DNA from: Escherichia coli
Lineage (GTDB): Bacteria; Pseudomonadota; Gammaproteobacteria; Enterobacterales; Enterobacteriaceae
Strand: one strand, 5' to 3'
DNA: 64,000 nucleotides
Assembly: GCF_003790525.1 (NCBI RefSeq)
Contig: NZ_CP033636.1
Shown: positions 1-64,000 of the stretch, in pieces
Position numbering within the stretch: the first letter of the stretch is position 1
Layout: each line of letters starts with the position of its first letter
Notes under the pieces: generated by a model
Told to the model about the DNA's origin: nothing
The model's input: the letters and a program-made list of their open reading frames with translations, nothing else
Database searches by the model: none
Made by a program: the position numbers and the translations under genes

Positions 1-88
1 CAAAGCGACCATAAGTTGGTATGGTTTTTCCCGTATTACCATGTTCATGGGTAAACCAGAGGACGCTACTGCTTGCCAAAATCTTAAA

Positions 89-126
89 GGGGAGCCCGCA
101 GAATTCGGAAAAAATCGTACGCTAAG
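89..126. repeat. 38-bp terminal inverted repeat of Tn1721 (tet end)
   Basis: Read directly: GGGGAGCCCGCAGAATTCGGAAAAAATCGTACGCTAAG, which matches the Tn1721/Tn501-type IR as recalled; it abuts the 3' end of the truncated tnpA. Confidence 0.8.
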
Positions 127-1942
127 GTTTTCCGGGCATCCGTAAGGGCCGAAACTTCCCGTCTTCCAGTCTGCGGCTCTGCCGCCAGACGTAATCGCCG
201 GTTAGGTTGATGTGCTCCCAGCCCAGCGGCGACAGGAATTGCAGCAGCTCGCCGTCCACCGGCTTGCCGGCCTCGACCAACCCCTGGGTGGCGCGTTCCA
301 GGTACACCGTGTTCCACAGCACGATAGCCGCCGTCACCAGGTTGAGGCCGCTGGCCCGGTAGCGCTGCTGCTCGAAGCTCCGATCCCTGATTTCCCCAAG
401 GCGGTTGAAGAACACCGCCCTGGCCAGCGAGTTGCGCGCCTCACCTTTGTTCAGGCCGGCATGCACGCGGCGGCGCAGTTCAACACTTTGCAGCCAGTCC
501 AGGATGAACAGCGTGCGCTCGATCCGGCCCAGCTCGCGCAGGGCCACGGCCAGTCCGTTCTGGCGCGGGTAGCTGCCGAGCTTGCGCAGCATCAGCGAGG
601 CGGTGACGGTGCCCTGCTTGATCGAGCTGGCCAGGCGCAGGATGTCGTCCCAGTGGGCACGCACGTGCTTGATGTTCAGGGTGCCGCCGATCAGCGGGCG
701 CAACGTCGGGTAGGCTTGCACGCCCTGCGGCACGTACAGCTTGGTTTCGCCGAGGTCGCGGATGCGCGGCGCGAAGCGGAAGCCTAGCAGGTGCATCAGG
801 GCAAAGACGTGATCGGTGAAGCCGGCCGTGTCGGTGTAGTGCTCCTCGATCCGCAGGTCGGACTCGTGGTACAGCAGGCCGTCGAGCACATAGGTGGAAT
901 CGCGGACGCCGACATTCACCACGCGGGTGCTGAACGGCGCGTACTGGTCGGAGATATGGGTATAGAACAGCCGTCCCGGCTCGCTACCGTACTTCGGGTT
1001 GACGTGCCCGGTGCTCTCGCCCCGGCCACCCGCGCGGAAGCGCTGGCCATCGGAGGATGAGGTCGTGCCGTCGCCCCAGTGGGCGGCAAAGGCGTGGCGA
1101 TACTGGTGGTTGACCAGCTCGGCCAAGGCCGCCGAATAGGTTTCGTCGCGGATGTGCCAGGCTTGCAGCCAGGACAGCTTGGCGTAGGTCAGGCCGGGGC
1201 TCGACTCGGCCATCTTGGTCAGCCCGAGGTTGATCGCATCACCGAGGATTGCGGACAGCAGCAACGTCCTGTCTTTGGCCTCGGCCCCGTCCTTCAAGTG
1301 GGTGAAGTGGCGGCTGAAGCCCGTCCAGTCGTCCACGTCCATCAGCAGTTCGGTGATCTTGATGCGCGGCAGTAACTGGCTGGTTTGGTCGATCAGCGCC
1401 TGCGCCCGATCCGGCACCGCCGCATCCAGCGGGGTGATTTTCAGCCCTGACTCGGTGAGGATGGCATCGGGCAGCTCGTTGTCCTTGGCCAGGCGGGTGA
1501 CGGTGGCCAACTGCTCGTCCAGCAGCTGCAAACGCTCTTCCAGGTACTGGTCGCTGTTCGGGTTGATCGCCAGGGGCAGGGCCTGCTCGCGCTTGAGTGC
1601 GGCGAACTTCTCGGCCGGCAGCAGGTAGTCGTCGAAGTCGCGGAACTGCCGCGAGCCCTTGACCCAGATGTCGCCGGAGCGCAGGGCGTTCTTCAGCTCG
1701 GACAGGGCGCAGATTTCGTAGAATTTCCGGTCGAGGCCTTCCGGGGTGATCACCAGCGGCTTCCAGCGCGGCTTGATGAAGGCCGTGGGTGCATCGGCCG
1801 GCACCTTGCGCAGGTTGTCGGCGTTCATCTCACGCAGGGTCTGCACGGCTGCCAGCACGCCTTGCGCGGCCGGCCCGTGCTGTTCCCCAACTTTTCGCTC
1901 GGCGAAGAGTATGAACATGCGCCGCCGGCGACGAATCGCCAA
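122..1942 (-). pseudogene. tnpA: Tn3-family transposase TnpA, 5'-truncated (C-terminal ~600 aa only), Tn1721-type remnant
   Basis: 606-aa ORF aligns by eye with the C-terminal two-thirds of the full-length Tn21-type TnpA at 26136-29087; no N-terminal region present; ends inside the IR. Confidence 0.85.
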
Positions 1943-2269
1943 ATCTCACCGTATCTCCCGAGCGGACGATTTCGCACCGGTCTGCCCGTCGAAGGGCTTG
2001 CGATCGAACGGGGCGACCTTTTCTATGCATGTCCGCGAGCCAGCGTCTTTTATGGCACGGCGCTCGACGCCGACCTTCGGACGCGCGGCGTAAGCACGCT
2101 TGTCATGGCCGGGATAAGCACCACCGGCGTTGTTCTTTCAAGCGTCGCCTGGGCTAGTGATGCGGACTACGACGTGCGTTTGGTCCAGGACTGCTGCTAC
2201 GACCCGGATCGGGATGCCCACGAAGCTCTGTTGCGTTCCGGGTTCGGCGGACGTGTACAGGTCGTGTAA
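1862..2269 (+). pseudogene. possible isochorismatase-family hydrolase remnant
   Basis: ORF translation has a cysteine-hydrolase-like C-terminal pattern; overlaps the tnpA fragment; weak. Confidence 0.3.
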
Positions 2270-2406
2270 TTTTCGGGCCTCGCATGATCGCGGCCATAGC
2301 CGCAGGTGGATTGGTGCGAGGCAGGGCCAGTCCAAGTCAGGGTGCGGTCATCGCGGCGCCTGCAACTCTCAAAAACCCATCGCCGTAGCGGAGGTCTTGT
2401 AATCGC

Positions 2407-3291
2407 ATGTCATTACGCACGCCCGATTTATTGTTCACAGCGATAGCACCTGCCATTTGGGGCAGCACCTACATTGTCACCACCCAATACCTGCCGAACT
2501 TCTCACCGATGACGGTCGCGATGCTGCGGGCGTTGCCGGCGGGTTTATTGCTCGTGATGATCGTCCGACAGATTCCAACGGGAATCTGGTGGATGCGCAT
2601 CTTCATCCTCGGCGCACTTAATATTTCGCTATTCTGGAGCTTGTTGTTTATTTCGGTCTACCGCCTGCCGGGCGGGGTCGCGGCGACGGTAGGCGCTGTG
2701 CAGCCGCTGATGGTCGTGTTCATCTCTGCCGCTCTGCTAGGTAGCCCGATACGATTGATGGCGGTCCTGGGGGCTATTTGCGGAACTGCGGGCGTGGCGC
2801 TGTTGGTGTTGACACCAAACGCAGCGCTAGATCCTGTCGGCGTCGCAGCGGGCCTGGCGGGGGCGGTTTCCATGGCGTTCGGAACCGTGCTGACCCGCAA
2901 GTGGCAACCTCCCGTGCCTCTGCTCACCTTTACCGCCTGGCAACTGGCGGCCGGAGGACTTCTGCTCGTTCCAGTAGCTTTAGTGTTTGATCCGCCAATC
3001 CCGATGCCTACAGGAACCAATGTTCTCGGCCTGGCGTGGCTCGGCCTGATCGGAGCGGGTTTAACCTACTTCCTTTGGTTCCGGGGGATCTCGCGACTCG
3101 AACCTACAGTTGTTTCCTTACTGGGCTTTCTCAGCCCGGGGACCGCCGTGTTGCTAGGATGGTTGTTCTTGGATCAGACGCTGAGTGCGCTTCAAATCAT
3201 CGGCGTCCTGCTCGTGATCGGGAGTATCTGGCTGGGCCAACGTTCCAACCGCACTCCTAGGGCGCGTATAGCTTGCCGGAAGTCGCCTTGA
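2407..3291 (+). CDS. pecM: EamA/DMT-family transporter (PecM-like), typical of the Tn1721 tet(A) module
   Basis: 294-aa polytopic membrane protein with EamA-like repeats, in the expected position next to tetA(A). Confidence 0.8.
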   Translation: MSLRTPDLLFTAIAPAIWGSTYIVTTQYLPNFSPMTVAMLRALPAGLLLVMIVRQIPTGIWWMRIFILGALNISLFWSLLFISVYRLPGGVAATVGAVQPLMVVFISAALLGSPIRLMAVLGAICGTAGVALLVLTPNAALDPVGVAAGLAGAVSMAFGTVLTRKWQPPVPLLTFTAWQLAAGGLLLVPVALVFDPPIPMPTGTNVLGLAWLGLIGAGLTYFLWFRGISRLEPTVVSLLGFLSPGTAVLLGWLFLDQTLSALQIIGVLLVIGSIWLGQRSNRTPRARIACRKSP

Positions 3292-3322
3292 CCCGCATGG
3301 CATAGGCCTATCGTTTCCACGA

Positions 3323-4522
3323 TCAGCGATCGGCTCGTTGCCCTGCGCCGCTCCAAAGCCCGCGACGCAGCGCCGGCAGGCAGAGCAAGTAGAGGGCAGC
3401 GCCTGCAATCCATGCCCACCCGTTCCACGTTGTTATAGAAGCCGCATAGATCGCCGTGAAGAGGAGGGGTCCGACGATCGAGGTCAGGCTGGTGAGCGCC
3501 GCCAGTGAGCCTTGCAGCTGCCCCTGACGTTCCTCATCCACCTGCCTGGACAACATTGCTTGCAGCGCCGGCATTCCGATGCCACCCGAAGCAAGCAGGA
3601 CCATGATCGGGAACGCCATCCATCCCCGTGTCGCGAAGGCAAGCAGGATGTAGCCTGTGCCGTCGGCAATCATTCCGAGCATGAGTGCCCGCCTTTCGCC
3701 GAGCCGGGCGGCTACAGGGCCGGTGATCATTGCCTGGGCGAGTGAATGCAGAATGCCAAATGCGGCAAGCGAAATGCCGATCGTGGTCGCGTCCCAGTGA
3801 AAGCGATCCTCGCCGAAAATGACCCAAAGCGCGGCCGGCACCTGTCCGACAAGTTGCATGATGAAGAAGACCGCCATCAGGGCGGCGGCGACGGTCATGC
3901 CCCGGGCCCACCGGAACGAAGCGAGCGGGTTGAGAGCCTCCCGGCGTAACGGCCGGCGTTCGCCTTTGTGCGACTCCGGCAAAAGGAAACAGCCCGTCAG
4001 GAAATTGAGGCCGTTCAAGGCTGCCGCGGCGAAGAACGGAGCGTGGGGGGAGAAACCGCCCATCAGCCCACCGAGCACAGGTCCCGCGACCATCCCGAAC
4101 CCGAAACAGGCGCTCATGAAGCCGAAGTGCCGCGCGCGCTCATCGCCATCAGTGATATCGGCAATATAAGCGCCGGCTACCGCCCCAGTCGCCCCGGTGA
4201 TGCCGGCCACGATCCGCCCGATATAGAGAACCCAAAGGAAAGGCGTCGTCGCCATGATGGCGTAGTCGACAGCAGCGCCGGCCAGCGAGACGAGCAAGAC
4301 CGGCCGCCGCCCGAAACGATCCGACAGCGCGCCCAGCACAGGTGCGCAGGCAAATTGCATCAACGCATACAGCGCCAGCAGAATGCCATAGTGGGCGGTG
4401 ACGTCGTTCGAGTGAACCAGATCGCGCAGGAGGCCCGGCAGCACCGGCATAATCAGGCCGATGCCGACAGCGTCGAGCGCGACAGTGCTCAGAATTACGA
4501 TCAGGGGTCTGTTGGGTTTCAC
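3323..4522 (-). CDS. tetA: tetracycline efflux MFS transporter TetA(A)
   Basis: Translation matches TetA(A) from recall (KPNRPLIVILSTVALDAVGIGLIMPVLPGLLRDL...); start placed at the GTG giving 399 aa; the ORF track extends 25 codons further upstream. Confidence 0.9.
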   Translation of the reverse strand: MKPNRPLIVILSTVALDAVGIGLIMPVLPGLLRDLVHSNDVTAHYGILLALYALMQFACAPVLGALSDRFGRRPVLLVSLAGAAVDYAIMATTPFLWVLYIGRIVAGITGATGAVAGAYIADITDGDERARHFGFMSACFGFGMVAGPVLGGLMGGFSPHAPFFAAAALNGLNFLTGCFLLPESHKGERRPLRREALNPLASFRWARGMTVAAALMAVFFIMQLVGQVPAALWVIFGEDRFHWDATTIGISLAAFGILHSLAQAMITGPVAARLGERRALMLGMIADGTGYILLAFATRGWMAFPIMVLLASGGIGMPALQAMLSRQVDEERQGQLQGSLAALTSLTSIVGPLLFTAIYAASITTWNGWAWIAGAALYLLCLPALRRGLWSGAGQRADR

Positions 4523-4627
4523 GTCTGGCCTCCGGACCAGCCTCCGCTGGTCCGATTGAACGCGCGGATTCTTTATCACTGATAAGTTGGTGGACATATT
4601 ATGTTTATCAGTGATAAAGTGTCAAGC
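4523..4627. promoter_or_regulatory. divergent tetA/tetR promoter-operator region
   Basis: 105-bp intergenic region between divergent tetA(A) and tetR(A); operators expected from the known TetR system, not mapped base by base. Confidence 0.6.
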
Positions 4628-5278
4628 ATGACAAAGTTGCAGCCGAATACAGTGATCCGTGCCGCCCTGGACCTGTTGAACGAGGTCGGCGTAGACGGTC
4701 TGACGACACGCAAACTGGCGGAACGGTTGGGGGTTCAGCAGCCGGCGCTTTACTGGCACTTCAGGAACAAGCGGGCGCTGCTCGACGCACTGGCCGAAGC
4801 CATGCTGGCGGAGAATCATACGCATTCGGTGCCGAGAGCCGACGACGACTGGCGCTCATTTCTGATCGGGAATGCCCGCAGCTTCAGGCAGGCGCTGCTC
4901 GCCTACCGCGATGGCGCGCGCATCCATGCCGGCACGCGACCGGGCGCACCGCAGATGGAAACGGCCGACGCGCAGCTTCGCTTCCTCTGCGAGGCGGGTT
5001 TTTCGGCCGGGGACGCCGTCAATGCGCTGATGACAATCAGCTACTTCACTGTTGGGGCCGTGCTTGAGGAGCAGGCCGGCGACAGCGATGCCGGCGAGCG
5101 CGGCGGCACCGTTGAACAGGCTCCGCTCTCGCCGCTGTTGCGGGCCGCGATAGACGCCTTCGACGAAGCCGATCCGGACGCAGCGTTCGAGCAGGGACTC
5201 GCGGTGATTGTCGATGGATTGGCGAAAAGGAGGCTCGTTGTCAGGAACGTTGAAGGACCGAGAAAGGGTGACGATTGA
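4628..5278 (+). CDS. tetR: tetracycline repressor TetR(A)
   Basis: 216-aa translation from the ATG at 4628 (MTKLQPNTVIRAALDLLNEVG...) matches TetR(A) from recall. Confidence 0.9.
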   Translation: MTKLQPNTVIRAALDLLNEVGVDGLTTRKLAERLGVQQPALYWHFRNKRALLDALAEAMLAENHTHSVPRADDDWRSFLIGNARSFRQALLAYRDGARIHAGTRPGAPQMETADAQLRFLCEAGFSAGDAVNALMTISYFTVGAVLEEQAGDSDAGERGGTVEQAPLSPLLRAAIDAFDEADPDAAFEQGLAVIVDGLAKRRLVVRNVEGPRKGDD

Positions 5279-5362
5279 TCAGGACCGCTGCCGGAGCGCA
5301 ACCCACTCACTACAGCAGAGCCATGTAGACAACATCCCCTCCCCCTTTCCACCGCGTCAGAC

Positions 5363-5391
5363 GCCCGTAGCAGCCCGCTACGGGCTTTTTC
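5363..5391 (+). terminator. putative intrinsic terminator downstream of tetR
   Basis: Hairpin GCCCGTAGC-AGCCC-GCTACGGGC followed by TTTTT, read directly. Confidence 0.45.
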
Positions 5392-5669
5392 ATGCCCTGC
5401 CCTAGCGTCCAAGCCTCACGGCCGCGCTCGGCCTCTCTGGCGGCCTTCTGGCGCTCCTGCTGCGGCGTCCGCTCGTGGGCCGTGGCGCGGGTCCGCGCGC
5501 CGGCCTCGTGCGCCTGGCGCTCGCGGGCGAGGTCCAGGGCGGCCGTCTTCACGTTCTGCCTTGCGCAGATGAGATAGGAGAGCATGAAAAACCTCGGGGC
5601 AGCCATCGAATGATGCCATCTACAGGGGTTAAAATAACCACCATCATTTCATAACAATACCTGCTGACT

Positions 5670-6260
5670 ATGAAGATCTACGTCATCAAAATAGCAGTTC
5701 ATGGAGTCAGTCCGATGGTCTGGCGTCGGCTGAGAATTGCTGCCGACACGTCACTGGCCGCGCTTCACTTCATTTTCCAGATAGTGCAGGGCTGGGGGGA
5801 CGACCATCTCCATCAATTTCACATTTATGGCAAAGATTACGGTATCTCCTACGAAGGAGGCATCGGTTTTGTCGATAATCCGTTCCGGGTCGTGATTGAT
5901 GATTTTGCTTTTGATGCTGGCGATCGCTTTACCTATGAATACAATTTCTTTGAGCACTGGCTTCATGACATTCGTGTTGAGGCCATTTATGAAAACTCTA
6001 CGCTGAAAGCGCCGTTTTGTATAAGCGGCCATGGTATGCCCGGAGCCACAGCTGCGGATGAGTTCGATAAAACCCTGGCGTTTCTTGAAGCTATCGTTAA
6101 TGCGGATGATGAAACAACGGTCGGCGAGATCCGCCCTTTTGCTGACGACCTGGATGCTGTCAGGTTCAACCGCCACAAAATCAACCGGCAACTGAGCAGG
6201 CTCGACCTTGCATCTCCGGTACTGGAGCCTGAAGTTATCTGGCTGGGCCGTCGTCGCTGA
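5670..6260 (+). CDS. pRiA4b ORF-3-like family protein, often an IS passenger gene
   Basis: 196-aa translation resembles the plasmid pRiA4b ORF-3-like family; recall-based. Confidence 0.45.
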   Translation: MKIYVIKIAVHGVSPMVWRRLRIAADTSLAALHFIFQIVQGWGDDHLHQFHIYGKDYGISYEGGIGFVDNPFRVVIDDFAFDAGDRFTYEYNFFEHWLHDIRVEAIYENSTLKAPFCISGHGMPGATAADEFDKTLAFLEAIVNADDETTVGEIRPFADDLDAVRFNRHKINRQLSRLDLASPVLEPEVIWLGRRR

Positions 6261-6396
6261 CTGATGTCTATAAAGGTATACGTTTTCAGCATGCCTCTCA
6301 GATCCCCGAAAAAATGTCTATAAACCTCCCTAAATCAGTGTTTATGGATTATTCTTTAAATCTCTATGATGTTTAAAGACCTTCCGGAGGTTTTGC

Positions 6397-6969
6397 GTGC
6401 AATATGCCTACATCAGGGTAAGCTCGGCCGATCAGAATACGGCCCGTCAGGAAGAGGCATTGTCAAAGGCGGGTTTTCAGCCTGATAAAATTTGTGTTGA
6501 GCATGCCAGCGCGAAGGACACAAACCGCCCGGGGTTACAGGAACTCCTGGGGCAATTACGCCCTGGTGATACGCTTCTGGTTCATTCCATCGATCGCCTT
6601 TGCCGGAATATGTCGGATATGTGCGCTGTCACCACCCGGCTTCGTGACCAGGGCGTTACCCTTATTTTTCTGAAAGAGCAGCTGACGTTCAGCGCCGGCA
6701 CAAACAATCCGATGCAGGAACTGCAGCTGCACATGATGTCGGCATTCAGCCAGTTTGAACGAGCCTTACTGAAGGAAAGGCAGGCCGACGGCATCGCCGC
6801 GAAAAAAGCACGGGGTGAAAAAACAGGGCGCCCCGGCGCCGATATCAAAAAGATCCAGGAAATTGACGCACTCAGAAGCAGAGGGGTCAGGCTCAGGATC
6901 GCCTGCGACCATGCGGGCCTTGGCGTTTCCACATATTATAAGCTTCGTCACCAGATGAACAACCAGTAG
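6397..6969 (+). CDS. serine recombinase (resolvase/invertase family)
   Basis: N-terminal YIRVSS catalytic-serine motif and C-terminal HTH-like region. Confidence 0.7.
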   Translation: MQYAYIRVSSADQNTARQEEALSKAGFQPDKICVEHASAKDTNRPGLQELLGQLRPGDTLLVHSIDRLCRNMSDMCAVTTRLRDQGVTLIFLKEQLTFSAGTNNPMQELQLHMMSAFSQFERALLKERQADGIAAKKARGEKTGRPGADIKKIQEIDALRSRGVRLRIACDHAGLGVSTYYKLRHQMNNQ

Positions 6970-7002
6970 CCGGGAGATAGTCATCCACCACAGCAGGAGG
7001 CA

Positions 7003-8397
7003 ATGATGCAACTGACGCTCCAGATAGTCATCACCGATGAATCAGGCTCCAGTCGAACGGAGGAACTGATGACAATCCAGAAATCAGGGGAGACCCGGAA
7101 CGACATCGGATTATCGGTGTCAGAATCCAAGCTGTTGCTGAATACGGTCCAGCAGTCGGTGGTCCAGCTGCAGGCAGACGAATATACTCAACACCATATC
7201 CGGTGCCCTCACTGCCTTGCTGCGCGCAGAATCAAAGGCAAACAGAAAATACGGTACCGGACGCTGTTTGGCGTTATTCCGGTATCCGGGCTTCGGGTGT
7301 ACCGGTGCCGTTGTGAAGAGAGTGATACAAAGACAGTCAGTTTGCTCAGCGACTGGGCCGGCGATTATTCTCACCCGGCACTGAAATATATTGAAACCCG
7401 CTGGGCCTCGATGATCTCCTATGAAATGACGACTCGTCTGCTGAAAGATATTCTGCCGGTGGGCCACAGCCTGAATGCCTCAACGGTGAGGAATCATTTA
7501 TGCCAGGTGGCGCAGCGTCTTGACGCTGAGGCTGAAGCTCATTCAGGTTTTCTTTCCGGCTGCCCCCGCGACTGGGGGAACCTGCCCAGGCCAGGAAAAC
7601 CGCTTGTGGTGGGTATAGATGGTGGTTATGTTCGCGATCGGGATGACAAAAAGCGTAATTTTGAAATTATTGCCGGGAAGTCTTTTTCCGTTGGTGCGCC
7701 TGCTGACACCCGCCGCTTCGGTTTTGTTCAGAAGGATGACTGTCATCCGGAACGCAGGCTCATGACCCACCTTTCAGCGCAGGGAATGCAGGCCAACCAG
7801 CAGATATTTTTTCTGTCCGACGGCGCGGATAATCTCAGGGACCTCCAGTTCGGTATGTACCCTGAGTCAACGCATGTGCTGGACTGGTTTCATATCACCA
7901 TGAGGCTGAAGGTGCTCATGCAATATGCCCGGGGACTGCTGGTATCAGATCCAGAGGCGGGGAGTAAAGTTCTGGCACTGCTGGAAAGCATTAAACGATA
8001 TCTCTGGCATGGCAATGTTGTCGCTGCGCTGGAACATATTGATAATTGCGTTATGTATTGCGATGACCCTGAACTCAGCTATCCTAGCCTGAAATCCCTG
8101 CAAAAACATCTGGATGAAATGTATACCTACATCCGGAATAATAAGATGATGATCCCAAACTACGGCGAAATGCGTCGGTACGGAGAGCCGGTATCAACCG
8201 CGTTTGTGGAATCCACGATCAATGAAGTGATCGCCAGACGAATGGCCAAAAAGCAGCAGATGCAGTGGAGCAGAAAAGGGGCTCATTATTTGTTACAGAC
8301 CCGGACCGCCGTTTTGAATAACGAACTGCAGGATAAATTTGTCTGCTGGTATCCGGGTTTTCAAAGTGACGGGAAGGGACCAGCGATGGCAGCATAG
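7003..8397 (+). CDS. tnp: ISKra4-family transposase (ISKpn19-like), the usual neighbour of qnrS1
   Basis: 464-aa translation recalled as ISKpn19/ISKra4-family transposase; sits upstream of qnrS1. Confidence 0.65.
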   Translation: MMQLTLQIVITDESGSSRTEELMTIQKSGETRNDIGLSVSESKLLLNTVQQSVVQLQADEYTQHHIRCPHCLAARRIKGKQKIRYRTLFGVIPVSGLRVYRCRCEESDTKTVSLLSDWAGDYSHPALKYIETRWASMISYEMTTRLLKDILPVGHSLNASTVRNHLCQVAQRLDAEAEAHSGFLSGCPRDWGNLPRPGKPLVVGIDGGYVRDRDDKKRNFEIIAGKSFSVGAPADTRRFGFVQKDDCHPERRLMTHLSAQGMQANQQIFFLSDGADNLRDLQFGMYPESTHVLDWFHITMRLKVLMQYARGLLVSDPEAGSKVLALLESIKRYLWHGNVVAALEHIDNCVMYCDDPELSYPSLKSLQKHLDEMYTYIRNNKMMIPNYGEMRRYGEPVSTAFVESTINEVIARRMAKKQQMQWSRKGAHYLLQTRTAVLNNELQDKFVCWYPGFQSDGKGPAMAA

Positions 8398-8420
8398 CTC
8401 ACGCTGCCCCAATATTTTTT

Positions 8421-8858
8421 ATGCTCTCGGTCGTATGGAAGCTGGACCGCCTCGGTCGTGATCTTCGTCATCTCATTAATACAGTGCACGACCTGACCGC
8501 GAGGGGGACCGGTCTGAAAGTGCTGACCGGTCACGGGGCGACTATCGACACAACAACGGCCGCTGGCAAGCTTGTCTTCGGTATCTTTGCCGCACTGGCG
8601 GAGTTTGAGCGCGAACTGATTGCTGAAAGAACGACTGCAGGTCTGGCATCAGCAAGAGCCCGTGGGCGGAACGGCGGCCGACCTTATAAAATGACGCCAG
8701 TCAAACTGCGACTGGCAATGGCATCAATGGGACAATCAGAAACAAAGGTCAGTACGCTATGCCAGGAACTTGGGATAACCCGGCAAACTTTGTACAGGCA
8801 TATTTCCCCTGTTGGTCAACTGCGGGCGGACGGGATCAAGCTGCTCAACCGTGGATAA
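8421..8858 (+). pseudogene. serine recombinase/resolvase fragment lacking the N-terminal catalytic region
   Basis: Translation has the resolvase central and C-terminal HTH portions but no catalytic serine region; starts right after the ISKra4-family transposase. Confidence 0.6.
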
Positions 8859-9176
8859 TTTGAACGGACGGAAAAATCTGGGGTTCCGGCGTAGTACCCC
8901 TATCACCTCCACATTTTTGCAACAGTGCCTTATAAATGGCAGCCTTATGTTTACTTGCCAAGATGGGCTACCATATGATGTTTTATACTGAGCAATATTA
9001 ATATTATCTTTAATGGAAAAATTAAGCCCACTAAGTGACCCACTGCTATATGGCTCTATTGTGAAGACGCCTGAGGGTAAAAATTTATACATGGTTGTCC
9101 CTATGTCTATTATTGCAAGGTTGACAATATTATTCGTTTTATAAATTTGAGCGTTTAAAATCACACATCAAAGCAA

Positions 9177-9833
9177 TTAGTCAGGATAAACAACAATACC
9201 CAGTGCTTCGAGAATCAGTTCTTGCTGCCAGGCTGCAATTTTGATACCTGATGTATCGACTTTGCGGGGATCTAAACCGTCGAGTTCGGCGTGGCATAAA
9301 TTGGCACCCTGTAGGCTAAATTGCCCCCAGACATCTTCGGAAAAAACACCTCGACTTAAGTCTGACTCTTTCAGTGATGCACCCGCTAGGTTCGTTCCTA
9401 TCCAGCGATTTTCAAACAACTCACATTTTTCTAAACAAACCCTCTCCATATTGGCATAGGAAAGATTACATCCAGAAATAAATGCTGAGCAAAAGTACAT
9501 ACGATTACTCACTTGATGGGCAAAGTTTGTTCGGGAAAAGTTGGCACCTTTTAAATCACACGCACGGAACTCTATACCGTAGCAATTGGCATTACTGAAG
9601 TTTGCCATCGCAAGTTGGCATTGTTGGAAACTTGCATCACGAAGATCTGCGACATCAAAGTGGCAGCCTTCGATATCACCCTGTTCAATGAACTTGCAGT
9701 TGACGAATGTCGTATCACGCAAGTTAGCACGTCGAAAGTCGCTGCGAATGAATGTGCAAGCGGTGAAGGTGAGATCACTTAAGTCTTTATGTGAAAAGTT
9801 GTGGTGCCGATATGTATGATTGTAGGTTTCCAT
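9177..9833 (-). CDS. qnrS1: pentapeptide-repeat quinolone-resistance protein QnrS1
   Basis: 218-aa translation (METYNHTYRHHNFSHKDLSDLTFTACTF...ALGIVVYPD) matches QnrS1 from recall; tandem pentapeptide repeats visible. Confidence 0.9.
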   Translation of the reverse strand: METYNHTYRHHNFSHKDLSDLTFTACTFIRSDFRRANLRDTTFVNCKFIEQGDIEGCHFDVADLRDASFQQCQLAMANFSNANCYGIEFRACDLKGANFSRTNFAHQVSNRMYFCSAFISGCNLSYANMERVCLEKCELFENRWIGTNLAGASLKESDLSRGVFSEDVWGQFSLQGANLCHAELDGLDPRKVDTSGIKIAAWQQELILEALGIVVYPD

Positions 9834-10136
9834 GAGTACTCCTTGTTGAAAGGAGGGCTAGACTACCATTATACATATGCCAAGACATTAAAATAAAAGC
9901 CTGTTACATCAACACATTACAACCCCTCAATTTACCTGTTTTAAGTGGTCAAATTGGCGCGTAGAGCGCCTATCGCTCTTGCATTGGCACGCGGCCCTGT
10001 TGAAAAAAGTTATTCGCTTTAGATAGGGTTAGGAGAGCCGTGCTTCGCCGGTAAAAAATCGGACTATCCGACGCAGGGCGGACTCATCGGCGGAGAAGCA
10101 AACTTTGACTATATCTCCCTACACTTGGAAGAGGGC

Positions 10137-10847
10137 TAGACTGGCCCCATAGATCACCAGACACTTCGACTCTCTTAAAATAAGAGGTAGTCTTGGAACT
10201 ATGTTTAATACCAGTCAGAACGATAAGATGGTTGAAGTGTTATCAGGACCTGAGCGGCGTCGGCGTCGTACACCGCAGGAAAAAATTGCCATTATTCAGC
10301 AGACTATGGAGCCCGGTATGACCGTGTCTCATGTCGCGCGCCTGCATGGCATCAATGCAAACCAGATATTCAAATGGCGCAAGCAATATTAAGACGGTTC
10401 ACTGACGGCTGTTGCATCGGGCGAGGAAGTGGTGCCGGCCTCCGAACTCGCTGCCGCCAATAAGCAAATTCGCGAACTCCAGCGCCTTCTGGGCAAAAAG
10501 ACGATGGAAGCCGAGATACTCAAAGAGGCCGTGGAGTTCGGCCGGGCAAAAAAATGGATTGCGCATGCGCCCTCGTTGCCTGGGAACGACGAATAAGCGA
10601 CGTTTGCAGAAGTCTTAGCGTGTCGCGTGCGCAGTTGAGCATTCGGGTTCACCGGCCATCTGACTGACAGGATCGCAGACGGCAGCCCCGTTCTGACGAT
10701 ACCACCGTATTGTCCCGGATAAACATGGCGGTGGCTGACCTGCCGACGTATGGTTATCGCCGTGTGTGGGCGCTGCTGCGACGGGAGTCGGAGCGGGACG
10801 GCCTGCCTGTGGTTAATGCAAAGCGGGTGTATCGCATTATGAGAACG
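10137..10847 (+). mobile_element. IS3-family (IS2-like) remnant: orfA with an in-frame nonsense codon, orfB cut by IS26
   Basis: Left end TAGACTGGCCCC resembles IS2 IRL; the orfA frame 10201-10596 carries TAA at 10390-10392 where IS2 InsC continues QEGSL; sequence stops at IS26 (10848). Confidence 0.6.
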
Positions 10848-11667
10848 GGCACTGTTGCAAATAGTCGGTGGTGATAAACTTATCATCCCCTTTTGCTGAT
10901 GGAGCTGCACATGAACCCATTCAAAGGCCGGCATTTTCAGCGTGACATCATTCTGTGGGCCGTACGCTGGTACTGCAAATACGGCATCAGTTACCGTGAG
11001 CTGCAGGAGATGCTGGCTGAACGCGGAGTGAATGTCGATCACTCCACGATTTACCGCTGGGTTCAGCGTTATGCGCCTGAAATGGAAAAACGGCTGCGCT
11101 GGTACTGGCGTAACCCTTCCGATCTTTGCCCGTGGCACATGGATGAAACCTACGTGAAGGTCAATGGCCGCTGGGCGTATCTGTACCGGGCCGTCGACAG
11201 CCGGGGCCGCACTGTCGATTTTTATCTCTCCTCCCGTCGTAACAGCAAAGCTGCATACCGGTTTCTGGGTAAAATCCTCAACAACGTGAAGAAGTGGCAG
11301 ATCCCGCGATTCATCAACACGGATAAAGCGCCCGCCTATGGTCGCGCGCTTGCTCTGCTCAAACGCGAAGGCCGGTGCCCGTCTGACGTTGAACACCGAC
11401 AGATTAAGTACCGGAACAACATGATTGAATGCGATCATGGCAAACTGAAACGGATAATCGGCGCCACGCTGGGATTTAAATCCATGAAGACGGCTTACGC
11501 CACCATCAAAGGTATTGAGGTGATGCGTGCACTACGCAAAGGCCAGGCCTCAGCATTTTATTATGGTGATCCCCTGGGCGAAATGCGCCTGGTAAGCAGA
11601 GTTTTTGAAATGTAAGGCCTTTGAATAAGACAAAAGGCTGCCTCATCGCTAACTTTGCAACAGTGCC
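10848..11667 (+). mobile_element. IS26 copy 1 (820 bp, 14-bp terminal IRs GGCACTGTTGCAAA)
   Basis: Both IRs read directly at 10848-10861 and 11654-11667; length exactly 820 bp; no flanking 8-bp direct repeat. Confidence 0.95.
10911..11615 (+). CDS. tnp26: IS26 transposase Tnp26 (234 aa), carries V171M relative to copies 2 and 3
   Basis: Translation [21 protein letters not shown]...; codon AAC ATG ATT gives N-M-I where the other copies have N-V-I. Confidence 0.95.
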
Positions 11668-12673
11668 CACTAGTGAGGGGCGGCAGCGCATCAAGCGGTG
11701 AGCGCACTCCGGCACCGCCAACTTTCAGCACATGCGTGTAAATCATCGTCGTAGAGACGTCGGAATGGCCGAGCAGATCCTGCACGGTTCGAATGTCGTA
11801 ACCGCTGCGGAGCAAGGCCGTCGCGAACGAGTGGCGGAGGGTGTGCGGTGTGGCGGGCTTCGTGATGCCTGCTTGTTCTACGGCACGTTTGAAGGCGCGC
11901 TGAAAGGTCTGGTCATACATGTGATGGCGACGCACGACACCGCTCCGTGGATCGGTCGAATGCGTGTGCTGCGCAAAAACCCAGAACCACGGCCAGGAAT
12001 GCCCGGCGCGCGGATACTTCCGCTCAAGGGCGTCGGGAAGCGCAACGCCGCTGCGGCCCTCGGCCTGGTCCTTCAGCCACCATGCCCGTGCACGCGACAG
12101 CTGCTCGCGCAGGCTGGGTGCCAAGCTCTCGGGTAACATCAAGGCCCGATCCTTGGAGCCCTTGCCCTCCCGCACGATGATCGTGCCGTGATCGAAATCC
12201 AGATCCTTGACCCGCAGTTGCAAACCCTCACTGATCCGCATGCCCGTTCCATACAGAAGCTGGGCGAACAAACGATGCTCGCCTTCCAGAAAACCGAGGA
12301 TGCGAACCACTTCATCCGGGGTCAGCACCACCGGCAAGCGCCGCGACGGCCGAGGTCTTCCGATCTCCTGAAGCCAGGGCAGATCCGTGCACAGCACCTT
12401 GCCGTAGAAGAACAGCAAGGCCGCCAATGCCTGACGATGCGTGGAGACCGAAACCTTGCGCTCGTTCGCCAGCCAGGACAGAAATGCCTCGACTTCGCTG
12501 CTGCCCAAGGTTGCCGGGTGACGCACACCGTGGAAACGGATGAAGGCACGAACCCAGTGGACATAAGCCTGTTCGGTTCGTAAGCTGTAATGCAAGTAGC
12601 GTATGCGCTCACGCAACTGGTCCAGAACCTTGACCGAACGCAGCGGTGGTAACGGCGCAGTGGCGGTTTTCAT
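11668..12673 (-). pseudogene. intI1: class 1 integron integrase IntI1, 3' end disrupted by IS26 (nearly full length)
   Basis: Translation [20 protein letters not shown]... matches IntI1; about 335 native codons, then the reading frame runs into IS26. Confidence 0.9.
12558..12586 (+). promoter_or_regulatory. integron cassette promoter Pc, weak variant (TGGACA-N17-TAAGCT)
   Basis: Hexamers and 17-bp spacer read directly inside the intI1 coding region, oriented toward the cassettes. Confidence 0.75.
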
Positions 12674-12747
12674 GGCTTGTTATGACTGTTTTTTTGTACA
12701 GTCTATGCCTCGGGCATCCAAGCAGCAAGCGCGTTACGCCGTGGGTC

Positions 12748-12812
12748 GATGTTTGATGTTATGGAGCAGCAACGATGTTACGCAGCAGGGCAGTCGCCCT
12801 AAAACAAAGTTA
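12748..12812 (+). other. attI1 recombination site of the class 1 integron
   Basis: 5'-conserved-segment sequence GTTACGCAGCAGGGCAGTCGCCCTAAAACAAAGTTA read directly, ending at the first cassette junction. Confidence 0.75.
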
Positions 12813-12845
12813 TGCAGCCAAATCCCAACAATTAAGGGTCTTAAA

Positions 12846-13298
12846 ATGGTAAAAGATTGGATTCCCATCTCTCATGATAATTACAAGCAGGTGCAAGGAC
12901 CGTTCTATCATGGAACCAAAGCCAATTTGGCGATTGGTGACTTGCTAACCACAGGGTTCATCTCTCATTTCGAGGACGGTCGTATTCTTAAGCACATCTA
13001 CTTTTCAGCCTTGATGGAGCCAGCAGTTTGGGGAGCTGAACTTGCTATGTCACTGTCTGGCCTCGAGGGTCGCGGCTACATATACATAGTTGAGCCAACA
13101 GGACCGTTCGAAGACGATCCGAATCTTACGAACAAAAAATTTCCCGGTAATCCAACACAGTCCTATAGAACCTGCGAACCCTTGAGAATTGTTGGCGTTG
13201 TTGAAGACTGGGAGGGGCATCCTGTTGAATTAATAAGGGGAATGTTGGATTCGTTAGAGGACTTAAAGCGCCGTGGTTTACACGTCATTGAAGACTAG
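12846..13298 (+). CDS. arr-2: rifampin ADP-ribosyltransferase Arr (arr-2/arr-3 type; allele not resolved)
   Basis: 150-aa translation MVKDWIPISHDNYKQVQGPFYHGTK... matches Arr-2/3 from recall; first cassette after attI1. Confidence 0.85.
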   Translation: MVKDWIPISHDNYKQVQGPFYHGTKANLAIGDLLTTGFISHFEDGRILKHIYFSALMEPAVWGAELAMSLSGLEGRGYIYIVEPTGPFEDDPNLTNKKFPGNPTQSYRTCEPLRIVGVVEDWEGHPVELIRGMLDSLEDLKRRGLHVIED

Positions 13299-13490
13299 TC
13301 CTTTGCATAACAAAGCCATCAAACCGGACGCCAGAGATTCCGCGCCTGTTGCGCATGGCTTCGCCATTTTATGCGCAATAGGCGCGCCACCCTGTCGCCG
13401 TTTATGGCGGCGTTGGGCGCACAATAAGGCTCCTCGCAGAGTTGCTTGAAAGTTGTTACGATTCAAATTCAATCATGAGATAGTCAGCAG

Positions 13491-13560
13491 ATGAGCACTT
13501 CCAAGAACGCAGACAAGTAAGCCGCAGCAACCTTCATTTTTCGGTTGTTGCGGCGTTCTC
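13491..13560 (+). promoter_or_regulatory. cmlA translational-attenuation leader (9-aa leader peptide MSTSKNADK plus stem-loop)
   Basis: Leader ORF atgagcacttccaagaacgcagacaagtaa followed by inverted repeat GCCGCAGCAACC...GGTTGTTGCGGC, read directly; consistent with known inducible cmlA regulation. Confidence 0.7.
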
Positions 13561-13618
13561 ATGAATCCTTTTGCTCTACGGGAGCGCCGCCAAATCCTTT
13601 GTTCAAGGAGATGGTTTC

Positions 13619-14878
13619 GTGCGCTCAAAAAACTTTAGTTGGCGGTACTCCCTTGCCGCCACGGTGTTGTTGTTATCACCGTTCGATTTATTGGCATCAC
13701 TCGGCATGGACATGTACTTGCCAGCAGTGCCGTTTATGCCAAACGCGCTTGGTACGACAGCGAGCACAATTCAGCTTACGCTGACAACGTACTTGGTCAT
13801 GATTGGTGCCGGTCAGCTCTTGTTTGGACCGCTATCGGACCGACTGGGGCGCCGCCCCGTTCTACTGGGAGGTGGCCTCGCCTACGTTGTGGCGTCAATG
13901 GGCCTCGCTCTTACGTCATCGGCTGAAGTCTTTCTGGGGCTTCGGATTCTTCAGGCTTGTGGTGCCTCGGCGTGCCTTGTTTCCACATTTGCAACAGTAC
14001 GTGACATTTACGCAGGTCGCGAGGAAAGTAATGTCATTTACGGCATACTCGGATCCATGCTGGCCATGGTCCCGGCGGTAGGCCCATTGCTCGGAGCGCT
14101 CGTCGACATGTGGCTTGGGTGGCGGGCTATCTTTGCGTTTCTAGGTTTGGGCATGATCGCTGCATCTGCAGCAGCGTGGCGATTCTGGCCTGAAACCCGG
14201 GTGCAACGAGTTGCGGGCTTGCAATGGTCGCAGCTGCTACTCCCCGTTAAGTGCCTGAACTTCTGGTTGTACACGTTGTGTTACGCCGCTGGAATGGGTA
14301 GCTTCTTCGTCTTTTTCTCCATTGCGCCCGGACTAATGATGGGCAGGCAAGGTGTGTCTCAGCTTGGCTTCAGCCTGCTGTTCGCCACAGTGGCAATTGC
14401 CATGGTGTTTACGGCTCGTTTTATGGGGCGTGTGATACCCAAGTGGGGCAGCCCAAGTGTCTTGCGAATGGGAATGGGATGCCTGATAGCTGGAGCAGTA
14501 TTGCTTGCCATCACCGAAATATGGGCTTCGCAGTCCGTGTTAGGCTTTATTGCTCCAATGTGGCTAGTGGGTATTGGTGTCGCCACAGCGGTATCTGTGT
14601 CGCCCAATGGCGCTCTTCGAGGATTCGACCATGTTGCTGGAACGGTCACGGCAGTCTACTTCTGCTTGGGCGGTGTACTGCTAGGAAGCATCGGAACGTT
14701 GATCATTTCGCTGTTGCCGCGCAACACGGCTTGGCCGGTTGTCGTGTACTGTTTGACCCTTGCAACAGTCGTGCTCGGTCTGTCTTGTGTTTCCCGAGTG
14801 AAGGGCTCTCGCGGCCAGGGGGAGCATGATGTGGTCGCGCTACAAAGTGCGGAAAGTACATCAAATCCCAATCGTTGA
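13619..14878 (+). CDS. cmlA: chloramphenicol efflux MFS transporter CmlA (cmlA5-like)
   Basis: 419-aa translation from a GTG start (RSKNFSWRYSLAATVLLLSPFDLLASLGMDMYLP...) matches CmlA from recall. Confidence 0.88.
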   Translation: MRSKNFSWRYSLAATVLLLSPFDLLASLGMDMYLPAVPFMPNALGTTASTIQLTLTTYLVMIGAGQLLFGPLSDRLGRRPVLLGGGLAYVVASMGLALTSSAEVFLGLRILQACGASACLVSTFATVRDIYAGREESNVIYGILGSMLAMVPAVGPLLGALVDMWLGWRAIFAFLGLGMIAASAAAWRFWPETRVQRVAGLQWSQLLLPVKCLNFWLYTLCYAAGMGSFFVFFSIAPGLMMGRQGVSQLGFSLLFATVAIAMVFTARFMGRVIPKWGSPSVLRMGMGCLIAGAVLLAITEIWASQSVLGFIAPMWLVGIGVATAVSVSPNGALRGFDHVAGTVTAVYFCLGGVLLGSIGTLIISLLPRNTAWPVVVYCLTLATVVLGLSCVSRVKGSRGQGEHDVVALQSAESTSNPNR

Positions 14879-15142
14879 GAGAATGTGGCAAGCTATCGCC
14901 CAACAAATCGCTGCAGCCGACCCAAAACCGCTACGCGGTTTCGGTCGGCTGAGCTCAGGCGTTAGGCCTCGCCGAAGCGAAAGATCGCTACTTGAAGTGT
15001 TGACGCCTTTGTTTTAAAGTTTCGCGTCTATCTTTCTGATTTTGTTAAAAAATCAGACTTTGATTAATCATGTTAGACGTCAGAGGTATTTTGACTTAAA
15101 CGCCTCTGAGGTCGAATTAACGTTAGCCACCAAGAAGGTGCC

Positions 15143-15943
15143 ATGAAAACATTTGCCGCATATGTAATTATCGCGTGTCTTTCGAGTACGGCATTAGCTG
15201 GTTCAATTACAGAAAATACGTCTTGGAACAAAGAGTTCTCTGCCGAAGCCGTCAATGGTGTCTTCGTGCTTTGTAAAAGTAGCAGTAAATCCTGCGCTAC
15301 CAATGACTTAGCTCGTGCATCAAAGGAATATCTTCCAGCATCAACATTTAAGATCCCCAACGCAATTATCGGCCTAGAAACTGGTGTCATAAAGAATGAG
15401 CATCAGGTTTTCAAATGGGACGGAAAGCCAAGAGCCATGAAGCAATGGGAAAGAGACTTGACCTTAAGAGGGGCAATACAAGTTTCAGCTGTTCCCGTAT
15501 TTCAACAAATCGCCAGAGAAGTTGGCGAAGTAAGAATGCAGAAATACCTTAAAAAATTTTCCTATGGCAACCAGAATATCAGTGGTGGCATTGACAAATT
15601 CTGGTTGGAAGGCCAGCTTAGAATTTCCGCAGTTAATCAAGTGGAGTTTCTAGAGTCTCTATATTTAAATAAATTGTCAGCATCTAAAGAAAACCAGCTA
15701 ATAGTAAAAGAGGCTTTGGTAACGGAGGCGGCACCTGAATATCTAGTGCATTCAAAAACTGGTTTTTCTGGTGTGGGAACTGAGTCAAATCCTGGTGTCG
15801 CATGGTGGGTTGGGTGGGTTGAGAAGGAGACAGAGGTTTACTTTTTCGCCTTTAACATGGATATAGACAACGAAAGTAAGTTGCCGCTAAGAAAATCCAT
15901 TCCCACCAAAATCATGGAAAGTGAGGGCATCATTGGTGGCTAA
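15143..15943 (+). CDS. blaOXA-10: class D beta-lactamase, OXA-10 family
   Basis: 266-aa translation [32 protein letters not shown]... matches OXA-10 from recall; STFK and KTG motifs present. Confidence 0.9.
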
Positions 15944-15959
15944 AACAAAGTTAAACATC

Positions 15960-16751
15960 ATGAGGGAAGTGGTGATCGCCGAAGTATCGACTCAACTATC
16001 AGAGGTAGTTGGCGTCATCGAGCGCCATCTCGAACCGACGTTGCTGGCCGTACATTTGTACGGCTCCGCAGTGGATGGCGGCCTGAAGCCACACAGTGAT
16101 ATTGATTTGCTGGTTACGGTGACCGTAAGGCTTGATGAAACAACGCGGCGAGCTTTGATCAACGACCTTTTGGAAACTTCGGCTTCCCCTGGAGAGAGCG
16201 AGATTCTCCGCGCTGTAGAAGTCACCATTGTTGTGCACGACGACATCATTCCGTGGCGTTATCCAGCTAAGCGCGAACTGCAATTTGGAGAATGGCAGCG
16301 CAATGACATTCTTGCAGGTATCTTCGAGCCAGCCACGATCGACATTGATCTGGCTATCTTGCTGACAAAAGCAAGAGAACATAGCGTTGCCTTGGTAGGT
16401 CCAGCGGCGGAGGAACTCTTTGATCCGGTTCCTGAACAGGATCTATTTGAGGCGCTAAATGAAACCTTAACGCTATGGAACTCGCCGCCCGACTGGGCTG
16501 GCGATGAGCGAAATGTAGTGCTTACGTTGTCCCGCATTTGGTACAGCGCAGTAACCGGCAAAATCGCGCCGAAGGATGTCGCTGCCGACTGGGCAATGGA
16601 GCGCCTGCCGGCCCAGTATCAGCCCGTCATACTTGAAGCTAGACAGGCTTATCTTGGACAAGAAGAAGATCGCTTGGCCTCGCGCGCAGATCAGTTGGAA
16701 GAATTTGTTCACTACGTGAAAGGCGAGATCACCAAGGTAGTCGGCAAATAA
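15960..16751 (+). CDS. aadA1: aminoglycoside 3''-adenylyltransferase AadA1
   Basis: 263-aa translation MREVVIAEVSTQLSEVVGVIERHLEPTLLAVHLYGSAVDGGLKPHSDIDLLV... matches AadA1; start 17 nt after the blaOXA-10 stop. Confidence 0.9.
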   Translation: MREVVIAEVSTQLSEVVGVIERHLEPTLLAVHLYGSAVDGGLKPHSDIDLLVTVTVRLDETTRRALINDLLETSASPGESEILRAVEVTIVVHDDIIPWRYPAKRELQFGEWQRNDILAGIFEPATIDIDLAILLTKAREHSVALVGPAAEELFDPVPEQDLFEALNETLTLWNSPPDWAGDERNVVLTLSRIWYSAVTGKIAPKDVAADWAMERLPAQYQPVILEARQAYLGQEEDRLASRADQLEEFVHYVKGEITKVVGK

Positions 16752-16752
16752 T

Positions 16753-16813
16753 GTCTAACAATTCGTTCAAGCCGACGCCGCTTCGCGGCGCGGCTTAACT
16801 CAAGCGTTAACCC
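16753..16813 (+). other. attC (59-be) of the aadA1 cassette
   Basis: GTCTAACAATTCGTTCAAGCCGACGCCGCTTCGCGGCGCGGCTTAACTCAAGCGTTA read directly and recognised as the aadA1 attC. Confidence 0.75.
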
Positions 16814-16816
16814 AGG

Positions 16817-17299
16817 ATGAGAACCTTGAAAGTATCATTGATGGCTGCGAAAGCGAAAAACGGCGTGATTGGTTGCGGTCCAGACATACCCTGGTCCGCG
16901 AAAGGGGAGCAGCTACTTTTTAAAGCATTGACCTACAATCAGTGGCTTCTGGTGGGTCGCAAGACGTTTGAATCTATGGGCGCACTCCCCAATAGGAAAT
17001 ACGCGGTCGTTACCCGCTCAGGTTGGACATCAAATGATGACAATGTAGTTGTATTTCAGTCAATCGAAGAGGCCATGGACAGGCTAGCTGAATTCACCGG
17101 TCACGTTATAGTGTCTGGTGGCGGAGAAATTTACCGAGAAACATTACCCATGGCCTCTACGCTCCACTTATCGACGATCGACATCGAGCCAGAGGGGGAT
17201 GTTTTCTTCCCGAGTATTCCAAATACCTTCGAAGTTGTTTTTGAGCAACACTTTACTTCAAACATTAACTATTGCTATCAAATTTGGAAAAAGGGTTAA
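16817..17299 (+). CDS. dfrA14: trimethoprim-resistant dihydrofolate reductase, DfrA14-like
   Basis: 160-aa translation [68 protein letters not shown]...; dfrA1/5/14 family, allele uncertain. Confidence 0.75.
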
Positions 17300-17482
17300 C
17301 AAAGCTATGCAATCGACGGCAAAAAGCTTCGTTCGCTTCGCGCACTACGCCTTTTCCGCGATTGATAGCGACGTTATGTGAATATTGAAATGAGCATTCC
17401 AAAGAAAGGAAGTAGAAAAATTATCGTGGGCGAAAATGAGTTTTTGTGGCTCATTAGGTCAAAACTCACATATTCGCAGGAC

Positions 17483-18721
<1,239 letters not shown>

Positions 18722-18830
18722 CTGTCAGACCAAGTTTACTCATATATACTTTAGATTGATTTAAAACTTCATTTTTAATTTAAAAGGATCTAGGTGAAGA
18801 TCCTTTTTGATAATCTCATGACCAAAATCC

Positions 18831-18868
18831 CTTAACGTGAGTTTTCGTTCCACTGAGCGTCAGACCCC
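18831..18868. repeat. 38-bp terminal inverted repeat of Tn3 (bla-proximal end)
   Basis: CTTAACGTGAGTTTTCGTTCCACTGAGCGTCAGACCCC read directly; reverse complement of the Tn3 IR. Confidence 0.85.
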
Positions 18869-19740
18869 ATATCGGGCGGATCGTGGCCGGCATCACCGGG
18901 GCGACTGGGGCGGTAGCCGGCGCTTATATTGCCGATATCACTGATGGCGATGAGCGCGCGCGGCACTTCGGCTTCATGAGCGCCTGTTTCGGGTTCGGGA
19001 TGGTCGCGGGACCTGTGCTCGGTGGGCTGATGGGCGGTTTCTCCCCCCACGCTCCGTTCTTCGCCGCGGCAGCCTTGAACGGCCTCAATTTCCTGACGGG
19101 CTGTTTCCTTTTGCCGGAGTCGCACAAAGGCGAACGCCGGCCGTTACGCCGGGAGGCTCTCAACCCGCTCGCTTCGTTCCGGTGGGCCCGGGGCATGACC
19201 GTCGTCGCCGCCCTGATGGCGGTCTTCTTCATCATGCAACTTGTCGGACAGGTGCCGGCCGCGCTTTGGGTCATTTTCGGCGAGGATCGCTTTCACTGGG
19301 ACGCGACCACGATCGGCATTTCGCTTGCCGCATTTGGCATTCTGCATTCACTCGCCCAGGCAATGATCACCGGCCCTGTAGCCGCCCGGCTCGGCGAAAG
19401 GCGGGCACTCATGCTCGGAATGATTGCCGACGGCACAGGCTACATCCTGCTTGCCTTCGCGACACGGGGATGGATGGCGTTCCCGATCATGGTCCTGCTT
19501 GCTTCGGGTGGCATCGGAATGCCGGCGCTGCAAGCAATGTTGTCCAGGCAGGTGGATGAGGAACGTCAGGGGCAGCTGCAAGGCTCACTGGCGGCGCTCA
19601 CCAGCCTGACCTCGATCGTCGGACCCCTCCTCTTCACGGCGATCTATGCGGCTTCTATAACAACGTGGAACGGGTGGGCATGGATTGCAGGCGCTGCCCT
19701 CTACTTGCTCTGCCTGCCGGCGCTGCGTCGCGGGCTTTGG
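18869..19740 (+). pseudogene. tetA: second, 5'-truncated copy of tetA(A); its 3' end is also replaced after codon ...RRGLW
   Basis: Translation matches the C-terminal ~280 aa of TetA(A); the DNA diverges from the complete copy after GGGCTTTGG at 19740. Confidence 0.85.
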
Positions 19741-19925
19741 AGAAATTCTTCAAATTCCCGTTGCACATAGCCCGGCAATTCCTTTCCCTGCTCTGCCATA
19801 AGCGCAGCGAATGCCGGGTAATACTCGTCAACGATCTGATAGAGAAGGGTTTGCTCGGGTCGGTGGCTCTGGTAACGACCAGTATCCCGATCCCGGCTGG
19901 CCGTCCTGGCCGCCACATGAGGCAT
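19741..19925 (-). pseudogene. IS91-family ISCR2-type transposase, N-terminal ~62 codons only
   Basis: Translation MPHVAARTASRDRDTGRYQSHRPEQTLLYQIVDEYYPAFAALMAEQGKELPGYVQREFEEFL recalled as the ISCR2 Tnp N-terminus; reading frame then enters the tetA fragment. Confidence 0.6.
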
Positions 19926-20036
19926 GTTCCGCGTCCTTGCAATACTGTGTTTACATACAGTCTATCGCTTAGCGGAAAGTTCTTTTACCCTCAGCCGAAA
20001 TGCCTGCCGTTGCTAGACATTGCCAGCCAGTGCCCG

Positions 20037-20342
20037 TCACTCCGCGGTCTTCACTGCGTGATCGAGTTGATCGACACCCGCCGTGACACGCTCCATGAAG
20101 TGCCTGCCTGCGTCTGTTAGCCGAACGCCCCGCGCATGGCGCTCAAATAGCAGGACACCAAGGTTATCCTCCAGCGCTTTCACACGCGCGCTGACGCTCG
20201 ACTGGCTGATACCAAGTGCCTTGGCCGCATGCCGAAAATTCAGATGCTCGGCGACGGCGATGAACTGAACAAGGGAAATGAGCGGTATCCTGCCAGACAG
20301 GATACCGACATTCACGAGGTTTCGATGGTTAGTGCGCCGCAT
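20037..20342 (-). pseudogene. lysR: LysR-family regulator fragment, the usual floR neighbour
   Basis: 101-aa translation with an N-terminal LysR HTH (LVQFIAVAEHLNFRHAAKALGISQSSVSARVKALE); shorter than a full LysR protein. Confidence 0.7.
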
Positions 20343-20369
20343 CGGAGCGGGCCTGCTACCAGTCGTCGG

Positions 20370-21584
20370 TTAGACGACTGGCGACTTCTCGGTGGCAGCC
20401 CCACGGAGCCGAAGGAGCACCAGCCCCAACGAAACCAGTACCGCCATCGCCGTGGCGTAACAGATCACGGGCCACGCTGTGTCACCGTTTAAAAGTGCCA
20501 CCGCCAATGTCCCGACAATGCTGACTATCAGGCTTTGAACGCAGAAGTAGAACGCGACCGCTGATCCCGCGATGTCGTCGAACTCTGCCAAAGCGCCGTT
20601 CGCGGTAACGGACACCGTGAAGACAATACCGACCGCGACAACCCACATCGGTAGGATGAAGGTGAGGAATGACGGCGAGCCGTAAAGTTCGCCGATCCCC
20701 AACAGGACCGCTCCGCAAACAAGCAACGCCATCCCACGCGCCACGCATCCTGCGATGCCCCATCTGGCGACAAAGGACTTCGCGAAACGGGTTGTCACGA
20801 TCATTACAAGCGCGACAGTGGCGAAGGCAAAGCTGAATCCGATCTCGGAATATTCCGCTTGGCCTATGAGCACACGGGTAGCCGTCGAGAAGAAGACGAA
20901 GTAGGTGCCCATACCGGCGCTAAAGCCGACAGTGTAAACCCAAAAAGCCGGACTCGCGAAGATCGGCAAGACAGATCGGCGCGTCTTGACTTGATCCAGA
21001 GGGCGGGTTTCGTGCCACCTGAAACCCGCATTTAGGAGTGCGAGCATCGCCAGTATAGCCAAAGTAATGAATATCGCCTGCCATCCCAAGAACTCGCCGA
21101 TCAATGCTCCGGCGATAGGGCCGAGCGCAGGCACGAACGCCAGCATCGAACTGAAAAGGCCGTAGATGACGACACCCTCAGGACGGTTGGCATAAACGTC
21201 GCGAACCGTCGCGAACGTCGCCACCAGCATGGCCGACGCGCCCACTGCTTGAAGTAGACGGAAAGCGACAAAGGCCGGTGCAGTTGAAGACCAAGCTGCT
21301 CCCAGAGACGCAATGACGAAAGCCGTTGCGCCCGCAAGTAGAATTGGCCGTCGCCCGATTCTGTCTGAGAGCGGACCAAAAATCACCTGGCCCACGCCGA
21401 GCATCACCATATAGAGGCTCAACGTGAGTTGGATCATAGCGGGCGTCGTGTTCAGGATGCCGGGCATCGCTGGAACGACAGGGAGATAAATATCCATCGC
21501 CAGTGAAGCGAGGATGTCGAAAGGAGCCATCAGCAGCAGTGCTGCCGGCAGCGTATAGGCCCACGCGGGGCGTGTGGTGGTCAT
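20370..21584 (-). CDS. floR: florfenicol/chloramphenicol MFS exporter FloR
   Basis: 404-aa translation MTTTRPAWAYTLPAALLLMAPFDILASLAMDIYLPVVPAMPG... matches FloR from recall. Confidence 0.9.
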   Translation of the reverse strand: MTTTRPAWAYTLPAALLLMAPFDILASLAMDIYLPVVPAMPGILNTTPAMIQLTLSLYMVMLGVGQVIFGPLSDRIGRRPILLAGATAFVIASLGAAWSSTAPAFVAFRLLQAVGASAMLVATFATVRDVYANRPEGVVIYGLFSSMLAFVPALGPIAGALIGEFLGWQAIFITLAILAMLALLNAGFRWHETRPLDQVKTRRSVLPIFASPAFWVYTVGFSAGMGTYFVFFSTATRVLIGQAEYSEIGFSFAFATVALVMIVTTRFAKSFVARWGIAGCVARGMALLVCGAVLLGIGELYGSPSFLTFILPMWVVAVGIVFTVSVTANGALAEFDDIAGSAVAFYFCVQSLIVSIVGTLAVALLNGDTAWPVICYATAMAVLVSLGLVLLRLRGAATEKSPVV

Positions 21585-21800
21585 GACGAATCAACCCTCG
21601 ATTAAGGAATACCGGGCGACGTCTGCTCGTCAGCAATCAGATGAGACTAGCCTTACAGAGCGCCGCAACAACAATACTGGTTGTTGCGGCTTACTTGTCT
21701 GCTGACTTGGAATTTCCCATCTGATTACTCCACGCTTACGAATATGAATTGCTACATTTTATCCGATTATCTTTTGCTTCGCAATGCGGCATGGGCGCAC

Positions 21801-22685
21801 TCAGCGTTCCAGCCCCCTCTGCCGCCCTAACTGCCACGACACCGACCCGCCCTGCACGATGCCCATAACCTCGCGGCCGAGTTGGCGGTCGATGATCGGC
21901 CGCCACGGGACAAGGGTGAACTCATGGGATTTCTCGACCACGGCGAACTTGCCGCTCGATAGATGCACGGTTCCGGTAAACTTGCCGCTGACGCTCTCGC
22001 CGTCCGTGGCGGCGCGGAACGGCAGGCCCTTACTCAAAGCCATATCCGATCCGACGCCGGCTACCTCGCGCTCCCGCAGGATGGCGAGAAGGTTGCGCCG
22101 GTAGAAGACGCGGCTGTCCCGGCTGCGGGTGGCGTCGCCCTGTTCGATATGGTGCTCGCGGCGCTGGTCCATGGCTTCGCGGACTTGTTGCCCGAAGCCG
22201 GTTGGCGCAAGGTCGGCCGTCTCGCCGTGGATCAGCCGCCGGTCCAGCCAGGTCGCGCCGTCCGATCCGATCTGTTTGTTCAGATCGACCGGGGAAAGGA
22301 CGCGAACGCTGGCCTGACTGTCTCGGCCGGCGTCATGGGCGGCGGCACGGCTGACCAGATCATCGGGGATGCGCCATTGGTCGGCGTCGATCCGCTCGAC
22401 GATACCGGCCCGGCGTAGCGCCTCCAGCCGGCGCACATGGGCATCGACATAGCCCTCATAGTCGCCGCCTGGAACGCGGCACGTATAGGAAGAATAAACG
22501 CCCTTTTCACCCAAGTCCAACAGCTTTGGACCGCAGTTGACTCTTTCGACACCCCTGCGATGCAACCCAATCCGGCTGACGGGGAGCCAGCAACGCTGAA
22601 AATTTACCCTCCTCTTTCCCACTAGCGGCTCCTTTTCCGACAACCAGCACGGCGGATCCCTGCCGCGGCGCTGTGAACGCAGCAT
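21801..22685 (-). CDS. relaxase-like (virD2-like) protein fragment commonly found between ISCR2 and floR
   Basis: 294-aa ORF in the position expected for the virD2-like remnant of ISCR2-floR modules; identity by recall only. Confidence 0.45.
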   Translation of the reverse strand: MLRSQRRGRDPPCWLSEKEPLVGKRRVNFQRCWLPVSRIGLHRRGVERVNCGPKLLDLGEKGVYSSYTCRVPGGDYEGYVDAHVRRLEALRRAGIVERIDADQWRIPDDLVSRAAAHDAGRDSQASVRVLSPVDLNKQIGSDGATWLDRRLIHGETADLAPTGFGQQVREAMDQRREHHIEQGDATRSRDSRVFYRRNLLAILREREVAGVGSDMALSKGLPFRAATDGESVSGKFTGTVHLSSGKFAVVEKSHEFTLVPWRPIIDRQLGREVMGIVQGGSVSWQLGRQRGLER

Positions 22686-22715
22686 TTTGATTGGTATCGT
22701 TGGCCTTCAGGCTCG

Positions 22716-33112: not shown

Positions 33113-33586
33113 TACTATGTGGCAGCATAAATCTTGTTAGCGATACAACTTTATTGTCTCATCGCTCCTCTTTGCAACCAGCTACATACGATCATAAGTG
33201 ACACAACATTAATATGAAGCGACATTCACCAAATTAACCTTCGTCATTTCAGATAGTTAGCTTACTTGCATGTCCTCATCCCATGAAGGGGAGGGCCTAC
33301 CCCTGGCATCGAGCAAAACTGACCACCCTGCCCTTATTAAGACCCCACATGCGGCAATGGTGCCCTGTCCACGCCGCCCGCGATTTTTGAGGAAATGGGA
33401 AGAAAATAAAAAGAAAACAAAAAGTTATCGGCTGAAGTATCGGCGCAGATCGGGAATCAGGCGAAGCCTGACAGCACGTTGGGGCCTGGCAGGGGGCTTG
33501 AGGGATGAGGACATGCAACTCTGATAGCCTTCCCGCCACGGGGTCGGTTAAATTCGTATCCGGCCGGTGCAATTCCAACGGCCGCG

Positions 33587-34018
33587 TTACCAGTTCGCCG
33601 GGTAGCATGGCCAGCAAAGCCAGGCATCGAGCACCCGGGTTTCACTAACGGCCGCTGCATAGACGCCGGTATCCGGAAAGAAATAAACCGGGGTGGCGTT
33701 GTTCAGCTGGTCGCCTTCATCGGCCAGAGCGCCGATCACCTCATGAGGCTTCAGCAGCATATCCGTTAAATATTCATCCGGGTGGATGGCATTCAGCGAT
33801 ATGGCCATCTCCAGAAATTCATCCAGTGTGTGGCGGGTACGATACCCCCGGAAAACCTCGTATGAAGGCGTGACGCATTCACCATCCAGGGAACAGGCAT
33901 CGTACCCGGCCAGCTGCTCTTCGGTGAGTCCGGAGGCATGCTTTGCCACAAGATTCGTAAACTGCTCTTTATCGTCCATCACAATCCTTACTCTGTAGGG
34001 GCCTGTTTGTGTTATCAC
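33587..34018 (-). CDS. hypothetical protein
   Basis: 143-aa ORF; no recognised family. Confidence 0.3.
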   Translation of the reverse strand: MITQTGPYRVRIVMDDKEQFTNLVAKHASGLTEEQLAGYDACSLDGECVTPSYEVFRGYRTRHTLDEFLEMAISLNAIHPDEYLTDMLLKPHEVIGALADEGDQLNNATPVYFFPDTGVYAAAVSETRVLDAWLCWPCYPANW

Positions 34019-34321
34019 TGCTTCCGGATTTTACATCGCACAACCCGGCAGGTATCCGGTCGCCCGGGCGTCCTTTGCGGTCATGTTAGCCTTTGGCCTG
34101 TATTACGACGAATCCCTTTCACTACACGGGCTCGCAGGGTGACACCTCCCCTTTTCACCGGAAGCGAAAGAGGAAGAACAGTTTAACAGCCCGGATCCTC
34201 AATAATTTTTGCATAACGGACTAAATGACCGGTTTATGCAGCCCCTGTTACTTACTGTCGCGGTAAGGATAAAACCCTGGTTATGAAACAGAGTTTGTAT
34301 CGACGTTTAGGTTTTGGTTGA

Positions 34322-34693
34322 ATGAGTAACTCTAAGCAACCGGAATATGACATGGCCAAAGTACAAGGGCTCTTTGTTGGATACCGAAAATTTGCTGTTG
34401 ATCGCGAGTGGCTTCGGCAGCAGGAAGAACAACGTTATCGGGATCGCCAGCGACAATTTGATGAATGGTCCAGAAAATGGGTCACTGTAACTAGGCTAAA
34501 AGAGACTCGTTTATGGACTGACGGAGCCATCAGGCGATGGCTGGGTGAACCTCAGCAACAGGGTAAATATAAAGTTTTCCCCGTTGAAGCGGTTTTGGCT
34601 GCTGAGAAGTTGAATGAGTTTCAGCTCTGGCTTAAACCCCGGCTGGAAAAGAAACGTGCCCAGCATCACCACTTTTTAATTCCATTTCTGTAA
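34322..34693 (+). CDS. hypothetical basic protein
   Basis: 123-aa ORF rich in Arg/Gln/Trp; no recognised family. Confidence 0.3.
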   Translation: MSNSKQPEYDMAKVQGLFVGYRKFAVDREWLRQQEEQRYRDRQRQFDEWSRKWVTVTRLKETRLWTDGAIRRWLGEPQQQGKYKVFPVEAVLAAEKLNEFQLWLKPRLEKKRAQHHHFLIPFL

Positions 34694-34784
34694 AGTAGAA
34701 ACAACGACAGTTCCGGCTGCATTCAAGGCTTCGGCATCTGGTCAGAAGTAAAGCGCCATTTTTCATTATAAGGGAGGTTAGATA

Positions 34785-34976
34785 GTGGAAGGTATTGAGA
34801 CACTGAGTTTGCGGCTTGATGAGAACGAAACTATGGCCCTTGCTCAATTTGTTAAACGTCTGAGCTGGAGCGATCTACGTGGTTGTGCTGTGAGTGACGA
34901 AGAAGCCTGGGTAATGAAAAGCGCAGTTGATAAATTACAACAGGCGTTAAGGGAAGAAGGTTATGCGCCTCGATGA
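34785..34976 (+). CDS. hypothetical small acidic protein
   Basis: 63-aa ORF; no recognised family. Confidence 0.25.
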   Translation: MEGIETLSLRLDENETMALAQFVKRLSWSDLRGCAVSDEEAWVMKSAVDKLQQALREEGYAPR

Positions 34977-35025
34977 TGCAGGCTTCGTGTTATTTTCCGA
35001 TGACAAATTTTCTTAAGGACTAAGT

Positions 35026-35307
35026 ATGAGCCAGCACTGGTATGAGGTGAAAAGCAATCAGGGAATTGTTCAGGTGATGTTAGGCTGGGATCCACCTTTG
35101 CAGTGGTTTCATATGTGCATTGATTATGACATTAATGCAGCAGAAGACCCACTCTATACTAATCTGGCTGAACCTGATCCCTACTACGTTACTCCGGAAT
35201 ATCTGCAATTTGTACTTGAACGCTTCGAAATAACGGATATTGTAATAAAGCCCGATACCTCTGGGCTTTACGAAGAATTATTAATGGATCAGCTTTTAGA
35301 CCGATAG
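35026..35307 (+). CDS. hypothetical small acidic protein
   Basis: 93-aa ORF starting 50 bp after the previous small ORF. Confidence 0.3.
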   Translation: MSQHWYEVKSNQGIVQVMLGWDPPLQWFHMCIDYDINAAEDPLYTNLAEPDPYYVTPEYLQFVLERFEITDIVIKPDTSGLYEELLMDQLLDR

Positions 35308-35647
35308 CTAAGCTGCCAGCAACAGACGTGCTGACATAATCGTCACTTAACTGTAATGTCAGATACTTCAGGTACAAATGTCCGGACTCGTTTGAAACCT
35401 ATCCAAAACTGTAAATATATTTTCGTTATAATATAACCTTAATTGAATTGCTTTCTAACAGTTCCCACTCTTCTTTTCTAAGTACATTTTTAATTATTGT
35501 TCCATTGGCAAGCGTCAGCTCATACTCCCTGTCACTATAAATAAGGTTTTTATTTTCGACTCGTCGAAAGCTGGTAATGGCAACCTTTCTTTATCCACCT
35601 AACGAATAATTATCTTTGATTTCTGCGAACATTTAAACTCCCGTATA

Positions 35648-35779
35648 TTAACGTCTTAAAGACAACTGAACCTTCTCGGCCCTTTCTGCGCCCCGACTAA
35701 TGATACTATCGTAGTTGTCGATTTCATCATCAGTTGGTGATTCTTCAGCTATCCATTTCAGGTACTTGATGCGGTCCAT
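35648..35779 (-). CDS. small ORF (43 aa) with strong Shine-Dalgarno, not in the supplied ORF track
   Basis: Translated by hand from the minus strand: MDRIKYLKWIAEESPTDDEIDNYDSIISRGAERAEKVQLSLRR; GGGAGGAG lies just upstream of the ATG. Confidence 0.25.
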   Translation of the reverse strand: MDRIKYLKWIAEESPTDDEIDNYDSIISRGAERAEKVQLSLRR

Positions 35780-35869
35780 ATGCTCCTCCCTGTACGATTT
35801 CCAGTGAACAAAGGCTCTACAGTATTAAGCTGCTGTAGAGCTCCTTTAACCATGCGAAAACTGTGCGTA

Positions 35870-37111
35870 TTACAGGATGCCTAACCTTTTTGTTTCATCG
35901 ATCCACGGTCTGAATTCTTCCAGTAAATTATCATATAACTTTTCATCGCTGATCGAACCGAAATCATCCATGGCAAAGAAGTGGGTGTTATCAACCCGGC
36001 GGTCAGTAAAGTCATCCAGATTTTTGAGGATACCGTAGCTTGAACCACCCAGGCCGACAAACTTCCAGAAGATGGGGTAGTTGGCAGAACGCCGGATTGC
36101 ATCTTTAATCGCCCGGGTCTTGCTGATCCCGCCATCGGTAATAAATACAACATATACCGGGATTTTCGAGTCCTTAAAGTAGTCGACAATTTCTTCCATC
36201 ACAGGGGGCTCATTGTTTGTCCCACCAAGTCCCGGCAGGTTCTCCCAGGCTGAACGCTTTCCAGACCCGCGAATGGACTGAATATATGTGTCCAGGTTGT
36301 CCAGTGTGACGTTTGGATACTTCTTGTGCTTCTCTCCAAATCCCCAGACATCCATTTCACCGTCGTCGTCGAACTGGGCGGCAAGAACGGCGATGCGGTC
36401 CAGCACAGACTGAACGTTGCCCTTACTGAACTGGCCACTCATTGAGCCGGATGCGTCAAGTACAAATGCAACCGCTGCCTCAAGGGTGTCCAGTTTATTT
36501 TTAGTGAGACTGACCGAGGCTTTTTTAGCGAGGCTTACGAGGCGCGGAGATCTGGTTTCAAGTTTCTTTTCCAGACTGATACGAGCAGGCTTTGCTGGCT
36601 GCGGAGCTGGCTGTGCGACATCAACGCCAAAGCTAATGGCCAGAGGCTCAAGACCACCGTTGAAACCCTGCCCGAGCGCACGAAGCTTCCAGGCGCCATT
36701 GTGCCGATATACTTCACCCAGGATGATTGCTTTCTCACTGCGGCCCTGAGTCTCAGCCTGAAAATCAGCGATACCAGGAGCCTGAATGCTCAATAAACTG
36801 AGCCCACTGATAGTATCTTCACCATCAATGACAACGGTGATCGCAATCTTACTGACGTTCGCCGGAACACGATCCAGTGCTATCTCAATGCTGGACTGCT
36901 GAGAACCGGTAACGAGCTTTACTGCCCCTTCAGGAGAAGACAGATTATTATAAAAGATAAAGTCAGAATCGCCGGTTACCTTTCCCTGAGCATTAAGCAG
37001 GAAGAGGCAGGTATCGGGTTCGCCTTTAAAGCCGGATTTGGCAGGGTACTGAAGATTCAGCCTGATCGCAGATTGCTGAAGCGGTATGTTTTGTCCGGAT
37101 TGTAGATTCAC
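35870..37111 (-). CDS. terF: TerF-like protein (N-terminal TerD-type domain plus C-terminal vWA domain)
   Basis: 413-aa translation; N-terminal half resembles TerA/TerD family, C-terminal half has a vWA MIDAS motif (DASGSMSG). Confidence 0.65.
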
Positions 37112-37497
37112 ATTAACTCTCCTGATTTTTGATTATTTTTAAAGCGCAGCGCTTATATATGTTCCCCAGGCTTAGTTCAGGACGCTGGATTTCTGGTGAG
37201 GCGTATATATGGTGTGACACCATATTTCATCACGCTGAAGTTTCTATACCTGTTGAACTGGAATTTTGATTGACCGGGTATCTTATGTTCCAGATCCCGT
37301 TCCTTCATAAACCGCAAAAGTAACATATATCAGAGGGGCATTCTGTTGATAAAAGGCACGGAATACCGGCTTTAACCAGCAACCAGAGATAAATCCGTTT
37401 CCTGCCTTTAAAAGGCTCAGGTCTGAATTAACATGACCTGCTTTCTGAAATTTCCAGTCCCCTTTCTACTACTCCCTCCTGAAAGCGGATCGCAACC

Positions 37498-37522
37498 AAA
37501 AAAAACCCCGGCATTGCCGGGG
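37498..37522 (-). terminator. intrinsic terminator immediately downstream of terE
   Basis: On the minus strand: CCCCGGCAATGCCGGGG hairpin followed by eight T; begins 18 bp after the terE stop. Confidence 0.75.
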
Positions 37523-37539
37523 TATGATTCAGCGTTGTT

Positions 37540-38115
37540 TTAGATGTTAACGCCGTGCTGGGAGGCAAGAGCCGCCAGGCCACCGGCAAAGCCCTGACCG
37601 ACAGCTTTAAACTTCCACTCAGCGCCATGACGATACAGTTCACCGAAGACCATAGCGGTTTCGGTTGAGGCATCTTCAGACAGATCGAAACGGGCAATTT
37701 CCGTGCCGTTGTCGTTGTTGTAAACGCGTATGAAGCTGTTGCTCACCATGCCGAAGTTTTGTTTACGCGCTTCTGCATCATAGATGGTAACGGCAAACAC
37801 CAGTTTTTTGATATCTGCTGAGACTTTGGTCAGATCGATTTTGACCTGCTCATCGTCACCGTCGCCTTCACCGGTACGGTTGTCGCCCTGGTGCTCTACC
37901 GCGCCATCAGGGCTGGTTTTGTTATTGAAGAAAATGAAATGCGCATCTGACAGCACTTTACCGTCTTCGCCTACTGCGAACACGGAAGCGTCCAGGTCAA
38001 AAGCCTGACCGTCAGTTACACGGGCATCCCAGCCGAGGCCAACCATAGCGATATTCATGGTTGGTGCTTCTTTGGTCAGAGATACGTTGCCGCCTTTTAC
38101 GAGAGAAACTGCCAT
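37540..38115 (-). CDS. terE: tellurium resistance protein TerE (TerD family)
   Basis: 191-aa translation from [19 protein letters not shown]...; the ORF track extends 68 codons further upstream. Confidence 0.85.
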
Positions 38116-38182
38116 TTTTAGCTCCTGCAAACAGTTGAATGAGGGCTGCATTAACAGCCCCGGGTGAAAAGTTACTTTTCGA

Positions 38183-38761
38183 TCAGGACGCGTTAATGCC
38201 GTACTGAGCACATACAGATGCCAGACCACCAGCATAACCCTGGCCCACTGCGCGGAATTTCCACTCACCATTGTGGCGATACAGCTCGCCGAACAGCATG
38301 GCAGTCTCAGTGGACGCATCTTCGGTCAGATCGTAGCGAGCGACTTCAGTCTGGTTATCGTCATTGACCAGGCGAATAAACGCACCGGATACCTGACCAA
38401 AGCTCTGGCGACGAGCCTGAGCATCATGGATAGTGACAACGAAGATGATCTTGTCAACATCAGACGGGACGGCGTCCAGTTTAATTTTCAGCGATTCATC
38501 ATCACCATCACCTTCACCGGTACGGTTATCACCGGTATGGGTTACGGAACCGTCAGATGACGTCAGGTTGTTATAGAAGATGAAATCTGAATCGCCGCGC
38601 ACTTTGCCGTTTGAGGCCAGCAGGAACGCTGAAGCATCCAGGTCAAAGTCCTGACCGTCTGTTGAACGCGCATCCCAGCCAAGGCCCACCAGGACGTTTT
38701 TCATTGACGGAGCTGCTTTACTCAGGGAGACGTTCCCGCCTTTGGAAAGAGAAACACTCAT
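38183..38761 (-). CDS. terD: tellurium resistance protein TerD
   Basis: 192-aa translation [47 protein letters not shown]... with the [13 protein letters not shown] motif. Confidence 0.9.
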
Positions 38762-38809
38762 AAAATAACCTCTTCGATTAGTAATTGTTCAGGTTAACAC
38801 TTAAGGGGA

Positions 38810-39850
38810 TTAACTCCCCTTTTCCTCAGATTCAGGTTTGCCCGGGAACATGACGCTTGCGAGAATGCCCAGCGCCAGTACACCCAGTACAACATACAGG
38901 CTGGTTGTTGCCGCGATGCTGTAACCATGATGCCAGATGTGATCGGTCGCATTCAGGCCGAGTTTTGCCGCGATGAAGAACAGCAGCACGATAACGGCCT
39001 TCTCCAGATGAACCAGGTACTGTTTCAGTGCCTCAAGGACAAAGTACAGAGTACGCAGGCCCAGGATAGCAAACATCATGGCACTATAGACGATAAGCGG
39101 TTCACGACTGACGGCAATGATTGCCGGTACCGAGTCAAACGCGAACATTACGTCCGAGAGTTCAACCACAGCTACACACAGGAACAGCGGGGTCGCATAC
39201 AGCGCCGCTTTTTTACCACGGCCAATGGTGACATCGCTGTTTTCTGGTTTCGCCAGTTCAGCATCCACTTCCTTCTGGTTAAGCAGGAAGGCATGCCCTC
39301 TGAGCTTCGGCCAGATAGGGAAGAAGCGTTTAACCATGCGGTAAGCCAGATGCTGGGAGTAATCCTCAATTTCATCATCGTCATCACCGCTTTTAAGCAT
39401 CATGACCGCTGTCCAGGCAACGATAATAGCGAAGACAACTTCAACGTACGGCCCCAGACTCAGCAGGCTCGTACCGATGGCGACAAAGATGCCCCTGAAG
39501 ACAATGGCACCAATGATCCCCCAGTAGAGAACACGGTGGCGATAACGATCCGGAACGGCGAACCAGGAGAAGATGGCCATCATGACGAACAGGTTATCGA
39601 CCGACAGCACTTTCTCCAGCGCATAACCCGTGACAAACAGACTGGCAACCTCAGCACCGTGGTGGATATAGAGGAAACCGGCAAATGCCATCGCAACCAC
39701 AACCCAGAATACGGACCAGAGCGCCGCACTCTTCAGCGAGATAGGCTTGTCATCACGGTGCATAAACAGGTCAATAAAGATGGCACCGACTGAAAGCGCA
39801 ATAAAAACAATGACCGTTTCAGTCGGGAAGCCGATGTGTGTGGAAACCAT
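38810..39850 (-). CDS. terC: tellurium resistance integral membrane protein TerC
   Basis: 346-aa polytopic membrane protein in the expected operon position. Confidence 0.88.
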   Translation of the reverse strand: MVSTHIGFPTETVIVFIALSVGAIFIDLFMHRDDKPISLKSAALWSVFWVVVAMAFAGFLYIHHGAEVASLFVTGYALEKVLSVDNLFVMMAIFSWFAVPDRYRHRVLYWGIIGAIVFRGIFVAIGTSLLSLGPYVEVVFAIIVAWTAVMMLKSGDDDDEIEDYSQHLAYRMVKRFFPIWPKLRGHAFLLNQKEVDAELAKPENSDVTIGRGKKAALYATPLFLCVAVVELSDVMFAFDSVPAIIAVSREPLIVYSAMMFAILGLRTLYFVLEALKQYLVHLEKAVIVLLFFIAAKLGLNATDHIWHHGYSIAATTSLYVVLGVLALGILASVMFPGKPESEEKGS

Positions 39851-39872
39851 ATTTTACCCTTAGGGATGTGGA

Positions 39873-40328
39873 TCAGAGGCCAAATTCAGCCGGGTCGAAG
39901 CCCAACGCGATAGCGATCTCGCGGGAGGCCAGTTTCTCGTCCTGATCGAAGTTACCGTCACTTTTCGCAACGGCAATACCAACACGTAAGGCCAGCTGAG
40001 CGGCCTCAGGCTGATCTTTCAGCGCCAGGATGTATTTCATGGTTTCGCCCTTGCCGATTTCAACATCGAAATCGAAGCTTGAAACCAGTTTATTGAAGAA
40101 CTCAATCACCTCATTGGTATCGAAGACCTTCAGCTCTTCTGAAGAGCGCAGAAAGCCCATCATTTTCTGCTTTTCTTCCGAACTTACGCCGTCACTCGAT
40201 ACGGCAATACGGGCACATACAGCAACGGTGCCCTGCATGAATTTTTTGTTTTTGAAACGGCCAACCTGGCGGGTCAGTTCGTCACGGCCTGAGTTAATGG
40301 CACCTTTAACTTTGTCGAAAAAGCTCAT
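39873..40328 (-). CDS. terB: tellurium resistance protein TerB
   Basis: 151-aa translation from MSFFDKVKGAINSGRDELTRQVGRFKNKKF...; the ORF track extends 20 codons upstream. Confidence 0.85.
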   Translation of the reverse strand: MSFFDKVKGAINSGRDELTRQVGRFKNKKFMQGTVAVCARIAVSSDGVSSEEKQKMMGFLRSSEELKVFDTNEVIEFFNKLVSSFDFDVEIGKGETMKYILALKDQPEAAQLALRVGIAVAKSDGNFDQDEKLASREIAIALGFDPAEFGL

Positions 40329-40350
40329 ACCTGTTTCCTTTGTTGCTGTG

Positions 40351-41508
40351 TTATTTAGAACCGGCGCTCCAGCGAAATCCCCAGCCAAATGCCCGGTCCA
40401 TTTCGTCCTGGCCTTTGAAGTACTGGTTAATTCGCTCGACTTTAATTGCGCCGTTTTCGTTTACGAGTCTGGCAATGGCGCACAATGTGCGACGGTTTTC
40501 ACCTTCGGTCAGGCGGGTCTCAATGGGCGGTTGATCCGGCACATGAATGGTGACCACACCATCAGTCTTGTCCCAGCTGGGAACACCTTCATAAATAAAG
40601 GCGTAAATCAGCACTTCGCGGATATGCTTCCATTCACGTCCATTGATATGCAGCCACTCGCCGTCTGATACATCACCCGTACGGTCATCGCCCTTGAGCT
40701 GAACATACGGTTCATCCCGATAATTACCGAATGCATTACCGAGCGCCTGAATGACCGATTTATACCCGTCCTGAAGCTCAACAAAGGCCCCCAGATCCAG
40801 GTCGATTCCTTTGGAGCCGAACATGCCTGCAAAGCCTGATTTGCCGCTGCCCCGGTGCCAGTTCAGGTTGATCCGGATTTCACCGAAGTTATCCCGTTTG
40901 GTCAGGCTGATTGCAGGCTTCTCTTTTGTCAGCGATACCTTGCTCAGGCTGATTTTTGTCTCAACTGGCGGAGGGGTTACAACCGGAGGAGTCGGGGCTG
41001 CGGGAGCCGGTTCGTCGGCAATATTTACGCCGAAATGCTCTGCCAGCGGTTTAAGTCCACCGTTGAACCCCTGCGCAACGAAGCGGAATTTCCAGTCATT
41101 ATTACGACGGTAAAATTCACCCAGAATTAAGGCTGCTTCCTGACGGCCGCTCAGTTCGACACTGCCGCTAACCAGGCCGGTAGCCCCTTGCTCCACGTCG
41201 ATGGAAAGATTACGAAGACCGGACACCGTCTGCCCACCGTCACAGGTCACGGTGAACGCAATTTTCTGGACATCAGGTTTCAGCCGGTTGAGCGCGACAG
41301 TAAAGGTTGAGTACTGGCCTTCACTGACCAGGCTGACGGTACCATCATCGTTACGTGGCTGACCATAAAACACCATGTCCGCATCACCCTGCACCTTCCC
41401 GTCGGCATACAGGCGAAACGCCGAAGCATCCACCTGGCCGCCCGAGGTGATCCGGACCCGCAACTCCTGGGCTGGAACGGGGGCATTGCCCCCCGGCGTC
41501 AGGTTCAT
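40351..41508 (-). CDS. terA: tellurium resistance protein TerA (tandem TerD-like domains)
   Basis: 385-aa translation with two TerD-like halves; operon position. Confidence 0.85.
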   Translation of the reverse strand: MNLTPGGNAPVPAQELRVRITSGGQVDASAFRLYADGKVQGDADMVFYGQPRNDDGTVSLVSEGQYSTFTVALNRLKPDVQKIAFTVTCDGGQTVSGLRNLSIDVEQGATGLVSGSVELSGRQEAALILGEFYRRNNDWKFRFVAQGFNGGLKPLAEHFGVNIADEPAPAAPTPPVVTPPPVETKISLSKVSLTKEKPAISLTKRDNFGEIRINLNWHRGSGKSGFAGMFGSKGIDLDLGAFVELQDGYKSVIQALGNAFGNYRDEPYVQLKGDDRTGDVSDGEWLHINGREWKHIREVLIYAFIYEGVPSWDKTDGVVTIHVPDQPPIETRLTEGENRRTLCAIARLVNENGAIKVERINQYFKGQDEMDRAFGWGFRWSAGSK

Positions 41509-42089
41509 TAGCGAATAACCGCTGAAACGATATCGGAGTGCATATCGTCAATTGTGCGGCCGCGACAGGCATGGCCAAGGGCGGTAAAGTCCCAGTTGCC
41601 GTTATTACGGCGCAGCGAAGAAATAACGATCCCGGTATGTGAGCCCTGCTCAGTCAGCTTGTAGCGAGCCAGCTCTTTGCCGGTTTGATCGACAACGCGG
41701 CAGAACGCGTTTTCGACGTCATTGAACGACTGACCACGGAAGCTGTTTACCGTAAACGCCAGGTATTCAACGTTTGCAGGCAGTCGGGAGAGGTTGACCT
41801 TAATCACCTCATCGTCACCGTCACCCTCACCGGTCAGGTTATCGCCACTGTGCACAACAGCGCCGCAGGTGGATTCCAGTTTGCGGAACCAGATGGTGTC
41901 AATTGTTTTACCGGTGCTGTCCATTAATACGCAGCCAGCATCGAGATCGATTGAGTCGTTGCCTCCAAACAATCCTCCAAGAAGACCTTTTTTCTTAACC
42001 GGATCCCAACCGAGACCGAAATGAAGCTGGCTTAATGCAGATGATTCTTTGCTGAGTGATACCGTCTGGTTCTTAACTAATGAAACCAT
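41508..42089 (-). CDS. terZ: tellurium resistance protein TerZ (TerD family)
   Basis: 193-aa translation MVSLVKNQTVSLSKESSALSQLHFGLGWDP...; first gene of the operon. Confidence 0.85.
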   Translation of the reverse strand: MVSLVKNQTVSLSKESSALSQLHFGLGWDPVKKKGLLGGLFGGNDSIDLDAGCVLMDSTGKTIDTIWFRKLESTCGAVVHSGDNLTGEGDGDDEVIKVNLSRLPANVEYLAFTVNSFRGQSFNDVENAFCRVVDQTGKELARYKLTEQGSHTGIVISSLRRNNGNWDFTALGHACRGRTIDDMHSDIVSAVIR

Positions 42090-42411
42090 GTTTTATTCCT
42101 TAAAATGGTAATGACCGAGACAATCAAAGGTATATTTAGTAACTGACGAAGAAAATCATATCATGATGAAGTTCTCTGACAAGGGAAATTTTGGTAGTTT
42201 TCTTCAAAAACACAAAAATAAATCCTTTTCATGGTGTTCATTTTTCTATTTTTAATTTAAATATCAATACGTTATAAGGTACTAAAAAAACACTGACGCA
42301 CTCCATAACCACTGAAGTTATTAATCATATTATGATTGACATGTAGCGTAGACACTCATAGACTCACTTCTCAATCATAAATTTGCATGGCGTTCCGGAT
42401 AATTAAAAAAA
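42090..42411. promoter_or_regulatory. AT-rich divergent promoter region between terZ and the ter-linked operon
   Basis: 322-bp AT-rich intergenic region between divergently oriented gene sets; promoters not mapped. Confidence 0.5.
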
Positions 42412-43470
42412 ATGAACAAGAAAATTTGGTTTATGGAAGGTTTGTCCTCCCAGCGAGATATTATTCAGGGGGTAAAATCATTTGCACAAAAAAATAATTT
42501 TGCTATTACCGTATTTGCCTCCCACCGTAACGAAAGACATGAAATTCTTTCCGTTGCCGATTATTCTTTGACTGAACCTGAAGATCCTCAAAAACGTCTT
42601 CAGTTTATTCAGGAAACCATTCAGACCTACGGCATCCACCATATTCATACTGGCCGTAACAGCCAGTGGTTTGAAGAACACCGTTCAGCCATTGAATCGA
42701 CCGGAGCCACCCTTACTACCGGTGCAACAGGCGTCGACTGGTTAACTCTGGCTGACGAAAAAGTTACTTTTGCTCAGTTTATGGAGCAAAACGGGCTCCC
42801 GGTCGTACCGTCCTGGCGGGTGAATACGCTGGCAGAATTAAAGACGCACCTCGCGGCCCCGCCGTTCTCGGACAGCCCGGTATGCGTGAAGCCGGTGACG
42901 GGTATCTATGGCATGGGATTCTGGCGCTTTGATGACAGTGCTTCGCCCATGGCCGTCTTTAATCATCCCGAACATCGTCTGGTCAGTCCGCAACAGTATA
43001 TTGCAGCAGCATCGGCTTCTGAGTCGTTTAAACCCCTTGTTTTGATGCCGTACCTGCCAGGCCCGGAATTTTCCGTCGATATCCTCGCGGATAAGGGCGA
43101 AATACTCGCAGCCGTGGGACGCCGTAAGGAAGGGGCTATCCAGTATCTGGTAAACGAAGGAAGCGCCTGGGAACTGGCTTGTGACTGCGCCCGGGTTATG
43201 AAGGCCGACGGGCTGGTGAATGTTCAGACGCGAAACGATGTGAATGGCAACCCGGTGCTGCTTGAAACCAACATGCGTCCGTCAGGCGGGGTGGGTTATA
43301 CCCTTCACAGCGGGGTGAACCTTCCCGGGTTGTTTGCTGCCTTTAAGCTCGGTCTGATGTCTGAAGATGCGGTGATCCAGAGCGCCAGAAATACCTTTTC
43401 TCCGGTTGCAGTGAGATCCATCACAGATGTCATCGTTTACCCGGAATCACTCTCTAACCATCTGAATTAA
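42412..43470 (+). CDS. ATP-grasp family enzyme (ter-linked)
   Basis: 352-aa ORF; ATP-grasp assignment from sequence pattern and from the published ter gene-neighbourhood analysis as recalled; not verified by search. Confidence 0.55.
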   Translation: MNKKIWFMEGLSSQRDIIQGVKSFAQKNNFAITVFASHRNERHEILSVADYSLTEPEDPQKRLQFIQETIQTYGIHHIHTGRNSQWFEEHRSAIESTGATLTTGATGVDWLTLADEKVTFAQFMEQNGLPVVPSWRVNTLAELKTHLAAPPFSDSPVCVKPVTGIYGMGFWRFDDSASPMAVFNHPEHRLVSPQQYIAAASASESFKPLVLMPYLPGPEFSVDILADKGEILAAVGRRKEGAIQYLVNEGSAWELACDCARVMKADGLVNVQTRNDVNGNPVLLETNMRPSGGVGYTLHSGVNLPGLFAAFKLGLMSEDAVIQSARNTFSPVAVRSITDVIVYPESLSNHLN

Positions 43471-43479
43471 GGCGTGTTT

Positions 43480-44622
43480 ATGTCTGATACCCTCGAAGAT
43501 ATGATTTATCGCCGTACCCTCTCATGCGGTACGATACAGGTAACCCGCGACCAGGGTGATGTTTCGCTCGATGACCTGTTTGATATCGCTGAAAGACGTA
43601 ACCCGAAACGCGCCTTTCTGTTTGTCAGCAAAGTACTCGGCAGGCACATTCCCGTGCCACCCTCAGTCATGCGGCAGGCCTACAGACAGCTTGCCAGCCA
43701 GTTCCCCGCAACGCTGACAGGGCCCGTACTTTTTATCGGTATGGCTGAAACCGCCGTTGGGCTAGGGGCCGGTGTGTTTGATGAAGTGCGCCACCAGCAT
43801 CGTGAATCTGTCTATCTGACCTCTACCCGTCACCCGGTTGATGGCACGTTACTTTGCGAGTTCAAGGAAGAACACAGCCACGCCACCGATCATCTGATCT
43901 ATCTGCCAGATGATGAAGAGAAAAGACGTCGTGTTACCAACGCACGAACGCTGGTTTTGATTGATGACGAGGCAACCACCGGTAATACCTTTATTAACCT
44001 GCTTTCTGCCCTGCGTAATACCGGCAAGCTTCAACATATTGAACAGGTTATCGCCGTTACGCTTACCGACTGGAGTAGCAACGCCCTGTCGGAGCGCACA
44101 TCCTTGCCCGTCACTTCGGTTTCGCTTGTAAGCGGTCAGTGGGGATGGACCCCATTACCTGATGCACCTGTCCCGGACATGCCGAAAGTCAACGTAACTT
44201 CACGCGGAGAATGGGACATCCTGGGAAAACAGTCCTGGGGTCGACTGGGGATGCTCGCACCTGCGGCCGATCTCGGCCATGAGGTCTCCGTCCGCAAGGG
44301 GGAACGTATTCTGGTTCTCGGGACCGGGGAATTCGTCTGGGAGCCGTTCCTGCTTGCTGAACGGCTCGAAGCTGCCGGAGCACAGGCACTTTATGGTTCG
44401 ACCACCCGCTCCCCTATCGCCGTTGGTTATGCCATTGAGTCCGCCATTTCCTTTACGGATAACTACGGGCTGGGCATCCCCAATTTTGTCTATAACGTCG
44501 CCCACCAGCAGTTTGACCGTATTCTTGTGTGTACTGAGACACCCGCAGAAAGTATTGACACGCAGCTTCTTAAAGCCCTGGCTGAGGTTGCGCCCGTCGT
44601 GGAGATTGTTACCTATGAATAA
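43480..44622 (+). CDS. phosphoribosyltransferase (PRTase)-domain protein (ter-linked)
   Basis: PRPP-binding-like motif LVLIDDEATTGNTF; start placed at the first ATG (the ORF track begins 6 nt earlier at GTG). Confidence 0.6.
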   Translation: MSDTLEDMIYRRTLSCGTIQVTRDQGDVSLDDLFDIAERRNPKRAFLFVSKVLGRHIPVPPSVMRQAYRQLASQFPATLTGPVLFIGMAETAVGLGAGVFDEVRHQHRESVYLTSTRHPVDGTLLCEFKEEHSHATDHLIYLPDDEEKRRRVTNARTLVLIDDEATTGNTFINLLSALRNTGKLQHIEQVIAVTLTDWSSNALSERTSLPVTSVSLVSGQWGWTPLPDAPVPDMPKVNVTSRGEWDILGKQSWGRLGMLAPAADLGHEVSVRKGERILVLGTGEFVWEPFLLAERLEAAGAQALYGSTTRSPIAVGYAIESAISFTDNYGLGIPNFVYNVAHQQFDRILVCTETPAESIDTQLLKALAEVAPVVEIVTYE

Positions 44623-45388
44623 ACCCGTTGTTCTGAGCGACCTTGACGACACGCTCTTTCAGACCCGTCGTAAAATGGTGGACGAGCTGGCCCTGGAGCC
44701 ATTCCGTACCGGTGCCGTTGATCGCACCCTGAATCCACGAAGCTTTATGACGGAAGAACAGTCCATGTTGGTGGACTGGCTCCTGGAGCAGGCTGAACTC
44801 ATACCTGTTACCGCCCGGGGAACTGAAGAAATCAGCCGCGTCCGGATCCCTTTCCACTCCTGGGCAATCACCACGCACGGGGCCGTCATTCTCACGCCTG
44901 AAGGCAAACCCGACGAGGAGTGGAAGGCCCATATGCTTGGCCAGCTGGCTCCCTACCAGGAAAAGCTGACATCGATGCAGCGTCTGATCACTGAAATGAT
45001 GGACGCAAAAGGGATCAATGCCTGGGCAAGGCTGAACTTCGAATACGGTGAAACGGCGGTTTATATGGTGATGAAGCACCGCGACAGCACCCGCCTTGAC
45101 GAGCTCAATGCCATTGCAGATGAGATAGAAACGGTGTTTCCGACCGAGGGCTTCTACATCCACCGCAACAGTAATAACGTGGCCTGGCTTCCCACCCCGG
45201 TTGAGAAAGGGCTGGCCGTCAGATGGCTGCTTGAAAAACTTCGGGCTGAACGCGGAGTCTTCCCCGTAATTGGCCTGGGCGACAGCCTGAGCGATCATCG
45301 TTTTATGAAACTGTGCAGCTGGTTTGGCATCCCGCGTCAGAGTCAGTTTGCAGATGCCATTTCACAGCGAATTTTTGGAGAAAATTAA
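44615..45388 (+). CDS. HAD-superfamily hydrolase (ter-linked)
   Basis: N-terminal motif VVLSDLDDTLF (DxDxT); ATG overlaps the preceding stop (atgaataa). Confidence 0.65.
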   Translation: MNKPVVLSDLDDTLFQTRRKMVDELALEPFRTGAVDRTLNPRSFMTEEQSMLVDWLLEQAELIPVTARGTEEISRVRIPFHSWAITTHGAVILTPEGKPDEEWKAHMLGQLAPYQEKLTSMQRLITEMMDAKGINAWARLNFEYGETAVYMVMKHRDSTRLDELNAIADEIETVFPTEGFYIHRNSNNVAWLPTPVEKGLAVRWLLEKLRAERGVFPVIGLGDSLSDHRFMKLCSWFGIPRQSQFADAISQRIFGEN

Positions 45389-45389
45389 A

Positions 45390-46469
45390 ATGCAGCCACA
45401 TGACACATTTACCGGCTCATACCAGCCCGGTGACGTGGAATTTCTGCTAAAGCCGGTTGTCATTGAGATGACGCCGGTTGAGCAAAAAGAAGAGCTGATT
45501 CAGTCAGGGAAGAAACATTATTCGGACATGCTCAGTCAGGAGCCAGCGCCAACACAATGGCATCTTGATTTGTTTCACCGGGCGCTGGATCGGGGCGCAG
45601 AGAGACTTGCAAAAGAAGTCACACAGCTCGCTATTGCTCTGGCCAAACGCTTTGGTGATGAGCCCATTGTACTGGCCAGTCTTGTCAGGGCTGGCGTGCC
45701 GCTCGGCGTTATGCTGCACCAGGCCCTGCGTGACATGGGGAAAACCTCATGGCATTACGGTATCAGCATTATCCGGGATCGTGGAATTGACGGTGCAGCC
45801 CTCGACGTCATTGAAGAGCGGCATGGTACCAGCGGTATTGTCTTTGTTGACGGATGGACAGGTAAAGGCGCAATTACCGGAGAGCTTGTACGCGCACTGA
45901 AAGATCGCCCGGGCTATCCTGAGCAGCCGCGACTGGTTGTCCTGGCCGATCCCTGTGGCTGCTCCTGGCTTGCAGCCAGTGATGATGACTGGCTCATTCC
46001 TTTTGGCATCATGGGTGCGCCGGTGTCAGGCCTGATCTCCCGGTCAGTGTGGTCCTCTGAAGGATTACACGGGTGCATGGTTTGCGAGCATCTCAGTGAA
46101 TTCGAATGCAGCCGGATGCTTGTCGATACCGTCGCTCATTTCCGTAAGAAGTTAACCCCGTCATCCCTCGCTCCCCTGAGCTGGAATACGGAGTCAGCCC
46201 GGATCTTATGGCAGACAAGTCGCGACGTTATCGCGTTCCTGGCCGATGAATTTAAAGTGGACAGCGTCAATCGTATAAAACCCGGTATTGCTGAAGCAAC
46301 CCGGGCTGTATTACGTCGGGTACCGGACCATGTATTTGTGCGTTCTATTGACGACCCGGACGTTGCCTTGCTTGTAGGGCTTGCTCGTGAAAAGGGAATA
46401 GTTGTTACAGAAATGGGGGGAACCCTCGGCCAGTATCGGGCTGTAACCATTATCAAGAAGGTACTTTGA
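45390..46469 (+). CDS. conserved ter-linked protein of unknown function (possible degenerate PRTase-like fold)
   Basis: 359-aa ORF from the ATG at 45390; segment IVFVDGWTGKGAITG loosely resembles a PRTase signature. Confidence 0.4.
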   Translation: MQPHDTFTGSYQPGDVEFLLKPVVIEMTPVEQKEELIQSGKKHYSDMLSQEPAPTQWHLDLFHRALDRGAERLAKEVTQLAIALAKRFGDEPIVLASLVRAGVPLGVMLHQALRDMGKTSWHYGISIIRDRGIDGAALDVIEERHGTSGIVFVDGWTGKGAITGELVRALKDRPGYPEQPRLVVLADPCGCSWLAASDDDWLIPFGIMGAPVSGLISRSVWSSEGLHGCMVCEHLSEFECSRMLVDTVAHFRKKLTPSSLAPLSWNTESARILWQTSRDVIAFLADEFKVDSVNRIKPGIAEATRAVLRRVPDHVFVRSIDDPDVALLVGLAREKGIVVTEMGGTLGQYRAVTIIKKVL

Positions 46470-47425
46470 TGAAAAATCGTCTTTCTCCCTGGAATCTGGG
46501 AGCCACGCTATACATGCCTGCAACACGGGAAGATATTGCTGATGCCGTCCTGCACGGGAAAATCCCGGGTTTGCGCTCTCTGGTGATTTGCCTGGAGGAT
46601 GCTGTCAGTGAAGCAGACATCCCCGTCGCCCTCAAAAATCTGGAGCACCTGCTGCACGAGCTCAGTAACAGCATGCATAGCCTGGGTAAAAATGACTGGC
46701 CTCTGGTGTTCATTCGCCCCCGGCATGCCGAAATGGGCAGATGGTTAAAAGCGCATTATGATCTTTCCGCTGTCGACGGGTTTGTGTTGCCGAAATTTAC
46801 CCTCAGTTCGTTAGCTGAATGGTGGGATATCATGGGCGGGACTCACCTGTGCATGATGCCAACGCTGGAAACAGAAGACGTCTTTGACGTGGTTCAGATG
46901 CGGGAGCTGGCCACCCGTCTGGTGGAACATCCCTGCCACGACCGCATTATTGCGCTTCGAATCGGCGGCAACGATCTTATGAACGTTGTGTCGCTTCGCC
47001 GTCCCCGGGACCTGACGCTGTATGACAGCCCGATGGGCTACGTCATCAAAATGCTCGTTTCGGTCTTCGGCCCGCGTGATTTTGCCCTGACCGCGCCCGT
47101 ATGTGAGCATATTGACGATCATGCCGTAATGGCCAGAGAGCTGGCTCTTGATATGGCACATGGGCTTGTTGGGAAAACGGCCATTCACCCGGGTCAGATA
47201 GAGGTCATTCAAAACGCGCTGATGGTCACTCAGGGTGAGCATTCTGACGCTCTGCGGATCCTGAACTCTACCCAGGCCGTGTTTAAGTCGCAGGGAGCAA
47301 TGTGTGAACCCGCCACACATCGCCGCTGGGCGGCTGGCATTCTGGACAGAGCTCGTTTTTATGGGTTACAGAACGAGCAAAGCGCTGATGGAATCAGATT
47401 ACTTACCGTGACCCAGCATCATTAA
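46469..47425 (+). CDS. CitE/HpcH-like aldolase or citrate-lyase beta-like TIM-barrel protein (ter-linked)
   Basis: Pattern ...LYMPATR...LRSLVICLEDAV resembles CitE/HpcH; ATG overlaps the preceding stop codon. Confidence 0.55.
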   Translation: MKNRLSPWNLGATLYMPATREDIADAVLHGKIPGLRSLVICLEDAVSEADIPVALKNLEHLLHELSNSMHSLGKNDWPLVFIRPRHAEMGRWLKAHYDLSAVDGFVLPKFTLSSLAEWWDIMGGTHLCMMPTLETEDVFDVVQMRELATRLVEHPCHDRIIALRIGGNDLMNVVSLRRPRDLTLYDSPMGYVIKMLVSVFGPRDFALTAPVCEHIDDHAVMARELALDMAHGLVGKTAIHPGQIEVIQNALMVTQGEHSDALRILNSTQAVFKSQGAMCEPATHRRWAAGILDRARFYGLQNEQSADGIRLLTVTQHH

Positions 47426-47435
47426 GGAAATCATA

Positions 47436-48644
47436 ATGGGGTTCAGATTCAGAAAGTCGATCAACATTATTCCTGGTGTTCGCCTCAACCTGAGTAACGG
47501 TGCACCGAGCCTGAGTGTCGGGCCGAGAGGTGCTTCCGTTTCTTTTGGAAGCCGGGGGACCTATGCCAATCTGGGCTTGCCCGGTACCGGGCTGAGTTAC
47601 CGTACCCGGCTTGATCGGGCCGCGCGTTCCGGAGGTGGGAACCGGACGGCTACCGACCCGGGGCTCAGACAGGCGCTTGAGGAGGAAGCCGCTGATCTCA
47701 TGTCAGCGGTGACCGCAATCCGTAATATTCACGAGCTGACGCCGGATCCTAAAACAGGCATCAGCTGGGCAGAGCTGGAAGCAGTATACCTGCATAACAG
47801 AACGTCGCCTTTTCAGGTTCCGGCACCGGTGCGTCCAGAAAAGCCAGACTATCTTGCATTGCCGGAAAAGCCTGCCGAGAGCGAAGGCATTAGTTTTCTG
47901 GGTAAATGGTTTGAATCGGAATCAGCTAAAGCTGAGCGCCACGCCGAAAATCTTCGCCGGTGGCAGCAGGAGCTGATTGATGTGGAGCGTGAGAATACCC
48001 TTCGACAGCACCGGTACCAGCAACAACGGACGGCCTGGGCCGAACAGTATGCAAACTGGAAGTTTGAGGCTGAAGAACATGAAAAACGGCTCGCCACGGC
48101 TCAGGCAGATGCCCGGCAGCAGTTCCGGACAGACGCCGCGTTTTTCGAATCATACCTGGCGGGTGTGCTGGCAGAAACTGAATGGCCGCGTGAAACGCTT
48201 GTTGCATTTGAAGTAAAGCCGGAGCTATCAGCAGTCCTGCTGGATGTTGATTTAGCTGAGATTGAAGATTTCCCTGATAAGATTTACGGCGTTAATGCCC
48301 GGGGCACGGAGCTGACGGAAAAAGCCATGACGCAAAAAGCCGTACGCGAAAACTATGCCCGCCACGTCCATGGCTGCTTGTTCCGCCTGGTCGGTATCGT
48401 TTTACATACGCTACCGTTCGACAACGTGATTGTGTCAGGCTTTACGCAACGGGTCAGTAAGCGGACCGGCTATCTGGAGGATGAGTATATCCTGTCCTGC
48501 AAATGCAGTCGCAGCCAGATGTCGTCAGTAAATTTTGCAGGCTTAGAACACATTGATCCGGTTGAAGCGTTAGGCGATCACCCGGTTATTCGAAAGATGA
48601 GCAGTACCTTCATTTTTCAGCCTATTGAACCACTAACCCTTTAA
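47436..48644 (+). CDS. DUF4236-domain protein (ter-linked)
   Basis: N-terminus MGFRFRKSINIIPGVRLNLSNGAPSLSVGPRGASVSFG is characteristic of DUF4236 as recalled. Confidence 0.5.
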   Translation: MGFRFRKSINIIPGVRLNLSNGAPSLSVGPRGASVSFGSRGTYANLGLPGTGLSYRTRLDRAARSGGGNRTATDPGLRQALEEEAADLMSAVTAIRNIHELTPDPKTGISWAELEAVYLHNRTSPFQVPAPVRPEKPDYLALPEKPAESEGISFLGKWFESESAKAERHAENLRRWQQELIDVERENTLRQHRYQQQRTAWAEQYANWKFEAEEHEKRLATAQADARQQFRTDAAFFESYLAGVLAETEWPRETLVAFEVKPELSAVLLDVDLAEIEDFPDKIYGVNARGTELTEKAMTQKAVRENYARHVHGCLFRLVGIVLHTLPFDNVIVSGFTQRVSKRTGYLEDEYILSCKCSRSQMSSVNFAGLEHIDPVEALGDHPVIRKMSSTFIFQPIEPLTL

Positions 48645-48661
48645 GCAGGCTAAATCTTACG

Positions 48662-49129
48662 ATGCAATTAAATACCAGACAGGCCCGGATTTTTAAGCTT
48701 GCCAACTTACTGGGCACCGGCAAGCCCGTTTCCGCTGCCGACATTATAACCAGTCTGGAATGCTCAGAGCCGACATTAACCCGGGCACTCAAAGAGCTAC
48801 GCGAGTCATATTCTGCGGAGATCAAATACAGCAAGGCAGGTCATTCCTACCATCTCGTTAATCCGGGCCAGCTGGATAAAAAGACCCTTCGCCGGATGAA
48901 TGAAGCGCTCGCACAGAATGCTGAACTGAAAACCGGTGAGTCCACAGGGAAGGTCGTACTCGATAAGGATAAAAAAACAGCCGTGTCATTATCGCTACGC
49001 ATGCGGATTTTAAGAAAAATTGACCGTCTGGCTGCGCTGAGTGGCTCGACCCGAAGTGAAGCGGTAGAGAAGCTGGCTCTGCACTCCGTTGATGAACTGA
49101 TAAAAGAATACAGCGCTAAAAAGTCCTGA
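48662..49129 (+). CDS. terW: putative transcriptional regulator TerW
   Basis: 155-aa HTH-like protein at the end of the ter-linked operon; length and position fit TerW; recall-based. Confidence 0.55.
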   Translation: MQLNTRQARIFKLANLLGTGKPVSAADIITSLECSEPTLTRALKELRESYSAEIKYSKAGHSYHLVNPGQLDKKTLRRMNEALAQNAELKTGESTGKVVLDKDKKTAVSLSLRMRILRKIDRLAALSGSTRSEAVEKLALHSVDELIKEYSAKKS

Positions 49130-49143
49130 CGCTAAATCTCAGA

Positions 49144-49168
49144 CCGGGGTGAAAACCCCGGTTTTGTC
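49144..49168 (+). terminator. intrinsic terminator downstream of terW
   Basis: CCGGGG-TGAAAA-CCCCGG hairpin followed by TTTTGTC, 15 nt after the terW stop. Confidence 0.7.
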
Positions 49169-49591
49169 ATATTTCACCTCTGTATCTGCGTGACGGAGTT
49201 TTGATCTATTCTCCTCCCGCAATGTCAGCAGCGCCTTTCTGCCTACAAAACCTGGTGTCTTGACATCCTCTTGTGCTACACATCAATCTTTGGGCGATTT
49301 ACACTCCATTCATGCAGATCTGTGATGTATGATGATTTTCATACATAAGAAAGTTTATTTTTGCCGGAGTTTTTTTCAGAAATTTATATTCCAGTACGGT
49401 CTGAATTTTTTTCTCTGATAAGAGGCCATTCACATGTCGGTAATTCAATGGTGGTTAACTTATTTCTTTAATGCCGCTTCTGAGTATTTAATCTCCACCC
49501 GACAGATGTCGTGCCGTTTTATCAAATCTACAAACTCTGGCCTCTTCCTGAAACTACTCTCCTCTTCCGATCTCTTAAGAAGGAATTACAT

Positions 49592-50230
49592 TTGAGACGC
49601 TTACCCGTATATCTGCTACTCGACACGTCCGGCTCTATGCACGGAGAGCCTATCGAAGCGGTTAAGAATGGCGTTCAGACGCTGCTTACCACGCTGAAAC
49701 AGGATCCGTATGCACTCGAAACGGCTTACGTGTCAGTGATCACCTTTGATTCTTCAGCCCGACAGGCAGTCCCCCTGACAGACCTCCTGAGTTTCCAGAT
49801 GCCAGCACTAACAGCCAGCGGCACCACCTCTCTTGGCGAAGCGCTTTCCCTCACGGCCAGCTCCATTGCCAAAGAAGTACAGAAAACGACGGCTGACACT
49901 AAAGGTGACTGGCGTCCCCTTGTATTCCTGATGACGGATGGAAGTCCGAATGATGACTGGCGTAAAGGCCTGAATGACTTTAAAGCGGCCAGAACCGGCG
50001 TTGTTGTGGCATGTGCAGCCGGGCATGATGCCGATACCAGCGTCCTCAAAGAAATCACTGAAATCGTGGTTCAGCTCGATACAGCTGACAGTTCGACGAT
50101 TAAAGCTTTCTTTAAATGGGTCAGTGCGAGCATTTCGGTAGGCAGTCAGAAAGTGGAGTCCAGCAAAAAAGAAGTGATCGGTCTTGAAGACCTGCCACCG
50201 CCGCCGCCAGAAGTAAACGTGGTCTTATAA
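49592..50230 (+). CDS. terY: vWA-domain protein, TerY-like paralog 1 (TTG start inferred)
   Basis: MIDAS motif LLLDTSGSM; start set at TTG (RRLPVYLLLDTSGSM) to match the 213-aa paralog; the ORF track starts 27 codons earlier at ATG. Confidence 0.6.
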   Translation: MRRLPVYLLLDTSGSMHGEPIEAVKNGVQTLLTTLKQDPYALETAYVSVITFDSSARQAVPLTDLLSFQMPALTASGTTSLGEALSLTASSIAKEVQKTTADTKGDWRPLVFLMTDGSPNDDWRKGLNDFKAARTGVVVACAAGHDADTSVLKEITEIVVQLDTADSSTIKAFFKWVSASISVGSQKVESSKKEVIGLEDLPPPPPEVNVVL

Positions 50231-50252
50231 TTTTATTAATTAAGGGGATGTC

Positions 50253-50894
50253 ATGTCTGTCAGTCTGAGCAAAGGCCAGGGCGTAAGCCTGAAAAAAAAT
50301 GAATACGATCTCTCGTCCGTTACTATCGGCCTGGGTTGGGATATTAATGAGGAAAAGAAAGGTTTCCTCGGCGGGATCTTTGGTAAAAAAGAAGAAGAAT
50401 ACGACCTTGATGTGATCGCTTTCCTGTGTAATTCAGCCGGAAAGGTGACCGATCTCGGCAATGTGGAAAATGGTAAACCAACGCTTGTGAATGGCGATAT
50501 CATCTTTTTCAACAGCCTTCGCCATAAGTCAGGAAATATCTGGCTGACGGGCGATAACCGAACCGGAGCCGGTGATGGTGACGATGAGCAAATTATTGTG
50601 CGCCTGAATTCCCTTGACGCTCAGTACGAGAAAATTGTGTTCATCGTTCAGATCTACAATGGTGAAAAGCTCCAGCAGCACTTTGGTAAAGTTCAGAATG
50701 CCTTCATCCGGGCAGTAGATGCCCGTAATATTGAAATGGCACGATTCGATCTTTCTGGCGGACCCGCCTTCGCCAGCCAGCGCTCCATGGTTTTTGCCGA
50801 GCTGATACGCGAGGCTACAGGCTGGAAACTCAGGGCAATTGGTGAGCCTTCAGAATCAGATTCGTTTGTCTCGCACCTGAGGAATTACATGTGA
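50253..50894 (+). CDS. terX: TerD-family protein TerX
   Basis: 213-aa translation [30 protein letters not shown]... with the GDNRTGAGDGDDE motif. Confidence 0.75.
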   Translation: MSVSLSKGQGVSLKKNEYDLSSVTIGLGWDINEEKKGFLGGIFGKKEEEYDLDVIAFLCNSAGKVTDLGNVENGKPTLVNGDIIFFNSLRHKSGNIWLTGDNRTGAGDGDDEQIIVRLNSLDAQYEKIVFIVQIYNGEKLQQHFGKVQNAFIRAVDARNIEMARFDLSGGPAFASQRSMVFAELIREATGWKLRAIGEPSESDSFVSHLRNYM

Positions 50895-51532
50895 TGCGCC
50901 GCCTGCCTGTTTACCTTGTTATCGACACATCCGGCTCGATGCGCGGTGAGTCCATCCATTCCGTTAACGTTGGAATTCAGGCGATGCTTAGCGCTCTTCG
51001 CCAGGATCCCTACGCCCTCGAAAGCGTTCATATCTCCATTATCACCTATGACAATGAGGCGCGTGAGTTCATTCCTCTCACGCCGCTGGAAGACTTCCAG
51101 TTTTCTGACATCGTTGTGCCAAGCGCAGGCGGGACGTTCACCGGTGCTGCCCTTGAATGTCTGATGCAGTGTGTTGAACGGGATGTACGTCGCTCAGATG
51201 GTGATACAAAAGGAGACTGGCGTCCTCTGGTATTCCTGATGACTGATGGAACCCCTTCTGATGCCCTGGCGTACGGTGAAGCGGTAAAAGCGATTCGCGG
51301 CCGGGGATTCGGATCCATCATTGCCTGCGCCGTTGGTCCTAAAGCAGGCCATGAGCACTTAAAACAGCTCACCGATAAGGTTGTGTCTCTGGAGACGCTA
51401 GATTCAACCGCGTTTGCAGGTTTCTTTAAATGGGTATCGGCCAGCGTGTCTTCCGGCAGCACAAGCGCGGGGATCAATAACGGAACTGATACCCTTCCCC
51501 CTCCTCCACCAGAAATCCAGCTGGTGCTCTGA
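50894..51532 (+). CDS. terY: vWA-domain protein, TerY-like paralog 2
   Basis: MRRLPVYLVIDTSGSMRGES...; ATG overlaps the terX stop by 1 nt. Confidence 0.7.
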   Translation: MRRLPVYLVIDTSGSMRGESIHSVNVGIQAMLSALRQDPYALESVHISIITYDNEAREFIPLTPLEDFQFSDIVVPSAGGTFTGAALECLMQCVERDVRRSDGDTKGDWRPLVFLMTDGTPSDALAYGEAVKAIRGRGFGSIIACAVGPKAGHEHLKQLTDKVVSLETLDSTAFAGFFKWVSASVSSGSTSAGINNGTDTLPPPPPEIQLVL

Positions 51533-51617
51533 CAGACAGAAAGGTGCTGCTTTCCGGGCAGCACCTTTCTGTACAGCAACGTTTTCTGCTGGCCGTACCA
51601 GCCGTACGAGGAAAATT

Positions 51618-52658
51618 ATGAGACGCCTTCCCGTGTTTTTTGTCCTGGACTGTTCAGAGTCCATGATTGGTGAAAACCTGAAAAAAATGACTGATGGTCT
51701 GCAAATGATCATCGGAGATTTAAGAAAGGATCCACACGCACTTGAAACAGCCTGGGTTTCGGTAATCGCATTTGCCGGTGTAGCCCGTACGATTGTACCT
51801 CTTCACGAAATTGCCTCGTTCTACCCTCCCCGCCTTCCCGTTGGCGGCGGTACGAGCCTTGGGGCCGCATTGCGTGAGCTGACCGTACAAATTGATACCC
51901 AGGTCAGAAAAACCACTCATGAGGCTAAAGGCGACTGGAAACCCGTCGTGTATCTCCTTACCGACGGACGTCCGACTGACGACACAACCGCAGAAGTGAA
52001 GCGCTGGAAGGATCACTACGCGAGTAAAGTGAATCTCATTGCCGTTGGCCTGGGGCCGTCAGCGGACCTGAATACCCTGCGGCAACTGACAGAGAATGTC
52101 ATGCTGTTCACCGAGTCTCAGGAAGGGGACTTTACCCGCTTCATCAAATGGATCACAGCCTCGGTTACGGCGCACAGCCGCAGCGTCGGAGACGACAAAC
52201 AACCTGAGCTCAGCCAGACTGAATACATAGTCCGGCTGGCCAAGGACGAGCCAGTAAAAGCGTACGACGAAAACTGCGTTACGCTTACCGGCCGTTGCAG
52301 CAAGACCCGTCGTCCGTATCTGATGAAGTATGAACGGCCACCAGCAAGGATTTCCGGGCTCGATTTCAGCCTGAACCTGAACAGCTTTAATATTGCCGGA
52401 TGCTATCCCATCGATGAAGACTATTTTGCATGGTCAGATGCCACCGCTACCGGTTTGCAGGTAAACACCAGCGAACTGCATGGCGTACCGGGTTGCCCTC
52501 ACTGCGGTAATGCCAGTGCGTTTGCCCTGTGCTCATGCGGAAAATTGCTGTGCATTGACGGCCCGGATGACGTGATCTGCCCGTGGTGTGAAACAGGTCT
52601 GTCATTCAGCAATGATGGCGGAAACACTAACTTCGACGTAAACAGAGGGAGAGGTTGA
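51618..52658 (+). CDS. vWA-domain protein, TerY-like paralog 3, with C-terminal Cys-rich zinc-ribbon-like tail
   Basis: MRRLPVFFVLDCSESM...; C-terminus CPHCGNASAFALCSCGKLLCIDGPDDVICPWC. Confidence 0.65.
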   Translation: MRRLPVFFVLDCSESMIGENLKKMTDGLQMIIGDLRKDPHALETAWVSVIAFAGVARTIVPLHEIASFYPPRLPVGGGTSLGAALRELTVQIDTQVRKTTHEAKGDWKPVVYLLTDGRPTDDTTAEVKRWKDHYASKVNLIAVGLGPSADLNTLRQLTENVMLFTESQEGDFTRFIKWITASVTAHSRSVGDDKQPELSQTEYIVRLAKDEPVKAYDENCVTLTGRCSKTRRPYLMKYERPPARISGLDFSLNLNSFNIAGCYPIDEDYFAWSDATATGLQVNTSELHGVPGCPHCGNASAFALCSCGKLLCIDGPDDVICPWCETGLSFSNDGGNTNFDVNRGRG

Positions 52659-54295
52659 TGTCGCAAAATGTTTTACTTGAAGAGAAGATTATCCGCTTAG
52701 TGCTGTCTGAGCTGGGCCACCCTGTAGAAGGTGAGCGGCTTTTTCTTCTATCGCACGACCCTTCCCTTACTGAAGAGATTATGCGGCTTAAAGAGCGGAT
52801 TGAGAGCCTTGCACAGGGTTTATCTGCGCGGGTTAGCGAAGGTTATAACGACGCAGAGATCGCCCCCTCGTCAGCATCCAGCCTTTCCGATCAGCAACAA
52901 ACGGTCGTAAGTGATGCTGATAACCCGGGCATTGACGCTACCGATACACCATTACTGCAACCCCTGCCAGAAAATGAACCTCATCCTCCGTTCTGGAAGC
53001 TGATGCCTTATTACGAATTTGATAAACCAGCACAGAGGGAAGACGAAAACCTGTCTTCCCTGGTATTAAAACCCGGGCAGATACCGACAGGCCAGCAGCG
53101 GGCCGGATTAGCTGTGCCACCTGCCGTTCCCCCGAGAGCTAAAATAGTTATTCCCAACGCCCGCGCAGGCGAACGTTTCTCTTCGCCGGTTGCTATAGTT
53201 CTGGATGAGGGCCAGCAGGCTACTGTCAGGGACGTTGTCTTTCCCAGGAACATTGGCCTGACCTTTGACAAAGAGCATAAGTTGCTGACAGGTACACCCA
53301 CCGAAAGCGGCGATATAGAGCTTTCAGTACTCTGGTCATGCGCTTCGCACGACGAATGCGAAACAAAACAGCTTTTTATAGTCAATCCCGATCCGAGAAG
53401 CCTGTGGAAGGTGGTAGAGCCACCAGCAGACGCTTCCTACCCTAAGTCCCATCTGGACGCTGCTGGCCTGGTCAGGGGTGACATACGTATTGCTGCCGCC
53501 AGTCGCCGGGGACGATCTCATGAGCATGCCGGGAGCTTCAGAGATGACGACTTCTATATCAACCACTGCCAGGAAACAGGATGGTCTGTCATGCTGGTCG
53601 CAGACGGGGCCGGTAGTGCGGTAAATTCCCGGGAAGGCTCCCGGATTGCAGTCCAAACGGCTGGCGATTACCTTTTCAATCAGCTCAGTGGTTTGAAAGG
53701 CGTCCATCTAAAGCAGCACATCACGGCGTGGGAAGGGAGCGATCAGCAGGCAACCATAAACGCCATGCTTCATCATTTTAAACAGGCAGCTACGCTCGCG
53801 GTCAACAGTATCCAGAACGAAGCCATTTGTGCAGAACAACCTGTGAAATCCTATTCAACAACCCTACTGGCAACTGTAGCGCTACGAACTGATAACGAGC
53901 TGTTTGCGGCTGCATTCTGGCTTGGTGATGGTGCGATAGGTGCATACAGCCCTTCCGGTAAAGTCAGGATACTGGGAAATCCCGATAGCGGAGAATACGC
54001 AGGACAAACCCGCTTTCTTGACCAGAGCATTATCGCAGACCCCTCGTTTAGCGGCCGCATCAGCGTGGGTAAATGGAATGATGTATCTCACTTGATCCTC
54101 ATGACAGATGGCGTATCAGACCCTCTGTTTGAGACAGATAACGGGCTTCGCAGTGACGAAAAATGGACCCGTCTCCTTGATGAGCTCATCCCTGTCCTTA
54201 CAGACGCCAGTATTGCGCCTGAGAGGTTAGGCGACTGGCTTAACTTTTTCTCCACAGGGAACCACGATGACCGCACTATTGCGGTGTTGTGGTAA
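52658..54295 (+). CDS. PP2C-family Ser/Thr protein phosphatase
   Basis: Motifs MLVADGAGS and MTDGVSD in a 545-aa ORF; ATG overlaps the previous stop. Confidence 0.65.
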   Translation: MSQNVLLEEKIIRLVLSELGHPVEGERLFLLSHDPSLTEEIMRLKERIESLAQGLSARVSEGYNDAEIAPSSASSLSDQQQTVVSDADNPGIDATDTPLLQPLPENEPHPPFWKLMPYYEFDKPAQREDENLSSLVLKPGQIPTGQQRAGLAVPPAVPPRAKIVIPNARAGERFSSPVAIVLDEGQQATVRDVVFPRNIGLTFDKEHKLLTGTPTESGDIELSVLWSCASHDECETKQLFIVNPDPRSLWKVVEPPADASYPKSHLDAAGLVRGDIRIAAASRRGRSHEHAGSFRDDDFYINHCQETGWSVMLVADGAGSAVNSREGSRIAVQTAGDYLFNQLSGLKGVHLKQHITAWEGSDQQATINAMLHHFKQAATLAVNSIQNEAICAEQPVKSYSTTLLATVALRTDNELFAAAFWLGDGAIGAYSPSGKVRILGNPDSGEYAGQTRFLDQSIIADPSFSGRISVGKWNDVSHLILMTDGVSDPLFETDNGLRSDEKWTRLLDELIPVLTDASIAPERLGDWLNFFSTGNHDDRTIAVLW

Positions 54296-54320
54296 GGGAT
54301 ACGCTTCTTCGGTGATCAAT

Positions 54321-55820
54321 ATGGCAAATATTGTTACGTGCAAAACAAAGGACGGCGAAACAGTCCAGTATGTTGACGAGGTAATTGGTTCGGGCTCGAT
54401 GAAGGATGTTTACTTCTCGCCTGATAAATCATACGTCGTCGCTTTTTATCATAAACCGCAGAACGAGCAGGCCCGGGATCGGATTGATATGATCACCGGA
54501 CGCTACAGGCAAAACATTTTTGGCCAGTCCGGAGGTGAATACTGGAAGGACCTGTTTTGCTGGCCGACCCACGTTGTTGAGCATGGGGATAAAATCGGCA
54601 TCGTGGTTCCAACCTACAAAAGCTACTTTTTCTTTAAATACGGCTCTAAAAACGATGATTTTCTTGGCATAAAAGGCCGTGAAAAGGAAGGCAAATGGTT
54701 TGCCAGCGCCAGCAACCAGAATAAATTTCTCGACCCACGTGAACGAGGCAATACGCTTACCTATCTCAAGGTCTGTCTGCTGCTAACAAGAGCCGTCAGA
54801 AGGATGCATGCGGCAGGTCTCTGTCACAGCGATCTAAGCTATAAAAACGTGCTTATCGATCCAGAAATGGGACATGCCTGCATCATTGACGTAGACGGCC
54901 TGGTTGTCCCTGGAAAGTATCCTCCCGACGTCGTGGGCACCCCGGATTTTATCGCTCCGGAAGTGGTGAAAACCAGCCATCTTTCCAAAGAGGATCCGAA
55001 CCGCGTATTGCCAAGCATTTCTACTGACCGTCATGCGCTGTCGGTGCTTATCTACATGTATCTGTTCTTCCGTCATCCGCTACGTGGCGGAAAAATACAT
55101 GACATGTCGGATGAAGTACGTGATGAGACCTTATCTATGGGTGAGAAGGCACTCTTCATTGAACATCCGACAGACAAAAGCAATGCAGTCAAAGTCAGTC
55201 AGCTATCCTCCTTTTCACTGCCCTGGGCTGACCCGGAGAAAATTCCTTACACCATCATGGGCCCTTATTTGACGCCTTTGTTTGAACGCGCCTTTATTGA
55301 TGGCTTACACGATGCCAATAAACGCCCGACCGCCGATGAGTGGGAAAGTGCCCTGGTTAAAACAGTCGATCTGATACAGCCCTGCCAGAACAAGGCGTGT
55401 GAACAGAAATGGTACGTTTTCTCAGGTAAGACAAAGCCGGTTTGTCCCTACTGCGGTACGCCATACAAGGGTAAATTACCGGTTCTAAATTTATATTCAT
55501 CCCGAAAGGAAGGCAGTTATCGTCCTGACGACCACCGGTTGATGGTGTGGAGCGGGCAGTCAATCTATGCGTGGCATGTGAATCGCCTCATTGCGCCAAA
55601 TGAGCGCACAACCGATGCACAAAGGAAACGAGTTGGGTATTTTGTTTTCCATAACGATCAGTGGTGGTTAGTAAATGAAGGCATAAATGGGCTTATGTCA
55701 TTACCGGATAAACGACAGATTGCCATTGGGGAAAAAATTGAACTGACGAATAACGCTCAGTTTGTTCTGTCAAAGGAGGAAGGCGGCAGGCTGGTCGTCG
55801 TTCAGTTAGTTGAAAACTAA
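54321..55820 (+). CDS. Ser/Thr protein kinase with C-terminal zinc-ribbon
   Basis: Catalytic-loop-like HSDLSYKNVLID and IIDVDG; Cys cluster CQNKACEQKWYVFSGKTKPVCPYCG; start at the ATG of MANIVTCK. Confidence 0.65.
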   Translation: MANIVTCKTKDGETVQYVDEVIGSGSMKDVYFSPDKSYVVAFYHKPQNEQARDRIDMITGRYRQNIFGQSGGEYWKDLFCWPTHVVEHGDKIGIVVPTYKSYFFFKYGSKNDDFLGIKGREKEGKWFASASNQNKFLDPRERGNTLTYLKVCLLLTRAVRRMHAAGLCHSDLSYKNVLIDPEMGHACIIDVDGLVVPGKYPPDVVGTPDFIAPEVVKTSHLSKEDPNRVLPSISTDRHALSVLIYMYLFFRHPLRGGKIHDMSDEVRDETLSMGEKALFIEHPTDKSNAVKVSQLSSFSLPWADPEKIPYTIMGPYLTPLFERAFIDGLHDANKRPTADEWESALVKTVDLIQPCQNKACEQKWYVFSGKTKPVCPYCGTPYKGKLPVLNLYSSRKEGSYRPDDHRLMVWSGQSIYAWHVNRLIAPNERTTDAQRKRVGYFVFHNDQWWLVNEGINGLMSLPDKRQIAIGEKIELTNNAQFVLSKEEGGRLVVVQLVEN

Positions 55821-55986
55821 CGGACGCCCATTACGACTAAAACGTTCTGGCAGCATACTGAACCTGTTTAATGAATCACTATATTAAGCAGTGTCAAATT
55901 TAAGCTGCCAGAAAAAACTGACTGTCTGTGCCGGATATGCGGTACACCGCCTGCGGCAAGGGTTTAATGCGCAAAGCCCAAGTTAT

Positions 55987-57099
55987 TTATAAAAGTGAAT
56001 AATTTTGTGACTCTACCCTGCCGCTCTTCTTTCCAGTGTCATGGTTTTTAACATCTGAAATACTGACATTGTTAAGCCGGTGATTGTAAAAGGCGATGCG
56101 GACAATCTCATGAAGATATTCAAGTTCGTTTTGTGTCAAGGACTGGCCTTCCTGGGTTTTTGAAATCATTTCCTGCCAGCAGATCAGTCTTTCGTAACTG
56201 ACATGTTCGCTGTTTTCCAGGCAGTGCAACCTGAAATAGCGAAGGAACAAAGGAAATTCATCGGTCTGAGCGATGTCATAAGCCCGAACCGTTAACCGAC
56301 ACAGACATACAATCGTATCCTGCTGTAACCTGACTAGCGCGTTATGACTGCCCGGAAGGATATCAGGCAATTTCATCTTACAGTCAGCAAGGCGCTGAAG
56401 AAGAGGCCCTTCCTCTGAAGGCTCCCGTCCCCGATACTCCTGAAGAGGTTCAGATTCAAGTTCATGCATTAATGGATGATATAGCCATTCCCGGGAACTG
56501 GTCTCATCAATGATCAGGCTTTCAATGCACTCACTGTATGTTGTTTTACGTCGCCCGAGCTGCACCTGACTGATTTCATATTCAATATCAGGAAGATCGA
56601 TACGCAATGCGGCAACTCTTTCGGAAGGATGAAGATGGTCAAAGGTTAACTTCTCTGAAATGCTGCGATCCCTGTCCAGAAAGACGGCCACACATAAATC
56701 ATTAACCTTTACGAACAGATCAGCTGTGCCTCCGAACATACTGCCGCTTCCACTAACCTCATTCAGTGAAACCGGCCCACCATCGTCGCCAGCGAGAAGA
56801 TTTGGGAAACCAAGAACCTGGTGCTCGTTGATGACTTCAATAATCTTTCCCCGGATGGCTTCCATCAGACCATCACAGTCACCGGCTACAGCTGTACTGT
56901 GTGAGAAATGCCAAAGCTTGACCTCCCCCTGCTTTGCTAACAGATCAGTTTTGCAAGCGGGGCAGATGCAGTTACAGTCAATACCCCGGCTGACCTCTGT
57001 AATATCTAAAAAGAGTCCTGATTCTCGCTGGAGTCCAAATGGAATACCAAATGTATAACTCTTACGCATGGCTGCACCCCGTTTTTGATAATGATTCAA
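55987..57099 (-). CDS. CoiA-like zinc-finger protein (competence-protein CoiA family, predicted nuclease-related); start uncertain
   Basis: Motif DCNCICPACKTDLLAKQGEVKLWHFSH resembles the CoiA N-terminal zinc-finger/HFxH signature; recall-based. Confidence 0.4.
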   Translation of the reverse strand: MNHYQKRGAAMRKSYTFGIPFGLQRESGLFLDITEVSRGIDCNCICPACKTDLLAKQGEVKLWHFSHSTAVAGDCDGLMEAIRGKIIEVINEHQVLGFPNLLAGDDGGPVSLNEVSGSGSMFGGTADLFVKVNDLCVAVFLDRDRSISEKLTFDHLHPSERVAALRIDLPDIEYEISQVQLGRRKTTYSECIESLIIDETSSREWLYHPLMHELESEPLQEYRGREPSEEGPLLQRLADCKMKLPDILPGSHNALVRLQQDTIVCLCRLTVRAYDIAQTDEFPLFLRYFRLHCLENSEHVSYERLICWQEMISKTQEGQSLTQNELEYLHEIVRIAFYNHRLNNVSISDVKNHDTGKKSGRVESQNYSLL

Positions 57100-57429
57100 A
57101 CTATATCCGAAATAACGGAGGAGGATTTCTGTAAAACGTATTAAAAGAAATGATTTTTCCGTCTTCCAGATTAATGTTTGACAAAAATCAAATGAGAGCC
57201 TTACAAATATTGAGAGAGAAGTTTAGGTAAAGTAACTTTTATCACTTCTAATAAAATGAAGGAGAATATCGGATGTATTTAGCAGTGGGCTTGGCTTATG
57301 ATTAAAGTTTTTCTCCGAACTTAATAAACAACTTTAAAAGACAGGCTATTACAATGCCTTTAGCCCCGAAAGGGGCATAAACTATTTTCAAATCTAGGCA
57401 CAGTCTTTTTGTTGTGCCAATATTAATAA

Positions 57430-57648
57430 TTACTCGCGAACAAAGGTCCACACACTCGCAGGAACTTTGTCATATAACTTTTTCATTGTCAGTTCGGCTT
57501 TACGATGATCATAAGCACCAGAAATTTCAAGAGAGGCGACACCCGAGTTTTTTTCACATAACCTTTCAAATACTTTTTCGAGCGTTTCGAACGAACTACA
57601 CTTACGGAATTTCATTAAATAAGACTGCTTTGTGTCAGACATAATCAA
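57430..57648 (-). CDS. hha: Hha/YmoA-family nucleoid-associated modulator
   Basis: Translation ...KQSYLMKFRKCSSFETLEKVFE...DHRKAELTMKKLYDKVPASVWTFVR aligns by eye with E. coli Hha. Confidence 0.7.
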   Translation of the reverse strand: MIMSDTKQSYLMKFRKCSSFETLEKVFERLCEKNSGVASLEISGAYDHRKAELTMKKLYDKVPASVWTFVRE

Positions 57649-57803
57649 CCTTCTTTAGACAGGCCTCAACTGGCCAGGGATAATCTTAATATCATTTTTC
57701 ACTTAAGCCTAACGATTTCACAACCTTTTTCGTTGTTTCCACCCTGTTCATAACCAGGTACATGAGTGCTAAAATGACCTGTAATTAAAACCAGTGTATC
57801 CCG

Positions 57804-58988
57804 GTGAGCAGGATGAAGAATCAATCAGTGATCAGACAGTTTTCGGAAAGCGAATTGCATCAGCAGCTGGAAACGTTCGGCAACCATGATAAACAGCTTT
57901 CACGCTTGATCCGTTACTTTTCCCATCTGAGATACAACACTGCTAAAACCTATCTGCACTGGCTACGAGTATGGAACGAATGGTATCTGGCGAATGCCCG
58001 GTTGCATACAGACTGGCCAGTAAGTTCGCTCCCCGTGTCTGAGGACGCTCTGCTTGCGTTTATGGGGCATCTTGAAGGCAAATTGTCACGAAGCAGCATA
58101 AACAGCTGTCTTCAGGCCTTAAATAGTATCCATAAAAAAGGGCTTAACCTGCCCGGGATTATTACGTCTGAAGCATGGTACATGCTGGAAGCCTTAAAAC
58201 AATCGGAAGCCCGGAAGCGAAAGACGACTAAACAGGCAACTCCCTTTCTTATTGGCGATCTCAAGGCTCTGATAAAGTTACGCAGTACTACAAACTCAGT
58301 TCGTAAACTTCGTGACCTGTGCCTGATCTGGACAGGCTTTGAAACACTGCTCCGTTCATCCGAAATTCGACGTATACGTCTGAAAGATCTGTCTCTGGAT
58401 AGTATGACCGGTGAATTTAACCTGACGGTATACCGTACAAAAACGAACATTAGTACACTTCTTACCTACCGGCTGACACGTCAGTTAACTAACTGCCTCT
58501 TGAGATTGATGAACCTCGTGAAAATGGATCAGCACAGTCATCCGGATGAATTCCTTTTCCAGGCCGTAAATTTCCATGATACAGGCTATATGCCACCCGG
58601 CTGGAAGCTTCGGAGTAAGGGGAATGAGCTATCTGAACTTCTTAAAAGGCATAACCTACCCTATCGTGCTAAGCAAAGTCTTCTGAACGATGAAGATGAA
58701 GAAGACACTGTGGACGATGCCGGTATGCTCAGCAAAAATTCCCTTTTACGAGCATTTAAAGAGATGTGGAATGAGCTTTATCCAAATGAGACTAAAACTC
58801 GTTACTGGACAGGGCACAGCGTTCGTGTAGGCGGAGCGATACAGCTAAATATTGAAGGTTACTCGCTACCACAGATTATGGAAATGGGGAACTGGTCGAA
58901 TGAAGAAATGGTTATGCGCTACATTCGTAATATTGAAGCTGGTAAAAAAGCAATGATCAAGCTTATGCGAAATGCCTTTGATGAATAG
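57804..58988 (+). CDS. tyrosine site-specific recombinase (phage-integrase family)
   Basis: C-terminal catalytic signature ...HSVRVGGAIQL...MEMGNWSNEEMVMRYI (His/Arg/Tyr region). Confidence 0.65.
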   Translation: MSRMKNQSVIRQFSESELHQQLETFGNHDKQLSRLIRYFSHLRYNTAKTYLHWLRVWNEWYLANARLHTDWPVSSLPVSEDALLAFMGHLEGKLSRSSINSCLQALNSIHKKGLNLPGIITSEAWYMLEALKQSEARKRKTTKQATPFLIGDLKALIKLRSTTNSVRKLRDLCLIWTGFETLLRSSEIRRIRLKDLSLDSMTGEFNLTVYRTKTNISTLLTYRLTRQLTNCLLRLMNLVKMDQHSHPDEFLFQAVNFHDTGYMPPGWKLRSKGNELSELLKRHNLPYRAKQSLLNDEDEEDTVDDAGMLSKNSLLRAFKEMWNELYPNETKTRYWTGHSVRVGGAIQLNIEGYSLPQIMEMGNWSNEEMVMRYIRNIEAGKKAMIKLMRNAFDE

Positions 58989-59009
58989 CGCCCTCACGGG
59001 CGCATAACT

Positions 59010-59360
59010 TTATTTTTTCTTGAACGGGTTAAGTCTGGTGAGATTAGAGAGTGCCCCTCCCGGAGGCAAAATTCCCGTTCTTTTATATTTGTACACGCCA
59101 TTTAATTTCATTGTCTGGATTCCAAGATTAATAAGCGTGACAAGTTTAAGGGTATACAGAAGTGTAAATTGTGGAGCAACCTGAATAAAAACCAATAACA
59201 AGCCTGCACACATTACACGTAGCCATGCCGCGTACTCCATGCTCAGCGGACGCTTGAAATAGAATCTTTCGAGCAAATCAACTGTCTTATTACTGATCCA
59301 CGCCGCCGCCACGGAGAGTAACAACACGATGCACACCATAATGCCCAGTTCCATTTTCAC
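59010..59360 (-). CDS. hypothetical membrane protein
   Basis: 116-aa ORF with two hydrophobic segments. Confidence 0.3.
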   Translation of the reverse strand: MKMELGIMVCIVLLLSVAAAWISNKTVDLLERFYFKRPLSMEYAAWLRVMCAGLLLVFIQVAPQFTLLYTLKLVTLINLGIQTMKLNGVYKYKRTGILPPGGALSNLTRLNPFKKK

Positions 59361-60195
59361 TCCCTTCTCTTTTAGTCTCTTTAAGTTGAGGCTTAGCCAC
59401 AGTAGTTTTGTTTTTTGCTTTTTTCTTAGGTTTGGTATGATGAAACAGAAAACAATCCACCATTACCCAACCATTTTTATATCGAGCCACCAGCATCTTC
59501 TGGCTGGGGTAATGAGCATGAAACAGCATTTTCACGTCCATGGTGCCCATCAACGACTGTTTGCGCTTTAGCTCATCCTCAGCCATCTGAAATTCTTGTA
59601 AGAATTCTGAAGACAGACGCTGACGCAGGATTCTTATGGCACTGGAGTTTTCATCATTCTTTGCCAGATGCCCGAAGCGTACTAGTGCCTTGTGGGTTAT
59701 CTGGATGGGTCCCAGATGAGAGCTGAGCTGTTCGTACTGCCAGAAGTAGGTCAAATCCACCTTAACCCAGCTGATGCTGTCCAGCAGAGCCTCGTTCATG
59801 ATGGTTCCGGACATTGGTACCATTGTCAGCCTGGCCAGACGCATATGTATGTAGTCCGTAAGCAACCTCAGCGACTCAGGAACGTTTTTATTGAGCAGGA
59901 GATGCTGAAGCACCGGGGTTGCGGTCTGCCAACACAGATTGCGCCCGTCAGGCAGGAAAGCAAACTTTTGATCGTCAGGCGCAGAGTTCGAAGCGTTTTC
60001 CTTACGAAGCAAAAAATAATGGCCGCACAGCAGCTCTGCTCTTACCTGGTCCTCGTCAGGGTCATGTCGGGCTTTACTTAGATCAACGGTAAGCACAACG
60101 CGGTTAATCGCATCAGCGTGATATTTTTTTACCCAGACGCAGACACGATAGAGACGCTCATCGATTTTCTGGCTGGCTGTGGAAATCCATTGCAT
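59290..60195 (-). CDS. hypothetical protein
   Basis: 301-aa ORF; no recognised family; 3' end overlaps the next ORF. Confidence 0.35.
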   Translation of the reverse strand: MQWISTASQKIDERLYRVCVWVKKYHADAINRVVLTVDLSKARHDPDEDQVRAELLCGHYFLLRKENASNSAPDDQKFAFLPDGRNLCWQTATPVLQHLLLNKNVPESLRLLTDYIHMRLARLTMVPMSGTIMNEALLDSISWVKVDLTYFWQYEQLSSHLGPIQITHKALVRFGHLAKNDENSSAIRILRQRLSSEFLQEFQMAEDELKRKQSLMGTMDVKMLFHAHYPSQKMLVARYKNGWVMVDCFLFHHTKPKKKAKNKTTVAKPQLKETKREGSENGTGHYGVHRVVTLRGGGVDQ

Positions 60196-60204
60196 TGTTG
60201 TTCC

Positions 60205-61185
60205 TTAATTTTCGGGGCTGACAATGAAAATGCCCAGCTCAGCCCCCGGCACGAGTTCTGTATATTTCAGGCTCAGCTTCCGTTGGTTGGACGGGCCCTG
60301 GCTGTTTTCAGGAGCCCAGTCAGAGAGCGTTTTTAATTGAGGTATGTTGCCTGCTGCGAAAATGGGCAAGGATGCTTTTACTACTGAATAATCAGTCTCA
60401 GCATATTTATTCCCGTTTCGTTCCTGCCCTTCAGGCCTAAATGCAAAAATGTGAGCAATCGGAACAGGGAAAGAGTTAGTTCGACAAAGGCGATAAGATT
60501 CGCCCTGCTTCAGTGGGTGAAATTCAAGACGGTGTAAAGCCTTATCGATATTAGACACGACATTCAAATTGGTAGTTGCTACATTTTTTACTTCTGAGGC
60601 TCTCCTGCGCTCCAACAAACTCACAAGTTGCTCTGCTGTTTTAACTTCCTGGTTTCGGTTTAGCCGCCATGAAAAAGTAACTTTTTTAAGCTGGGACTTG
60701 ATGAAAAGGACATTTCTTGTTGAGTGCATAGCGACAAGGCCCGGGAGCTTCTTGTGCACTTTATCAAAACGGACATTCTTTTTATTATCGATACGCCTCA
60801 TTGCCGCAGCAAAATCATTTTTTGCTTCATTTATAGATGTGATCAAGCTTTCGAGAAGATCTGCTCTTTCTGGGACAATGATAAGACCCGGGTATTTAGT
60901 GGTCACTTTGGTGGAATCATGACTTAATGACTCTATGTCATCCACACAGATGTCAGTAAGTGCCTGAATAATTTCCTCAACCGAAGCATCGTCTTTAACA
61001 CTAACCCTGATGGGTTTAACCTGCTTCAGTCGCTCTTCTGTTCGAGATACGGTGGAGACAGTCATCAGGTTTGCCATCAGCGGGGGGGTGTTCGAAAGAA
61101 AACACTTAAGCGAGTCGATACGTTCCAGAATCTGGTCACGAAAATAGGGCAAATCGTCATAACTCATACGTTTCTCCAGGCTCAT
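60205..61185 (-). CDS. possible Tus-like replication terminus-binding protein
   Basis: By-eye similarity to E. coli Tus over KVHKKLPGLVAMHSTRNVLF...FSWRLNRNQEV...LVSLLER; low-identity, unverified. Confidence 0.35.
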   Translation of the reverse strand: MSLEKRMSYDDLPYFRDQILERIDSLKCFLSNTPPLMANLMTVSTVSRTEERLKQVKPIRVSVKDDASVEEIIQALTDICVDDIESLSHDSTKVTTKYPGLIIVPERADLLESLITSINEAKNDFAAAMRRIDNKKNVRFDKVHKKLPGLVAMHSTRNVLFIKSQLKKVTFSWRLNRNQEVKTAEQLVSLLERRRASEVKNVATTNLNVVSNIDKALHRLEFHPLKQGESYRLCRTNSFPVPIAHIFAFRPEGQERNGNKYAETDYSVVKASLPIFAAGNIPQLKTLSDWAPENSQGPSNQRKLSLKYTELVPGAELGIFIVSPEN

Positions 61186-61257
61186 GTTATTTCAAATCAA
61201 TTTTGCTGCCCTGGCTGACCTTGCAGAACATAAATGTCATGTAAACCTCTAAAGAAG

Positions 61258-61704
61258 TCATTTTGAAACAGCTTTCACAGCATGCGATTTATGTTCGATA
61301 GGGCTCATGAACAAAGGATGATAATGGAGACGCCATGGATAGTGGATAGTCTTACCCACCTGGGTGATCCGATTGAGGCGAAAACGACCATTTATACAGT
61401 CAACTGACCAAAGCCCGGGAGAAACTAACCTCTTCCAGCGGTAAAAAGAGAAACCTGCAACACAGAGGTCATGCTCCAGGAAATGTTGAGTTTCGACGAC
61501 GCGAACTTTTATCAAAAACCCCAGCATTGGCGAAAACCAGATCAACAACCATGTTGGCGGCAGGATGACTTTGTTCAGGAGATGATCTGTCATAAGCAAG
61601 GCAGATAACATCAGAAAACTGATAGTCAACCACAGGGCCATCCAACCGGCCCATACGCGGCTCTGACAGGGTTTCCATTCGAGAAGAAAAAGTTTTTTAT
61701 GCAT
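61258..61704 (-). CDS. hypothetical membrane protein
   Basis: 148-aa ORF with hydrophobic N-terminal half. Confidence 0.3.
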   Translation of the reverse strand: MHKKLFLLEWKPCQSRVWAGWMALWLTISFLMLSALLMTDHLLNKVILPPTWLLIWFSPMLGFLIKVRVVETQHFLEHDLCVAGFSFYRWKRLVSPGLWSVDCINGRFRLNRITQVGKTIHYPWRLHYHPLFMSPIEHKSHAVKAVSK

Positions 61705-61720
61705 TCTGCCCCGCCTAATT

Positions 61721-62257
61721 TTAATGTATTGCCGAAGTATGCTGCATCATGATGGTGGTGCGGGGAAAGATTTCAAACTTCCACAATTCTGAAGCCGTGT
61801 TCCAACCATGAAAGATCCCGTCTCCACAGCGAGTGTTAAAAGCAAGAATTTCATCCCTGACCTGGTAAGCGAGCACTTCTGGCATATCAATAAATTCAGG
61901 TAAGGAAAGAAGAATCCCATGGATAACTTCTCCGGTTAACTTACTCATAACCTCTTCCTCAGACAGGGCAGCGTCCGGGAACAAACACGACGGAAGTGAA
62001 AAACAACATAGGTCAAGACCAAGAGCAGCCCTTCCTGCGTCGTAGCCTTCTTCATTAACGACAAAACGAAAGAATTTTTCAGCCTCACCCAGTAATGTTG
62101 ACGGTCCTTCAGACGGAACTTCAATACCACTGAAGACTTTATCGGTCCAGTTGGTAAATGGACTGGTGAAAACCCAACAAATTAAGGATAACGCCAGCTC
62201 TTCCTTAAACATACGTTCAGTGCCGGTTGTTCTGGAAAGTTGCTTTTGAGTACTCAT
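61721..62257 (-). CDS. hypothetical protein
   Basis: 178-aa ORF; no recognised family. Confidence 0.3.
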   Translation of the reverse strand: MSTQKQLSRTTGTERMFKEELALSLICWVFTSPFTNWTDKVFSGIEVPSEGPSTLLGEAEKFFRFVVNEEGYDAGRAALGLDLCCFSLPSCLFPDAALSEEEVMSKLTGEVIHGILLSLPEFIDMPEVLAYQVRDEILAFNTRCGDGIFHGWNTASELWKFEIFPRTTIMMQHTSAIH

Positions 62258-62330
62258 GTTTTACCTGTTGCATGAAATTATTGATGTTATATAAACACAA
62301 CCGGCATTTTATCTAATAGGTTTGAAAACA

Positions 62331-62588
62331 CTAAAAATCGCAAATGCTGGTACCTTTCTGTTTTAAGAGATTTTCAAGGTAAAGTGAGCCGAGATCAATT
62401 GGCTGGTTCTCTTCAAGACAGGCTCGCACAAGATCTTCAATAGAGACCGAATCAACCCCCCTTCCCTGTAAAATTTCTTTAGCAGATGCCAGCGTTTTAT
62501 GAACGCTTCGACTTAGTTGTAATCTGACTTGTGTGCGGGTATCAAAAAGACAATCTTCTGTGACACTTTGTGAAACGGTTCTACTCAT
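62331..62588 (-). CDS. hypothetical small protein
   Basis: 85-aa ORF; no recognised family. Confidence 0.25.
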   Translation of the reverse strand: MSRTVSQSVTEDCLFDTRTQVRLQLSRSVHKTLASAKEILQGRGVDSVSIEDLVRACLEENQPIDLGSLYLENLLKQKGTSICDF

Positions 62589-62595
62589 TGAAAAA

Positions 62596-64000: not shown

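Follow-up and report, generated by a model that had tools for sequence, protein, structure and literature searches.

The Cre/loxP system of phage P1 serves both dimer resolution of the plasmid prophage and its cyclisation. Among other large low-copy enterobacterial plasmids, F carries ResD/rfsF and the Salmonella virulence plasmid Rsd/crs, integrase-family resolvases located beside the replicon whose sites are not simple lox-type palindromes. We know of no LexA control for either of these two systems. The ftsK gene has an SOS-inducible promoter (dinH), so that part of the XerCD/dif/FtsK machinery is also LexA-responsive. On IncHI plasmids, Hha together with H-NS has been credited with the thermoregulation of conjugation (PMC6764697). 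R0183, a recombinase gene of the IncHI1 plasmid R27, is labelled “put. cre” in a table citing the 2000 R27 map, and both this gene and the hha gene beside it have long been annotated in IncHI-type resistance plasmids.

The window, by which we mean the whole 64-kb stretch of Escherichia coli DNA analysed here, is IncHI2 plasmid backbone. It contains a minus-strand hha gene and a plus-strand tyrosine recombinase gene (Table 1), and near-identical copies of this pair are present in about 1,130 public plasmids. The R27 orthologues, R0182 (hha) and R0183 (recombinase), have the same arrangement and adjoin the Tus-like R0186. The gene pair is ordinary, being annotated via the 2000 R27 map and found in over a thousand sequenced plasmids. 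What is new, as read from the sequences, is the Cre-family identity of the recombinase together with a conserved predicted LexA operator in its promoter.

Table 1 Features of the hha–recombinase module and its neighbours (positions in the 64,000-nucleotide window)
Feature	Position	Strand	Remarks
CoiA_N-domain protein	55987..57099	minus	Pfam CoiA_N E 6.3e-08; upstream neighbour of hha in several lineages
hha, plasmid-type Hha/YmoA-family H-NS co-regulator, 70 aa	57430..57642	minus	RefSeq start, WP_001285422.1; mechanical ORF extends to 57648
Predicted sigma-70 promoter of the recombinase gene: -35 TTCATA 57747-57752, 17-nt spacer, extended -10 TGC-TAAAAT 57770-57775	57747..57775	plus	Promoter scan
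Predicted LexA-type SOS box ACCTGTAATTAAAACCAGTG, CTG-N10-CAG	57777..57796		PWM 15.8 bits
Shine-Dalgarno-like GGTGAG	57803..57808	plus	Upstream of ATG 57813; AGGTG/GGTGA aligned in closer lineages
Cre-type tyrosine recombinase, 391 aa, R27 R0183 orthologue	57813..58988	plus	Likely ATG 57813; mechanical ORF 57804..58988
Terminator hairpin GCGCCC-TCAC-GGGCGC + T-run	58988..59018		Between the convergent recombinase and small membrane-protein genes
ORF, 116 aa, hydrophobic sequence suggesting a membrane protein	59010-59360	minus	No Pfam, NCBIfam or PHROG match; syntenic elsewhere
ORF, 301 aa	59290-60195	minus	No Pfam, NCBIfam or PHROG match; syntenic in other lineages
Tus-like replication-terminus-binding protein	60205..61185	minus	Pfam Ter E 4.6e-19; conserved recombinase neighbour

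Sixteen loci with 36-100% recombinase identity were compared. Because these loci are related, with perhaps 11 distinct lineages among them, the conservation counts given below are not independent. A one-genome-per-species scan for further relatives gave two Klebsiella loci only. The block has a conserved order, with a CoiA_N-like gene followed by hha, the recombinase gene, two small ORFs (59010..60195 in the window, between the recombinase and Tus-like genes) and the Tus-like gene. The hha/recombinase pair, usually with the Tus-like gene next, is retained even where the recombinases are only 36% identical; in two lineages hha appears to be dispensable. Of the 13 loci with enough downstream sequence, 12 carry a Ter-domain gene 2-4 genes beyond the recombinase, and a CoiA_N-domain gene is found upstream of hha on the same strand in lineages L007, L013 and L015, directly adjoining hha in L007 and L015. 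Replication genes abut the module in several cases: RepB in L004, Rep3 with iterons in L009 and L014, and the RepFIA-like E protein R0179 in R27. We also looked for Ter-like sites for the Tus-like protein, and the apparent enrichment of TGTTGCAAATA proved to stem from IS26 terminal repeats.

The small minus-strand protein matches Pfam HHA over profile positions 1-56 of 57 (E 9.3e-19; score 67.9 bits, cut-off 25) and, among solved structures, Hha (E 4e-16) and YmoA (E 5e-15). The preliminary description of this DNA had proposed an Hha/YmoA-like protein on a plasmid, as is borne out here with the start moved to 57642, and Hha is indeed kept in related plasmids. Its identity is 90% to the pHCM1/R27-type Hha and 51% to E. 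coli Hha, and it scores 75.6 bits against NCBIfam NF008191, the chromosomal Hha subfamily, below the cut-off of 90. By these sequence comparisons, the protein is a plasmid-type paralogue and not the chromosomal Hha. The DHR motif is kept (AYDHRKAELTM versus AADHRLAELTM of E. coli Hha), with D45, H46 and R47 nearly invariant in the alignment; it includes the counterpart of D48 in E. coli Hha, the aspartate through which that protein contacts H-NS. Orthology at 90% identity and the published IncHI role suggest that the window Hha binds H-NS and acts in co-silencing. By analogy, it would bind the N-terminal domain of chromosomal or plasmid-borne H-NS and reinforce plasmid gene silencing, of which the temperature-dependent repression of conjugation is part.

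The divergently transcribed neighbour had been called a tyrosine recombinase, and its match to Pfam Phage_integrase (E 1.8e-13, 51 bits against a cut-off of 27.1) agrees with that call. The divergent arrangement is itself conserved. Several lines of evidence place it with Cre. A phmmer search of PDB sequences returned P1 Cre as the best match (E 1.9e-23) over two stretches, residues 40-256 and 332-390, and the C-terminal region aligned through to the last helix of Cre. In an AlphaFold2 model (pLDDT 75.7), the fold is likewise Cre-like: the top 33 Foldseek matches were all Cre or Tre (E 2.5e-18, TM 0.70 normalised to Cre), followed by IntI at 5e-9. The Tyr and Arg residues expected of an active enzyme are present, as are all other catalytic residues; R181, K210, H335, R338, W361 and Y370, which align with Cre R173, K201, H289, R292, W315 and Y324, are invariant in a 14-sequence alignment that includes Cre. 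The phage relatives are limited to P1-type Cre and D6 Dre, while NCBIfam XerC scores 17.1 bits against a cut-off of 335. Thus, by sequence and predicted fold, the recombinase is Cre-type and not Xer-like. It is nonetheless a distant member, being about 26% identical to Cre and 64% to R27 R0183. An insertion relative to Cre takes up roughly 55 alignment columns, and within it residues 266-274 and 282-303 have a modelled pLDDT < 50.

The predicted promoter of the recombinase gene shows 9 of 12 consensus matches and a TG before the -10 hexamer, and its TGCTAnAAT element can be aligned across lineages. A palindrome in the -35 region, CCTG-TTCATAAC-CAGG (57743-57758), was considered as a second binding site and set aside, as IncHI1 and the Klebsiella lineage lack its palindromic symmetry. 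The predicted LexA-type box lies between the -10 element and the Shine-Dalgarno sequence, starting 2 nt past the -10 hexamer and stopping 7 nt before the Shine-Dalgarno, and spans the expected transcription start. We scored it with a matrix of 20 E. coli boxes, whose training scores are 13.2-27.5 bits and whose leave-one-out scores range from 7.4 to 26.7 bits (quartiles 16.3, 19.7 as the median, and 22.3). The score of the window box, 15.8 bits, therefore falls in the lower quartile of real boxes. It ranks third in the 64 kb, where just 3 sites reach at least 13 bits, and the chance rate is 0.0075-0.022 per kb. As controls, the matrix gave 16.2 bits for the intI1 box in the window, a LexA site reported to be validated by EMSA (PMC3108266), and 20.0 bits for the LexA site annotated in the phage P1 record.

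A box at the equivalent position is present in 16/16 loci, with scores of 13.0-23.8 bits, 11-46 nt upstream of the true start and directly after TGnTAnAAT. The promoter and this box are the only conserved non-coding DNA of the module, the remaining intergenic sequence having diverged. Among IncHI2 sub-lineages, the differences spare the CTG and CAG triplets. The operator is not indispensable, since its right half is missing from one natural IncHI2 plasmid, pKAM622_2. The recombinase promoter thus carries a conserved predicted LexA operator, from which we infer LexA binding and SOS induction. The literature that we searched, which comprised sources other than the original R27 and R27 Hha papers, contained no report of LexA or SOS control of the IncHI recombinase and none of a function for R0183. 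Neither the Cre type of the recombinase nor the LexA box had featured in the preliminary description.

Our preferred reading, to which we give a probability of about one half, is that the IncHI2 backbone carries an SOS-controlled Cre-type recombinase that resolves multimers next to a functionally separate Hha. Multimer resolution is the most reasonable function for the recombinase and probably the correct one, acting presumably at one site on each plasmid. LexA would repress the recombinase gene as long as the cell is undamaged. When DNA is damaged, or when conjugation brings in single-stranded DNA, RecA would be activated and LexA would cleave itself, whereupon the recombinase would be made, assemble in Cre-like fashion on a putative site present once per plasmid copy and return the multimers that arise by RecA-dependent recombination to monomers. 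Features counted in favour of a single site are the lack of a second non-coding copy in the window, the abutment of the module on replication functions and the nearby Tus-like gene. A wider proposal, which we put forward only tentatively, is that IncH-type plasmids as a group keep a Cre-family recombinase LexA-locked, so that it is made only upon DNA damage or just after conjugative entry and acts on a non-palindromic site. The outcome might be either damage-gated dimer resolution beside a Tus-like gene, as a plasmid counterpart of dif/FtsK, or an SOS-triggered switch for rearrangement or cointegration. The group so defined takes in IncHI2 mcr carriers as well as large plasmids of Klebsiella with IncFIB or other replicon types.

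The preliminary description had recorded no recombination sites, and this is still so after a systematic search of the window and the other lineages, which yielded no lox-, dif- or cer-like site. Other Cre-type members have been found by the criterion of a lox-like target no further than about 1 kb from the gene, in which inverted arms of ~13 bp flank a spacer of 6-8 bp (PMC10250229); the window recombinase has no such target. Palindromes of the form 13-(6-8)-13 with at least 11/13 matching positions, sought within about 4 kb of the gene in 10 loci, included none that was conserved, and the dif consensus with up to 3 mismatches gave 0 matches in the 64-kb window. Window- and locus-wide palindrome scans returned only attC-like sites, a 13-7-13 hairpin in the ter region and terminators. 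The terminator palindrome at 58988..59018 is the sole one with positional counterparts in other lineages, which likewise have a GC hairpin at the stop codon there.

Individual candidates were rejected as well. The best lox-like sequence in the window, AATCTAGGCACAG-TCTTTTTG-TTGTGCCAATATT at 57391-57424 (10/13), is an IncHI2-specific insertion just past the hha stop codon that is absent in other lineages, and probably represents a hairpin or terminator instead. A lox core was also rejected for the conserved palindrome in front of the recombinase gene, because the symmetry of its arms outside the LexA core is at the random level (0.277, with 0.25 expected). A palindrome downstream of hha in L009 lies in an origin with iterons and DnaA boxes, and its differences from L014 are not compensatory. 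The module's non-coding sequence has no second copy in the 64 kb. This makes an inversion system within the window, one of the two options suggested in the preliminary description, unlikely.

The outcome of these searches bears on the strongest alternative, that the SOS-induced recombinase serves rearrangement, whether integration and excision, cointegrate formation and resolution, or inversion at sites elsewhere on the plasmid of >200 kb, in the manner of integron integrases. The absence of a simple site adjoining the gene fits this model, as does the fact that the DNA inspected is 64 kb of the plasmid. Moreover, the best-known LexA-controlled tyrosine recombinase, IntI, rearranges rather than resolves (PMC3108266). 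The model also accommodates data from R27, in which single deletions of R0183 and R0182 caused no instability in recA+ E. coli MG1655 (data not shown in that study; PMC4853401). That experiment was a stability readout, under uninduced SOS conditions, on a plasmid with several back-up stability systems. The R0183 result and the lack of a site count against multimer resolution. Against rearrangement, the candidate sequences have no second copy in the window, and Cre, the closest characterised relative, uses one site per replicon. The conserved neighbours are replication and termination genes rather than cargo. Finally, the only structural polymorphism evident beside the recombinase gene among 1,131 near-identical plasmids is an insertion-sequence insertion in three records. 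We consider rearrangement unlikely.

It is distinctly less probable that the conserved palindrome in the promoter is the site of another factor, through autoregulation by the recombinase or binding of a plasmid regulator, and that there is no SOS link. Tyrosine recombinases often bind inverted repeats near their own genes, and the boxes deviate in places from the LexA consensus, with CCAG instead of ACAG in IncHI2 and CTA in L006 where others have CTG. Yet the part that is conserved is the exact LexA signature, with CTG and CAG 10 bp apart and A/T-rich sequence between them, and the random outer symmetry is a poor fit to Cre-type arms of 13 bp. Recombinases that are only 36% identical are unlikely to share a recognition sequence, whereas the specificity of host LexA is constant across Enterobacterales. 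The same matrix, furthermore, recovers both the intI1 box and the annotated P1 LexA site.

The preliminary description had suggested that the pairing of hha with the recombinase gene may be functional. Its assignment of the Hha family, of the plasmid setting and of a divergent tyrosine recombinase held up, but the pair seems not to form a two-gene unit. In such a unit, Hha/H-NS would silence the recombinase promoter or, as an accessory factor, organise the recombination site. The idea draws on the divergent adjacency of the two genes in 14 of the 15 loci with a visible upstream side, down to 36% recombinase identity, and on the general knowledge that nucleoid proteins are accessory factors in other resolution systems. 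The whole block of ~9 kb is syntenic, however, so that common descent of the backbone explains the adjacency. In lineage L006 hha is apparently frameshifted while the recombinase is intact, and in L010 the two are separated by a 2.2-kb gene. The A+T content between the genes is only about 58%, and this DNA is unconserved apart from the promoter and LexA box. The two proteins have also diverged at very different rates between IncHI1 and IncHI2, with Hha 90% and the recombinase 64% identical. Functional pairing therefore appears very doubtful, and the reading with a separately acting Hha is preferred.

A last option is a recombinase without function, left over from an ancestral phage-plasmid Cre system whose site was lost. 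This would account for the lack of a detectable site and of an R27 deletion phenotype but is extremely improbable, as full-length ORFs, the six invariant catalytic residues and a promoter and operator conserved over divergence to 36% identity indicate long-term purifying selection.

A widespread backbone recombinase of clinically important resistance plasmids, among them IncHI1 plasmids of S. Typhi, the IncHI2 plasmids found in E. coli, Salmonella and Enterobacter, and large plasmids of Klebsiella related to these, appears to be wired into the SOS response. Should this be so, quinolones and other SOS-inducing antibiotics, as well as conjugation, would switch the recombinase on, and, depending on the reaction that it catalyses, the maintenance or the rearrangement of the plasmid under treatment would be affected. 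SOS control may also explain why the R0183 deletion had no phenotype under unstressed laboratory conditions. To our knowledge no LexA-gated Cre-type system has been described before; this would be the first, with a new orthogonal recombinase/site pair. Once characterised, that site would provide genome engineering with a Cre-type recombinase that is about 26% identical to Cre.

The IncH module can be set beside several known systems. The resemblance to XerCD/dif with FtsK is one of concept, namely dimer resolution placed near termination functions (Tus); the IncH recombinase is not a Xer protein and dif/cer-like sequence is absent from the window. ResD-type enzymes are not detectably close, with F-type plasmids absent among the 2,748 tblastn hits obtained with the recombinase at E <= 1e-10. 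R27 differs from the window in the surroundings of hha, having IS1 and a RepFIA-like replicon where IncHI2 has the CoiA_N-like gene and a tellurite-resistance region. Cre is the best match in sequence and fold and has the same catalytic set, including the Trp at the W315 position, and both enzymes are encoded on a low-copy extrachromosomal replicon. By contrast with Cre, the IncH enzyme shows low identity and the ~55-column insertion, and its gene has no 34-bp palindromic site nearby. A LexA site is annotated in the P1 record too, between lox and cre, but there it is attributed to the divergent coi promoter, about 370 bp ahead of cre, whereas the IncH box lies on the recombinase promoter itself. 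IntI1, of which the window carries a copy (11561-12673), belongs to another branch of the family and is a second-tier fold match (E 5e-9). It joins folded single-stranded attC to attI, and the IncH recombinase is not accompanied by an integron-like structure. In its regulation IntI1 is similar: it too is a mobile-element tyrosine recombinase with an E. coli-type LexA box over its promoter in the classic operator position (PMC3108266), and the two boxes in the window score nearly equally, at 16.2 bits for intI1 and 15.8 bits for the recombinase.

Around 57.4–59.0 kb, the window consists of IncHI2 plasmid backbone. A query of 2.2 kb spanning hha and the divergent tyrosine recombinase gene matched 1,131 PLSDB plasmids at at least 95% identity, the majority of them conjugative plasmids of E. 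coli, Salmonella and Enterobacter. One fully matching record, of replicon type IncHI2A, annotates the products as a Hha/YmoA family nucleoid-associated regulatory protein and a tyrosine-type recombinase/integrase; as annotations, the two are familiar and unremarkable. An IncHI2 tellurite-resistance-associated cluster occupies the stretch upstream of the module (about 45100–55820; record L001, 1–10721) and includes terW, VWA, TerD and TerY-C domain genes, a PP2C phosphatase and a protein kinase-like gene (54267–55820). Elsewhere in the window, GGCACTGTTGCAAATA is present in five copies (10853, 17488, 23553, 24351 on the minus strand, and 29508), three of which share identical longer flanks; we take these to be IS26 terminal inverted repeats marking a multi-IS26 resistance region at ~10–30 kb.

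The Hha/YmoA-like character of the small protein was borne out by its match to Pfam HHA (E 9.3e-19) and to the solved structures of Hha (E 4e-16) and YmoA (E 5e-15), with its DHR motif aligning to the E. coli Hha counterpart. The protein shares 90% identity with Hha of the R27-type IncHI1 plasmid pHCM1 and 51% with E. coli Hha, and because it scores 75.6 bits against the NCBIfam chromosomal Hha subfamily, under the cut-off of 90, it is a plasmid-type paralogue. Thermoregulation of IncHI conjugation has been credited to Hha and H-NS (PMC6764697), and by orthology this is the most likely role of the window protein.

Pfam assigns the recombinase a generic Phage_integrase domain only. However, all significant sequence matches among solved structures were P1 Cre or Cre derivatives, the best (E 1.9e-23) covering both domains in two stretches. 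Six catalytic positions, R181, K210, H335, R338, W361 and Y370 (Cre R173, K201, H289, R292, W315 and Y324), are invariant in an alignment of 13 family members and Cre, confirming a tyrosine recombinase with its catalytic Arg and Tyr residues. An AlphaFold2 model (mean pLDDT 75.7; poor at residues 266–274 and 282–303) retrieved Cre or Tre as the top 33 Foldseek hits in the PDB (E 2.5e-18, TM 0.70 on Cre length), with an integron integrase and XerH trailing far behind. Relative to Cre, the family members have an extra segment spanning roughly 55 alignment columns. In phage records the recombinase is related only to P1-type Cre, at 26.6% identity, and to D6 Dre, in the latter case to its C-terminus, and an NCBIfam profile search rejected a Xer identity. 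The Cre likeness is not new, since the R27 orthologue R0183 was already entered as "put. cre" in a table citing the 2000 R27 map (supplement of PMC4853401).

Alignment of the hha–recombinase spacers revealed that conservation is confined to the last 65–90 bp before the recombinase start, a block that contains a predicted promoter followed by a LexA-type box.

Predicted regulatory features and annotated gene starts
Feature	Window position	Sequence or length	Remark
Predicted sigma-70 promoter, extended −10	57747–57775	TTCATA, 17 nt, TGC-TAAAAT	Inside the conserved block
LexA-type box, recombinase gene	57777–57796	ACCTGTAATTAAAACCAGTG	CTG-N10-CAG palindrome, A/T-rich centre; two bases past promoter
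LexA-type box, intI1	12684–12703	GACTGTTTTTTTGTACAGTC	16.2 bits; just upstream of intI1 (11561..12673, minus; class 1 integron integrase)
hha annotated start	57642	70 aa	Slightly inside mechanical ORF
Recombinase annotated start	57813	391 aa	Slightly inside mechanical ORF

SOS boxes of E. coli take this form, CTG-N10-CAG with an A/T-rich centre. Scored with a position weight matrix built on 20 LexA boxes of E. coli, the recombinase box reaches 15.8 bits and ranks third in the 64 kb. The second-best site, at intI1, serves as an internal positive control for the matrix. EMSA validation of the intI1 LexA site has been reported, and the site is termed a classic operator (PMC3108266). A box of 13.0–23.8 bits was found in 16/16 loci (roughly 11 distinct lineages, 36–100% protein identity), 11–46 nt before the true start of the recombinase gene, including the near-consensus TACTGTTTATAAAACCAGTA in one Klebsiella plasmid; sites of at least 13.2 bits arise by chance at 0.0075–0.022 per kb. 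A second large IncHI2 sub-lineage carries two sequence changes that spare the CTG and CAG triplets, and the right half of the box is lost in one plasmid of about 1,130. Taken by itself, LexA control of the recombinase is probable. The box is flanked by the −10 element on the left and the ribosome-binding site on the right, and symmetry outside the LexA core falls to the random level (0.277), so that this palindrome is no 13-8-13 site of the Cre type.

The IncHI2 plasmid with the disrupted box, pKAM622_2 (NZ_AP026394.1; L019 51–150), is a natural operator variant: other sequence has replaced the right half (CCTGTAAATAAAAGAATCAAATCCCGG), with an inserted GAATCAA that duplicates the first bases of the coding region. 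The highest LexA score in the window belongs to TACTGTGTTTACATACAGTC (19943–19962, 22.3 bits), a box between a truncated MFS (tetA-like) ORF and a lysR-like and MFS efflux (floR-like, by eye) gene pair. A lineage of 45–47% identity has two tandem LexA-like boxes, TACTGTAATAAATTACAGGTGTAATAAATTACAGGG (L008 175–210), and in that contig phage lysis genes take the place of a Tus-like gene after the recombinase.

By tblastn, relatives of the recombinase occur in 2,748 plasmids in three identity tiers: IncHI2 (at least 95%), IncHI1 and related plasmids (60–80%) and mostly Klebsiella plasmids (~37%). Synteny was compared across annotated regions and contigs with graded homologues (75–37% identity). 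In nearly all loci compared, a divergent hha lies on the upstream side of the recombinase gene, and 12 of the 13 loci with enough sequence have a Tus-like gene downstream, two to four genes away. Because synteny reaches from a CoiA_N-like gene upstream of hha to several genes past tus, the pair belongs to a vertically inherited block and is not a self-contained two-gene unit. The two genes are separable, as two lineages show. In a Photorhabdus plasmid contig (L006) the hha orthologue (3561–3755) appears frameshifted or truncated (64 aa, without a Pfam match) beside an intact recombinase gene that keeps a LexA-like box (13.0 bits, CTA for CTG), and in L010, a Rahnella-type contig, an inserted gene of 2.2 kb separates hha from the recombinase gene. 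Between IncHI1 and IncHI2, Hha is much better conserved (90% identity) than the recombinase (64%). Of the preliminary description, the observation of an Hha-like gene beside a recombinase held, and its interpretation was right in part. Several lineages have replication functions next to the module, in the form of a RepB gene, of Rep3 with iterons or, in R27, of the RepFIA-like E protein. In L009 (2886–3575) and L014 (520–1265), hha sits directly beside an iteron-type origin next to a Rep3 initiator gene, with repeated ACGGTC..TAGTCCAT units, a DnaA-box-like TTATCCAC and GATC-rich AT stretches.

As first described, no recombination site is apparent. No conserved palindrome emerged when the surroundings of the gene in ten loci and the whole window were scanned, and the window holds no dif/cer-like sequence and no second copy of any module non-coding sequence. 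The best local candidate (57391–57424) is a lineage-specific insertion, Ter-like matches in the window turned out to be IS26 ends, and the sole positionally recurrent palindrome is a terminator hairpin at the recombinase stop codon. This lack is not unusual, as pipelines for discovering Cre-type systems depend on a palindrome no more than 1 kb away and are successful in only about half of cases (PMC10250229). Between a VWA- and a TerY-C-domain gene of the tellurite-associated cluster lies a perfect 13-7-13 palindrome, AGAAAGGTGCTGC-TTTCCGG-GCAGCACCTTTCT (51538–51570), which is probably a hairpin or terminator.

The best-supported mechanism is SOS-gated multimer resolution by the Cre-type recombinase, a statement to which, taken whole, we assign a probability of about 0.5. 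It is favored by the neighboring replication functions, the nearby Tus-like gene, the Cre relationship and the lack of a second site in the window; its main rival is SOS-triggered rearrangement. An essential maintenance role in unstressed cells is argued against by systematic R27 deletions, in which removal of R0182 (hha) and R0183, singly and combined, caused no instability in MG1655 and the effect of a larger deletion mapped to incC (PMC4853401). The absence of a phenotype would also be expected if LexA represses the gene in unstressed cells and partition and killing systems provide a back-up.

The literature searched, which did not cover the older R27 and R478 papers, contained no LexA or SOS link to the IncHI recombinase gene. 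The new observation, modestly interesting and testable, is that in this plasmid group of clinical importance a Cre-type recombinase gene near a Tus-like gene carries a conserved predicted LexA operator. It has a curious possible parallel in phage P1 (NC_005856.1; L017 46–65), where an annotated LexA site, ACCTGTAAATCCATACAGTT (20.0 bits by the same matrix), lies upstream of cre, 28 bp from the lox right arm, and is assigned in the record to the divergent P2coi promoter.
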